Program-made: the position numbers and the translations under genes
Origin: Perna viridis
Lineage: Eukaryota
Assembly (NCBI GenBank): GCA_037379345.1
Contig: CM074512.1
Location: 47,389,597 to 47,453,596, forward strand
Length of the DNA: 64,000 bases
Direction of reading: 5' to 3'
Notes under the pieces: generated by a model
Databases searched by the model: none
What the model was told of the DNA's origin: nothing
What the model saw: only the letters and a program-made list of their open reading frames with translations
Shown here: piece by piece, positions 1 to 64,000 of the stretch
How the letters are laid out: each line of letters starts with the position of its first letter
Position numbering within the stretch: position 1 is the first letter of the stretch

Positions 1-680
1 CACCATGATAAGTTACAGGTCAAGTGTAGGTTTTGTTTGCTCCGATGATTTTTACCAAAATTACGGACCTTGAACTTAGCAAAATTCACAGAATAAAAGT
101 TTTCCAGACTTTTTTTTTCTAAACGCTTGCAGATATTGACATGATTTTTCGTATATAAATTCACCATGGTAACATTTTGTTCCGCTCTGATGATTTTTAC
201 CAAACTTATGGGCCTTGAACTTAGTAAAATTCACAAAAATAACAGTTTTCCGGACTTTTTTTCTAACCACTTGCAGATATTGACATGATTTTTCATATAT
301 AAGTTCACCATGATAAGTTACAGGTCAAGTTTAGATTTTGTTCCGCTCTGATAATTTTTATCGAAATTATGTGCCTTGAACTTAGCAAATTTCACAGAAA
401 AAAGTTTCTTTTTTTTCTAAACGTTTGCAGATATTGACATGTTTTTTAGTACAGAAATTCACCATGATAAATTACAGGACAAGTTTACGTGTTGTTCCGC
501 TCTGATGATTTTTACCAAAATTATGGGCCTTGAACTTTGCTAAATTCACAGAAATAACCGTTTTTCAGACTTTTTTTCTAAACACTTGCAGATTATGACA
601 TAATTTTTGGTATATTAGTTCACCATGATAAGTTACAGGTCAAATGTACATTTTGTTCCGCTACTTTGATATTTACTTTG
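1..680. repeat. Tandem array of ~145-160 bp units (bivalve satellite/HINE internal repeat type), truncated by the window start
   Basis: CACCATG(A/G)TAA motif recurs at about 1, 162, 307, 460 and 621, with shared TTCCGCTCTGATGATTTTTACC and CTTGAACTTAG blocks. Confidence 0.85.
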
Positions 681-1222
681 GATTAACTAAAACTCAAAGA
701 AATCACAGTCTAGAGTTTGAAACTACCATTCTGAGTAATAGAATTTACTTAGGAGATAAAGGTCTAAAGCATAAAGAACACTCTTATTCCTTTTTTTATC
801 GGGTCCTTCTACATGCAATTCTCTTACAAATTTATTGAGTATCCAACATGAGGACGCCTGGGGTATGTGAACATGCTCACTAAGGTTCTTTAATGTTGAT
901 TTGTTTTTATGTTGTTCCATTTAAAACATAATAAGTTAAACAAATAGTAATTTAATTGATGTACCTATTTTGGATAAAAGCCAAAGCGTATACTGTAAAA
1001 CTACTAATTTTCATGGTATACTTATTTTCACTATTTTTGCAGTGGACAGAAAACAACGAAAAAATAGAACCCATGAAATTGATTTTTTAAACCTATACAA
1101 CGCTAATAATGTTTCATACCGCTAAATATGATACCTGTAATTATGTTCACTTGAAAATTAACATCCACAAAAGTTAATATAATTTACAGTGTTGTACTTC
1201 ATTTATGATTTGTATTATGTAG

Positions 1223-2749
1223 GAGGTAAGAGGCTACCATGAGGAGTGTAAGCAGGAAGAGTCCCGCTACCACTACCTCAACTGCATGATCAAGATGATA
1301 GAGATGCAACAACAGAAAGTTGCTGATGAAATGAAAGCTTATACTTCATCTGATCCATACACTAGGAAAAAGACTTTCAGGTTAGTAGTGGTGCACCGAT
1401 CATCTGGAACATCAAGTCGTTTGGGAAGCTTCAATTCAATGATTGATTTCAAGATATTGAGATTGATTTGATCATGTATTAAAAATATGAAGATATTGTC
1501 TTTATCCTTCTTTTTTGAAGTCATCTTTTGTCATTTCTGACCGGACTATTTATCTTTTTGTTGACAGATATTTTGTTCTATTTTAGATCATTACATTGGA
1601 CAATTATATTTGTTGTCTGTCGGGTGTGGGTGAACAGGCCTCAACTCAACATGTGGCTTTATTGATGATGATTTCACTCATTTACGTAGGATATAATAAT
1701 ATCAAAGCTAGGTCATGGTGACACTCTGGCAATATGATATTGAAGGGTCATCTTAATCAAATTCCCAAACACCTATCATCTATCATAGGTTGATGTTGAT
1801 ACAACAGTCAACAATCATCGATCCAGAAATTTTTTTTTCAATTTCCAACACTACAGGCTAGGCTTTTACACTGTTGGAAAGTAATATGAAACATACAAAA
1901 ACATTTAGCTAATTTAGTTTAGAAAATTTAGAATAACGTAGCTGTAATATGAAAACAACTTTATTTTATTTCATCACATAAGAAATGTTGCATAAGGTAT
2001 ACATTCCAAATAGTGAGAATATTTTCGCCAGGGTCTGATTTGGGATTTATATGCAAGGTTTTGGGAATCACAAAAATAGAAGCTTGTCAAATTGAAGTTC
2101 AGATATCATACATATAATTTCATTTCCATGAAATCTGAAGATTCAAAACAAAGACAGTGAAAATTTAATATCCATATTCATGGAGCAAAAGTTTGAATTT
2201 GGCACCCATGAAAATTACCAGTGATATGGTATTTCATTGGTTTGTCACTGTCAGTCTGTTCTTGTTCATATTTATGTAAATATTATTAAATTTGACCTTG
2301 TTTGACAACATCACATGTGATCTTAGTAACTCGCCACAATTTCCAATCTGAAACTGTTACACTGAAAATGGAAAAAAAAATCAGTTTTTAAGACCTTATG
2401 AAAAAATGGCAAAAAACGGTCACAACATGATTGTTCATTAATTGATGAATTTTTCTTTTTTCATGACGTATCAAAATTTCATTGCAATAACTTTAATTAC
2501 AGAGAGTTATATCAGAGAAAGGTACAAGAACAAGAAAATCTTGGTAAAGGGTTGAGAGAACAACAGAAAACTGTTCGGGAAAGTCATGGCCCTAGCATGG
2601 GTCAAATGAAAATGTGGAAAGATTTGGAACGGCTTCTAGAATGTAAACGTCAGTGTAATGAGAGGAGGGATGGCATGATGGCTCAAGGAATATCTGCTTA
2701 TGGAGAATCTGCACCAGCTGTTCTAGAAGATGATCGCTTAGTCTTGTGA
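1223..2749 (+). CDS. IFT81: Intraflagellar transport protein 81, last two coding exons (1223-1380, 2503-2749); the 5' part lies upstream of the window
   Basis: AG/GT-bounded exons join in phase 2 to give [44 protein letters not shown]...[52 protein letters not shown]...EDDRLVL*. This matches the IFT81 C-terminus (EESRYHY, RESHGP, MWxDLE, DRLxL). AATAAA at 2840. Confidence 0.93.
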
Positions 2750-4182
2750 TAAAGAACTTGAATGATAATTTGTTACTAATCTGAGATATACAATTGTTTT
2801 ATTTATTAGATGTATGAAACATTCCAATGCTATCCGTCCAATAAATGTCGTGTATTTAATTAGTTCTACAGTTATTTACTACTGAGGTTGTTGAATAATG
2901 ATCTTGCCAATCCACAAGGATAGAATAATTTGTATTACAAGATTACTGTTTTAAATACACTTTTGTATTTTTTTTTAATTTATTGAAACTTATAATAGTG
3001 TAGTCAAAGAAGAATATGTTCTTACATTATTTCAAAATGGAGACTGTAGAGTCTTCAATATATTTTTCTAAGTGTATTACAGCAGAATGAGGTCAAAGAT
3101 GACAATTTTATATCATGAATTAAGTTTTCCAGTGAAGTACACATTCAGCTCATTTTGTTATATCCCTTTTTAGCTATTGTCATCACTTGGCATCCTTCTT
3201 CATCTGTCGTCTGTTGACAATTTTTCAAAAATCTCCTCAGTAACTACCGGGCAGAATTCCATGAAACTTCATATGATTCTTTCTGAGGGTTTTCTGCACA
3301 AAATCTAAGCTTGGATTTTTGACTATTGGAGAAACATGGCTGCCGTTACTAATGACAGAACATAGTGTTCACACAGCAGTTTATGCATGTATCATCTAAA
3401 TTGTTAGGTGAAGCTAAATGCTGATGTTGGTGAAAGTGTTATGATCAAATCTGTCTGTGTAAAATTTTAGTGAAAATCTGTTAACTCATATTGTAGTTAT
3501 TGCCCTTATTGGATGTTTCTTTATAATCCCTCTCTACTAGCAACCATTTTGTATATCCGTTGCACTTTCCTGTAACAGATATCTCTGCTTCTATTGGCAG
3601 GAATGCTTAGATATTGTGTTAATTGCTTTTACCGTGACTCGTCTTTTCAGGTACATTGCTTATCCACTCCCTGTTTACTGATCTACCTTGATGTTTTTAT
3701 GGTGTGTACTTTAATTGAAACTTCGTAAAAGATTCCTTACCTTCTATTGGAGATATTAGTTGTATTGATTTGTATGATGGTTTGCACCATGTTTCCCATC
3801 TTAGGTTTGACTGAAATGGTTGAGTGGGGGTGTTCTTATCAGAACGTAGCATGCAACATCTTGTTTGTTGCTATTTTTGATGTACATTTGAATTTTCAAA
3901 ATCTTTGAAGCTAATGGACATAATGCTATGAAAATTTGAATGATTGTTCATTTCCAGCAGAAAGTTAATGCTTTCAATTTTTATGGTAATACAAAAAAAA
4001 ATAAATAAAAAACAAAAAATAAAAAATAAAAATAAAATCTAAAAAAATGAATGTAGCTTATCAAGCCAGTTGAAGGTTTTTTGGCCCATTAGAGCCTTTA
4101 TTTTCAATTTTTGAACAGTTCATAATGTATTTACTACCAAGGATCTTCTTTGCAGCGGCCAAGTCTTTAGTTAAGGTATAAC

Positions 4183-4775
4183 TTTTAGCTTACCAAGTCA
4201 AAGACCATATGAGTAATGGTATTAATTGGGGTCCCTCGCCCGTCTTCATCTGTCCTCTGCTGCGTTAACTTTTGAAAAAATATTCTCCTCTGAAACAGTG
4301 GAGCAATATCAAATTTGGTCACCAGCATTCTTTAGGAATCTGATTAAAGAAAGTGTTAATTTTATAGATCAACCATTAAAAATGCCTGCTATTGCTATTT
4401 TTAGAGAGCTCTACAAATGTATCAATTGAGTTGAAGTTGTAGGATGACTCCTTCGTAGAGTAATTGCTACTGAAAGGTGAAAAAGCCTGTTTTTTTTTTG
4501 TTGTTTTTTTTTTCAGTTTTAACCAATATTGTGGAAACCATAATAGAACTTCATGTTTATTTATGAAATGATCTTTATGATAAGGCCCACAGAAGTCTCT
4601 TGACTTGGAGTTACTAAAAAAGGATGACCTCCTGATATAGTTCTTTCTAAAAAGGCTAAAAAATGACTTTTTTCACAGTTTTCAGCCAATATCTTGAAAA
4701 CCATAATAGATGAAAACAAATTCCAAATTGATGAAATGACCTCAACGATAAAGCATTTATAAGTAGCCTCTTGTA
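4183..4775 (+). mobile_element. Non-autonomous Helentron-associated (HINE/pearl-like) element, degenerate
   Basis: Begins TTTTAGCT, has a GTC-rich stretch and internal repeats shared with 5278-6145 and 20075-21765, and ends GCCTCTTGT. Confidence 0.55.
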
Positions 4776-5277
4776 TTGTTATTCCCTACTGTGATTAACA
4801 GGATTGGCAGTTTGTGTAGAAACTAATTTATATCTTACTTTTAGCTCCGCTTGACCAAATCATTAGATGATGCAGTGGTAAGCCTTATGTTTGACAAGTT
4901 TGGTTGATTTTATAGAAAAAAAATGAAAATCACTGGATCCAGGGGACAGTCTCCCGTTCATTTCTTTTGTTAATTTCATGCGCAATTTGAAAAAAAGGAG
5001 CAAATAATATCTTGAACTTCTCTTTTTTAATGTCTTTCGATCTGCCTTTGCTACACAAGTCATCATTTGAAAACATTGACAATAATGGATATGAAAGGGG
5101 AATTTTTCTTAACAATTTCAAATCTTGACAAAACCTCTTACAAACATGCATACGTTAGTTTTAAAACTAAACATTACCATAAAAACATGTGCTTTAATTC
5201 AGTCTTTTCAGACTGGTTCAAACATAAGCCCAATACTAATATATAGTGGACTCTACTTTAAGTTTCTTCTTGTGTCC

Positions 5278-6145
5278 TTTTTAGCTCACCTGCCATCACT
5301 TGGCGTCCATCGTCGTCATTAACAATTATACAAAACTCTTCTCCTCTGAAACTACATGACTAATTAGAATCAAATTTGGTATGAATGTTCCTTGGGGTAT
5401 CCTGCATAGAACTGTTGTGGGGATTTTTGATTCGTAGAAAAACATGGCCGCCGTTACTAAAAATAGAACATAGGGGTCAGACTGTAGTTTTTCGCATATA
5501 TCTTCTAAACCGTTAGATTTAGCTGAATTCTGACTAAGTAAAAGTGTTCAGTATGATGAGATCTATATCTGGTCAAATTTTGGTTTTAATCCGTTAAGCC
5601 ATGTTGTAGTTATTGCCCTTTTTCAACGATTTTTGCTATTTTTAATGTTATTTCTTTCCAAAATCTTCTCCTCTGATACTACTTGACCAATTGAAACCAA
5701 ACTTGGTATGAATGTTCCTTGGGATATCCTGCATAGAACTGATGTGGGGATATTTGATTCGTCAAAAAACATGGCCGCCGTCACTAAAAATAGAACATAG
5801 GGGTCAGACAGTAGTTTTTCGCATATATCTCCTAAACTGTTAGGTTTATCCAAATTCTTTCAATAGCTGAAATGATCCGTATTATTAGGACTACAAAAGT
5901 TTTCAGACACCTTGTAAGAGTTATTGCCCTTGAAAGGAGGAAAATGACTTTTTTTAAATAGTTTTCATTCAATATCTTGAAAACTACGACAGATTAAAAG
6001 AAACTTTCAATTGTTGAAAAGATCTTGTGATAGTCCTACCAAAGACTTCTTTAGTCAAAATTGTCGGACAACTTCTTGTTTAATTTATTGCCTTTGAAAG
6101 GCAAAATTCAAGGTGAGCAAATCAGGCTCCAGGGAGCCTCTTGTT
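5278..6145 (+). mobile_element. Non-autonomous Helentron-associated (HINE) element
   Basis: 5' TTTTAGCTCACCTG and 3' AGGTGAGC subterminal inverted repeats; terminal palindrome GGCTCCAGGGAGCC followed by TCTTGTT; internal ~330-bp direct repeat (about 5340 vs 5670). Confidence 0.8.
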
Positions 6146-6399
6146 TGTTATTAATTTTTGTGATTTGATTTCGATTGGGAGGGGTTTGCGAATTGCTCGG
6201 AGCAAAAGTTTTAGTCCTGGATGATTTAACATACATTGTCGTCCTCCCTTTTTATTTCAAATTTGATTATACCCCCCCCCCCCCATAATTGCCCCCTGAT
6301 GATGTTTTGTGTGTTTTCATGGTCTATTCTTAGTCCCCGGATGAATATCCTATTTCTGGTTCTAACCATAATCTCATTGCTTTCACGTTCTAAATAAGA

Positions 6400-9300
6400 A
6401 TGATTCATAGCCAAAGTACTAAGTAAGGGAAATGTTTGTGGTGTATTCTACTCGGTCTAAATATAGCCCCGCCAGGTAAATTTTCTATAGCTTGCATGAC
6501 AATTTTTTCGCTTGCTCATTTACTTTGCCAATATCCACCCTCAACAAGACATGGTTCATCAAAGAAATCACGTTCAAAGCAAACTCGATGTTGAGGATCG
6601 CTTTCCTTTGGCTCCGGTGGAAACAAAAATACACTCCACGATGGCGTTTGGAAAATGTACTTCTCTACACCTGTCATTCCAAATTTGATGAACTGTTTTG
6701 TGCTTTCTACGTTTGCAATCCTATGATCTTCAATGTTGAAATTCACCATTGCGGCATTCATAAATACGGCATCAAAAGCATTGCATAATGCATTGTAGAT
6801 GTCTGGGGCAATTCCTGCTCTGTCCTGTGACAAATCCGAGATTACCACGTTGACTCTTGTCGAATAATTGCATTTCCATAGATTGTATCGCCTCATGTTT
6901 TCTTTGATTCGCCCAAGACCATTCGCCTCCGTTATCTCTCGGACCATGCAATAAAGGCGTGCATTTGTTTGCTCAAGTAGCTCAGACAATAAATATGCTC
7001 CAAAGAAACCAGTGACCCCAGATATCAAAACGTTTTTGGGATACTTATGGTTGCTATTAGCAGTACACGAAGAAAGGTAATGACATTGGGTTGTTCTTCG
7101 TGTTTCATGCTTTAAATATAAAACTGAGTCTAATTTTGCATCCTTAAGAATCAATTCTCGTAGGTCGTGTTTTTCCTTTGTAGTGCATTGAGACGTTTTC
7201 CTAAAGATATCCTTTTTGTGTTTTATGACTTCAGCAAATTCGTCGATTGTATCTGCTCTGTCCAAGTCTGTGAACGAAATTTGTACGAGTAAATTTTCTT
7301 TAAGTAGTCGTTGAAGGAGTACTAAATGTAACGAATTTTCTCCTAGCTCGGTGAATGAGCTCTGTCGATGAAGAGTGTAAGCAAATGATTCTCCAAATTG
7401 CAGAAGACTACACCACATCTTGGCGATTGACAGCTGAATTTCATTGAGATAACTAGCTCTTACGTACTGCTGTTCATGTACCGACTCATCTTTTTCTAGT
7501 AGTTTTCTATCAATTTTTCCGTTGATTGTCATAGGATAGTCCGTTATCTCGATTTCTTGATGTATGTCGGTATCATGTAATTTGGTACGACTTTCACGAG
7601 ATATTCTCTCAGTTCACTCAGTGAAAACGAATGAAGACGAAACATATGCTGCGATGCTCAGTTCTTTAAGCTTCTGGCATCTATGTACAACTACTACAGC
7701 CATGTCGATTTTAGGATGCTTAAGAAGAACGTATTCAAGTTCAATCTGGTTGACCCTTTGACCTCTTATCTTAATCATATCATCTAATTGTCCAATATAT
7801 GTCAAAGTACCATCCTCATCCTGAAACGCATGATCTCCTGTCTTGTATAAAAGCATGTCACCAGTTAACGATTTCTTGACGAATTTTTCATCGTTGTAAT
7901 GACTTGCGTGTCCAATATAACCTTTAGACAGTCCTCAACCTCCTACATATATCTCACCAACGACACCAGGAGGAACCGGTTGATGAAAGTCGTCAAATAG
8001 GTGAACATTTGTACCTGGTATAGCTTTTCCGATAGGGATATATCTATTCACATCTTCGTGATATAAGCGCTTTGTGAACTCGTAGCTTGTAACACGAACT
8101 GTCGTTTCTGTGGGACCATACGCATTAAAGAATTTGATTTTCCTATTTGTTGACGTCCATTTAACAGCAGTGTTAAGCGTGCAAGGCTCTCCAGCTGTAA
8201 TTACTTTCTCTACGTAAGGCAGGTCAGTCGGTTTGTAAACGTTTATTGCTGAAGGTGGCAAAGTAATTACATTTACGTTGAGCCTTTTCATGGACACTAG
8301 AAATTCTTGGCCAAGTCGCTCGTGTTCACGTAGAACAGCTAATGTTGCCCCAGACAAAAGAGCTGTAAATATTTCAGATATGGTTGCATCAAATCCAATT
8401 GAAGCAAACTGTGCTATGATATCATTTTCTTGTAAATTCCAAAGTTTAATCTGTGCCTTTGCGAGATTGACAATGCTTGATTTAGTAACCTGTACTCCTT
8501 TTGGTCTGCTTGTTGATCCTGACGTATATATGATGTAACCAATGTCATCGTCTAAAAGCGTCATAGAGGCCCGATCTTTCGTATTACACGGTGATTGGTA
8601 ACTGGTTTCTTGTTCGAATTTTACCATTATCAATTTTTCTTCTCCAACCAAACCGACTAGCGTTTTAGTGTTTTTCATTTTAGAAAAATCTGTCGTATCA
8701 TATTTTTCTTCAGTTGTTAACAGAATGGTTATCTCGGCATCTATCATTGTGAATTCTAATCTTTCCAGTGGGTAGTCAAATGGCAGTGGTAAATATGTTT
8801 TGTTGGAATGTATTGACGTTAGTACAGAAATAACAGGCCAAAGAATTTGGTAAATGTAATGCAATAACTTTATTTCTGGTTCAGTGACAGAGCAAGATTC
8901 TTAATCGCAGCATAGCATTCTTCGTAGGTCATGTCACATTTACTAGAAGTAACTGCTTTGTTGTTAGGTGTAGCCTTGCACTGATTTTCAAAGACTGTAA
9001 ATAGTGGAACATGTTGAAAATCGCTGTAGTTTGAAATTCGATAAAGTTTTTGCAGTTCATCTTGTGTAACCATTGACACTGACAGAAGGAGAATGTTGCA
9101 CTCTTGGAGGACAATTTTTCCATATTCGCTTACTAATGCGCTATCATTTAAACATCCCAGGACGATGTTATGGTGTGGTACTTTTTTTTTCTGATTCCGA
9201 GTTCTGGGTATCGATAGAACATATCGATTAGGAAAGATTTGGATGAATAATGCTTCTTCAGTGATTCATAACATAAATTCAGAATTGAAGAAAGTTCATC

Positions 9301-9602
9301 TCGGATGTTGATTTTGAATAATCCTGTACCAATACCAGGGTACGGGGATAGTGTTTCGTTTGGTATCTCATTTTCATCCGCCAGGATACCTACACAAACG
9401 GTCTTCACACAGCAGATGCGCGCCATGAACGCAAGGAATGCTGCTGATAAAAAAATCTTCATACTGTTAAATTCTACCGAAAGAGGGATTGGTGGAAATG
9501 AAAGTGCTGCTTTTTGAGGTTTACCTCAGTTGATACGTCTATAATTCCCTCTACGCCATTCATGCGTTGCCGGAGGAATGTTGTGGGCTCATAAGACGCC
9601 AT
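6400..9602 (-). pseudogene. Intronless NRPS-like reductase (partial C-like region / adenylation / PCP / terminal NAD(P)H reductase), copy 1, disrupted
   Basis: A-domain motifs YTSGSTSRPKG, FDATISEIF, NAYGPTETT, GEIYVGG*GLSKGY, YKTGD, DDMIKIRGQRV and NGKIDRK; PCP FTELGENSL; reductase GVTGFFGAYLL, YCMVR and GYWQSK (YxxxK). ORFs 8864-7935, 7856-7614 and 7532-6516 share one frame split by TGA stops, with more frameshifts and stops between 9602 and 8864. Putative ATG at 9602 (MASYEPTTF). Confidence 0.9.
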
Positions 9603-10496
9603 TTTGTTTCTCCAATATTGTCCCCTTTTCCCTTACTTAAGCTTAACTCACAATGTTAAATTCGACACACCTGTGTACATTCAATGATCTTTGTAAATGT
9701 TCGGAACTGGACGTACACCATCAATATTTGCGAACGTCACAAGAAGAGATACACTTGCAGTGATAAATATTAAAGTGTCATCTACAATATGGCGTCTGAT
9801 GTCTTGCAGCGTTCATTGATGTATAAGAAGCTTTGGCATTGATTAAAATGAAAAGGATTCAGCACAAATAATATGTTTTAGGCATGCAATAGAGTCCTCG
9901 AAATCCTTCGTTCTTGCTATGGTAAATCGCTGACTTATCCTGCAGTCTAGCGCTGTGGTGGTATCGTGGCTTTATCCTTAATTGATAATCAAATAATAAC
10001 GATCATTTTCGGTTACGTCATAATGTCGATTACTCCGAGATCGTGTGACATCTTTTTTTACAAAAAGGCAGTTTTTCATCCTGAAGAAACATTTTGCAAA
10101 TATGAAGTTCTCAACATGAGATTTAATCAGGTAAATAAAACAAAGAGAGAGAAAAGTTAAAAAGATGCCCAATTCTTGAATCCTTATATTCCTTCATTTA
10201 ACAATTTGTTAGTTCCTCGATGTTTCCTCACTGGTGTTTTGATTAAATTATAAGAGTAATAACTATGAATTATGATGAATGTAGCCCAAGTCTATACGGT
10301 TACGTAATCATGTAAATGTATGAAAGAGTTTTTTTGATGGGAAAAACTATTATGAAATATTGAACGTATAATTAATTTTAATGTATCAAAATAAATGCCA
10401 GTGTACAAACAATCATTCAAATCCTATAACAAAGGTTAAAAACACAAAAGAAAAAAGGCTTATGATGGTAAATTTTCTTTGTATATGTATTTTAGA

Positions 10497-11600
10497 TGTC
10501 CCCTGGAAATCGAAGCGAAAAACTACGCCAGTATAGCCTGACTCTAATGGCTTATGCTTGCCTTGCTACAAAATAGAAAACCTTGTATATTCTGAAAGCT
10601 GCAGTTGAATATAATGTACATTATAGAAGTCTTAGAGATTGCGTTTCTGGTAAAGTGGACTCTGAATGCACTAGTATGGGCAGATTTAGTTTCGGACAGG
10701 AAACAAACTTGGGAACACATCTGAAGGAAATGGCATTTATTGTGTATTGGTATACCCGACAGGAATTAGTGAATAATGCAATTTATTTTGCAGGTAGTTT
10801 AAAAAAATCCCGTTCAGTCTTCGATGGTTTTAATCTTTTTTTTTTATAACGATGGCGAAACCACGTACTTTAGAGATTACCAGGACTAAAGTGGGAAAGT
10901 TCAACAATGCCATGATAAAGTATGATATGTTGAATAAGCCACATTATATAAACAAAAAGGGAATTCAAATGAATCACAACCTACCTAATGTTGTGGCTGG
11001 TGCCAACTTTCATCCACATGGAATTACTAGCGGAAAATCTAGTATATGGAAATACAGCAGGAAGCTCCATTCCTCCTTACAATGTTTTCCTTGTCTTAAA
11101 GTGCAGTCTTAGTGGATGGAGGGTTGTTCATTAGGAGCTAAATGAACACTTCCATTGGTACCAAGAAATAATGACAAAGTCCTCTTAAACTTGATGGTCA
11201 CAAATTTGACTGGACAATCGAAAACAGCATCATTCTTCACATTTTACCAGCACACACTTTTCACTTTCTTCATCTAATGGATGTATCTATACATATGCCC
11301 CGTTCTTAAAGATGTGCAGAGATCTTTGGTCCTCTGCCACTGTCATTTGCAAAGATGAGGTTTGTCAGATAGCTTGCTTCGCTTACAATAAGTACTTTTC
11401 ACCAGAAAAATTACATTCCGCCTTTAGGAAGGCTGGTTTATACCCGTTTAAGAGATGTTTTTGACTCTCGTGTATTTGCTCCTTCAGAAGTGTTCCTCTG
11501 TAATTGTGAGTCAAGCTATGCTAACAAAGATGCAACTGTTGAAGGAAATCGGAGTGTATCTGTAGACGATTATGATGATGAGGCCATTCTATTTTTGATA
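10497..11600 (+). mobile_element. Decayed pogo/Tigger-like (Tc1/mariner superfamily) transposase
   Basis: Fragments resemble psq-type HTH (RQYS...KAAVEYNV..SLRD.VSGK), CENP-B-type HTH (HLKEMA...YTRQE) and DDE_1 (LDGH...LPAHT.H.L..MDV) regions; many stops and frameshifts. Confidence 0.75.
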
Positions 11601-12613
11601 GTATAATGCAGAATGTAAATTAAAGACTGAAGTCTTCGAAGTCGCTAATCGTCAAATATTCACTCACTGTCATTGGTTTTGGCTTACATTCAACATCCGT
11701 GATGGTACAAATGCGATATGCTCTAAAATCGAGTGACCCGCAAAAATCTTGCATGGTTCCCTTGATTTTCTTAACAGTTATGACAAGAATATTTTCAAAC
11801 ATCCGGAACAAAATTAAACAATTGGCAATAGATATATAGATACAGTTGTCCTGATAAGATATATGACCCTTATATAATCAATTGTAACGAACGCCTGTGT
11901 TTGAATTGGAAATTCAATGCTAACCGATTATTTTATCTTCGAATGCGAACTTCCCGTTCTAATACAAGCAAAAATACGCAAAAAACATGTGTATGATATG
12001 TTTTAGAGATCTTTGGGTCGCTTATGATATTGACCAGGGAACCAGTACATGGACAAGATTAAGCAGCTGGCAATGAATATTCATAGATATAGGAGTGTGC
12101 TAATGTATATGACCTATATAGTCTTGTAACGAGTCTCAGCGGATAATGTTTAAACCTAACCGATCATTTCATGACGTAAACTTCCCGCTCTCGTACAAGC
12201 AAGAAACACACGTAGAACATGCGTGTATGATACTTAAGAGGTACATTTTTATCTCGTATGAAGATAGAACTATGACGCTGTAGTGGTAAACACGGCGAGG
12301 ATCTGCAGCATTATGTGGAGTATAACTACATATTTATGCAAATCATATGCGAATATTAAGTACTGAAACTACGAGTTCAAGAAGTCGATAACAATATTAG
12401 CGACTTAAAAAACGCTTAAGAGTGAGCGGCCAAAAGAAAGGAATTCTTGGTTAAAGTGGTAAGTGGAAAGGGGATTACAGAGATAGAAGTGGCTAAGAAA
12501 ATTAAAAAGCATTGTACTCACCATGGTAAAAGAAAGTCACCGGTTAAGAATGAGATTGGTGTTCCCTGAACCAAAAAAAAGAAAGTCATTGAAATATACT
12601 TGTTTTGAATGTC

Positions 12614-12780
12614 CAGGGTTGGGGCTGATCACTTTCAAATGTAATCGATTACACCAGGATTACATGGGGTAAAAATGTAATCGATTACATTATTACTCAT
12701 GATTTCAAATGAAATTGATTACATATGATTAATTTTGTCAAAGTAGTTATGATTACATATGATTACTTAAGATATTTCCA
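12614..12780. mobile_element. One end of a hAT-like MITE
   Basis: CAGGGTTGGGG start followed by repeated GTAATCGATTAC palindromes; partner end not found. Confidence 0.4.
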
Positions 12781-12969
12781 CAAATGAATAACAGAATATA
12801 AATTTATTTTCTTGGCATATATAAATTAATGACTAAATGATTTATATAATTTTGAAGCAGAAGAGATCATTCATGTATTATATAATTAATTTCGAAGCTG
12901 TGGTAAACAAGATTTTTGAATAATGTCAATTGACATTTTTATTTTACTCTTATTACATAGCAAATTAAC

Positions 12970-15260
12970 TTAATGTCTTCAGACATATTGAGACGTCTTG
13001 AGACATAACCACACGTCTTGAGACATGGTTTTGATTCTTTTGTGTCTCTAGACGTTTCAAACAAATGTCTTGAACACATTCCTGAAATCAAAAAATGTCT
13101 CCGAGACACACGAAAACAGTTTTGTTCGTGCCTTAAATACACGATGTCAAAAAATGATCAGTAGCCTCCAAAATGGATTTTAAACTTATTTCAGTGAATT
13201 GGACCATGTCATATCTTGAAGATGCATTAGAAAAAAATAACTAAAGGCGTCTTATAGATTTCACACAGTTCGGAAGTGAAGATAGGAGAAAGACTTTTCG
13301 TGTTCTTGATATACTTTACAATAAGCCCTGAGAAGTAGTGCCATCAGCAATGAGGACCAACAGACAATAAAGAAAAAACAAATGGAAAGCAATTTTTCTC
13401 GCATAACTTTTAATGGTAGTAGGTTATTCCAACTTGAACCATGCAAAAATTAACTGGCCACCCTGACAAAACTGTTGAAGAATGAATTTAAATCATGTAA
13501 TTTCAAATATCCTTCTTTCGGAAACACCGGTCGTTAAAATTCAAAAGTATATACTTTATATTTGAAAAAGACTTTTAAACAATATTTGATTTTACTCTTT
13601 CCATTCAGAAAGTTACATATTTTCAGTTTCATGTCCCGGTTCATTAATCTGGTTCCATAGTCAATATCATAAATATATTTTAGCGATCCTAGGGTTTATG
13701 ACATTGCATATGTAATTTAGTCGACATCACATTATTAACTAGTTGGTCGACTTTGTTACGTGATAAACATTTGTCTTATAGAAGTATGAAAACAAAAATA
13801 GGTCACGCGGACGCTGTAAATGATTCGATTCAAACGAAGATTGGTTCATCTGTAAAGTAGTGCATGATATACTTATATGTATTTTCTCTTAAGTGTTATC
13901 TCTGAGTGTAGACGTATTTCGCATTAACTTCCTTTCCGGAAAAGTTTTTTTTATCTGTATGGAAGTAAACTGAGGTTGACATGCCGAAGATCAGAAACGT
14001 TGCAATGGGAGGCAATGAAACAGAAATTTGAATAGATTATTACAAAATACAAAAAGTACCAGTTTTGTATATACAAAAAATATATTTAACTGATACACAT
14101 ATAATAGAAGCATTTCAGATTTTTTTTGGTATTTGGAGGTGTATTCTACACACTTCAACTTGTTTCAGTCAATCTTCTTTTTTTCTCGCATATAATAAAA
14201 TATTTCACTGTGTTTTCCTTCTTTATACTTCATTGGTACTCTAATTGCTAAAACATGGAATTTTTTTTTACATGTTTTATATATCTATTCGGATAAAAAA
14301 ATAATAAAACAGTAGGTTTTCTGGGTTGATTTAATCTTGCTATCATGTGCAATGTACATTTCTTTAGATTTTTGGCCTGGATTTTAAACTATGGAGTTCA
14401 GCTAAGTTTATACATATTCTCATTATATTTTGAAATCAAATTTTATGTCATATGCATGTATATGTTTGATTTCATTAAAAATTAAGAATTATGAAATGAG
14501 GTTATGCGGATTTAAACCTATCTTTAAATTGGGATGTTTAGTCATAAAAATTAATGTCATCTTTCAAATTTTTGACCTAATTCAATAAGGCCCCACTACA
14601 CCAGGTGGTTGCCTTAAAGTGATTACTCTGTCCAACCGTCCGTCTTTGCGTCCATTGCAAACCTTTGTCCAGGCTGTAACTTTTTCGCCTTTCAATGTAG
14701 GATTTTGATATTTTTCATTTTGGTAGATCACGTAAAGACGATGAATAATGGCCTGTGACCTGTAAATTTGACCTTAAGGTCAAAATCTTGTTTTTTTTTT
14801 TTGGATGACAAACTTGTGTCTGGAATATATTTGCTTCCATATTTCTTTCTCAACTTGTACATATTTCTATTGAATATGAGTGCCCCATTAAAAATTGAAA
14901 ATTTCGAGTTTTTCGAAACTTTTCCTAAATCAATTTTGTATATATGTCTTAATTGCCACTACGGGGCCCACAGAGATTGAGACAGGGGGAAGTGCACTCA
15001 CTAAAATCGGCAAAGCATTGGTCGAAATAGTAAAAAAATGCAAAAATATGTAATTCAAGTAATACATCAAATACGGTGTTATATAAGCCCCCATGCGTCT
15101 ATTTCATAGGGCTAATCAAGATTTTTTTATGTTTGTTAAGCTCTCCTAGATAACTAGAAGCACTTATGTGTAAAGCTGGAGCTGTATTTATTTAGAAAAA
15201 AAACTTTAGCTTTAATGAATAAAGGGATATGTATCCTGCAGCAGGTGACTACATATGTCT
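12970..15260 (+). repeat. Second copy of the interspersed element found at 25027-30921
   Basis: 12970-13630 aligns by eye with 25040-25890 (GTCTTGAGACA motifs, CGGAAGTGAAGATA, CATGCAAAAATT(A/G)ACTGGCCA); 14880-15260 aligns with 30175-30620. Confidence 0.65.
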
Positions 15261-16529
15261 TACAGATGCAGTGTCTTAAAATATTAAGGTAATGTGCGTG
15301 TATTTTGTTAAAGCCAAAATCTTCAGATAGACCTTGCACTGCATAATCAAAAAGCACATCATTCAATTTCACCTGCATGTGTTATAGTTTTATGAGTCAT
15401 TTAAACAACTTGTATTTTTCAGTACTACTAGACCCATATATTTGTGTAATGGCTAAATCAGATAACTAGCAAGTCCCATCCTTATTAAATGCAATGCTGG
15501 GAAATATTCTAAATAAACAAAAATTGAAGACTTTTGGTAAATAACATTTTTATCATCTATTGTAAACTTAGACAAAAACAAGTATATTACAGTTTTCAGC
15601 ATGTGTTGTTAATTGAAAATATGTGTATTATGTATATATTAAATGACAAACAATGATATGAATACATCGGTTGAAATTAGGTTTTTGTACTGTTTACAAG
15701 TAACATATTGTAAACAAGTCTTATCTTAAAAAAAGATAGCCAACTGAGTAAAACTTGTTCTTTTTACTTGCAACTTTCTACATTTCATTCAGGAAATAAC
15801 TGCATCGGAAAAAAGAATACATGTTACAAGTATTTGTTGGTACATACAATGTATGTGTAGCATGCAATACCTATACTTTATCTGTTGTTCCATAATTATA
15901 AACTGATCCAAAAAGTTCAAACCTTAAGTTAGTAACATGAAAATAAACATACATTACACAGAAAAAAAAGGTAAATTATCAGGGCTATGAGCTCACGGTA
16001 GATTCATACCTATTTATCATTAACTAACAGAGTACAAAGAACATTTTACAAATATTGTACATCAGTTTTCAGTAATTACATTACTGTATAAGATCTATTT
16101 GATATAAAATATGAAATGAATTAAATGATAGACATACTTTTTATTCAAACAACTTAAGAATCATTGCCAATAGTTTGTAGTACATCTATTACCAATGATT
16201 CTAAATTAATGTTTTCTTCAAAAGTTTTTTTGAATAAAAAGTACAATATAACAGATCATACAAGTATAATAAGTATCAGGACTATTCAGTGAAATAGATA
16301 TTTTTACAGAAAGACTAATATCTACATTCTATATTATATTCTTATAATCTGCTGCATCATATTTCCTCAATTTGGCATTAGGTACCGTAGAGAAAATGTT
16401 TCTGCAAAAGATATAAATATATACACACAGTCTAATTAAAATTAGCCTCTCCGATTTTTATTTGATACATCAAAAATAAAAAAAAAACGCAAGGTCTAAT
16501 TTTAATTAGACTGGATTGAAGCCATCACT

Positions 16530-16899
16530 ACAGAAGTTTTATGGTCGTTATCATGAACTCGTGTATTGTTACGGTGTATCCATCTGCGCCATGAAAACGG
16601 ATTTGTTTAACGGGTCATAGTATTTCTTTCCTCTTTCGTCTACCGCGGACGTGACTTTTTATGAGCAACTCGGTGGGTGTTTCTAGAAAAGCAGAGGACG
16701 CTTACCCTACCGGTGCACCTGGTCCATGCTTCAATTTTTTAGTGGAGTCCGAGTTGCTCATTTGCTTTTGTTACTTTGTATGTATGGTTTTAGTTACTTT
16801 ATGTTCTTTGTTGTGTATGTCTGTTTTCCATGTCTGGTATTTGTTCCTGGATTACATTGTTTTGATTACCGCTATAACCTTGGTTCCCTTGATTATTCT
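16530..16899 (+). mobile_element. 3' fragment of a Penelope-like retroelement
   Basis: Encodes the ORF tail KFYGRYHEL...YGVSICAMKTDLF, followed by the GAGCAACTCGG...CCGAGTTGCTC module and the terminus CTTGGTTCCCTTGATTA(C/T)TCT; related copies at 38289, 40561 and 56790. Confidence 0.7.
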
Positions 16900-17199
16900 T
16901 AGCCAATATCTTGAAAACCATATTAGATAGAAAAAAAATCAATTGATGAAAAGATCTTAACGGATAAGGCGTATATAATTTGTTTGAAGTTTGAAGTTGT
17001 AAGGTAACATTTTGTAAGAGTTAATGCCCTTGAAAGGCAAAACATGAACCAGGTGAGCAATTCAGGCAACTGGTAGCCTCCTGTATTGTTATTCACTACT
17101 GTGATTAGCAGGATTGGCAGTTTATGTGGTAGCAATTAATGTACATCTTGTTTTAGCTTAGCTTGACCAAACCATTGGTTGATAAAGTTATTTATAAGA

Positions 17200-18694
17200 A
17201 TGGAATGACTCATAGCCAAATTACTATGTGAGGGAAATGTTCGTGGTTTATCCTGTCTTTCGAACCATGAGTTTTTCGTTTAAAAAATATAGCATTTATA
17301 TTGCTTTCCTTTGGATCCGGTGGAAACTAAAACAAACTCAAATATGACGTTTGGAAGATGTACATCTGTACACCTGTCATTGCAAATTTGATAAATTCTT
17401 TTGTGTTTTCTACGTTTGCAATTCTATGATCTGCGTAGTTTGTGTTGAAATTCGCCATTGCGGCATTCATATAATAGTATACGGCATCAATCGCATTGCA
17501 TAATGCATTGTAGATGCCTGAGACAATTCCTAGTCTGTCCTGTGACAAATCCGAGATTACCACAGTGACTCTTGTCGAATAGCTGAATTTCCATTGATTG
17601 TATTGCCTCATGTTTTCTTTGAGTTGCTCATGACCACGCGCCTCTGTTGTCTCTCGGACCATGCAATAAACGCGAGCGTTTGTTTGATCAAGTAGCTCAG
17701 ACAGTAAATATGCTCCAAAGAAACCAGTGATCCCATATATCAAAACGTTTCTAGGATACTTAAGGTTGCTATTAGCAGTACACAAAGCAAAATAATGACA
17801 TTGAGTTGTTCTTCGAGTGTCATACTTTGAATATTAAATTGAGTCTATCTGCATCTTTCAGAATCAATTCTCGTGGGTTGTGTTTTTCCTTTGTAGTGCA
17901 TTGAGACGTTTTCCTAAAGACATCCTTTTTGCGTTTAATGACTTCAGCAAATTCGTCGATTGTATCTGCTCTGCCCAAGTCTGTGAACGAATTTTGTAGG
18001 CGTAAATTTCTTCAAGTAGCCGTTGAAGGAGTACTAAATGTAACAAATTCCCTCCTAGCTCGGTGAATGAGCTCTGTCGATGAAGAATGTAGGCAAACGA
18101 TTCTTCAAATTGCAGAAGACTACACCACATTTTGGCGATTGACAGCTGAATTTAATTGAGATAACTAGCTCCTACGTACTGCTGTTCATGTATCGACTTA
18201 TCTTTTTCTAGTAGATTTCTGTCATTTTTTCCGTTGATTGTCAAAGGATAGTCCGTTATCTCGAGTTTCCTGATGTATGTCGGTATCACATATTTTGGTA
18301 CGACTTTCGTGAGATATTCGCTCAATTCGTCCGTGAAAACAAATAAAGGTGAAACATAAGCTGCAATACTATGTTCTTTAAGCTTCTGTCATCTATGTAC
18401 AATTACTAGAGCGATGTCGATTTTAGGATGCTTAATAAGAACGTATTCAAGTTCAATCTGGTTGACCCTTTGACCTCTTATCTTAATCATATGATCTAAT
18501 CGTCCAATATATTTCAATGTACCATCCTCGTCCAGAAATGCATGGTCTCCTGTCTGTATAAAAGCGTGTTACCAGTTAAAAAAATATTCTTGCTGAATTT
18601 ACCATCGTCGTAATGTCATGCCCAATGTAAGCTTTATACAGTCCTAATCCTCCTACATATATATATCTCACCTACGACACTAGGAGGAACCGGT
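17200..18694 (-). pseudogene. NRPS-like reductase, copy 2 (end of A domain, PCP, reductase), 5'-deleted
   Basis: Colinear with 6392-7980: YVGGLGLYKAY, GRLDHMIKIRGQRV, FTELGGNLL, GITGFFGAYLL, NFNTNYADHR; frameshifts present; fused at 18694/18695 to sequence matching 9944 onward. Confidence 0.9.
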
Positions 18695-20074
18695 AGTCTA
18701 GCGGCTGTTGTAGTAACGTGGCTTTATGTTTACTCGACAATCAAATAATGCCGGTCAATTTTGGTTACATCATAATGTCGTTTACTCCGAGATCGTGTGG
18801 AAACTTTTTCACAAAAAAAGCAGTTCCTGAAGGAACATTTTGCAAACATGAAGTTATCAGCATGAGATTTAATTAGGTAAATAAAACAAAGTTAGAAAAA
18901 GTGTTGAAAAGGCCCAAATTCTTGGATCCTTATTTTCCTGCATTTTAAACCACATTTTAACATTTTTTTGTTCTTCAATGTTTCCTCATCGGTGTTTTGA
19001 TTAGATTATAAGAGTAATGACCATGAATTATGTTGAATGTAGGCTAAGTCTATACGGTTACACAATCATATTAATGTGCTTAAAGATCTTTTTACGTGAA
19101 AATGCATTGTTATAAATTATCAAACGTTTACTTGTTCACATAACTGTAATACAGAAATCATTCTACTATATATAAATCAATTTGTACATCATTGGTCACA
19201 AAGAAAACGTCTTAAACAAAAGGGTAATCATTGACAAGCTAGGGTTTCCAATATTGTTATTGATGAAGCAAACTATGTGTCTTAGCGGGGTGATGGCTTC
19301 CTTGAACAATATCTGGACATTGTACAAGTAAGGTCACTTGTTTCCAAAAGCACTGTTTGCAACTGTAAAAGTTAAATAAAGAAAAGGATAATTAAATTAC
19401 TTCGTATGATATCCTGTGAGCTTGTTTAGGGTATCGATAATCTAATATTAAACTTGGGGTAAGAAGAAACCTGGTGTATTTGGTGGAAAAAGTAGCGGAT
19501 TTATACGATTCGATCTCTTGATGGAAAAAAAATTGGACAGTAAAATAGAATTTTTTTTCCAAAACAGAGGTAATTAAAATGGCGTTGATGTGATCATGAG
19601 ATACTCCAGCATTGCTCCAGGTTGTCTGGCAAGCTATTTCCGTCTTGTTACCAGCAATGCTTTATGCTTTTTCTGAATTGGTTGCCTGGAGCATCTGACA
19701 TGTTGAAAGTCACCGCAAATTTGTTTAGATCAAACACGTGTGTTAAAATATTTTATGTCTTTTGAAGTTTAACCTACTGGTAATTAAGAGAAAACATCAT
19801 TAAATTTGGTTAAATCCAAAGTTTTCAAAGTGGCCATCCATTTTGAACAAGGTCACTAGTTTTACGGATGCAAAGTATTTTTGGCGAAACGAAACTGTAA
19901 TTGGTAAGGAAATTTAATGGCTTATTCTAAATTTTCGTCTTGCAACTAAAAATGCGCAAATTTGTTAACCGGATGTTACAATGCAAATTGCTGAAAATCG
20001 AATGTAAAGTTCATTTAAACTGCTTTTGCAAAGGATTTCCAGAATTGCAGGTGTTTTCTTATCAGGTAGTATTT

Positions 20075-21765
20075 ACAGCGCTCACCAGACCCAAAGGGCC
20101 ATGTGAGCTATTGTCATTACATCAGCGTCCGTCGTCGTCAGCAAACTTTTCTTCAAATGTCTTCTTCTCTAAAACTTCTCGACAGGTTTTTACGGGTATA
20201 CTGCACAGAAATTGCGTATCGTTTTTTTGATCCGTTTAAAACATGACCGCCATGTCTATTTATAGAACATAGAGATAAAGCCACTTATTTCAAGGTATAT
20301 CTCAAAAACTATGAAGGATAAAAAAATTAATATGAAGGAAATCTTCTATCTTTGGTTAAAAGAGCTCTACAAAAGTTTCCAATGAGATGAAGTTGAAGGA
20401 CGACTCTTTATTAGAGTAATTGGCCTTGAAAGTTGTATGCAGTATTTAATCTTGAAACCATATTAGAAACAAAAAAAACCTTTCTATTGATGAAATGATC
20501 TTTACAATAAGGCATACAAAGCCTCCATGGGTTTAAGTTTTAGGAAGACTTTTTGTTAGAGATATTAACCTTAAAAGGTGAAAAATGATGTTTTTACAGT
20601 TTTTAGCAAATATCTTAAAAATCATAACAAATAGAAAAAAAAACTTTCGTTGATGAAATAAATTTATATGATAAGGCCTGCAAAAGTCTATACATGGGTA
20701 AATGTTGTGGAACGTCACTTTTTAGAGTAATATAACCTTGAAAGGTGAAAAAAGTCGTTTTATGCAGTTTTTAGCCAATATTATGAAAACCGTGTTAGAC
20801 AGAATGAACCTTCGACGATGAAATTATCTTTACAATAGTTTTCATAAGGTCAAAGATGAGGAAAACTCCTTTTTATTGTTATAGCCCTTGAAAGGCAAAA
20901 AAATGTCGTTTTTTGTAGTTTTAGCCATTGCAATGAAAATCATAATATATAAAAAAAACTAGATACACTGTGAGCAAGATCACAAAGAAAATAATCCCTG
21001 CTTCGAATGGACTTAAATATTGAATGTATAACCCTTAAGTTCAATTATATCCATTTAAAGTCACCCAACAGTAACTATATTTCTTCATGCACATTTACAT
21101 ATGATGTCATACCCTCCTACAAGATTTCATCAAACTACCTTGAGCGGTGTAGGGAGAGTTGTGCCTACAAATTTTTAACATGTAAAAGCCTTAAACTGGA
21201 TCATCTCCTTTCGAAGTCCCCCGACAGTAACCATATCCCTTTACACATTTTAATATATGATGCCCAATCTTCCATTTAATTTTTATCAAAATCCATTCAG
21301 CAGATTAGGGGGAGTTGTGCTTTCAAGTTTTAAACTTAACATGTAAGACTCTTAAGCTGAATACTGAATTACTTCCCTTGGAGTCATTCATTAGTAACTA
21401 TATTCCTTCACGCACATCTACATACGATGTCAAACCTTCCTTTAAGATTTCATCAAACTTTCTTTAGCGGTGTAGGTTGAGTTGTGCCTACGAATTCTTT
21501 ACATGTAAAAGCCTTAACCTGGATAATCTCCTTTCGAAGTCCTCCGAGTGTAACCAGACAGAAATATAGACGTAATGAATCATATGTACGTCCCCAAACT
21601 TTATTTTCGGGGGGTATAAAAAAAAACCTTTATGAAATAATCCTTATGCTAAGGCCTACAAGTCTCCTTGGGTTGAAGTTGTGAACGACTATTTGTCAGA
21701 GTTATTGCACTTGAAAGATTGAAACCGAACCAGTTAACAATTTAGGCTCCCGGGAGCCTCTAGAT
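20075..21765 (+). mobile_element. HINE element with tandem internal repeats and a second HINE-like element nested at ~20958-21620
   Basis: 5' GCTCACCAG...GTGAGC, GTCCGTCGTCGTC microsatellite, repeated CCTTGAAAGG units and 3' palindrome GGCTCCCGGGAGCC. The nested element ends in the CCCCAAAC...GGGGGTATAAAA hairpin. Confidence 0.7.
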
Positions 21766-22076
21766 TTGTCATGCAACATTTTTTACAAGAAAGTTTTGGT
21801 GAACTAATTATGCATATAATTTTATAAAATTGAAAAACGTACAAAGCAAAAACCGCCATAAAACAAAATACTTCAGTTTTTTTAACGTTTGGAGCAAAAT
21901 TGGAACAATCTACCTGGCGGCATTTTCTCAGTTCATTCATTTGAAATGGTCACTAGCAATTGCTTCAATTTCACATAACCAAAACAAACATTATCATTTC
22001 TTGATGAACACATTTTTATTGAAATATGGCAATAGAATGAAAATAGGGTTAATGGAATTTTACTTCTTTATAAACG

Positions 22077-25000
22077 TCACTTAAGAGATTTCTGTTTGAC
22101 TAGAAGTCCTGTTACAAAAATAATAACCGCGATAAATTCACAAGCTGCCATGAAGTAGAAGGACGTCACATAAGTTCCTGTTACATCTCTCAGATACCCT
22201 ATAAAAGACAGGATTTTATTCAAACTAATTGAAAGCCACAGACATTATTATACAAGTTGAGATGAGAAATAATTGGAAGGGTATAGTTCAAGTTATTAAC
22301 TTGTTAACTGATATAACAAAATTACATAATTGCATGAATTTCTGTTTTTTTTTCAATTTTGAATAAGATAGGGTAAATATTTGCTTTAATGATAATTTGA
22401 AAACCCCAATAAAAAGTTTAAAAGAGCTATAGTTTATCATTTTCCGCTATTTCGTTAATTCTGTTACATGTATGTGCTAGTTCACACTGTAGATTTGCAC
22501 TATAAGGATATGTAATATTTTAAGTGGTTATACTTTTTCCATCCTATATAATATTCTGACAAAACTAGATCACTTAGTATAAAATCATATGCAATTTCTT
22601 GCTTTATTTAGGTCGATCCATGCTCATGTTTTAGGCATCGTTGCAAAATATGTTTGTACTACTATGCTCATGTCAAGCTCCAACTTAATTGTTTCTTGTC
22701 TTTGTTAAGTTAATAAAATTTAGCGAATGAAGACACACTACTTATTTCATTGGCAATTTAACTAATACTTAATAGTAAATAGGTTTCAGTGCTAATTATA
22801 GCTTGTTACACACATTATTTACCTATTAACGGCGCAGATGTTCCCAGTGATAAACCTTGTCCTAAAATAAGGATTCCCATTGCAGACCTGAAGTTTTCGA
22901 TACCAAGAAAATCAGCAACAACTGACGGTGTCATGGCAAAAATTCCTCCAGCACACAGTCCCGCTGTTATTGCTAGAAGAATAAAATGCCAGTATTCTGT
23001 GTAAAACGGTGAGATAGCTAAGCAAATACCAGTAGCAGCCATGGTTATTATAATTGCTTGGTGATTTTTCACAATGTTTCTATCGGTAATTATTCCATTA
23101 AGCAGCCGTCCTAGGAAGTCTGATGCATTTACGAGGGACACCAAGCTTGCAACTTTTTCTGCACTGACTCCTTGGTCTTTTGCAAATGGGGCAATGAATA
23201 TGATAATGTATGCAGAGCCAATGCTTCCAAAAAAGAAAACAATCAGATAAACTGGCATAAACCAATTTTTGAAGAGACTTAAATCAACCAAAAACTTTAA
23301 CTTTTCAGTACAATTGATGGATGCTTCACTTTCAAAAGAATCTTGAGAACTACATAGGTCAGTCCGTAGTTCAGTAAGAGATATACTGGCCATGTCACTT
23401 TCGCCTAACAAACGGGTGATGTTAGAGCTCGATATTTTATCTAAAAATCCTGTCAATGATCCAGAATGTTTCTGACATTCTAAATTTTGATCAGAAATGA
23501 AAGTTTTTTGCATATCGTAAAGGTCATTTCTCTTGTCTGATTGGTTATGCTGACTTTCACTATAACTTCTGTCCCTTTCTTTTCTTAACAATGGCTTTTG
23601 TAACACTTTAGTGTCGCCCTTGGCTCTAAATTGTAATACAATATTTTCTTTTCTGTCGTTCAATTGGTCTTCAGAATCTTTCTCCCGTGGTCCAGCAGGA
23701 TATGTTTTTGAAACTTTCGGTCGGAGAAGGAGAGCAAATACGATAATATGTAGCTGTATTCCCCCAGTTATTAACATGCCACCGCGGAGTCCATATTCTT
23801 TGATTAGATACGAATAAATTGGCGGGAAAATAAGTCCACCAAAACTAAACCCAGCAACTACAATAGCTTGTGCCAAGTTACGTCTTTTTACAAAGTACAG
23901 TCCATTGAGGTAGGTAAGAGGTCCGTGTGTAAAACCAAATGCAATTCCTGCAAATAAAACTAACAGTATGTAGCTTATGAAATATAAAAAAATTCTAATA
24001 AACAATTAGAAAATTTACATTCTTTGATATTGTTCTTTGAACTAACACAATCTCTGATTCGTTCTTTTCTTTTGTAAAATCTCTATGTGTATTCTATTTC
24101 TTTCGGAATCCAATTAAAGCAGACGTTTTTTTACAACATTCATCGTTCATAAACAGCGTCATTCTTGACAAAAAAATCAGTTTCTATTATACATGGAATA
24201 GACGAACTAGTATACCATAGCCAATGACCCACTGATGACTGAACGAATCTTACCAATCATAACTCCGTTGGTAATGATAAGAATTCCAACAGATCCAGCA
24301 AAACTCCCAGAGATGAAGGCAAGACTTGCAAGTAAACCTGTGATGGTACAGAACTGTCTTGTGGAGAAATAACGTAAACCAATAGTCATTGTCGGCAATG
24401 CTGAAGAGGATACAAGGAAGTGTGATCAACAGTTAGTCAGAAAGTAACTTTTTTTGTATTTTCATTGGTTTTGTTTTGAATTGACCACATTTTATTCCTT
24501 GTTTTTGATATTACATTGCAAATTGTTAATAGTTGTTATTTACTTTTTAAGTTAAAGTAGAATTTTTTCTTAAAAAGGTGAAAGTTTTACTAAAATACCA
24601 GTAACACAAAGACTTACAGAGTATACTATAAGTTCCCTGAAGAACACCTGGAATAACAGCAGTTACGGACGACTGAGCCCCAAATTCATCTACGAATCCA
24701 TTGAAAAACACACCAAACCCTTTTATTATAGCACCAAATGTACAGAAAAGGCAAGCAGCAGCTGAAATTGAAAATTATAAAGACTTTCAACTGAAATTAT
24801 AACGTCCATTGCATGTTTTGGCATGTTTTATTTTACTTTTCATGATGTTAGAATGTCCGGAAATGACATATAAATCCCATGAAAGGCCATTTGTTGATCT
24901 AAAATCTCACTACGTATTTAATATGAATTTAGGCTATGCCTATTATGGACAGAGTGCATTCTTTGTTTACGATAAAATCGGTCATGTTGTTATGGGCGAA

Positions 25001-28000
25001 GTCTCACTCGGTGAGGAGAATGTGTCATAGCAAATAACCTCAGTGTCTTGAGACACAACCGCACGTCTTGAGACATCTTGAGACACAACCACACGTCTTG
25101 AGACATAACTGGAAAGTCTTGAGACATGGTTTCGGTCAATTATTTTGTGTCTTGAGACGTCTCAAGACATGTGTCTTGGAAACATCCCTGAAATCAAAAA
25201 TGTCTTCGAGACAAATATTTTTATTCGTGCCTTGAAGACAAAATGTCAAAAAATGATCATGGGCCTCCAAAATGAATTTTAAACTTATTTCTGTGAATTG
25301 GACTACTAGTATGCCATGTCTTGAAGACGTGTCTTGCAGACAAATGTCTTTAAGACACGGCAAGTGTGTCTTGAAAAACGTGTCAAGATGCATTAGAAGA
25401 AACATTATCCATTACTAAAGCCGTCTTATAACTTTAGAGTAGGTTTTCATACAGCTCGGAAGTGAAGATAAGATTTCAAGTCTTCTTGAGGTACTGTACA
25501 ATAAGCTCGAAGAAGTCGTGCCAGGATGATCAAAAAGGACCAATGCAACTTAAAAGAAAAGTCAAAGAAAATGAAAAGCAATTTTCATAGCATAACTTTT
25601 CATAATTTTTTTTTCTATTTGCTTTGTGGACGGTACTTTACTCATATCTGCTAGTAGGTTATACAAACTTGAATCATGCAAAAATTGACTGGCCACTTGA
25701 TGAAACTATTGAAAATGAATTTAAATCGTGTAACTTCAAACATCTTTCTTTCGAAAACACTGTTCGCTAAAATTCAAAAGTATGCATTTTTTAATTTTAA
25801 GTAGACTTTTAAACAACATCTGATTTTACTCTTTCATCATCCACTCAGAAAGATACATTTTCAGTACAGTTTATGTCATGGTTCATGTGAAACCCAGAAT
25901 TTGTTGAAAACGCCACGCTCAATAAAACCTGAAGTGTCTTCGTGAAATGTCACTTTAACCAAAACTGAGCTGGAGTCTACAAATGTCATATTACACCTTT
26001 GTGGAATTCTTGGACATTAGAAAGTAGGCTTGCTTTTCCTGGTACATGTATATATGCTTTGATATGGCATTACACTAGATATTCAATTTGTCCCACTTTG
26101 GCAAACTGTCTTTGTTTGGTATAATTATTTACCGTAACGATGTCACCAACTTGGAAGCAATAATTATGGTATGGTCTAAAATGTGTAACCCGTACCCAAA
26201 TACTATTATGCCAATTTCCTACTCATTACTGGCTATTTCCAGCTGAAAGTTGGTGCACATTTACGAAAGGCAGTGGCTGCTCGTCCATGCATTCAAGGAT
26301 GAGAAGCCTCTTGAGACTAATCGTCCACACATCTGGTTTGCGCCAATAATGTACGGAATCGTGACGGAAGTGCCTAATTTACGGAATAAATGTTGAAATT
26401 GTGTGAAATTCATTTCTTTATTGTAAAAAATATACAACTGCATAAATCAAAGTACTCATGTACTGAATCAATTTATATCGATCGTTTGAATTTTTATGCC
26501 TTAAATAATCGCCAAATTGCAAAAAATTGGGATGACAGGAAAGTACAGGAATCGCATTCAAACGTATCTCAACACAAGCTTAATATTCTTACAAATGTTT
26601 AATACTGAACTATTTGTTTTTATTTTTTTTAATTTACCTTTCTGATTACGAAACATACACACACAAATGCGTTATGCATCGTAGCAGTGCGCCAGTTTGG
26701 GTAATATCCAGGTTCAATATCAGTTTACATGGATCACCTAGATGAAAGTTACAAAACTCTCGGATTTAGTGCATAATTGAGCTACAAACTACTAGCTGGT
26801 TATGCCCTCTCTTTTTTAATTTTGACGTCGAAATTTAATTTATCGCCCTCCAGGTCGAAAAAAGTCTGTTAAACCATTCAAACTTAATCCACAATCATTG
26901 AAATAAATCATATCCTGAGATACATGTTCTCTCAACTAGCTACATTTCTCAGTTGATAAGCTTTATAGCTGAAGTGCTACAAGTTATTCCATAGACATCT
27001 ATGTGGCATATAAAAGCACTTAGTTTCTGGGCACTTAGCCCCAGAGACACGTACATTAACATGAACGATGTCTTATTATATTATTTGACCAATCGTGTCT
27101 GGAGCAGGAAACATTATGGCATAGAATTTTAAGCCCTTGACCATCTACAGATCTATCATAATAACATACAAATGGCCAGTATAGCCAAATAGAATGGTTA
27201 TTTCTAAAAAAAAAATAATAACACCAGACCCAAAAAAATGACACAATTCCGGAGAAATGCATTATAGAAATTCTATGCCATCACCTATGCGAAATTTCAT
27301 TTTTTTAGTCATCTGCAGGCGTCCGATGTTATGATGCGGTAACAGTAATGAAAATACACGATATCGTGGGTGATACTTCAGGGTGGTTTCAGGGGTTAAG
27401 CTACTTTTTGCCAAAAAAAAATGGCCAAACGATGAGGGCAAGTAATAACCTGAAACCCCTTTCTTCATACAAGTTTCATGGTAGCGGAACTACTACCCTT
27501 TTTATACGCCAGGGCCTGCATAAAATACCTGAAGACAGCTCTTCCAATTGGTACTCAGCATTCCTCTTTATATTTCAATATTATGATTGATGACTATAAT
27601 CTCGCAAGGTTTTCATTTCTAGCTAAACATCAAATGGTTTATTATGCGTCTTAAAAAATATAAATTGACAACTTGAATATATCAACACTAAACGACTGGT
27701 TTAATCAGGTAAATGCATAGAAATAAACAGGTACAGTACTGATAAGAGGTTAGAGGTCAACTATTTATAATTGGATCGTTGTTAATTAACACAAACCAAA
27801 TTAATCAGCATATTTAGTTCGCAGTAAAAGTTGTTAATTGGGGTTGTTTATTGGCGTGAAAAGCATAGAATTAAATTTGATATATTAGGAAAACCTACTA
27901 AGTGGACATTACTATCTGCATTTGAATCTGAATGTGGAATGTCATTGGGACTATTTCCCTGCGGTAGTGAAAGATAATTGCAGATGATATCAGGTTTTAC

Positions 28001-31000
28001 AAATCTAAAGGCTCTGGTGGCCGCTATATTAATTCTGATCTTCGATCTTAATTGATAAAAATGATACAAACACAATGGAAGTTATAAAATCGTATCTGAT
28101 GTAACATATATCTATTAAAAATCATTTAGAATTGAAGTAGAATTAAATAAGAAATGGTAAATCAGAAATAAAAGGAAGGGTATTTCAAAAATTGTATTGT
28201 TTTTTTTAACTAAACTAATAATAAAATAAAATACATGGAAGACTATTTTGAACAAATTTTCACACTGTACCCTTTTCCTGTTAGCCTTTAATTTAAGCAT
28301 ATTTCTCATATCCTTTTTGTGTCATCATCAAGCTTCCTTTGTCTTGGAAGGTGGTTATAGGAGGTTTTATGTACATCGTGATTGTGTTCAATGTCAATTT
28401 CACAAACTATTAAATACTTTCCATCTTTTGTTACTCCAATCTTAACGCTGACCATTTTGAAAGTAGTGGAAACAGTTAAGAAAAAAAATCGTATATATAT
28501 CCATGAAGGATAAGGGGGCTTAGTATTCTCTTAGCCGTCACGATTCCGTATATTATTGACGCAAACCGGATGTGGGGACGATTAGCCTCTAGAGGCTCCT
28601 CGTCCTCGAATGTGTGAACAGGCAGCCACTGCCTTTACAAAATGACATGATGGTTAGGCTAGAATTAATAATTTTTAAAATGTTTGTCGAAAAAATTGAT
28701 TTTATTAGATTTTCTGTTTTCAAAAGGTCTAAAATGTGTAACCCGAAATTACCGTACCCAAAAATCAAAGTCCGGTATTTTTGTTATCTGTACTAATTTA
28801 ATACATATTTGATTGGAACATCATATTATCATAAAAATTTTCATTGAAGAAAAATTAAAATCGCATCAGATTCTATTTATGAGACTTTATTTTTCATTCT
28901 GAATTAGATCGTATCCATTCTTTGCTGGTACGGGGGATTGACGCTAGGTACAGTGCGGAACTCAATCACTTCTTTTTTAAAACAATATCAAATCTTTCAA
29001 AATTTTATCCAAAGTCTTAAGGTTAAGTTTTGACCTCTTAATGATTTAAGTAAAACATAAAAAAAAACAGGACAGTGAGAAATAGTCAATAAATAGTTGG
29101 ATACGGTAACTTCCGGTTACACATTTCAGACCATTGGACTTCAGAAAAACGATCAAAAAAGAAATATCAGAAAAATATACATCATTTTCTTGGTGAGAAA
29201 TGAATTAAAACAGACTTTTCCACATCTCATGCAATCTTCAGTTCTTAACATACCATAAGAATTAATATTTTAGCAAAACATTATTTGGGTACGTGGAAAA
29301 TTTGGTACGGGTACGGGTTACACATTTTAGACCCTACCAATAATTATTTGAAAAAGAATATTCCCAGATGATTAACCCTCAATTAATTGAATAAGATGCA
29401 ATTGTATGTACTTGTTTGTAAGTGAAATGATATTTTAAACTTGGTGCTTCGTGGTTTATTTTTATATTTTGTAGTTGGAATAAAACTTTAAAACAGACAT
29501 GACAGAGGAATGCTTCCTGATTTCTCTACTTGTTTATATAGTGAAGAACTGAGAGAACAGAGAAGTACATGTATTTTTCTAAGTGTTAACCTTGATGCAT
29601 TTCGTATTCACTTCTTTCTGAAAAAGTCCTGGAAATGACATTTTTATTGACAAAAAAATAAATATGAGGATTTTCTGGCCCCGTGCAGGTCCGGTGTCAA
29701 AAGAATAGGCCCGCAGCAGCGCTATACTTGTCGTAAAAGGCGACTAAATAGTGCTCAGAAACCTAGCCGGGGGCTAGGCGCTCTGCCCACAGAGCAACTG
29801 GGATATGTGCCCCAGGTGGTGGAATGGGGTACCCCAGGCGTGTTACATAGTTGTGCACCGTGTTGGGGAAGATGACACGTTCCTTGCACGTTTAAGAACC
29901 TTGCTGTGGTATTCGATAGGAGTAGGAACCTTTGCTCTCCGCCACAGGAGGCTAAATTGCCCGACCTTGCCCATCCCTCCCCTTTTCCAGTGGCAATCGA
30001 AATTTTTCGACCCTGCTGTCCTTGTGTCCCATCCCTTTTTTTCATTTCGTCATCATTTCATATTCATTTTATTCATTTTATTCATCACAGATCAAGTTTA
30101 TGTTTTATTGAGATTTTCTTTGAATTAACTTTTTTTTCTAATATATTTTTTCAACATGTGGACGTGCGGTGTATGTGAGAGTGCTCACTAAGGATTTTAA
30201 ATTATATATGTTTTATAAATGAATGGTATTAATCACAAACAAATTATATTGCCAAATACTGTTCTCTATATCAGCATTTTCTTTTACTGTAGATAATTTT
30301 AGATTCAACATTTTTGCATGGTTTATGGGTGGATTGACGCAGGGGAATGTGCCCTCACTAAAATTGACAAAGCTTTGATTAAAATTGTAAATTTAGAAAA
30401 AAAGGAATGCAAGAATATATAACTGAAGTAATTCATCCAATATGGTGTTGTGTAAGCTCTCGTACATCCATTTAGTAAGGACAAATCAAGAATTTTCTAT
30501 GTTTATTTAGCTCTCCTTGGCAACCTGAAGCACTTATTTTAAAACCTGTAGCTACAGGGTATATCTATTTTAAAAGATCTTTCATTTTAATGGATAAAGT
30601 GATTTGTATCCTATGACAATTGGATAGATATATTGTGACTTGCCCACAAATAAAATGATTTAAATCATCTATTAAAATATCAAAACAATGTTAAAGGACT
30701 TCTTTAAGCATAAAATTCTGGTTACCAGATGTGTTTCAATGTGTCTTAAAAGGCAAGTGAATGTGATAAAATAAGGTGTCTTAAGACATGAAATTCGTGT
30801 CTCAAGATGTCTTAAAACATGATTTCAAGACATTTAATCATGTATCAAGGCATGTCTTGAAGACATGTCTATAAGACGCATCTTAAGACGTGTCTCAGGA
30901 CACTGAGTTCTATTCGCTATAGTAAGACTTTCTTCTGGGAAAGCTTAATACATTTCTACACAGCTAATAATTTCCAAATTATTAAATAACACTATAACAA

Positions 31001-31264
31001 TAAATAAATATAGCCGTGCATAGTTCTGGTTTTATATTTTACAGATAAAGGACGTCGCTGTCGCTCCGTCCATATAGATTTTTTAGTCTTAGATATTAGA
31101 AAGATTCATATATACACCCTACCTGCCAAGATTACCCATGCATATCCACCGTCGATATTATCATCTTTGATTAGATGGAGACTTTTTTGGCTGTTTGTAG
31201 CATTCTGATCTAATGTATTTATTCCATTGGCTTCATTGGCCGAATCTGTCTCAGACGTCGACAT
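22077..31264 (-). CDS. SLC16/monocarboxylate transporter family MFS protein A, ~559 aa; exons 31264-31123, 24761-24618, 24400-24254, 23947-22823, 22198-22077
   Basis: All junctions are GT-AG, phase 1, with an open frame. SLC16 motifs DGGYAWV, YFVKRRNLA, YGLRGGMLI.GGI.LH, LLLRP, DFLGRLL, G.SAPLIGYLRD.TG.Y; stop TGA at 22079-22077. Confidence 0.92.
26168..29338. mobile_element. Mutator-like (MULE) non-autonomous DNA transposon, 3171 bp
   Basis: TIRs GGTA(T/G)GGTCTAAAATGTGTAACCCGTACCC at both ends, flanked by an exact 9-bp duplication AATAATTAT (26159-26167 and 29339-29347). Confidence 0.85.
29677..30085 (+). mobile_element. SINE (mollusc Meta/MESC-like core), partial
   Basis: Core TTGTCGTAAAAGGCGACTAAA; GC-rich body closely similar to the inverted copy at 58080-58582. 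Confidence 0.7.
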
Positions 31265-33786
31265 ATCTGTATAATACTGATCAAAATGAATGTAGTTTAT
31301 GCATTATACATGTAATACAGCATGTAAAAGTATAATTTAATATTAACATTTGAGAAAACTCCATTAATTCTTATCAAAAGTCAAATCATGATGATATTGC
31401 CAACTCTCACACATTCCATGGTAAACTAACGCATTTTTTAGCCATTTCCCTTGACCTAATGTATTTTGCCGTTCGTCTTTCACTTTCACCCAATCTCCCG
31501 CATTGGAAGCTTGGCAGCGTTTGTTCCCCATTCCTGATTATTGCATATATTATGGTAGGCTTTACCAATGCTGAACACTTTTCTTAAAAAGAACGATCAA
31601 TTTTACTATTTTATTGAATTAAATGTAAAAGTAAAATTTGCGCACTTAAATGCGATACAACAAACGTCAGAAGATACCATTGTTTGATAGTGCGATTATG
31701 TGGTAAAACGCAAATATCAAAATCGGTGGTGTAAGATAAGTTATTATTCACTTGTACAACAACACATTCGTCTAAAGTCACAACCTTGTCATAAACTGGG
31801 TTCTTTCACTTATCATCATAATTAGATTTGAAGTTGAATGAAGAATGTGTACTTTTATAATACTATGCAGATATGTTTTGAACGTTTCATCCATTTTAAA
31901 TATCGATCGATATACCATCAGATATGTTATTTTTGTATCCGAAGAAAATATAGTAAGCACTTTAATAGTAGTCTCCAATTTTAACTCAACATTAAAAAAA
32001 AAATAATAAAAATATACGGGGGTAAAGTACAGCTGAGTACGAATTTTAAGGTCGAGATTTGCGACGAATGTTTCATAATGTAGTGAAATAAAATCAATGC
32101 AAATCTAATTATAGGATGAAATCTATCTACATACAAGATACACACAAAAATGAACACTTACTTTGTTATATCTTGTCCTGAATAGTAGATGTCATAGTGA
32201 TATTATACTCCGGGAAGTATGTCGACAAATATCAGTTTTAGAGATAAACACGAACTAACAACAAAATAATGTCCCAGATCTTACAATTGTTAACGGTAAC
32301 TACGCATGTAAACATGCTTGGATTGCATGATATAGTAAATTGTCTTCGTCACTAAACCAACGTCAGTTAACTCGTAGAATTGTTTTCATTTAACTACACT
32401 ATACATGTATGCATTATATTTGAAAAGTTTATTTGATCAAAGGTCTAATTAAGTGCCCTAAATGTTGTGGTTAAAGACCAAACGAACGTGATGGTCTTCA
32501 AGATCGATTCAACTAATCTTGCGTATAAGAAGGAGTCAAGACTAGGCTTATTTTTGAAGCAAGCAAGAAGGGGTTTTAATCTCTTAATATATTCGATAAC
32601 GGATCTCTCAAGAATGGCCCTGGAACCAGTTCCATTGGTGGTTTTAAAATATTGTAAGTTGGTTGGATCAAAAGTTGCCCGAGTCTGAGACAGTGGGGTT
32701 GGTATTAACAAGTTAGATATTTGCAGACCCAGGATGATGATCTGATGAAAATGATCGACGAAGATGAAACTGTTGGAGTGGAAACCTCCGAGTTGGTATA
32801 TATTTATGGTTGAGCTATCGGTTTAATGTCTATTTCAATCCTATGGTAACAACCTTCATTTTCACTGTCGGTGAAAATCCTGGTTGAATATGGAGATAGA
32901 TCAGCATGTGTTCACAACTTGAACTGCAATTAATACAACGAAAGACTGATAATAATGATGTATATTTCCCTATAGGTATACTCTTACCGTTTGATATCAG
33001 TCATTTAACACCATATTCTTCCCACCATAGTCGCGTCGAAAACGAGTCAATTCAAATTACATGTAACTGTTGCTTTTCATCATTCATTATCAAGATCACG
33101 ATGTTACATTGCACAGCTGCAAATTTTTAAACAGGAAAACCTGTGCAGTTTTATTTTTCAAAAAAGTTATAAAACACAAACGATTAAAGATAAATCCTTA
33201 GTTTCCATTTATTTAAAAATAAATAAATATAAAAGCATATGAATCATGACATACTATGCCATATGAAATAATCCTGACCTTACGATGAAAAAGAACACAT
33301 CAGCAAAGACTTTTATCATAGGTCCGTCTAAAGATTATGCAGTGCATTTAAAGGTAAAAACGATGAGTCGAATCTATCTATCAACTTCTTCGCAACCTCA
33401 GACCTTAAAAAAAAAAACAATAAAAAGACAAAAATATTTCCCGCCATTTTTTTTCTACTGATCATTATATAACCTTCAACATTTCTTTCTGTACTATCCC
33501 AATTTCTGTCACTATATTGGGTGCATCTGAAAAATACTAAAGGAACATATTTGATGCATTTACTATGCATGATAATAAGGTGAACCGGTACTGAAGGGTC
33601 TCTATGAAGACTGCACGATACTTATAAATTGTTGTGAGAATTTTTTTTATAGAAGAGTTGATTAGACTAACTGAATTACAATCGTTTAACTTGCAGCTTC
33701 GTATTTAACATCCCAAGTATAGTAAATGAGGAGAAAGAAAAAAATATACCAATAATTCACTACACTGGAACAGAGAGGATATATCA

Positions 33787-34788
33787 CAGGGTTCGAAATT
33801 ACTATTGGTCCGCTAGCCCGTATCTAGTAAAATCTGTCACGGTCTAGCAAAATGTTTTATTGTACCGATCCGTTGGTCTAGAAGAATTTTCCGGAAATGT
33901 ATCCAGAATTAGTATTTTCATAATTCCAGTCTTTTAATGCTTAAGGAATTTGAGAGGCATATTTCAAACATACATCGCTATTGATTAATTTCAAGGTAAA
34001 CCAAATCGGAACTTCTCAGCCTTTCTCATAACACAGAGGCAAGTATTTGAAGTGCGGGTAATTAACCGAGTAGTTCCGAACGAAAGTAAACAAGTGGCGA
34101 CACTTTGAAGGGGTATCGAAATCTACTCCTCAAAAAGGATCCTCCAATGAAATAGGGGAACAAAATAAATAGTATGACCACTTGTGTGTATGACTCGACG
34201 AAGAGGCGCCGAAAGTTTCAGAATCATTGAATAAATGTCTACACATTGCTTCAATGTTTATCGGAAAAGGAATAGATGTGTTGTAAATATTGCCATGATG
34301 GTGACGCAAACTTATTAACGGAACAAAAAACTTGAAATAGAATACACTTGACTGGCACAAGAAGACTAAACAACACATAAAGGCTAGTGATATCCACCAT
34401 GCCATGAAAGCTCCGAGTCTGAATATGAATCTGACATTGACTTTCAGCTACATCCAGATGATAAATAAAATTGTGTTCACTGTCGCAATTAAAATTGTTC
34501 TAGTTCTTAGATAATATTTGATGTTGTCTTCTAAGTTCTAATGCCCATTACCTGGTATCATTTCTATAAATTTATTTTAAAAAACACCTTCTTAAATGAT
34601 CAAGACTTCAAATCAAAAACGAATGAAATGCCATTTTTATTAAAAAAACAAACCACCTTGTGTTATTCAGTTCAGGTTTCGATCAAGGCTGTGAAATCAG
34701 GTCTAGTGGCTTGTTTGCAGGTCTAGGTATTTTTTTTGTCTACTGGACCTGTGGTTTAGACAAATATCTAGACTAATTTCGAACCCTG
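33787..34788. mobile_element. hAT-like non-autonomous element, ~1 kb
   Basis: TIRs CAGGGTTCGAAATTA / TAATTTCGAACCCTG; flanking TSD only partly conserved (..TATCA). Confidence 0.65.
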
Positions 34789-35204
34789 TGGTTATCATGA
34801 AGACGCTACCACGTGGTCAAACTAATCGACATATTAAAAGATACCTTGAGATAGCTTGGGTGTAGTTGTCTTTATATAACTTTATTTACATTGAAATAGG
34901 TAAAAAACAAAGTTTATTCTTATAGTTATCCGGTAAATACTATTTCAGGAAAAATATCTCCAAAATCATATTTTATAGAGTCCGGAACATGTACAACATT
35001 TTTTCTAACATAAGTTCTTATGTTACCTTTACTTTAAATATTTCGTTTACTAAAATTAGTGTATATATTACAGTAAAAGTATAATTTCTATAATTCTAGG
35101 TGTACAATTTTTACATGAACTTTTTTTGTTTTTCTGTCCTGTTTTTTTAAAACGTGAAATATGTACAAAAAGAACTTAGAAATGCTTGAATGTTGTTTGT
35201 ACTT

Positions 35205-35842
35205 CGGGACGCCGAATGGGACTCTTGTGGTTTTGTACTCAAAATTCAATTTTGTACAGACAAAAGTGAATTTTGTTCAACAAAAATGATTTCTGAATAA
35301 CAAAATTTATAATATACTACAAATTTCCGATTTTGTGTCACAAAATTCAATTTTGTATGCAAATTAATTTACAGAGTCATTTGGATATGCAAATGAATTC
35401 TCTCATCACGATTTTGTAAGAAGGTCTCTCATTGGATATATCGCAGACGCAGGTTTCCGATTACTTCGAGCAACACAGGACGGTTATGGCCGTTTTAAGT
35501 GAAATGAAAACAAAATCTTTTTAGTTGCATTCTACGGTAAAACTGTTTTGAAATTACTAAAATTTCTATGAGATTTGTTTGATAAAACAGGTTTTCAAAT
35601 ACGCGATTTTTCTACTTTCGATTTATTGGGATTTCACCTGGTTAATCACGTGATCAAAATTGAATTTTGTCTCACAGAATTGAATTGTGTGACACAGAAT
35701 TAACTTTTGTGACACAGAATTAACTTTTGTGACATACAATTAAATTTTGTCTCACAAAATTGAATTTTGTGACGCAAAATAGATTTTTGTCTCAAAAAAT
35801 TGATTTTGATTACAAAAAGATCAAGTACCATTCGGCGCTCCG
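35205..35842. mobile_element. MITE with ~20-bp subterminal tandem repeats
   Basis: TIRs CGGGACGCCGAATGG / CCATTCGGCGCTCCG; arrays of CACA(A/G)AATT(G/A)A(A/C)TTTTGT in both arms. Confidence 0.7.
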
Positions 35843-36044
35843 TATGTACGTACGATATCTTTGAAAGTAGTTGTCAATATTTCATTTGTTAACTTATTAT
35901 TAATACATGCATATATTATTAATTTTGTGACACATGGTACCATATTGAAATTCACAGTCATGCGAAAATACGATAAGTAGCTACATGTATGAGCACATCT
36001 TTATCGCATATAAATAACAACTTTGTAATAATACATTTATGAGT

Positions 36045-39000
36045 TCATGAGCTCATAGGAACAAAACTCATCACAAGTCCCCCGATAACAAGCACAGAAC
36101 CAATAGCATAGAATGTAACATTGTAGTTTCCTGTTAGACCATAGACCATTCCTGAAAGAAATTTATTTACTTCATAATTAAAACAACGCATAGAAACAAA
36201 ACAGAATGAAAAACGAATGAATAGCAATCGGGAAAACTACAAAGAAAAGGCATCACGCACTCAACTAAAGAAAAAAAATACAACTCAAACAGATACCACA
36301 AACCTACCACAACAAAGTTGTGCACGGACCAGGTACAGGGTAGTCGTGCTGTCTTATAAAGACTCACCGTGTTGTATCTTTTCTAGAATGATCCACCATG
36401 TTGCTTTTGCCATGAACGGCTTAAAGTGGACAAGCTAATGAAGAATGAGGAGTACACCTCTTACTGTGACTGATATATATATATATAGTGTAAGAATTCA
36501 AAAATGACAAAAGTTCATTTACATTGTAACCATAGAACTTTTGAAATGGTGACCTGCTTGGTTACACAACCTGCATTCCTAAAATAAGTTTAAAACGGTT
36601 CAAATTATTCATGTTAACACGGCATTATCATTAACATACATCGACTTTTTTTCCAGATGTCCGGGATTACCGTACGGTCACACGAACTTTTTTAAAAAGT
36701 AACAGTATGATAATTCTTTTAACAGCAAAATATATTTAAAACAAAACCGTAAGGAAGTATGAGCTTAATTCGATTTCTTACCTACACCAGGCGGTCCTAT
36801 AAACGACGCTATTCCTTGGAACCATAAGGTAATTCCTACTGAATCTGTGACCTGGTCCGTTTTTACAATATCCATCAACAAGACGATATAGAGACAATTA
36901 AATACACCTACATGAAATAGCAAGTAAAAACAAAAACAATTTAAAAAATATAAAACCAATAAATAATCATTACTATAATAAAAAAAAAACTGAGCGCTAC
37001 TGGTGAAAATATCGAATTTAGGATGCACAAGGAACAAATTGACTCAGAAAACAGGTATTTTCGGGTGAAATAGAATATAAGTGTTTTTAATCTAAAAAAA
37101 AAAGACGTCTTATGTGATTTTATCTTTCACTCTTTTAAAATAGACAGAAAAAGCAGACAAAACAAAATAAAACAAAAGGATGACATGTAGATTATCCGAC
37201 TAATAGTTTTAAATCAATATTGAAAATGTAAGGACCATTTAGATGCCGTTTTATTCATAACAGTTTGGTTCAATGAAGCAATGAAAATACTTTCATACCA
37301 CTGAAGCATTGACCATATAGGTTCTTACTACTTAAGCAATTAACATAGTTTCTTACCACTGAATATCCCATACATTGCTGCGTATGTGACCAAATACGGA
37401 ACACTATCGTTAAGCGGGCTAGCTATTGTAACAATTCCACTGATGACAACGGACACAATATATAAACACTTTCTGTTTACAAAAGGTCGATCAGATAGCC
37501 AACCAGATGCCACACGACCGAATATATTCGAGAATCCTATGACAGAAATGAAAAGCGCTGCCTCTGATTTAGTTCTTCCCTTCTCAATAGATCGGTCTGG
37601 TAGATAAATATATGGAGAGTTCAACCCAAGAACAACAAAAAAGCATGATGCGACAAATACTAGAAAAGCAGGATTCTTAAATACTGTAAAATCATAAGAG
37701 TTAAGTATTGCTCTACGCAATTTTTGACAAGGATTTTTACTAGCAGAATGTGTAATTTCAATGTGATTTTCGTATAAACAGATGTTTTCTTGAATCAATG
37801 AATTACTTTCATCTTTTGTGCTATCAAATTCTTTCACTAATTCTTTCGGAATTGCACTATCTTCATTTTTCCATGACTGTTTTACTTTAGTCCGATTTTC
37901 CATCACGAGCCTTTTCCGTAGCTGCTTTTTATTTAAATACCTTGTTTTTCCACTTATAAGACGAGAAGATCTCAAAGGTCTAAGAAGTGCTCCAACCAGT
38001 ACTATATTTAGAATAATACCGCCAATAATTAGTGAGGTGCCTCTCCATCCGTATTCTAACAAAAGTCTTTCCACCATTGGAGCACATACAAGAGTTCCAA
38101 CCCCTACACCACAAACTGCAATTCCCATAGCAAAGGATTTTCTCTTGTCAAAATAAATTCCAACACTAACTACAAATGGGATAAAAGCTAGACCCATACC
38201 AAGACCTGAAATATAATGAAATAAGAAATAATTTGAAATTGAAAATTCAATGGAAGAATAATCAAGGGAAGGTTATAGAGGTAATCAAAGAGTAATCAAG
38301 GGAACCAAGGTTATAGCGGTAATCAAAAGAATGTAATCCGGGGACAAAGACCAGACATGAAAGAGTAATCAAGGAAACCAAGGTTGGAGCGGTAATCAAA
38401 AGAATGTAACCCAGGGACAAAGACCAGACATGGAAGAGTAATCAAGGAAACCAAGGTTTTAGCGGTAATCAAAAGAATGTAACCAAGGGACAAAGACCAG
38501 ACATGGAAGAGTAATCAAGGGAACCAAGGTTATAGCGGTAATCATAAGAATGTAATCCAGGGACAAAGACCAGACATGGAAGAGTAATCAAGGAAACCAA
38601 GGTTATAGCGGTAATCAAAATAATGAAACCAAGGGACAAAAGGTCTATATGATGAAATGTATAATTATTCATTCCAATCTGTCTGCTCTTAGGAAATAAA
38701 CCACATGGAAATTACCAATAGTTTCTATTGTATTTTAGTGTTATTTACAGAGTTATCTCCGTTAATTTTGAATTCTACAGTAAATTCTATATAATACGCT
38801 CCCCAAGGAAGCGTGTATGGTTGTATTATCAACTTGGTTCTGTATACTTATGGCAAGAAAAAGTATCAATATCCGGTTTGTACCTGCATTTTCAGGAGCT
38901 GAAAAACAGCATAATGGCAGCTTCATTTGCGTATACTTGTATATGTGCGATTGAGCGCCAAACCAGTCTCGGAAAATATTTGCTAGTTTCGATAATTAAA

Positions 39001-40548
39001 TACAAATCGAATCATAGTTTTTCCAAGATAGGGTTGGCCTTATATTCTGCAGTATGGCCCCCGGATGTTTACGAAAATTACGTTATCAATATTACCCATA
39101 ATTCTCGGGTCATAAAAATTGCAAAACGAAAATGAACCAGAACGAAGCGAAAATAATCAATAAAAGAAAGAATTGAAACGAAACAATTCGATGAAATGAA
39201 TCAAATCGTAATAAAAACATTATTAAACTATACTAAATGAAACAGAATGCAGCAAAACTAAGTACAATAAAAGAAATCTTTTAAGACGTTTCGCAAATTT
39301 TAAGAACCATAATGTTAACCAGTGCCGGACAATTCGATCCAAAGCCATTTCGGACCACGAAAACCAATAATTCTTTATGAATGCCGCACATTTCGGCCAA
39401 TAGACATATCAGACCATGACAATTAGTATAATGCTTTAGGGCAAATATATATCATTACAAAATTTACTATACTTGAAGGTATAACATATCAAATAAGAGC
39501 TGACAAAAAAATTGTTTTTATTAATGTTTCTTGGGGAGCGTTAAAAGGTTTCACTTTCATCATATTATTTATCTCCTATGAATAAGGGTTATATGAAAAG
39601 CCACATGTTAATTTCTGTTTACTATGACATTCTTATGTGGAGTGCTACTTAATAAGAACTAGCGTAAAAACTAAATATGTTGTACCTGAAACAACACCCA
39701 TTGATATATACAGGAAATAGATATTCGTGGCAAAACTACTTGTAATGTAACCTGTAGCAGCAATCACAGAACCAGTAATGCTTGTCACTCTACTGCCGTA
39801 TCGGTTACACATAAAACTGGATATAGGACCTATGAAAATACATAACAAATAATAATATATAATAAATATGCAAATTTGTTTACTTCTGAAACAACTATGG
39901 TAAAGAGATTTATTAACTTGTAGCTGTATATTGAGTTAAAATCTAAACTCAAACGCTTTAATATTACTATAACACTTATACATTGGTGAAACTGCCAACA
40001 TAAAAAATAAAACTTCTATCTGTATTATATGCTAATTCAACGAAAACATATTTGTTTTCTTGAAAAAACTGAAAATGGTACATGACATCAGCGAATGGTT
40101 ATTCCTTTTAAGGACGTAAACAATATTGTTGAACCCTTCCCTGAGTTTTAAGTTATGGTTGTAAATCCCATATAAATATGGACTTAATTAAATCAGTATT
40201 ATTCTCGATCTATTACATTTTAATTCTTAGGATAGTTTCTAAAAAAAAACTAAGCATATTAAATTTACTTGATATCATCAGTGTGCCGAAAGCTATTGAA
40301 CTGATCCACGATGTTTGAGATTTGCCGGTGTTCAAATCTTCTAAAAACTCCACGTACATTATACCAGTTGTTGTTAGTATTCCAAATGCAATGAAATTCA
40401 TCATGAAGGCAGCAAAGACAATAACCCAACCGTAACCTCCATCTGGTGCTGCTTGACTTCCAATGTTGATCTTGTTACTCTCAGTTGAATCTTCATTTTG
40501 GTTCTGTATATATACTGATGCATCTTTCTCATGTTCTTTTAACATCAT
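36045..40548 (-). CDS. SLC16/monocarboxylate transporter family MFS protein B, ~501 aa; exons 40548-40269, 39829-39686, 38205-37357, 36907-36782, 36151-36045
   Basis: GT-AG phase-1 junctions with an open frame. Motifs PDGGYGWVIV, NRYGSR, YFDKRKSFAMGIA, YGWRG, LLRPL, NIFGRVASGWLSD, IGPP, LTGNY. Confidence 0.92.
38289..38640 (-). repeat. ~5 tandem copies of a 73-bp unit equal to the terminus of the Penelope-like element
   Basis: AGAGTAATCAAGG starts at 38289, 38362, 38435, 38508 and 38581; the unit is the reverse complement of the last ~73 nt of the copies at 16530 and 56790. Confidence 0.9.
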
Positions 40549-40560
40549 TTACCAATTGAA

Positions 40561-40800
40561 AGAGTAATCAAGGGAACCAAGATTCTAGAGGAAATCAAAA
40601 AGAATATAATACAGGGACAAAGACCAGACATATAAGACAGACAAACACAACAAAGAACATAAAATTACTAAAACAATACACATAAAGAAGCGTCCTCTTA
40701 TTTTCTAGAAACATCCGCCGAGTTGCCAATAAAAAGTCATGTCCGGGGTAGACGAAAGGGAAACCATGACACGTTGAACAAATTAGTTTTCATTGTGCAG
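40561..40800 (-). mobile_element. Degenerate Penelope-like 3' fragment ending 12 nt upstream of the transporter B ATG
   Basis: AGAGTAATCAAGGGAACCAAG...GCGTCCTCT..TTTTCTAGAAACA.CCGCCGAGTTGC is the reverse complement of the family sequence. Confidence 0.75.
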
Positions 40801-43800
40801 AAATGATCAATTGATTGATACGTTTTACATATACATATTCACTATTTTTCGTGTCTATTTCATTTTTTCTTTATAAACAGTGCTAGTAGAGTATACTGTC
40901 TATGTACAAAGTTATCTGAAATAAGAATACAAAAGTACTTTCATGACTGATGCAGCATAAATTTGTCAGCATTTATCATTTATTTGTCGGATCAAATTAG
41001 TAAACTTTAAAAATAGCATGTTTAGGTCAATCGAACTCAAAAGCTCGATGAGAAATTTTGAGCTGTCCTTTGGAGACAATTTTGTCGATGTGCTCCCTTT
41101 CGTTCGAAGTTCTTAGTTTCTTGGTGATTCCTGCTTGCCTGTTTACATATTTTCTTTCTTTTTGTAACTTGGTATGCTAAATTTCTATTGTTTTTATGAC
41201 AGATATTTTGAATAGAATACACGACTTACAATAATACTTTAAAAAAACGAAAACAAAAAGCAAAACAAAAACAAGAAACAAGAGAAACCAAAGTACAAAT
41301 TCATTACAAAAAAGTGGAGGAAAGCGATCAACAAATGAATAGAAACCCAGCTGTTCTCCGAGTACACGGGTTTGTCCTAAGACTAACAACATTTTAGACA
41401 GCCACAGAAGCATTGCTAACCACCCAACATGCATACTCATACGCGCACGGATTAGTATTTAAACAGAAATTGAAACAGTTTTCAAGCAAACGTGAAAAAG
41501 AAAAATCACGAACATTCCTACCTTTGTAAATGAAACGGCCATAAAACATACAATAGATTCGCAATCAATGACATGACCTACTTAAAGGACACGTACACTC
41601 GTCTGTTTTTGTGTGCAGATGTTGTGTGCAGCAATATAACATGGATGTTTAAATACTAGTGTTGCACTGTTGTATATGGTAAATACTCTTAAACTTTAAC
41701 TCTATTTTTATTTACTACTGACCTATGCAGCAAAGGTGTTATCAATACAAGCGGATTATTAAAGAAACTGTAAATTTATCAATATTGAAGACATAACCTG
41801 TGCACCAATAACACGATTTTGTTTTAGGAAGTAAAAATCATGCCAAAATCAGTAAGAACATTACATACTATTCAATCATGAATACCTAAGTAGAAAGACA
41901 AGTGACCAGTTGATAAAACGGACTAGATAATGAAATTATTATTTTTATGCAAAAAAATTTTACCCACTATGAAACAGTTTAGCTCTTCTAAACATTTAAG
42001 GCATTGTGATTTCTAAAGTAATCGATGTAGAAGTAAGACATTTGGTAAAGGCTGCAAAGAAATGATCTGTTGAAATCATTCATTTTGAAACAAACAAAAA
42101 TTGTTTTATATGGAAGGGACATCCGCCATAAATATGTTAACGCGTTTCTTTTAACTTGCTCATTTGTCCTCTGTATTTTCTTTCTTTGTTAATCGATGAT
42201 AGTTTAAACGTTAATTCGTGAAATGCATTTTTTTGCACTGTAACTTGCAGTTTGTACGCATCTTTCTTTGCTTAATGTCGTTTCTTTTTCTGTAACATCT
42301 TTCTTTTACGTTACTACAATTATTAATTTGTAAAATACTTCTCCTAACATTGAAAGTCGTAGTTTTCCAATATCTTCCTTTGTTAATGTCTTAAATCAGT
42401 GATTTATACAGGTTATGCATAAATTAAAACACGTTTCAATGAAAATCGTCACGATCGACACGGTTACAAAGAACGCATTAGACATTTAACAAATGAAGAA
42501 TAAACATGTTATTCATGATGATTTTTCACCGGAAGATCGAGGGGTTGGTAAAAAATCATGATGGGCATTTTCGGGTACATTTTTGGCTATAACTTTTGTT
42601 TTATTTAATGGCATTAAAATTTTTGAATGATTTCTAAAGAAGAATATAAGTGCTTTTTGGCATTTTAAATTGTTAAGAGATAAATCCACAATCTTGACAG
42701 TACGAACTTTTTTTCGTGGTGAAAAAATCTTCATTTATGGGCATAATTGGGCTTAGAACTTTAATATACATGTATATATATATTAATATGAAAATTTCAT
42801 GTAGATAAAATAAAATTTGGAGGTAATCATTCTATGTAGAATCTTAATCCATCTCACAACAGTAGTTTTATGAGCAGAAATATTGTCAGGTCGAACTACA
42901 TATAAATGCCTAAATTGGATTAGAGAATGTTAACTGGCTCGTAAAACTTTCACACCTTGTTAATCTAATTCATAATTAATCATGCAGGTAAATGGATTTT
43001 GGACCAATCTGATGGACTCTATGATCCGTACTATGGTATAAAAAAGCATTATCAGAGAGCTATAATGCTGTTTTGAAACAAGAGAATGAATGACAGAAAC
43101 TGCCGGTTAACATGCTTGTTCTCGGTTTCCACTTTTTACAAAACTGTGAAAACTGTGAGATCCTTATAGGCTTGTCTGGCACAGGTAAATATCACCTAAA
43201 AACGAGTTTTCTAGAGCAGTTATTTCGAGTGACGAATTAGTTATTCCTAAAAGACTCATTGGACCTTCTGGCATAATAGAATACATAAAAAAGAGCCTCA
43301 AATCTATGAATGGTCTTCTTTAAATCAACTGGAGCACGAATTAGGGAATGGCAAATTGCATGTAAGGCTGAGGGAAGTTTATCAGACATATCGCACGTAC
43401 AGGAAAAAAGTCTCTCCTCCCAGAATCATCAATTCTCTCCAGCAGTAAGTAGACAACATATGCACTTGCAAGGTATGTAATAGACAATAACCAAATCATC
43501 ATATACCCATTCAGGGTGCCTTTATTGTTCAAGGTAGAAGTGGTAAGTATTGTGTCACAACAGTTCCCAAAGAATCATGTCAATGTCCACCTACAACAAC
43601 ATGTTTCCATATCCTAACAGAAAAACTCCGCATAGGGCTTGAACCTGTTGAAAAAAAGAACCGTTGTCAATCTTTACCTACTGGCAAAAACAGTAGAAAG
43701 AGCACAAGCAAATCTACTCCAGTATCAAGAAAAAAGTTACAATTTAATTTACAGACAATCTAGGAAGATGACACTCTGAATGAAACACGTACATGTATAG

Positions 43801-45149
43801 ATGTTAATCCAGAATTACCATATGCTTAACTTAACCTACATATGAAAAAGGGGAAACTCGATTACAACAAAAAACATATCCAGGAAGACATTTTATCACA
43901 AAGCATACCTTGGGTAGGAAAGTTAAGACATGCATTCAATTTTAACAAAACAGTTTCCATAGAAATCGGGTTTCTAAGACACTTGTTTCGCACTACTGTT
44001 TAACAATGAAAAACAAAAGTGGTCATCGCACAGAAAATTTGAATAAGTGTCAAGCAAATCAGCACAAATGCACCATACAGGCAAGCACCAATGGGTAACA
44101 TCAGTCCAAACAGATAAAAAGAAAAACAGGTTTATGTTTTAGATAGTTTATTTGATAAATTGACAGTTTCTCCGGAAATCCAGTTATCACAGATTTACTC
44201 ATACATGTAACAAAATACGCGGCTTCTCGTCAAAATCCCAGAAATTCATAAACAGTCTGATTCAGTTGATTGTGGTTTATAGGTTACAGACCACCAATTC
44301 AACCAATGAGCATTTGGAACGTACGCAAAAATAGTCCTACGCAGAAATTACCCCTGTTCCTCATAGTGCTGTGAAAAAAGTTCTCATCTCATTTAAAAAA
44401 TTTAAACAGTTTCTGAAAGGAAAAACATTTCTGTACATTTTATAGGTGCATTTTGCTTCTTGTGATGTGAAGCCTAATCTCCATAATGATTTCTAAATAT
44501 ACCCCTATCTTGTGAAAACACTGGGATTTCCCATGCTATTTATAGACACTTCACTTCCGGTGACCAGTACTGCACTGCAAGTCTGCTAACCCCACATGCC
44601 ATTCTGAGGATTGTGAGCTGACATATGTAGAATCATGCTGATATATAGTCCTCTGCAGGTTAAAGTTAAGGTAAAGTCCAGAGAAGCCATTGAATATTGT
44701 GAAATTAGCATAGAAGCCTATGGGAAGTGGAATTAGTGGTTTTTAGCCTATATGCCATTACAAACACGGTTGAATTCTGTATTAGTGGTTTTACTGGAGT
44801 CTTCATATTCAGTTCGAAGAAAAATATATGAAAAAACTGAAAAAACTGAAAAAACTTTATTCAAGAAAACACTCAGGCGCTTGATAAGCGCTACAGGAGC
44901 GAAAATGAAATAATGAATTAACACAAATTTACAATGCAATAAAGTACATGATTGATTAGTATGATATATATCAGATTAGAAGTCCTATAGTATTTTAGTC
45001 AAGGAAGCGAAATGAGTACAACACGCCGATTACAAAAAATAAAAAAAGTAAAAAAAATTAAACTACTTTTTAATTTATCAATTACTTATCCATCAGTCAT
45101 GTGACCTAGAGGGGTATGATGGGCGGTACCACACCTTTTATGGATGAAT

Positions 45150-48100
45150 TAATTAATGAGCTTTATTACCGTACGTTATACAGGTACATGCGTACGTACC
45201 ACAGAAAGAAGTGTATAACAGTGAAATTAACGGAATTCATGAAATTTNNNNNNNNNNNNNNNNNNNNNNNNNNNNNNNNNNNNNNNNNNNNNNNNNNNNN
45301 NNNNNNNNNNNNNNNNNNNNNNNNNNNNNNNNNNNNNNNNNNNNNNNNNNNNNNNNNNNNNNNNNNNNNNNNNNNNCTCGAAAATTTATTTGTGTAACAT
45401 TTTGTCAGTGTTTTGGAACAAACAGTGTATTCATGAAAATTACCTGGATGTGAACAATATCTTTTCAACCTTTCGCAAAAAGATGGAAAGGTGAGTCAAA
45501 ACTTTAATGTTACAATACTTCAACATACCGTAGAACTAATGTGGGATAGGATTCGTTCTGTAATAGGGGGGTATATACTCATTTTGTATTTCAGTGACTG
45601 AGTTGTTTGAGCAATGAGCAATGTAATGGAGTTCATTTCCAATATCAGAGCCACAGAGTGTACATATTCGTTCATTTTCTGGAATTCTATTCCATCTCCC
45701 TGTCTCGATAGGGATTTTTAAATTACAAGTTCTTGCCTTACATATATATAATCTACTTGCTTCTTTAAGACGTATAAGGTATGACTCAAAACAAAATTCA
45801 GTCTTGAAATTGGAATAATATTTCCCTCTCGAGGAATTATCAGTATCAGGGAACCACTTCTGAATAAACTGGTCTTGAAGACGCTGTTTTACAATATCTT
45901 TTAAAGCATTTAATGTATAAAAGTTTACATTATCCCATATCTCACTCATGCTAATATTGTCAAAAATAGATTTTACGAAGCTAATCCACTTCAAAGAACG
46001 ATTACCGTTTGCGTATAAACTATATAATAGGTCACATAATTTTCCAGAAAGCTTATTTTTATTGATCATAAGCTTATACCAAAAACAAACCATACGCACC
46101 TTGATATTAGTTTCTAGAGGGTATTTTCCAAGTTCTCCATATATCATAATATTTGGCGTTGAAGACCGCACGCCAAGTATCTTTTTGCAAAATTGCAAAT
46201 GGATTTTCTCAATGCTTGAAAGATTTTCGAAGCCCCATACTTCAGAAGAATAAGTAAGAATAGGGGTAACTAGAGCATCAAATAATCTAAGTTGAAGGTC
46301 TATTGGAATGTGCGAGTTGCGTATTTTATGGTATAAAGCATACATCGCCTTTTGAGCTTGATTAATAAGTTTATCCCGGGCTTTACAAAAGCGACCATTA
46401 AAATTGAATAATAGCCCAAGATAAGTGTACGAATCACACTTTTCTACATTATCATTAAATAAGGTAAAATGAAAATTACATTGACATCTTCTATTACAAA
46501 AAATTACAATTTTAGTTTTATTAGTATTAACCATAAGTTTCCAGGAAGTACAATAGGATTCAAACACTCGAAGTGAGTTTTGTAATTCTTCTTCCGTATC
46601 AGCAAAAATAACTGTATCGTCTGCATAAAGTAAAATGAAAAGTTTCAAATATTCACCAAGTCTATCAAAAAATACAGAATCTAGAAATTGTAAATTGGAA
46701 CAAGAATTTTCATCTAGATAACTTTCTAAGTCGTTGAGATAAACGGAAAAAAGAAAGGGAGATAATTTCTCCCCTTGCCGTACACCAATTTCACATGTAA
46801 AATAATCAGTTTTTGATTCTCCATAGTGAACACATGACTTAATATCTGAGTACATATTATATATCAATCTGAACATCTTCCCATCTATACCCGATTTTAA
46901 TAGTTTTTGATATAACCCTACCCTCCAAACTATATCAAAAGCCTTCTTGAAATCTATGAAGGCACAAAAAAGTTTTCTGCCAGAAGAAAGATACAAAGAT
47001 ATAAGAGAGTGTAAAACAAAAGTGTTGTCTTGAACAGAGAATCCCTTTCGAAATCCGCCTTGTGCTTGAGTTATAAGTTCTAACTCATCAGCAAATGTAT
47101 TAAGTCTAGTGTTCATAATAGAGGTAAAAACTTTACCAGGGTTTGACGTTAAACAAATTGCTCTATAATTATCTAGGCCATTCTTATCACCCTTGTTTTT
47201 ATAGACAGGTTTAATAATTCCTGTGAGCCAGGCATCAGGAATTGTACCACTATCAAATACATGGTTAAAAAGCTTATTGTAAATCGGTAACATCAAATTT
47301 AACGTACTCTTAATGTATTCATTAACAATGCCATCTTCAGCAGCTGCTTTAGAATTTTTCAAACTTTTTACAGCAGAAATAATCTCGTCATCAGTTATAT
47401 CAAAATCTAACATATTTACAATACTTGGATCGATCATTTGATCAATGTCAAACTCATCATCATCATTTGGATTTTCATTTAACGATTTAAAATAATTGTA
47501 CAAAGTATCAACTGAAATATTAGCCTCGTCTGATGTTTTGTTATGCTTTAATTTATTCAATATTTTCCACAGACCTTTAGGATTTGTTTTGGAGGTTTTT
47601 CTAAGTTCAGCCTCCATTTTATGTTTGTAGTTATTGTATGCTTTATTCATGTTTTGCTTGTATTCCTTGCTCGCTTTTTTAACCTCATTTCTGTTGTGTA
47701 GGTTTTTGATGAAGCTGTAGCGATTGCGAGCCTTGTGAAATTTTTGACGTGATTCATGACATTCTCCATTGAACCAAACCTGAAATGTTTTGTGTGGTGC
47801 ATATTTTTTGTGGTTGTGTTTCTTGCTAAATGCATGAGTCGCTGCCTTTTTGAACAGGCCACCGATGGAGTTAACAATATCATTGACTATGTTTTTTCCA
47901 TCTTGACCAGCGTCATTCAGGTCATTTAATTTTTTATTGATTTCGTTGATTGTCTCAATGTCATCTTGCACTACTTCAACAAACCGGTTTTCTTTGTTTG
48001 TGTTCCACCTAGGAATTCGTGTAGCTTGTTCGTGGTGTGTATCGTTGGAATGTGTAGTAAAATTATTCATTGTTGCGTGGAAAGTAAATTGTAAAGCATT

Positions 48101-48850
48101 GTGTACATCAGAGAAAAGGGGGGTTGAACTCTAATACATTAAACATTTTTACAATTGGAATAGCACTTGAGGACAATAAAATATAATCAATTAAAGACAC
48201 ATTTTTACATGTTTTTTGACCAATCATATAGTCATTACCCATTAATCTACCATTACCAATATAGAGGTTGTTTCTCTTACAAAAATCAATTAGCTTGTAG
48301 CCATAATTATTAGCAGGTGAAATATCTTCTGAGAATCTCGAAAGAGGAAATTATAATTTTTTCAATTCTTCAAAATCATAGATATATGATCTAAAATCAT
48401 CATCATCTCCAATGTCATCCAAAATATCAAAGAGAGAATCATCAGGAATTACTACTTCATTCAAATGTCTAGTTTTTGCATTAAAATCACCAACCGTACA
48501 AACACAGCAACTATTTTTGCTTAAGATGTCAAGCATCTCATCCTCAATTTCATTAAATGCTTCACTAGATGCATATTTGGAATTTTCCGGTGATATTCTC
48601 GATAAATCACCACAATTCCACCTGATTTTCTTTTACAATTTGTTCTTATTTTTGAATTACATAAATAGCCATTTGGCAAATTTAATACATCAAGTTCGTC
48701 TGTTTTTGACTCTACAAAAATGTTTACATCATGAGACTTAACTAGTTCGATAAACTCTGGACAATTGAGTTTCGACTTCAGTCCACATACGTTCAGGAAC
48801 AAAATGTTAATATCATTCTTTTCTTCAGAGGGGGGAACAGAGACCATTTG
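45150..48850 (-). mobile_element. Non-LTR retrotransposon (APE endonuclease, RT, C-terminal Cys/His motif), RTE-X-like; RT ORF 48070-45536 open, endonuclease frameshifted
   Basis: EN fragments FLNVCGL, FVESK, GDFNAKT, LIDYI and SDVH; RT motifs NYRAICL, QGGFRKG, FIDFKKAFD, GVRQGEKLSP and LLYADD; YGELG and IETGRW...CTLC...HY..C. Clade assignment is from recalled motifs only. Confidence 0.9.
45248..45376. other. Assembly gap
   Basis: Run of 129 N. Confidence 0.99.
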
Positions 48851-49217
48851 ATTTCATGTTTGGAAAAGGGAGAGTTCAGGATGTTTCCTAAATCACTAAT
48901 GGGTCCAGTAGGTAAGGTGAAATCAAAAATTGCAACTGTAGAAATGAATTGAGATTGTGGTGAGGCCGATGGTATTGAGGACATGGTAGGTTGTGACTAT
49001 AAAAATGGGGTTAAAAGCTGTAGTGTTTGGAAACACAAATCTTGTGCAGACGCTATGTATAGTTTATTACTCAAACACCATAATACTATAGTACAGAGAA
49101 CAAATTCAATACTATTTACATAGATATATAATATACATAAGAAGTTGATTAGTGTACATGTATTGGAAGGAATAATATTGAGTCATGATGAATTTCTATA
49201 TACATAAATTTAGAGAA

Positions 49218-51790
49218 CTATCCTGGAGACAACATCTTTGTAATTTGTCGCATAAGTTTACATAAATTGTTGAGAACAGAAGGTGATGAGTTATTCATCA
49301 AAGCTTTAAATTTAATAATATTTGGTCTTTTAACAATTTTTTCTACAAGAAGGATTTTTCTGTCACTATCAAACGATGTGCACCTCAACGAATAATGGAA
49401 CTCACTCCCAATATCGCCCGAATTAAATAAATGACATTTTCTATTTCCTCTACTTATATTTTGCCAACGCACACTTTCAATGGGAAAGACGACTGTTGAA
49501 ATTGGTGTAGAAGGCTTTACTTAATTGTCAAAAATATCCAAGATTCATTATGTTCGTGTTGTTCATTTCAAACAAAAGACAAACCACACTCATCCAATAT
49601 TGATTTAACCTTTTTACCCAGAATACTCTTGTTATATTTTTAAGAGCAAAGTTAAATAAAATTGCAGGTAGCTTTTCAGATTTTCCAATAACTAATTTAA
49701 CCCAAAAGTTAATGACCCTCAGTTTATTTTTTATTTCCAGTGGATATCTGCCTAGTTCCCCGTAAACCATAAAATCTGGGATTTAATTTTTTACATGCAT
49801 TAGGGTCTTACACAATTTTAGATGCACCATTTCTATAACAGTATTATGTTTAATGTCCCAAGTTCTGCAACCGTATAAGAGAGGAATAGGTCGTATAACT
49901 CGGTAAAATAAATCAAACTGGTATTCCAGGAATAAGTTGTGTTTTCTGCATTTACGTAGAACATCGTACATAGCTCGATTTGCCTTTTCTACGTTTATCT
50001 TTTTTTGCTTTTGAAAAGATGTTCTTGACAACAATATTCCTAAACAATTGAAACTTTAAACCGTATCAAGAGATGCATCATTGTACATTGTACTTAAAAC
50101 TTAGTTTTTTATACATCTTGCCTTTTGAAAAAGCAACACGGTTTAATCTTTTATAATATGATGTCACCTGGTAACACAAATTAACTCAATAACTGAAAGG
50201 ACTGCATATATGTATATTAATGTTCTAGGTCTAATTATGTCGGTAAATGAAGATTTTTCAACCCGAGAAGATTTGGGGTTCATCTCTAAATTAATTTCAA
50301 ATATCTATATATCAAAACGAAGCACAAATTGACACCTTTAGGAATCCAATAAATATTTTTGCTTTTGCTTTCTTTTCACGCTACATCTAGTACCACTGAA
50401 AAGAAATCAAGGAAAATATGATAACAGTGCCTTTGATATTTGCAAAATGTTACAATATGTAAATGCATGAAAATATACATGTATTTTAGCCACATAATAT
50501 GGAAGTACAGAAACCTTCTCTTGATGAGAAATATTCTTACATGTACATATAATTGTGTGAAAAATCAGGCAAAAACAGAGGTTGGGTGGTTATCATTGTT
50601 CCAAGTTTTTATTAGTATTTAAGCCACCTAGTCAGTTCTGGTTGATTGAAATTTTGCAAACAGTATTTCTGTAGCATTATAATTTCTCTCCTACATTATA
50701 AAAAGTTAATACAATAAATATATATTATATTTTAGTGTTCTGAAATGTTATTCTTAAAATATCTCTATCAGCTGTCTTAATTAAGAAAAAATAAACATTT
50801 CTTTCTCTAAAATAATTCAAATTTATCTTAAATAAAACAAAACAAACTTTACAAAAATGTAGTACAGTGTACTCCATGAGTACATCTTTGTTTCATTGAC
50901 TGTTAATAACAGGTAACATAAGTAATAGTAGAATAAGTTACTTTTCACCTGGCTGACAGGTGGTCATTGTTAAAACAACATCCCCTCATAACCAGGAAGA
51001 TCATTAAAGTGGTTTGAAGTGGTGAGTTTAAAACAATAAATTAAAGCCATTTCATGTACTAGACAAAACTTCTAAATACAGAAACTGGGCTTCTCCAAAG
51101 TATGGTTTCTAGTTATCTGATGATGATAATGATGTCTGGACACCCCCCAATTTCAAAATATCTATTTCCATCCCTGTATGTTGATTAATTTATGAGCAAT
51201 TAATGTCACACTCCAAAGTAAAAAACAAATTTGATACATGTATTATTATATTACAAATATCATAATTTCATGTATGAAATATTTAATTGATACTGTACTA
51301 CATATGCCAATAACCATAGTTAGAGTACATGCACATGTATTTTTGAAGTTTTCAGTATAAATTTCCTGTTCACAGACATACAAATGTAAACTGCAAATTT
51401 TGCTAAGACATATGACATATGTTCTACACAGCAATGTTTATAGTAGACCTATCACCAGTTCTTGACAACAATATTCATAAATAATTGAAACTTTAAACCG
51501 TATCAAGAGATGCATCATCATTGTACATTGTACTTAAAACTTAGTTTTTTATACATCTTGCCTTTTGAAAAAGCAACAAATTTACTTTTGCTAACATTAA
51601 CTTTAAGTTTCAACAATGTGCAATAGTCATAAAGTGCATCAAGTTGTTTTTGTAGATCGGATTCTGATTTTGATTCTGACAGTAATACCGTGTCGTCAGC
51701 ATATAATACAGTGAAAAGATTTTTAAAAATGAGAGAGTTCAGTTTCAATTTCTTCTGTTAAAAAATTCAGTCCATGAATGTTTCGTTTGA
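49218..51790 (-). mobile_element. Older, fragmented RTE-X-like LINE (49218-50140 and 51458-51790)
   Basis: VLYADDTVLL, WxLKVN-like LKLKVNVSKSK, KANRAMY, VYGELGRYPL and DIGSEFHY.L.C fragments in colinear order. Confidence 0.8.
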
Positions 51791-54099
51791 TTCTTGAAAA
51801 AGTCTAGGCTTGTGATTAGGTCAGCCACAATGATAATGATTGAAAATTTGACAATGGGGCAATGGGGCAATGTCTAATACAAAAATACCTGTAATTTACA
51901 AACACTAGAACACTTTCTCAAACCTTCAGAACCCATCTGGCAGAGGCGGATCCACACACTTTGAAAATGAGGGGTGGCAGTTTGGGTTCCTCAGAAAAAG
52001 GGGGTGCTAGGACATTATTTGCCATTTATGTCAATTTTACACATGAAAATTATTGTTTTCCCATAAAAAGGAGGGATGCCCCCCCCCACACACACCCTCA
52101 CTGTAATCATAAACATTAAAACTATACTTACGTTTTTTGTACATCACAAAAACGTACATTGCAGCTCCGAAAATCCGTTTTTAGAAGCTCCCGACATTCG
52201 CAATAGATTTTTACAGTCATGATAGTAGTCTATATTTAACTCCTATGATTGACAAACAATTAACACTTTCAAACCTACAGGACCCACCTTGTAATGGTAG
52301 ACTTTAATAATATACTAACAACTCAAAGAATGTACATTGCAGGTAAAAAAATCCGTCATTAAAAACTTCCGACATCTTCTTGTGAATGTTTGACCGGGTT
52401 GCTCGAGTAACCAAAAACCTCGGTGTGAACCGAAAACCAGATTGAAAAACCGAAAACCTCAATAAAACACGTTTTAGTGTGGTATAATTGCTCACTGTGT
52501 CATTAAACATACTTGCAAATAAGTTTTTTTATTATTATTCCAGCACTTTCTACACACCTAACGAAAGTCTGTAATAATCAATATGGTGTCAGTACTTTGA
52601 AATTAGTCACTTGTCCTTCCGACGCCATATTGTTTTCGGTTACTGGAGGTACCGTGTTTGACCTGCGTCAAGTCAATTAGAAAAAATAATCCTGCTCGCT
52701 AAGACAAAATTCAAATAGTTTAAGATAAGCACATATTCATAGAAATATTGCAATTCAACAAATATTACAAAAGCTTCGATGTCATAATACTTCCATCTCT
52801 TACGAAAATAAAGCATCACATATTGATCAGCGGCGGAGCGATATACTAACGTAAATTTACAAGGTGGAAAAGGGGAGGGTAAAGAGAACAGATCGCGGAA
52901 TATTTAGGGAGTTCCATGTGGCAATATCCGCTTCCGGTTGAAACCTAAAATAGCCTTCCTTGATAAAAAGGAAATGATCTTTCCATAGGGTCATGCACAT
53001 GACAAGTTCAGGTCATCATTGCAATTTGATGTATTTACAATCAATAATTTACAAAACGGTTCAAAGTTTCGTTCTTAAGAATTTTACCTCAACAGAACAT
53101 AACTTAACGGTTTTTTTCTGTTCAATTTAGTCGTGCTATATGACATATACCAGTATATATTGATGATAATCAGATCAAATACGACAATATATAAGCAACT
53201 TGTCAAACATCAACATACAATTGGCTGGCTATTATTTATATTACTTGATGTCACTCAGCTGCAAGTCCCTGTGGATGAGAATGAGCTACAACATGCAAAT
53301 TAATTATTCTGTGACATTAAAGTAATACTGATTAGTCGAAATGAAGATGGATATGCCATTTACCATGTTTCAACTGAGTATTTCTTTATTCAAAGAACAT
53401 CAAAATAGTTTTAGAGAATCCTGATCAGAAAAAATTGCCTAACCTCCGTAACTGCACCGACAACACTGTTGCGTAATATGTTTTGTACATGTATAAACGC
53501 ATTTATCTACAACGAAAATAGGTATGATGTATATGTGAAAGAGACAACAACTCTACCGGGACGAAAATATCAGCCAAGTCTTTAATGAACGACGAGGTAA
53601 CCTTCATACCACAGGGCACCCTGCAGCTGACCCCAAAACATCAAAATATGCGGGAGGGTTAAAGTAATTTGACGTTCAAATGGTCTGAGTCCCTTGTTAC
53701 AACGGAAATAAAGAAACTGAATATAAATCACACAAATGTACAAACTAAGAATTACTGCCAGCTCCAGACCAGTTTAAACCTACAAAAAGTTATTTCCCCA
53801 TCGTATGTCAAATCCCATTCTTCCCATGCGGGATTGAAAATCACGGTATATCAAGAACACAGCTCATGTCATGCCAATAATAGCTTTTGAATATATTTTA
53901 AATTTCTATGTAAAGACCCTATGAGTGAATCAACGATAATACAAAAAAGCTGCCCTTGACGATTTGACAATATAATAACTATATCCCTTACGTATGAGCC
54001 TATTCAACAGTTAACTTAACTTATTGGGCGACTACCGTGCTTTGTGTAGAATATAACTGTGAAACAAAGGGTGAGAGATACCCGCATGTATTAATTCTT

Positions 54100-55510
54100 T
54101 TTAAGTACATCTGTGTTTGAGAGTTAGTTTCTTGTATCGGTTGAAAAATTTTGTGAATGTTTGTACAAGCTTGGGATATGGAAAACCTTGATGTAGTGAT
54201 TTCTCTGTTATATAAAGATTCCTTTCATTAAATCCGAAACACTGTTACCAATACGAGCAAATCGAACCATTTGTGATATAAAAAAACATATGATAGTGAC
54301 AAACGGACGTCACCATCAATAGGCACAATGAAATCATCCCTTTTATCACAAATTTTAGTATTAAATTTCCCATTATGGATAAGAATACTAAGATCAAGAA
54401 ACGGACATCCTATATTAATTGTCAATATTTGCTTTGTTCAAAATACAGGATATTTATCTTTAGTAAAACTATTGCAGTCATCGTTGTTTAGAGCCAAAAT
54501 ATTGTCTAAATATCTAAAAGTGTTATTAAATTTTTCTACCAAATGTTGTTTGGAAGAGTCTTTATTTATTCTAGCCATAAATTGTGATTCATACCAGTAC
54601 AGAAAGATGTCCACAATGAGTGTTGCACAATTGGTCCTCATGGAAATTCCAATAACTTTACGATAAACAGTTACGCCGAAGTGTACGAAAAATTTGTCTA
54701 ACAGGAAGTCGAGTGCTGTAAGTATATCAAAAGAAGTCCAATTGATGTAGTTTTTATGTTTTTCGTTACTAATAAATGATCTAAAAGAATTCGAACAAAT
54801 ATATTCGCATCCCGATTTATGAGTGACAATTTGATAAGATATGATATTTTTTGTTTTATGTGAAAGTTTAAAGTTTCGAAAAATCAAAACTTATTTCGAA
54901 AAATCCCTTATAGGCTTGTAATTTCAAGCACTTTAAGAGGGTTTTTTTACACTCCAAATATAGTAAATTCCTCTATTCTCATAAGCTTTGTTATAAAAAA
55001 ATAATTATAAGATTTTTTATGGTATTGAACGCACTAGTAAGTAAAATAGAAAGTTCAGTTGTAGAGCAATGACTTAAAGAAGAAATGAATCTATATTTAT
55101 ATGGTGATTTGTGAAGTTTGGGAAGCCAGTACATAGTAGGAACTTCCATGCTACTAGCCTCAGCTTGTACAGAGGAAGCAACAAGTTTGTGTTTGTTCAT
55201 AAATTCACTTTCTTAAAATTTAATCCGTTGGAATGTTGGTGAATTCGTATTTTGTTGCAGAATTTCAATATAAAATTTACGAAAAATAACAGTAATATCA
55301 TTTGCAGCTTTATCATCAGGAACAGGAACAATTTCCTTGCTGACTTCTTTTAATTTGTGTTTTATTCAGGAAATACGGTTTTGATGTTGTAAAGGAATAC
55401 AATGTTCCTGGAAATGTTTTATTCGGATGTTAACTACTTTCATAACTATTTTGAAGAAAGAATCTAAAACGTTCTTGTCTAATTTCTCACGTTTAATCCA
55501 TTTTATACTA
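54100..55510 (-). mobile_element. Decayed Penelope-like retroelement RT
   Basis: PTMYWLPKLHK.PYKYRFI, GISMRTNCA (GIPMGTNCA-like), FRYLDNIL (YxDD-like) and FLDL...DKRDDF motifs, split by stops and frameshifts. Confidence 0.85.
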
Positions 55511-56789
55511 TCTAGTATGAATGTCATTCAATTGTGGTGCAAGTCACAATAGTTGGGCTTTTTGAATACAACCGTTTTTCAATGATTTGATATATAGTTG
55601 TAAGTAGGGGCATATTTTGCTACCATAACAATAATCGTCTAACCAGGCAAAACATTCAGCCTTGTGTTCACATCATAAATAATAAGGACTTAACCTATAA
55701 GCTGCTATTAAAAAAAAACTAGTTTCATAAATACTAAGAAATATAAAGTTACAGTTAAGTAGGAACTTACTCCCAAGTATCATAGTACTTATTTTTGTTT
55801 GTGCAGGACCAAAAATGTACAAAAGTGTCGGAGATAAAGAGAATTGTTCACAAAAATCAATTTAAATATAATATGCATATGAGCATGAACCACGAATTTC
55901 TGTCATGAAAACTCACTCTTTTTCAAATTACTGTCTTTCATGTAAGCGGCTCATGTCATGTTAAATGGTTAATACAAAACGGTATTACAAATGATAATAG
56001 GATAATTAATTGGAAGGAGTGAATAATCAAAATATTATCACGAGTGCCGAAGAACACATAGATTTAACGAGCGGAACTTGCGTTCTTGGCACTCATGATC
56101 ATATTTTGGTTATTTACGATAACCAATTGATTATCATATTTATTATATAGATTTCCTCGATTAATCGTTGCTATTTTCATTATAAATTTCAAACTTTGTG
56201 AACGGCGGATTGATTTCAAAGTTTTGACGTTTTGGCGGGAGAAAGTCCGAGAGTGAAATTACCGAATTTATTTCAGTGTGAATTATCGAAATTTATTTCA
56301 CTGGGAACATTCGGAAAAACACTGCTATCTGTACAATAAGACGAGATAACTCAACCAGTACAATTAATAGATGTAGTAGTTCTTGCATAGATTTAAACAC
56401 ACGTTTATTCTATAAGGACTGTCATGTAATACTTGCGAATACAATTCCTGAATAAAACTGATCAAAATTTTGTGATAGTGGCAAATCATTTGTTCGGACT
56501 TTTCGAGATTTCTTGAACATATCTTGGTTACTTTAGTCTATGAAACAGAAACGTTACGCCCAATTACAACTAAACTGATTCCAATTTTAAAGTTTATTAA
56601 AAGCTCTAAACTACAGACAAATAAAAATTGGATATCCTTAGTGGTAGTATTCTGATTTTGGATTATGAATCATGAGTTGACAGAATTGTGGCGTAAAGTT
56701 CCCGGAGAAACAAACAAACAAACAAACAAAAAAAAAGTGAAAAAGTTGCCTATAAAAATTTTGAGCAAGAGAATATTCAAAAAAACTTT

Positions 56790-57086
56790 TATTCAACGGG
56801 TCATAGTTTTCCTTTCCTTGTTTGTCTACCACGGACTTGACTTTTAATGAGCAACTCGGCGGGTGTTTCTAGAAAAGCAGAGGACGCTTACCCTACCGGA
56901 GCACCTGGTCCATGCTCCCAGTTTTTAGTGGAGTCCGAGTTGCTCATTTGCTTTTGCTACTTTGTATGTATGATTTTAGTTACTTTATGTTCTTTGTTGT
57001 GTATGTCTGTTTTCCATGTCTGGTCTTTGTCCCTGGATTACATTCTTTTGATTACCGCTATAACCTTGGTCCCCTTGATTACTCTT
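56790..57086 (+). mobile_element. Penelope-like 3' terminal fragment
   Basis: Highly similar to 16605-16899; same terminus, followed by TTTATATATA. Confidence 0.75.
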
Positions 57087-57502
57087 TTATATATATGAAA
57101 AAAAACCAACCCCAATCAAATTTGGGGTTTTGATGATGCAGCCACAAACATAGCATATTGCCGAGTGATTTTTGTCATTAAGGTTGCTTTAAACACTTAC
57201 TTGTAATATGTAGTCATTCGTTTATAAGTTACCCATCACGAAATATCACGAAATATAAATAATACATAGGAAATCATTATACACAATTAGGATTTTTTTT
57301 TAATCCCACTACACCAATAAACCTTGTCGTGACCTTACTTATGAAGTTCATTTTCTATTTCATGAACCCAAGGATGAGATAATATCAAACGAATACTTAC
57401 GATTGTATAATTATATGATAACGAGGCATAATTTGATAATATGATGATTTAACCTCTTGCTAGTAGGTCCAGCGATCAGTTGAATTACAAAGATATCCAG
57501 AG

Positions 57503-60500
57503 ATGGGAGTTTCAACAAGAATTTTGTTTTCATTTCTTTTATTCGGAATTTTATTTGGTAAGTTCACATGTATAGTAGATACTATTATAAATGAATCGGT
57601 TTATTACATATTTATTGCGCTTCTGTAATTAAAATTAAAATTTATCCACTCAACTTCAGGGTGAAAATATAAAATATTCTAAATAAGTATCACAAATAAA
57701 AACAGTAAAGATTGGAACTCAACAAATAACTTGTTTTGCACTTGAAAGTAATCTCTTATGAATAAGCATTGTTTGTAATGTTTTGATGTATTCCGTATAA
57801 CATGACTTTTCATTCCGTATTTTCAACTTTTCTTTCATCTGTGGCAACATCCCTTCAGCACCTGCGTATGGAGTTTTCATATCACAACTCATACGTTATG
57901 TGAAAAATAATTTTAATAGCAGTGTTAAAACGTACGACATTTAATGTCAAAGTTTATCGTTGTACCAATCGTACAAAAATAGTTAAATCGAAACAAAACT
58001 ATGATATTTAAAAGAAAGAACAGGTCCTTTGAAAAAACATACCATATTCAAAGGTAAAAAGGTTTTATCGACGATCGATTTGTTTGTTTATTTGTTGGGG
58101 TTTAACGTCCGAGCAGCAATATTTCAGCTATATTCAGACGATGAACATGAAATTGATGATAAAATGAGCATGAAATGATGATGAAATGAAAAAGGGATGG
58201 GACACAAGGACAATGGGGTCAATGATTTTTTATTGCCACTGGAAATAGGGAGAGGTGGGTAGGGTCGGGCAATTTAGCCTCCTGTGGCGTAGCCCTATGG
58301 TTCCTACTCCGGGAGAATACCACAGTAGGGTTCTTTAACGTGCGAGGAATGTGGCATCTTTCCCAACACGGTGCACCACTATGGTTTGCGGTCAGGTTTT
58401 CCGTGTTATAGCCTGACAACCTCAGCATGTAACACGCCAGGGGTACCCCATTCCACCACTTTGGGCACACATCCCAGTTGCTCTGTGGGCAGAGCGCCCT
58501 AGTCCCCGGCTAGGGTTCTGAGCACTGTTTAGTCGCCTTTTAGGGCAAGCTTAGCGCTGCTGCAGGCCTATTCTTTTAACACGATCGACATTGAATATTT
58601 TTTACATCAAACTGTTGAACACCCGGTGACATGATTTATTTTACAAACAAGAGGCTCTTTTTCCGGAAATGTCGGAATGGTAATGTTAATATCTTCTATC
58701 TTCGATTCAGTTTGGTTCAAAACATACAAAAAGCGCGGGAAAAAGAATCAAATGTAGAAGTAACTTTTTATTCTTCTAGAAAATTCATTGATAATTTTTA
58801 AAAATAAAATGATTTTAACAACCCACCTGCCATTTGTTATCCAATGTAACCATAAACAGACATACATTTCTCTTGGTCTAATGAATCAAGAAATAATTGT
58901 ATGTAACCTGTTTCAGTATTTGGAATACAAGGTTTTCTGCCAAAGACGAAGACAATTTTCCTTGATGAAGACGACATAGTTGCCAAACGAACAGTTTATT
59001 TTAAACCAGGGGATGATAGCGAATACTACCATTTAGAGGATGAAGAAAAAAGTGCTGATGGTAATGCCTATTTTAAACCTTAAATAAACAATTGGTCAAT
59101 ATGTAATTGTTTTGCCAGCAACTATCAGTTTGGTATTTAATCCTGGGTTTGTAAAATGAACTTGAAAATTATATATGATGTCTTGGCAAACTTTATGAAC
59201 GAATCTGTTTTCCTTGGTTTGATATTTTTGAAAGGAATTTAAAACTATGTTGAATATTTGCATTTATTAAGTGATTATGAGTGATTCAATTTGTATGTTT
59301 ACTTGTAAATATGAAAAAAATATCTTTTTCCGGTGTACTACTTAAAGTACCCTTAGTTATCAATATATTACTCTAAACGTATAAATGTTCGCAGTGGATG
59401 GAAAACCACAAAAAGTACCTGTGAAATTGATTTTTAACAATATAACCCGCGAATATATTCATTTGGAAAAATCCGCGAAAATGAGCTAGCGCGAAAATAA
59501 ATAAGTTCAGAATTTACCTGACAATGTAACACAAAAGAGAAAATTTTCTTAAACCCACTTTACAATTCATATAGCAAGTACTTATGAATAAGTGTATTTC
59601 AGTTTTGGCACGACAAGGGGATGGAAGACAAGGTCAAGCACCGACAACTCACAATTGTGGTAGTGTCCAGCCTATATCAGATGTATGGAGATCCCCAATG
59701 CTTATACCTGGCGGGATTCCTTCCTTCTACCAGAAGTACACCGAGGCATATGGAATTCCAATTATTTGTAAATAACATTAATATGATAAAATAATGATAT
59801 AAAGAAAATATATAGTAGAAAGGTAGGGAAAAGCTTATCCAATATCTTAACAGGATCCCGATGTAAAAGAATTGTTTGTCTTCTATTTTTAATACCCCTT
59901 CCCCGAGTTAAAGCAGGTGGTTCATAATAACTAGCAATCCGGCATTCCGTCCTTTATTTTGTCCGTCTTATTTATTTGTATGCTCTATACATGAAAAAAT
60001 TGATGATTTAAAAAAAATCAAGACATGATCATCAGGTGTTGCCAATATATACCTGCTATTCTAAGCTGTCTTTCGAATGATTTAGTATAGCAAAGACTTT
60101 GCTATTTGATCAGATTGATTTACCTTTTAAAAAATTACCTTATATGATCATTAGGTAGTCTACCTTACACCTACAATCATATTTGAACGAAATTCGGTTT
60201 TCAAATGGCGTAATATTGATTTAGATTCATTGTAAAAATAAATGTTGTACAAAATAAAACTATTTTTGTATGAATTATCATTCATAATCTTTATTGTTAC
60301 ATAATTGTTAGTGTACAAAGTAATGGAAGTTATAACTAACCAATATGATTTTGTGTTATTAAACGAACTTTAAAAAAGGATACTAACAAAATTACCAAAC
60401 TGAAAGGCAAACTCTAGGCAGTAGTGAAAAGGAATATTGATCTAAGCCATGCCTGTATATGATATGACTTTGCGAGTACAATACATTTGCTACAGGTTGA

Positions 60501-60752
60501 AGTATCCCTTTATATGCCTTCAAAATAAATTCTCTTTATTTTATAGGGATCGTAAAAACTTTGCTCTTTGTTTTTTTTTTATTTGTTATGCACAACATTA
60601 TATGTTATGTAATAAAGTTGAGCGTATCTGGTGTGCTTCAGGAGCATTTAAGTGCACGTCTCTCAATAGATTTGATTGAATACCCGAAGCTATGTCGTGT
60701 GTTTAGTACTTATGCCATATATATATATACATGCCACTCTACATGCCACTAT

Positions 60753-60818
<66 letters not shown>

Positions 60819-62686
60819 ATAGTGGCATGTAGAGTAGTACATTAAAGGCTTTTCGGTTGGTTTCTGTGTATAAGTCTTAACATGCCTCGTAAAAACAGAA
60901 TAACGGAAAATCTAAATTATGTATTTTTAAACATTACATTGTTTTAAAAAGTTATTACGGTGCATACATTAGATGACTGTTTTGACAGCATTGAATATAA
61001 TTAACCTTTCTTTTGAATTATTCTTTAGCATCAAACAGAGTTTCAGACTCCGCTTTGGAGCGAGCTTGTTACGTCACGAGATTTCTTCTCGCTGACAACA
61101 GAGACATACGAAACGCTTTCTATAAACGCGCAGGAAGAGTTGCCGTGATTGGGCATGACGAGGACACACTAGATATACCAGAACACGAAGTACCTAGTTA
61201 TTGGACAATGAAGAAGTTACGTGGTCTAGGAGCCACTGTCTCACACCCTGTTTCGTCAGCAGGAGAAGAAAATCTTCTATGTTTCAAAAATAATGACAAA
61301 TATCCAAACGAAGACAGGCTCCTTCATGAATTAGCTCATGGCATACACAATCTAGGGGCAAAGTACGCATTAAACGGATGGCATCTAAGATTAGAGAAAC
61401 ATTTCAACACAATTAAAGAAAGTGACTTGTGGAAGGAAACACATGCAAGAAGTACTGTATACGAGTACTTTGTAAGTTGTTTTACTTTGAAACATGTTTA
61501 CATTGATCATTTCAAAGATTTGATATTGTGTGCATTTCAATCTCTTAAATCAACGTCTGATTTAATCATTATTTTTCAAAAGGCAAAGCTGTCAGGTAAC
61601 CATTGCTGTTTCTATGCACGCCTTATATTTTCACTTGACAAAAGAGACAAATGATCGTTAAGGTTGTAAGTACATTCTCTAATTTCATGACACTCGACAT
61701 TAATTTATTTATTATCTAAAATACTTTTAGACCTGTTAAGTACGAAACATGACCTAATGCGTATTAATGAGTGTTTACACTGACTTTTGACTGAATACGA
61801 AAAGCAACATTTTCCTCTCATATTTTAAATGTACATGTATGTCATTTTACAAGTGACCCCCGTTTTGAAATTGATTAATTGAATAGTTTTTGCCTACGCA
61901 GCAGCAATTCCCTCTTTTCGTCCCATTCATATACCACAGCCTTTATACAAATTAAGGAGGTAGGCCTAGGGTAAGGGACATAACTTATGAAATCAGTGAT
62001 ATATTTGTATCATACTCAATTTCACCAAAGGCTATCAAGCTTTCATTTGAAGGAGAATATAATGAATCCAAGTTAATTAGATGCTTACATAAGATTGTTG
62101 TAAAATGGTGAATACAAACGTTCCAATGATTTTTAAGAGTTATGTCCCTTACCCTAGGTCTACCTCCTTAATCTATAATAAGAAAAAGCTTCTTTTAAAT
62201 TTTAGGCAGAAGGTGTTCAGAGCTATTTCAATGACAATGGTTTCAGCGACCCTCCGAATGGTTTTGACGGCACTATCAACACAAACAAAAAACTGAAAAG
62301 CTACGACCCAAAACTTTTTGAACTGATTCAAGAAGTGTTCCCCTGCAACAATGATTACATTAATAGATGCAATTCAAACAGAGGTGAGAGGGATTTTTTT
62401 TCACGTTTCTACGTATGTAACAATTAAATGCTGTTCATATTATACAAGTAAGCAAATTAAAACCTCAAATTGAAGACATCGTTCCTGGGAACTTTTTGAC
62501 GGGTCGAAACCAGGTTCCGATATGATTTATTAATATTGCAATTTTGTCTTTCATACGAATTTGTTATTATCAATACTTGTTAATATGATTTTGGTTTTGT
62601 CTATGAGGGACGCAGATATAAGCACTGAACGCCTTGTTGATTAACGAAGTTAGTTCCACATTTCAAAATCTGCTTTCCATAATGAA

Positions 62687-62731
<45 letters not shown>

Positions 62732-63816
62732 ATATATATATAGACATAGCGGAAATGGGAAAAAATAATGTTTCAGGCCCCCGTCATTACGTGCCATCAC
62801 TATTTCACCGTTTCTCACTTGTGATTGGAAGAATAGATTTATTTTATATTCATTAATTTCATGAAGAAAACAAGTTGTCAAAATACTACAGTTTTATCTC
62901 TTTTAGACAACAGCATATAGAAGGGAAACGTTTAAATGGTACAACTAAAAGACGATAAGGAATAAAAACATAACAAATTGTATTCTGATACATCTTGGAA
63001 ACGTATTTTCAAAGAGATTTTCTTTAGAAGCAAAATACTTGTTTTATGTCGCATTTAGCAAAAGGCAGTGTTTTCTTAAATATAAGGTATGCACTCAAGC
63101 GCTCCAGTGTACCAGTCTACCATGTCATCAAATGATCATAAACTCACCGAAAAAGTTTGGAAATTAAAATTTGATGGAGACATTTTAGACTTTCTCTGAA
63201 AAACGACACATAGGATTTTTTTCAAGTTCCCTTTTCTAAACGCACGACATAACTGAAACATTTGTGTTAATGTTTGAAAGTTACCTATTACAAGTTGTGT
63301 CTGTAATTTAAAACAGTGTGTTCTTATTTTTCAACTTGATACATTGATTAATACTTTGTAAAATAGTGTTTCACTGAAAATATGGCTATAGAGAGATTTG
63401 ATGTTTAAGTGAAGCTGATGGCACGATAGAACGTCGTATGTTCAAAAGTCTTACATTGATATCTGTTAGATGTCAAAAGTATTGCAACCAATATTATTTT
63501 GAGTGATGTCTTAACAAAAGATTAACGCGTGGAATTTTGCTTTTCATTTTCTTGAAGTAGTAGGTCTTGGGTAAGTAAAATATGATACTACTAACTTCGC
63601 ACTTGTTTCAAGCATATTATTTTTATGTTTGTACCTTCGATATTGCTTTTTGGAACCTTTGACATTTAAATTTCGTGCTACTACAAGTTGAACAATGTAT
63701 TTAAGCGTGAAATGTCAATGTGCGATTTGTGGTGTTGTACACCCATTGATTTTTTTTGTTTACAGCTACCGAAGCTGCAGAAGGTTTAAGGATGGACTGC
63801 CCCCGTGTTTGTTACA
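57503..63816 (+). CDS. Secreted zinc metallopeptidase-like protein (HExxH...EYFAE; ATLF/MtfA-like gluzincin), 3'-incomplete; exons 57503-57557, 58917-59060, 59603-59767, 61029-61471, 62206-62383, 63766-63816
   Basis: Six GT-AG exons splice in frame: signal peptide MGVSTRILFSFLLFGILFVFGIQG, acidic pro-like segment, then FYQKYTEAYGIPIISS, RGLGAT, GEENLLC, LLHELAHGIH, LWKETHA, EYF|AEGVQSYF and LKSYDPKLFELIQEVFPC. The donor at 63817 implies more exons beyond the window. Confidence 0.85.
57820..57900 (+). mobile_element. Tiny Penelope-like RT fragment
   Basis: Translates to CGNIPSAPAYGVFISQLIRY, a typical PLE C-terminal motif. Confidence 0.6.
58080..58582 (-). mobile_element. SINE (same family as 29677-30085) with intact 3' tail
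   Basis: Reverse complement carries the AAAAGGCGACTAAA core and ends GAAATATTGCTG..GGACGTTAAACCCCAACAAATAAACAAACAAA. Confidence 0.75.
60736..60835. repeat. Perfect 100-bp palindrome centred on (TA)31
   Basis: ACTCTACATGCCACTATGG-(TA)31-CCATAGTGGCATGTAGAGT. Confidence 0.9.
61956..62167. mobile_element. MITE with TTAA target duplication (Kolobok-like)
   Basis: TTAA|GGAGGTAGGCCTAGGGTAAGGGACATAACT ... AGTTATGTCCCTTACCCTAGGTCTACCTCC|TTAA. Confidence 0.8.
62690..62740. repeat. (CA)n microsatellite
   Basis: Direct reading. Confidence 0.95.
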
Positions 63817-64000
63817 GTAAGTACTATTTCTTCAGAAGTAACTTTAAAGATATTCATTTTCCCATTTAAACATCAAAACAGTTTACTTTTATCTGTGTTA
63901 AAAAAAACATGTACATGTAATTATATATACTATAACTATAGTACTTAAATGATTTCTAGTTAAATTAAATGTAACATCTAAAAGCTTATAAGCATTATCG

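Follow-up and report, generated by a model that had tools for sequence, protein, structure and literature searches.

A decayed, truncated duplicate of a mollusc fmt-atr gene in Perna viridis and the predicted tyrosine-type pocket of its intact parent

In the genome of the mussel Perna viridis, an A-domain pocket typical of nonribosomal peptide synthetases is encoded, in pieces, on the minus strand of a 64,000-nucleotide stretch of contig CM074512.1 (referred to as the window). The locus raises the question of which amino acid the enzyme selected, what product it released and whether the gene is still functional. A sequence-only reading of the window had assigned the pocket to tyrosine or phenylalanine and proposed an ancestral reductase that released an amino-aldehyde. 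As outlined below, the pocket region is very probably part of a non-coding, truncated duplicate of an FmtATR gene. For the intact parent, the prediction is that L-tyrosine is activated, N-formylated and released as N-formyl-tyrosinol.

The pocket is defined by the following positions, numbered according to GrsA.

8094..8390, minus strand: pocket codons 235-331 of the A domain, encoding D, A, S, T, I, A, A, V and R; the parent differs at 331 only (TGC Cys to CGT Arg)
Pocket codon first bases, minus strand: 8390 GAT, 8387 GCA, 8378 TCT, 8264 ACT, 8201 ATT, 8195 GCT, 8123 GCG, 8099 GTT, 8096 CGT
7515..7517, minus strand: A10 lysine codon AAA (INGK), the equivalent of K517

In an alignment using HMMER, the best solved-structure match of window 8061-8546 (minus strand) was GrsA PheA (1amu_A, E 3.5e-26). 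Upon counting by hand from GrsA residue 183 along this alignment, D235, A236, W239, T278, I299, A301, A322, I330 and C331 pair with D, A, S, T, I, A, A, V and R, respectively, and no gap adjoins any pocket position. The structure-based check thus returned the same residues as the earlier manual alignment, i.e., the code D-A-S-T-I-A-A-V-R(-K) was read correctly from the interval 8085-8400. The lysine was assigned via the NGK motif rather than via the 1AMU alignment, and its codon at 7517 is found outside this interval, behind a TGA at 7937-7935. Because the A-domain open stretch 8900-7938 matches AMP-binding with E 1.2e-47 and the pocket region is 86% identical over 220 amino acids to the intact paralogue, the match is not due to chance.

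The gene to which the pocket belongs is broken into the following segments.

6454..9790, minus strand: pseudogene copy 1 of fmt-atr, parent codons 319-1492 of the 1657-codon frame
7938..8900, minus strand: longest open stretch, 321 codons, A-domain core with the P-loop YTSGSTSRPKG
7935..7937, minus strand: premature TGA inside the A domain (TTA in the parent); the X3 contig 7751-7996 spans the site without a difference
6519..7613, minus strand: open stretch covering the T domain (GENSL, GGNSL in the parent) and the leading part of the thioester reductase domain (GVTGFFG)

Six-frame translation of the region between about 9790 and 6454 yields a fragmented A-T-R gene, which comprises the end of the Fmt region, the linker, A, T and the first two thirds of R. 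Parent codons 1-318 and 1493-1657 are absent, i.e., both ends are missing. Copy 1 is identical to the intact coding sequence at 2885 of 3332 aligned bases (87%; dN 0.10, dS 0.33), and it harbors 10 frame-shifting indels (two of which offset each other and may be an artefact of the alignment), three in-frame gaps (141, 3 and 6 nt) and five in-frame stops, two of them beside an indel and at least three firm. In the reductase region, the frame reads YWQSK and then ends at a TGA at 6518 (minus strand). Copy 1 lacks the uninterrupted Fmt-A-T-R reading frame of a functional FmtATR.

For comparison, we used 44 homologues of FmtATR-like architecture with at least 48% identity (19 named molluscs and 25 unnamed), taken from the best 120 of 5490 matches. 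Among the covered positions that are near-invariant, i.e., identical in at least 42 of these 44 homologues, 27 of 262 are changed in copy 1, including Cys331, the P-loop Gly (replaced by Ser) and the Gly that precedes the T-domain Ser motif. Residue changes that could be polarised fall mainly in the pseudogene (136, compared to 14 in the parent; 68 are unassigned). The lesions were checked in contigs from two DNA runs of two different studies (X3 and X5), which cover 30 and 28, respectively, of 30 bins at copy 1. No variant is listed in these contigs at R331 or at the TGA at 7937-7935, and a 1-base deletion at 9182 is found in both. This agreement shows that the lesions are real, being neither assembly errors nor private to the assembly. 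No reads of the RNA runs X21 and X22 map to copy 1, but these runs likewise have none on the intact coding region. Judged from its lesions, copy 1 is a dead gene, a pseudogene that represents ordinary gene debris.

A search of the genome (723 Mb, 46 contigs) gave one close relative of this fragment, located on the same contig at a distance of 9.2 Mb.

G000:C2:56,591,812-56,641,264 (about 50 kb): intact bur-ox cluster composed of fmt-atr (minus strand), p450 (minus strand), act (plus strand), fmo (plus strand) and fmo (plus strand)

This parent gene is a 1657-codon open frame (1616 amino acids from the first Met) with an intron-free coding region and the Pfam order Formyl_trans_N, AMP-binding, AMP-binding_C, PP-binding, NAD_binding_4, which gives a single protein of about 180 kDa with Fmt-A-T-R organization. 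It is identical to Mytilus californianus LOC127698786 at 1255 of 1606 residues (78%, full length), and its best database match among those listed is a M. californianus protein (79% over the searched region). Within 45 kb upstream are found a P450 gene, a methyltransferase-fold gene, for which relatives from scallops, clam and abalone carry the name isonocardicin synthase-like, and two FMO genes; the fmt-atr gene is thus clustered with act, p450 and two fmo. Assignment to FmtATR is based on the architecture, the cluster and the identity to Mytilus proteins, by which the parent locus is the mollusc bur-ox cluster described in PMC11869996, found here complete and intact. In a genome search with the best candidates scored, the Fmt region gave a single match and the end of R gave one full match in addition to 34 residues from copy 1, so that a single intact fmt-atr gene is apparently present. 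Of three RNA runs with the same species label, reads on the parent coding region are found only in X23, at a depth of about 1-2 in scattered bins and mostly in the orientation that minus-strand RNA would give in a stranded library. Just upstream of the intact gene (L006:700-7900), a 2-kb unit is repeated about four times in tandem; the repeats of which it is built are also found in the window. Resurrection of the ancestral enzyme, one option suggested earlier, is not needed, given an intact parent in this genome and a published family.

Comparison to the parent also settles the identity of the residue at position 331. Nine of the ten pocket codons are identical in the parent and copy 1, while the tenth is TGC in the former and CGT in the latter. 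The sequence-only reading had noted that CGT is one transition away from a Cys codon; the codon itself was correct, but with TGC in the parent two transitions are required, and TGT is possible only as an intermediate between the two. That Cys331 is ancestral, as had been supposed, is supported by its presence in 44 of the 44 homologues (from the best 120 of 5490 matches). Because the parent reads DASTIAAVCK and Cys331 is retained throughout this set, Arg331 reflects decay. A pocket code taken from a pseudogene should be checked against the parent gene.

The window harbors a second copy of the fragment, from which the pocket has been deleted.

17300..18694, minus strand: pseudogene copy 2, a tandem duplicate of copy 1, codons 981-1445, with 5 frameshifts and 5 stops
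9944..10373, unstranded: upstream flank common to both copies (copy 2 18695-19133, 78%), absent at the intact locus
6398..6449, unstranded: downstream junction flank common to both copies (copy 2 17203-17254, 87%)

The upstream flank, common to the copies and not to the parent, marks the tandem duplication, and because the downstream junction flank is also common to both copies, the 3' truncation predates this duplication. Both truncations are older than the tandem duplication. On the terminal branches (392 shared codons), the N/S counts are 29/15 and 54/19, where the neutral expectation is 2.8; the corresponding omega values of about 0.69 for copy 1 and 1.01 for copy 2 do not differ from neutral (p 0.23 and 1.0, respectively), which is why both branches fit neutral evolution, and copy 1 shows no purifying selection. 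Along the stem common to both copies, 27 changes are derived, three are parent-derived and eight are unclear. Several of these stem changes hit positions kept in 42-44 of the 44 homologues (from the best 120 of 5490 matches), which indicates that decay began before the tandem duplication. A truncated fragment thus arrived, underwent one tandem duplication and decayed in both copies, and it was probably dead from insertion or soon after.

In an alternative scenario, a second fmt-atr paralogue was functional for a while, perhaps with a specificity altered by Arg331, before it decayed to what is now left at this locus. No stop or frameshift is common to the two copies where they overlap, and a briefly functional duplicate is therefore conceivable; furthermore, the pairwise dN/dS of copy 1 to the parent is 0.31, and several fmt-atr entries per genome are found in Mytilus species. 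However, the low ratio is explained by selection on the parent branch (on parent and stem combined, N changes number 38 and S changes 52, and the stem carries most of the residue changes), both truncations were in place before the tandem duplication, and Arg331 is found in none of the 44 homologues (from the best 120 of 5490 matches). In addition, no remnant of Fmt, act, p450 or fmo was found within 204 kb around the copies. We consider a once-functional second paralogue improbable and favor a duplicate that was truncated from the start of its history at this site.

The route by which the fragment arrived has left few marks. The parent coding region is intron-free, so that a retrocopy would have had no intron to lose, and neither a poly(A) stretch nor a clear target-site duplication was found at the fragment junctions. 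When the flanks were aligned to the parent locus, the 3' flank scored 25 (shuffles at most 33) and the 5' flank 31 (shuffles at most 30). Two MFS (monocarboxylate-transporter-like) genes and a ligand-gated ion-channel group adjoin both fmt-atr sites in mirrored order (in the window at 22818-24005 and 37343-40548, minus strand), which may be a coincidence, both families being large, or may point to an ancient paralogous block into which the copy was drawn. Co-duplication of these neighbors with the fragment was rejected: their proteins are only 24-44% identical, compared to 87% DNA identity of the fragment, and the neighbors are therefore far older. The window also contains a reverse-transcriptase open frame of 864 codons, probably a LINE (45539-48853, minus strand; RVT_1, E 9.6e-34), which adjoins a run of N at 45248-45376, and a 217-codon, exon-like open stretch without a Pfam match (61001-61651, plus strand). 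In Mytilus genomes, several fmt-atr entries and fragments are found in each (P0121-P0134), e.g., six M. galloprovincialis entries; duplication and decay of fmt-atr may be common in mussels.

The near-identity to a tyrosine code claimed earlier holds: the parent pocket DASTIAAVCK matches CepA DASTVAAVCK at nine of ten positions, and Table 1 of PMC11355689 gives the latter as the Tyr code of CepA and DAWTIAAICK as the Phe code of GrsA and TycA. A literature text search for the strings DASTIAAVCK and DASTVAAVCK gave no match; because the table in PMC11355689 prints DASTVAAVCK with spaced letters, such blanks do not show that a code is unpublished. Among the 44 homologues (from the best 120 of 5490 matches), 24 carry DASTVAAVCK and 14 DASTIAAVCK, three more are of one or the other kind with K517 not covered, and the single variants are DACTIAAVCK, DASTVAGVCK and DASTIAAICK. 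The motif DAST[I/V]AAVC is thus found in 41 of the 44 (the lysine being covered in 38), i.e., the pocket is nearly invariant, and Trp239 is found in none. In GrsA, the W239S substitution gives only an approximately threefold preference for Tyr over Phe (PMC11355689). Ser239 points to Tyr rather than Phe in this family. By sequence prediction the parent pocket is Tyr-type, and tyrosine is the best prediction for the A domain of the family. Of the earlier assignment to tyrosine or phenylalanine, the Tyr-type aromatic pocket stands, while phenylalanine as an equal candidate does not. In PMC11869996 the A-domain specificity of FmtATR is a prediction, and the conserved pocket lends independent sequence support to this step of the bur-ox pathway.

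In principle, the A domain could prefer phenylalanine, with the phenol added afterwards by the clustered P450. The code is identical to the GrsA Phe code at eight of ten positions, and the T-R didomain of the oyster enzyme also reduced an N-acetyl-Phe thioester (PMC11869996). These observations are set against the absence of Trp239 of the Phe code from all 44 homologues and the exact match of 24 of them to the CepA Tyr code (from the best 120 of 5490 matches). Moreover, ACT from Mytilus californianus catalyzes aminocarboxypropyl transfer to a phenol and, as described in PMC11869996, does not modify phenylalaninol. A phenylalanine-selective A domain is thus highly unlikely.

With tyrosine as the substrate, the A domain would select L-Tyr through a DASTIAAVCK pocket in which the small Ser239 leaves space for the para-OH group. 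The activated Tyr would be loaded onto the phosphopantetheine of the T domain, the Fmt domain would formylate the amine of the T-bound Tyr, and the R domain would release N-formyl-tyrosinol. The last step is proposed by likeness to the oyster T-R didomain, which converted N-formyl-tyrosyl thioesters to N-formyl-tyrosinol in a four-electron reduction (PMC11869996). A P450 and the FMOs would finish bursatellin/oxazinin; in PMC11869996 the P450 and FMO steps are predictions, and its authors report that an active full-length or A-T-R mollusc protein was not obtained.

The sequence-only reading had offered tyrosinol, or pyrazine and piperazine products of a free amino-aldehyde. The tyrosinol class is consistent with the alcohol formed by the oyster enzyme (PMC11869996), while the pyrazine/piperazine branch is unsupported because the Fmt domain, lost from copy 1, would cap the amine. 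For this branch the amine must be free and the product must leave the enzyme as an aldehyde; neither fits the parent. That the ancestor was a stand-alone A-T-R reductase, the free Tyr/Phe amino-aldehyde of which dimerises to pyrazines or piperazines as in fungal NRPS-like piperazine synthases, agrees with the A-T-R order in the window and with the piperazine alkaloids of fungal NRPS-like genes, e.g., herquline (PMC8403587), but is the least credible reading given that the parent has a formyltransferase domain (copy 1 itself starts within this N-terminal region, at codon 319), that a formylated amine should be unable to give an imine, that the oyster T-R product is an alcohol (PMC11869996) and that the aureusimine synthetase model scored 357 bits against a cut-off of 2500. 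An L-aminoadipate reductase, which had already been called unlikely, is rejected: the whole parent protein scored 295.5 bits with TIGR03443, the cut-off being 1030.1.

The object in the window is thus already known in kind, a pseudogene fragment of a published family, and as a decayed duplicate it has little significance alone. Among the matches listed, the identical code DASTIAAVCK is found in seven of 215 A-domain stretches of 76 other proteins, and it is therefore a widespread bacterial pocket and not a new one. Again among the matches listed, P0062 and P0065, bacterial Fmt-initiated NRPSs from JGI, have the two best A-domain scores of all proteins that are not in the mollusc set. In a quick tree of 15 mollusc-type rows and the top 45 of 207 other A-domain stretches, the mollusc-type rows share a single long branch (SH-aLRT 100) for which the tree resolves no sister group, and P0062 and P0065 are not placed as sister to the mollusc clade; the parent falls within this clade and groups with P0001 and P0002 (SH-aLRT 100). 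Ancient transfer from bacteria was already proposed in PMC11869996. Tentatively, DAST[I/V]AAVCK may have been fixed across bivalves and gastropods since a bacterial Fmt-linker-A-T starter was acquired, with P0062 and P0065, collinear over 1,180 residues, as the donor class; we regard this as possible rather than probable. If true, these proteins would offer a soluble stand-in for the mollusc formylation and Tyr-activation steps. Some entries deviate in architecture: P0104 (Pseudonocardiaceae) combines Fmt with a reductase domain and carries DAATVAAVCK in both modules, and P0066, P0088, P0092 and P0115 include a Mya homologue with an ankyrin domain and three longer homologues (one from Littorina) in which the A domain is aligned to about three quarters and PP-binding gives no match.

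Compared to known systems, the parent has the same Fmt-A-T-R order as the mollusc FmtATR, and its locus the same members act, p450 and two fmo as the bur-ox cluster (Venugopalan and Schmidt 2025, PMC11869996), a cluster that a pipeline has also recovered from mollusc genomes (PMC12833800). In contrast, the window holds two broken fragments, 9.2 Mb off, which lack Fmt, the end of R and the tailoring genes; the main text of PMC11869996 gives no pocket code and does not mention pseudogenes. The D235/A236/T278/A301/A322 frame of GrsA PheA (1AMU) is common with the window pocket, in which Ser replaces Trp239 and Val replaces Ile330, while the difference from the CepA Tyr code is Ile instead of Val at 299; relative to both codes, Arg331 is found in the pseudogene only. 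The A-T-R order and reductive release of FmtATR are also found in L-aminoadipate reductase and in the piperazine synthases of fungal NRPS-like type (LnaA, herquline pathway), neither of which is known to carry a formylation domain. The bacterial Fmt-initiated NRPSs P0062 and P0065, together with LgrA-type formylating modules, are a further comparison: P0062 is collinear with FmtATR at 32% identity from the Fmt domain through the linker and A to T (residues 19-1194), and the first A domain of both P0062 and P0065 carries DASTIAAVCK, identical to the parent, but these proteins have a second module and a thioesterase (Pfam) instead of a reductase.

What the first reader, a model, noticed from the sequence alone, without database searches (positions are those of the whole stretch)
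6400..9602. Intronless bacterial-style NRPS (A-PCP-reductase) embedded in an animal chromosome
Seen: a near-complete set of NRPS adenylation motifs, a PCP and an SDR-type terminal reductase in one ~3.2-kb intronless unit, between spliced animal genes (IFT81, SLC16) and mollusc-type transposons, with host-like AT content. Known: the familiar animal NRPS-like enzymes (Ebony, AASDH) do not end in a reductase domain, whereas A-T-R enzymes (Lys2, carboxylic acid reductases, fungal LnaA-type) release aldehydes. Inference: an old horizontally acquired aldehyde-forming NRPS family in this lineage, implying uncharacterised secondary metabolism.
Basis: partly seen in the sequence, partly recalled or inferred. 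Interest (0 to 1): 0.85.

Follow-up and report, generated by a model that had tools for sequence, protein, structure and literature searches.

The report
Dead copy of mollusc FmtATR synthetase
The stretch is a broken, cut-off and apparently silent duplicate of a mollusc enzyme gene (FmtATR of the bursatellin/oxazinin pathway) that was described in 2025, while the working copy sits 9 Mb away on the same chromosome, so the finding is real but ordinary.

Summary
The NRPS motifs are real. On the minus strand, window 6454-9790 matches Pfam AMP-binding, PP-binding and NAD_binding_4. It is not a gene, though. Against an intact 1637-codon paralogue 9.2 Mb away (C2:56591812-56596725) it covers only codons ~300-1476. 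It carries 5 in-register stops, 8 frameshifting indels and a 141-nt deletion, and it lacks the formyltransferase domain and the end of the reductase.

A second, shorter dead copy lies at 17300-18694. The two share flanking sequence, so an already truncated fragment was duplicated in tandem. Substitutions on the dead copies fall evenly on codon positions (14:17:18 and 18:28:23). On the intact lineage they fall 5:2:23.

Independent DNA contigs confirm the locus and its breaks. A raw RNA-seq run shows no reads over it.

The family is known. It is FmtATR of the mollusc bur-ox (bursatellin/oxazinin) cluster (Venugopalan & Schmidt 2025, PMC11869996). That enzyme is Fmt-A(Tyr)-T-R, and its R domain makes the alcohol tyrosinol, not an aldehyde. 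The intact paralogue sits beside a p450, a methyltransferase-type ORF and two FMO genes, as in that cluster. In a tree the family follows mollusc phylogeny, with bacteria outside.

Verdict: pseudogene of a known family, low interest.

The parts
6454..9790 (-). psi1: truncated, decayed pseudogene copy of FmtATR. It corresponds to codons ~300-1476 (CDS nt ~898-4428) of the intact 1637-codon paralogue.
   Evidence: blastn: 86.4% identity over 2665 nt plus 80.7% over 724 nt to C2:56592308-56595830. tblastn: 78% aa identity over 823 aa. Indels and stops are listed.
8990..9790 (-). Decayed copy of the spacer that in the intact protein folds as the C-terminal lobe of a condensation domain. Carries three stops (9681-9683, 9643-9645, 9637-9639), four frameshifting indels, and the 141-nt deletion junction at 9082/9083.
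   Evidence: tblastn to paralogue aa 300-654. Indel and stop lists. Fold of the intact spacer.
7938..8900 (-). Adenylation core (motifs A2-A8). It ends at the stop 7935-7937 inside motif A8. Deletions of 23 nt and 2 nt lie at its 5' edge (after 8880 and 8835).
   Evidence: Pfam AMP-binding, E 1.2e-47..
7467..7934 (-). Small C-terminal subdomain of the A domain (A8-A10). It is broken by a +1 insertion at 7620 and a 1-nt deletion after 7553, which give the out-of-frame stop at 7614-7616.
   Evidence: Translations. Indel list.
7224..7418 (-). Carrier (PCP/T) domain remnant. The serine motif reads 'LGENSL' where the intact copy has 'LGGNSL'.
   Evidence: Pfam PP-binding, E 2.9e-4, residues 66-130 of piece 6519-7613..
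6454..7025 (-). Thioester-reductase (NAD_binding_4) remnant. There is a stop at 6516-6518 in place of the W of 'SKW'. Homology ends at 6454, about 160 codons before the parent's stop.
   Evidence: Pfam NAD_binding_4, E 1.4e-26, profile positions 1-134 of 258..
17300..18694 (-). psi2: second, shorter pseudogene copy (parent codons ~962-1425). It has 4 in-register stops and 5 frameshifting indels.
   Evidence: It is 89.1% nt identical to psi1 and 85.2% to the intact gene.
9944..10373 (.). Upstream flank of psi1. It recurs directly at the 5' edge of psi2 (18695-19133, 78% identity) and nowhere else in the genome. This marks the tandem duplication of an already 5'-truncated fragment.
6398..6449 (.). 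Downstream flank shared with psi2 (17203-17254, 86.5% identity). The 3' truncation therefore predates the tandem duplication.
5291..6147 (.). High-copy interspersed repeat next to the 3' side of psi1. It is not part of the gene.
   Evidence: Many blastn copies in the 210-kb bur-ox region. Read depth is 10^3-10^4 times that of psi1.

Best explanation
Window 6454-9790 (minus strand) is a non-functional partial duplicate (psi1) of this bivalve's FmtATR gene. FmtATR is the monomodular NRPS of the mollusc bur-ox (bursatellin/oxazinin) pathway.

History. A fragment of the single-exon parent gene, covering CDS nt ~898-4428, was copied from the bur-ox locus at C2:56.59 Mb to this site between IFT81 and MFS transporter genes. 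The fragment lacked the formyltransferase domain and the last ~160 codons of the reductase, so it was dead on arrival. It was then duplicated in tandem, giving psi2 at 17300-18694. Both copies have since drifted neutrally and collected stops, frameshifts and deletions. All of this happened after the split from the Mytilus lineage.

Function. psi1 makes no enzyme. The working gene is the intact 1637-codon ORF (probable ATG at codon 30). By homology to the characterised family it is inferred to do four things: load tyrosine on its carrier domain, N-formylate it with the Fmt domain, release it by a four-electron reduction as N-formyl-tyrosinol, and hand that product to the neighbouring ACT, p450 and FMO enzymes.

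Shown here: homology, the breaks, neutral drift, the cluster context of the parent, and the absence of RNA reads in one run.

Inferred: the order of events, and the chemistry, which is taken from PMC11869996.
For: Domains and breaks.

Intact paralogue: a single 1637-codon ORF with Formyl_trans_N, AMP-binding, AMP-binding_C, PP-binding and NAD_binding_4.

Copy number: only three loci in the genome hit A or T-R queries. The Fmt and R-tail pieces occur once.

Neutral drift: substitutions by codon position are 14:17:18 on psi1, 18:28:23 on psi2 and 20:11:18 on the shared stem, against 5:2:23 on the intact lineage. Over the whole psi1 block the figures are 92:68:80 against 24:19:74.

Tandem origin: psi1 and psi2 are each other's nearest relatives (89.1% nt; SH-aLRT 100). 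They share both flanks and a 3-nt gap relative to the intact gene.

Tree: (psi1, psi2) groups with the intact copy (99), then Mytilus (100), then the other bivalves and gastropods, with bacteria outside (100).

Independent confirmation of the breaks: contigs of DNA run X3 cover every bin at 44-122x. They reproduce the stops and indel junctions without gaps at 7751-7996, 8402-8936, 8918-9315, 9364-9605, 9605-10400 and 6088-6594.

Expression: raw RNA run X21 has 0 reads over 6244-9785.

Parent locus: a p450 ORF, a 403-aa methyltransferase-domain ORF and two FMO genes lie 26-45 kb from the intact gene. This matches the published bur-ox cluster.
Against: Contigs of two runs guessed to be RNA (X11, X14) cover 8988-9768 at depth 2.6-4.6, so trace transcription of part of psi1 is not excluded.

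Only about 19% of one raw RNA run, from unknown tissue, was read.

The direction and mechanism of the copying (DNA-level duplication or a retrocopy of an intronless mRNA) cannot be told, because both ends are truncated.

Polarising substitutions with a 75%-identical outgroup is rough.
Confidence: 0.93

Rival explanations
1. psi1, or its 5' part, is a transcribed pseudogene whose RNA acts on the intact FmtATR, for example as an antisense or small-RNA source or as a decoy.
For: Low-depth contigs in runs X11 and X14, from two studies and guessed to be RNA, cover only 8988-9768 and not the flanks. psi1 is 81-86% nt identical to the parent.
Against: Raw RNA-seq run X21 has zero reads there. The RNA nature of X11 and X14 is only a guess, and the depth is 2.6-4.6. 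Substitutions look neutral. No strand information is available.
Confidence: 0.04
2. It is a working, shortened A-T-R enzyme gene whose apparent breaks are removed by small introns, recoding or readthrough.
For: Long open stretches remain (309 and 338 codons). The core motifs, the PCP serine and the Rossmann GxxGxxG are still recognisable.
Against: Stops sit inside indispensable motifs (A8, and the SKW of the reductase), where splicing them out would destroy the domain. There are 8 frameshifts and a 47-codon deletion. The reductase is cut at profile position ~134 of 258. Codon-position usage is neutral. There are no RNA reads. The intact paralogue needs no recoding.
Confidence: 0.02
3. It is bacterial contamination or an assembly misjoin, not host DNA.
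For: The nearest non-mollusc relatives are bacterial NRPSs. G+C is slightly above the flanks.
Against: Independent DNA run X3, from another study, covers psi1 and both flanks at the same single-copy depth, with contigs that bridge 6088-6594 and 9605-10400. Host repeats abut the copy. Its nearest relatives are the same genome's intact gene and mollusc orthologues.
Confidence: 0.01

Closest known systems
FmtATR of the mollusc bur-ox (bursatellin/oxazinin) gene cluster (Venugopalan & Schmidt, J Am Chem Soc 2025, PMC11869996)
   Same: psi1 descends from this genome's FmtATR. It is 78% aa identical to it over codons 656-1476. The parent is 78% identical to the Mytilus californianus protein and has the same Pfam domains. 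It has the same Tyr-type specificity residues, D-A-S-T-I-A-A-V-C-K, read. It sits in the same cluster context of p450, methyltransferase-type ACT candidate and two FMOs.
   Different: psi1 lacks the Fmt domain and the reductase tail. It is broken by 5 stops and 8 frameshifts. It lies 9.2 Mb from the cluster with no bur-ox partner gene in the window. It is not detectably expressed. The parts of the paper that I searched do not mention pseudogenes or duplicates.
Bacterial Fmt-A-T-R proteins, e.g. Legionella maioricensis 'amino acid adenylation domain-containing protein' (P0091, 1552 aa)
   Same: Same domain order including the spacer. It is 29% identical over 95% of the intact mollusc protein and colinear over the Fmt_C plus half-C spacer.
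   Different: It is a distant relative on a very long branch outside the mollusc clade. Its product is unknown.
Linear gramicidin synthetase LgrA initiation module (F-A-PCP; PDB 5ES5, 6MFZ) and LgrD terminal reductase
   Same: LgrA is the best solved-structure match for the A-T part (E 3e-138). It has the same logic of N-formylation of a carrier-bound amino acid, and in the LgrA/D system, reductive release. NCBI names many mollusc orthologues 'linear gramicidin synthase subunit D-like'.
   Different: In LgrA the A domain starts at about residue 206, right after F. In FmtATR it starts at about 613, after an extra half condensation domain. LgrA is multimodular.
   Same: Adenylation, carrier and NAD(P)H thioester reductase on one chain. 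The NCBIfam profiles match only in part and below their cut-offs: TIGR03443 scores 295 bits against a cut-off of 1030, and the CAR profile scores 112 against 1300.
   Different: These enzymes have no Fmt domain and no half-C. FmtATR's A domain is of the amino-acid (NRPS) type (TIGR01733, 322 bits against a cut-off of 317). The family's R domain gives the alcohol by four-electron reduction.

Membership tests
FmtATR (bur-ox NRPS), as a functional member | One uninterrupted reading frame encoding Fmt-A-T-R | tested here: not met
   psi1 has 5 in-register stops, 8 frameshifting indels and a 141-nt deletion. The intact paralogue at C2:56591812-56596725 does meet the feature.
FmtATR (bur-ox NRPS), as a functional member | N-terminal formyltransferase domain | tested here: not met
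   tblastn finds no match in the window to parent codons 1-299. The Fmt piece occurs once in the genome, in the intact gene.
FmtATR (bur-ox NRPS), as a functional member | Complete thioester reductase domain | tested here: not met
   The NAD_binding_4 match stops at profile position 134 of 258. Homology ends at parent codon 1476 of 1637. The tail occurs once in the genome.
FmtATR lineage, membership by descent (pseudogene) | Nests inside the mollusc FmtATR clade, next to the same genome's intact gene | tested here: met
   ML tree of 37 A-T-R regions, with the psi copies read with X at every break. (psi1, psi2) has support 100, with the intact copy 99, with Mytilus 100, all molluscs 100, and bacteria outside.
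FmtATR lineage, membership by descent (pseudogene) | Tyrosine-type A-domain specificity residues | tested here: met
Read by motif landmarks from the translations. The link from code to tyrosine rests on the Stachelhaus code and on my own knowledge. No predictor was run.
bur-ox gene cluster | Neighbouring act (isonocardicin-synthase-like methyltransferase), p450 and two fmo genes | tested here: not met
   For psi1: there are no FMO hits in C2:47.39-47.45 Mb, and no significant tblastn hit of the cluster's ACT, p450 or FMO ORFs in the window. For the intact gene the feature is met.
FmtATR (bur-ox NRPS) | [quoted passage not shown] | not testable with these tools
   The biochemistry is reported for the T-R construct 'CvTR' of a bivalve homologue in PMC11869996.
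Carboxylic acid reductase / Lys2 type aldehyde-forming A-T-R | Profile score over the curated cut-off | tested here: not met
   The intact paralogue scores 112 bits against a cut-off of 1300 for NF041592, and 295 against 1030 for TIGR03443.

The most novel reading that the evidence does not exclude
The two tandem FmtATR fragments are kept as a source of non-coding RNA that tunes expression of the intact bur-ox synthetase. A ~0.8-kb part, 8988-9768, appears at trace depth in contigs of two runs guessed to be RNA.
Probability: 0.03. Interest if true: 0.4.

Novelty: new member of a known kind. Interest (0 to 1): 0.15.

Why it matters
It matters little for biology. It does matter for annotation. 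Gene predictors and BGC miners could call this locus a second 'A-T-R' NRPS and inflate this bivalve's biosynthetic gene count, or read it as a fresh HGT.

The useful results are three:
- The real FmtATR gene and its bur-ox neighbours are located at C2:56.59-56.64 Mb.
- The gene has spawned dead partial copies in this lineage.
- The family's Fmt-A spacer appears to be the surviving C-terminal half of a condensation domain, and this layout is shared with a Legionella protein. That bears on which kind of bacterial gene was the donor of the old transfer proposed in PMC11869996.

Tried and rejected
Functional gene with small introns or recoding: rejected. The stops sit inside core motifs, codon usage is neutral and there are no RNA reads.

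Contamination or misjoin: rejected. Independent DNA contigs bridge both borders at single-copy depth.

Large segmental duplication of the bur-ox neighbourhood, suggested because MFS genes lie near both loci: rejected. The MFS ORFs are only 24-25% identical. blastn homology between the two regions is limited to the CDS fragment and interspersed repeats.

Gene fragment carried by a multicopy transposon: rejected. The upstream flank occurs only at psi1 and psi2. Part of the downstream flank holds a short common repeat.

Missing 5' or 3' pieces displaced elsewhere: none found in the window or in the genome.

The psi copies were read in the parent's codon register with X at every stop or gap.

Other notes on this genome about NRPS: none.

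Not done:
- species identification (names are coded);
- synteny in other mytilids (no animal genome collection is on hand);
- the SLC16 subfamily assignment of the MFS ORFs;
- the C-terminal IFT81 exons inside the window.
Full report
1. WHAT IS IN THE SEQUENCE

The NRPS-like signal lies on the minus strand. ORF listing and three-frame translation of 6400-9602 show the coding signal hopping between frames and crossing stop codons. Pfam on the separate open pieces gives:
- AMP-binding for 7938-8900 (E 1.2e-47);
- PP-binding (E 2.9e-4) and NAD_binding_4 (E 1.4e-26, profile positions 1-134 of 258) for 6519-7613.

They do not form one open reading frame.

2. THE PARENT GENE

A six-frame search of the window's own genome finds one intact relative on the same chromosome. 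With the A-core and T-R pieces as queries it matches at 79-82% aa identity, and it has a 1657-codon open frame. After fetching it (L007), the ORF from its first start codon is 1637 codons, at C2:56591812-56596725 on the minus strand. The probable ATG is codon 30, which matches the start of the Mytilus californianus protein.

Pfam gives this domain order:
- Formyl_trans_N (79-201);
- AMP-binding (616-982);
- AMP-binding_C (1041-1116);
- PP-binding (1147-1214);
- NAD_binding_4 (1281-1523).

NCBIfam passes the cut-offs for the amino-acid adenylation domain and the thioester-reductase domain. It falls far below the cut-offs for Lys2 and for carboxylic acid reductase.

3. HOW THE WINDOW COPY DIFFERS

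tblastn of the parent protein on the window maps codons 300-1476 to 9788-6444 (psi1). At the DNA level psi1 is 86.4% (2665 nt) and 80.7% (724 nt) identical to the parent CDS, and psi2 is 84.0% identical.

In a four-way nucleotide alignment psi1 shows:
- frameshifting indels of -13, +1, -1, +2, -23, -2, +1 and -1 nt;
- in-frame deletions of 141, 3 and 6 nt;
- five in-register stops, at 9681-9683, 9643-9645, 9637-9639, 7935-7937 and 6516-6518.

The last two stops sit inside the A8 motif and the reductase 'SKW' motif.

psi2 has five frameshifting indels and four stops.

The Fmt piece and the last 162 codons of the parent each occur only once in the genome, in the intact gene.

4. NEUTRAL DECAY AND HISTORY

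psi1 and psi2 are closer to each other (89.1% nt) than either is to the parent (86.8% and 85.2%). All three are closer to one another than to M. californianus (70-75%).

Substitutions unique to each lineage fall on codon positions 1:2:3 as follows:

| Lineage | Positions 1:2:3 |
|---|---|
| psi1 | 14:17:18 |
| psi2 | 18:28:23 |
| shared psi stem | 20:11:18 |
| intact lineage | 5:2:23 |
| whole psi1 block, psi1 lineage | 92:68:80 |
| whole psi1 block, intact lineage | 24:19:74 |

The copies have therefore drifted without coding constraint from about the time they arose, while the parent is under purifying selection.

The sequence just upstream of psi1 (9944-10373) recurs directly at the 5' edge of psi2 (18695-19133, 78%). 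The sequence just downstream (6398-6449) recurs at 17203-17254. The upstream flank exists nowhere else in the genome. This means a fragment already truncated at both ends was inserted here and then duplicated in tandem. psi2 later lost about 2 kb at its 5' side.

Whether the first copy was made at the DNA level or from mRNA cannot be told. The parent CDS has no intron, and both ends are missing.

5. IS THE LOCUS REAL, AND IS IT EXPRESSED?

Contigs of an independent DNA run of the same species (X3, another study) cover every bin of 6244-10400 at 44-122x. They bridge both borders (6088-6594 and 9605-10400). They also reproduce the stretches that hold the stops and indel junctions. None of the listed differences falls on a stop codon (28 further differences were not shown), and the only gaps listed inside psi1 or at its edge are a 1-nt polymorphism at 9182 and a 3-nt one at 6272. 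So the breaks are not assembly errors, and the locus is host DNA.

A raw RNA-seq run (X21, about 19% read) gives zero reads over 6244-9785. It gives many reads on the adjoining high-copy repeat.

Contigs of two runs only guessed to be RNA (X11, X14) cover 8988-9768 at depth 2.6-4.6. This is unexplained: it could be trace transcription or stray DNA.

6. WHAT FAMILY IT IS

A search with the intact protein finds full-length relatives with the same Pfam set across molluscs:
- bivalves: M. californianus at 78%; pectinids at 57-58%; unionids, venerids, Dreissena and Mya at 51-56%;
- gastropods: Haliotis at 50%, Aplysia at 41%.

Many are named 'linear gramicidin synthase subunit D-like'. Bacterial NRPSs follow at 27-35% identity.

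A maximum-likelihood tree of the A-T-R region was built with the psi copies read with X at each break. It puts (psi1, psi2) with the intact copy, then Mytilus, then the other Pteriomorphia, the other bivalves and the gastropods. The molluscs form one clade (support 100) against the bacterial sequences. The tree is a quick LG+G4 search, and the bacterial branches are long.

The literature search found the family already described. Venugopalan & Schmidt (J Am Chem Soc 2025, PMC11869996) name it FmtATR. Their account:
- Domains are Fmt, a tyrosine-activating A, T and R.
- It is clustered with an isonocardicin-synthase-like aminocarboxypropyltransferase (act), a bacteria-like p450 and two animal-type fmo genes. 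Together these form the bur-ox pathway to bursatellins and oxazinins.
- A bivalve T-R construct reduces N-formyl-tyrosyl thioester by four electrons to the alcohol.
- They propose an ancient HGT that predates the split of the molluscan classes.

In this genome the intact gene has these neighbours:
- a p450 ORF at 56624677-56625387 (-);
- a 403-codon ORF with a methyltransferase domain at 56627750-56628958 (+);
- the genome's two best FMO matches, at 56634113-56636451 and 56639376-56641174 (+).

The window holds none of these.

The specificity-conferring residues, read by motif landmarks, are D-A-S-T-I-A-A-V-C-K in the parent and ...V-R-K in psi1.

7. A SIDE OBSERVATION ON THE FAMILY

In LgrA, the closest solved structure, the A domain starts at about residue 206. 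In FmtATR it starts at about 613. I folded codons 190-615 with 17 mollusc homologues (pLDDT 82).

Model residues 160-406 superpose on the C-terminal lobe only of NRPS condensation domains: EntF 184-434, LgrA 957-1200 and SrfA-C 197-447. The VIA Z-score is 17, with rmsd 3.1-3.5 Å over about 215 residues. No N-lobe with the HHxxxDG site is present. The part before it aligns with the Formyl_trans_C-bearing region of bacterial proteins.

The Legionella maioricensis Fmt-A-T-R protein is colinear over the whole spacer (23% identity, E 7e-19). The layout Fmt-(half C)-A-T-R therefore also exists in bacteria. The 5' end of psi1 (9790 to about 8990) is the decayed copy of this half-C part. I did not see this described in the parts of the paper I read.

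8. SURROUNDINGS

- IFT81 CH-domain exons lie at C2:47378695-47381085 (+), just before the window.
- MFS_1 ORFs lie at 22818-24005 and 37343-38197 (-), and a reverse transcriptase lies at 45539-48070 (-).
- The MFS ORFs here and near bur-ox are only about 24% identical, so no large segmental duplication links the two loci.
- An N run at 45248-45376 was left alone.

9. VERDICT

The domains are real, but the 'unit' is a broken fragment.

An old bacterial-like NRPS lineage in molluscs exists, but it is published and partly characterised. It is inherited vertically within Mollusca, it makes an alcohol rather than an aldehyde, and this particular copy is dead.

The copy is a new, ordinary pseudogene member of a known family, and interest is low.

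No step needed referral.

Noticed in passing
window 17300-18694 (-): Second FmtATR pseudogene fragment (psi2; parent codons ~962-1425, 4 stops, 5 frameshifts).
   Followed up: yes
L007:5881-7158 (-) = G000:C2:56594881-56596158: The ~400-residue spacer between Fmt_N and A in the intact FmtATR folds as the C-terminal lobe of an NRPS condensation domain without the catalytic N-lobe (Z 17 to EntF, LgrA and SrfA-C). A Legionella maioricensis Fmt-A-T-R protein (P0091) is colinear over it. This suggests a bacterial Fmt-(half C)-A-T-R donor type.
   Followed up: partly
G000:C2:56591812-56641174 (L007, L021-L023): Apparent complete bur-ox cluster of this genome: intact FmtATR (-), p450 ORF 56624677-56625387 (-), 403-codon methyltransferase-domain ORF 56627750-56628958 (+), and two tandem FMO genes at 56634113-56636451 and 56639376-56641174 (+). 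The C-terminal half of the p450 was not located.
   Followed up: partly
window 8988-9768: Contigs of two runs guessed to be RNA (X11, X14; different studies) cover only this part of psi1, at depth 2.6-4.6. A raw RNA-seq run has no reads there. It may be trace transcription or stray DNA; the strand is unknown.
   Followed up: no
window 9182 and 6272: Indel polymorphisms inside or at the edge of psi1 in other individuals' data: 1 nt left out at 9182 in X3 and X11, and 3 nt left out at 6272 in X3.
   Followed up: no
window 16514-16900 and 56780-57090; also 44276-44750: A short interspersed repeat has dozens of copies at 80-95% identity in the 210-kb bur-ox region. A 474-nt element has three copies there at 98-99% identity, so it was probably active recently.
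   Followed up: no
window 45248-45376 and 45539-48070 (-): A run of 129 N lies just below an 844-codon reverse-transcriptase ORF (RVT_1, E 9e-34).
   Followed up: no
L010:6000-6668 (-), L012:4626-5234 (+), L012:8086-8478 (+): Cys-loop receptor exons (Neur_chan_LBD hits for the first two; the third, seen only in the ORF list, begins with nearly the same residues as the second), in two or more copies, 60-85 kb from the bur-ox NRPS. They are probably unrelated neighbours.
   Followed up: no
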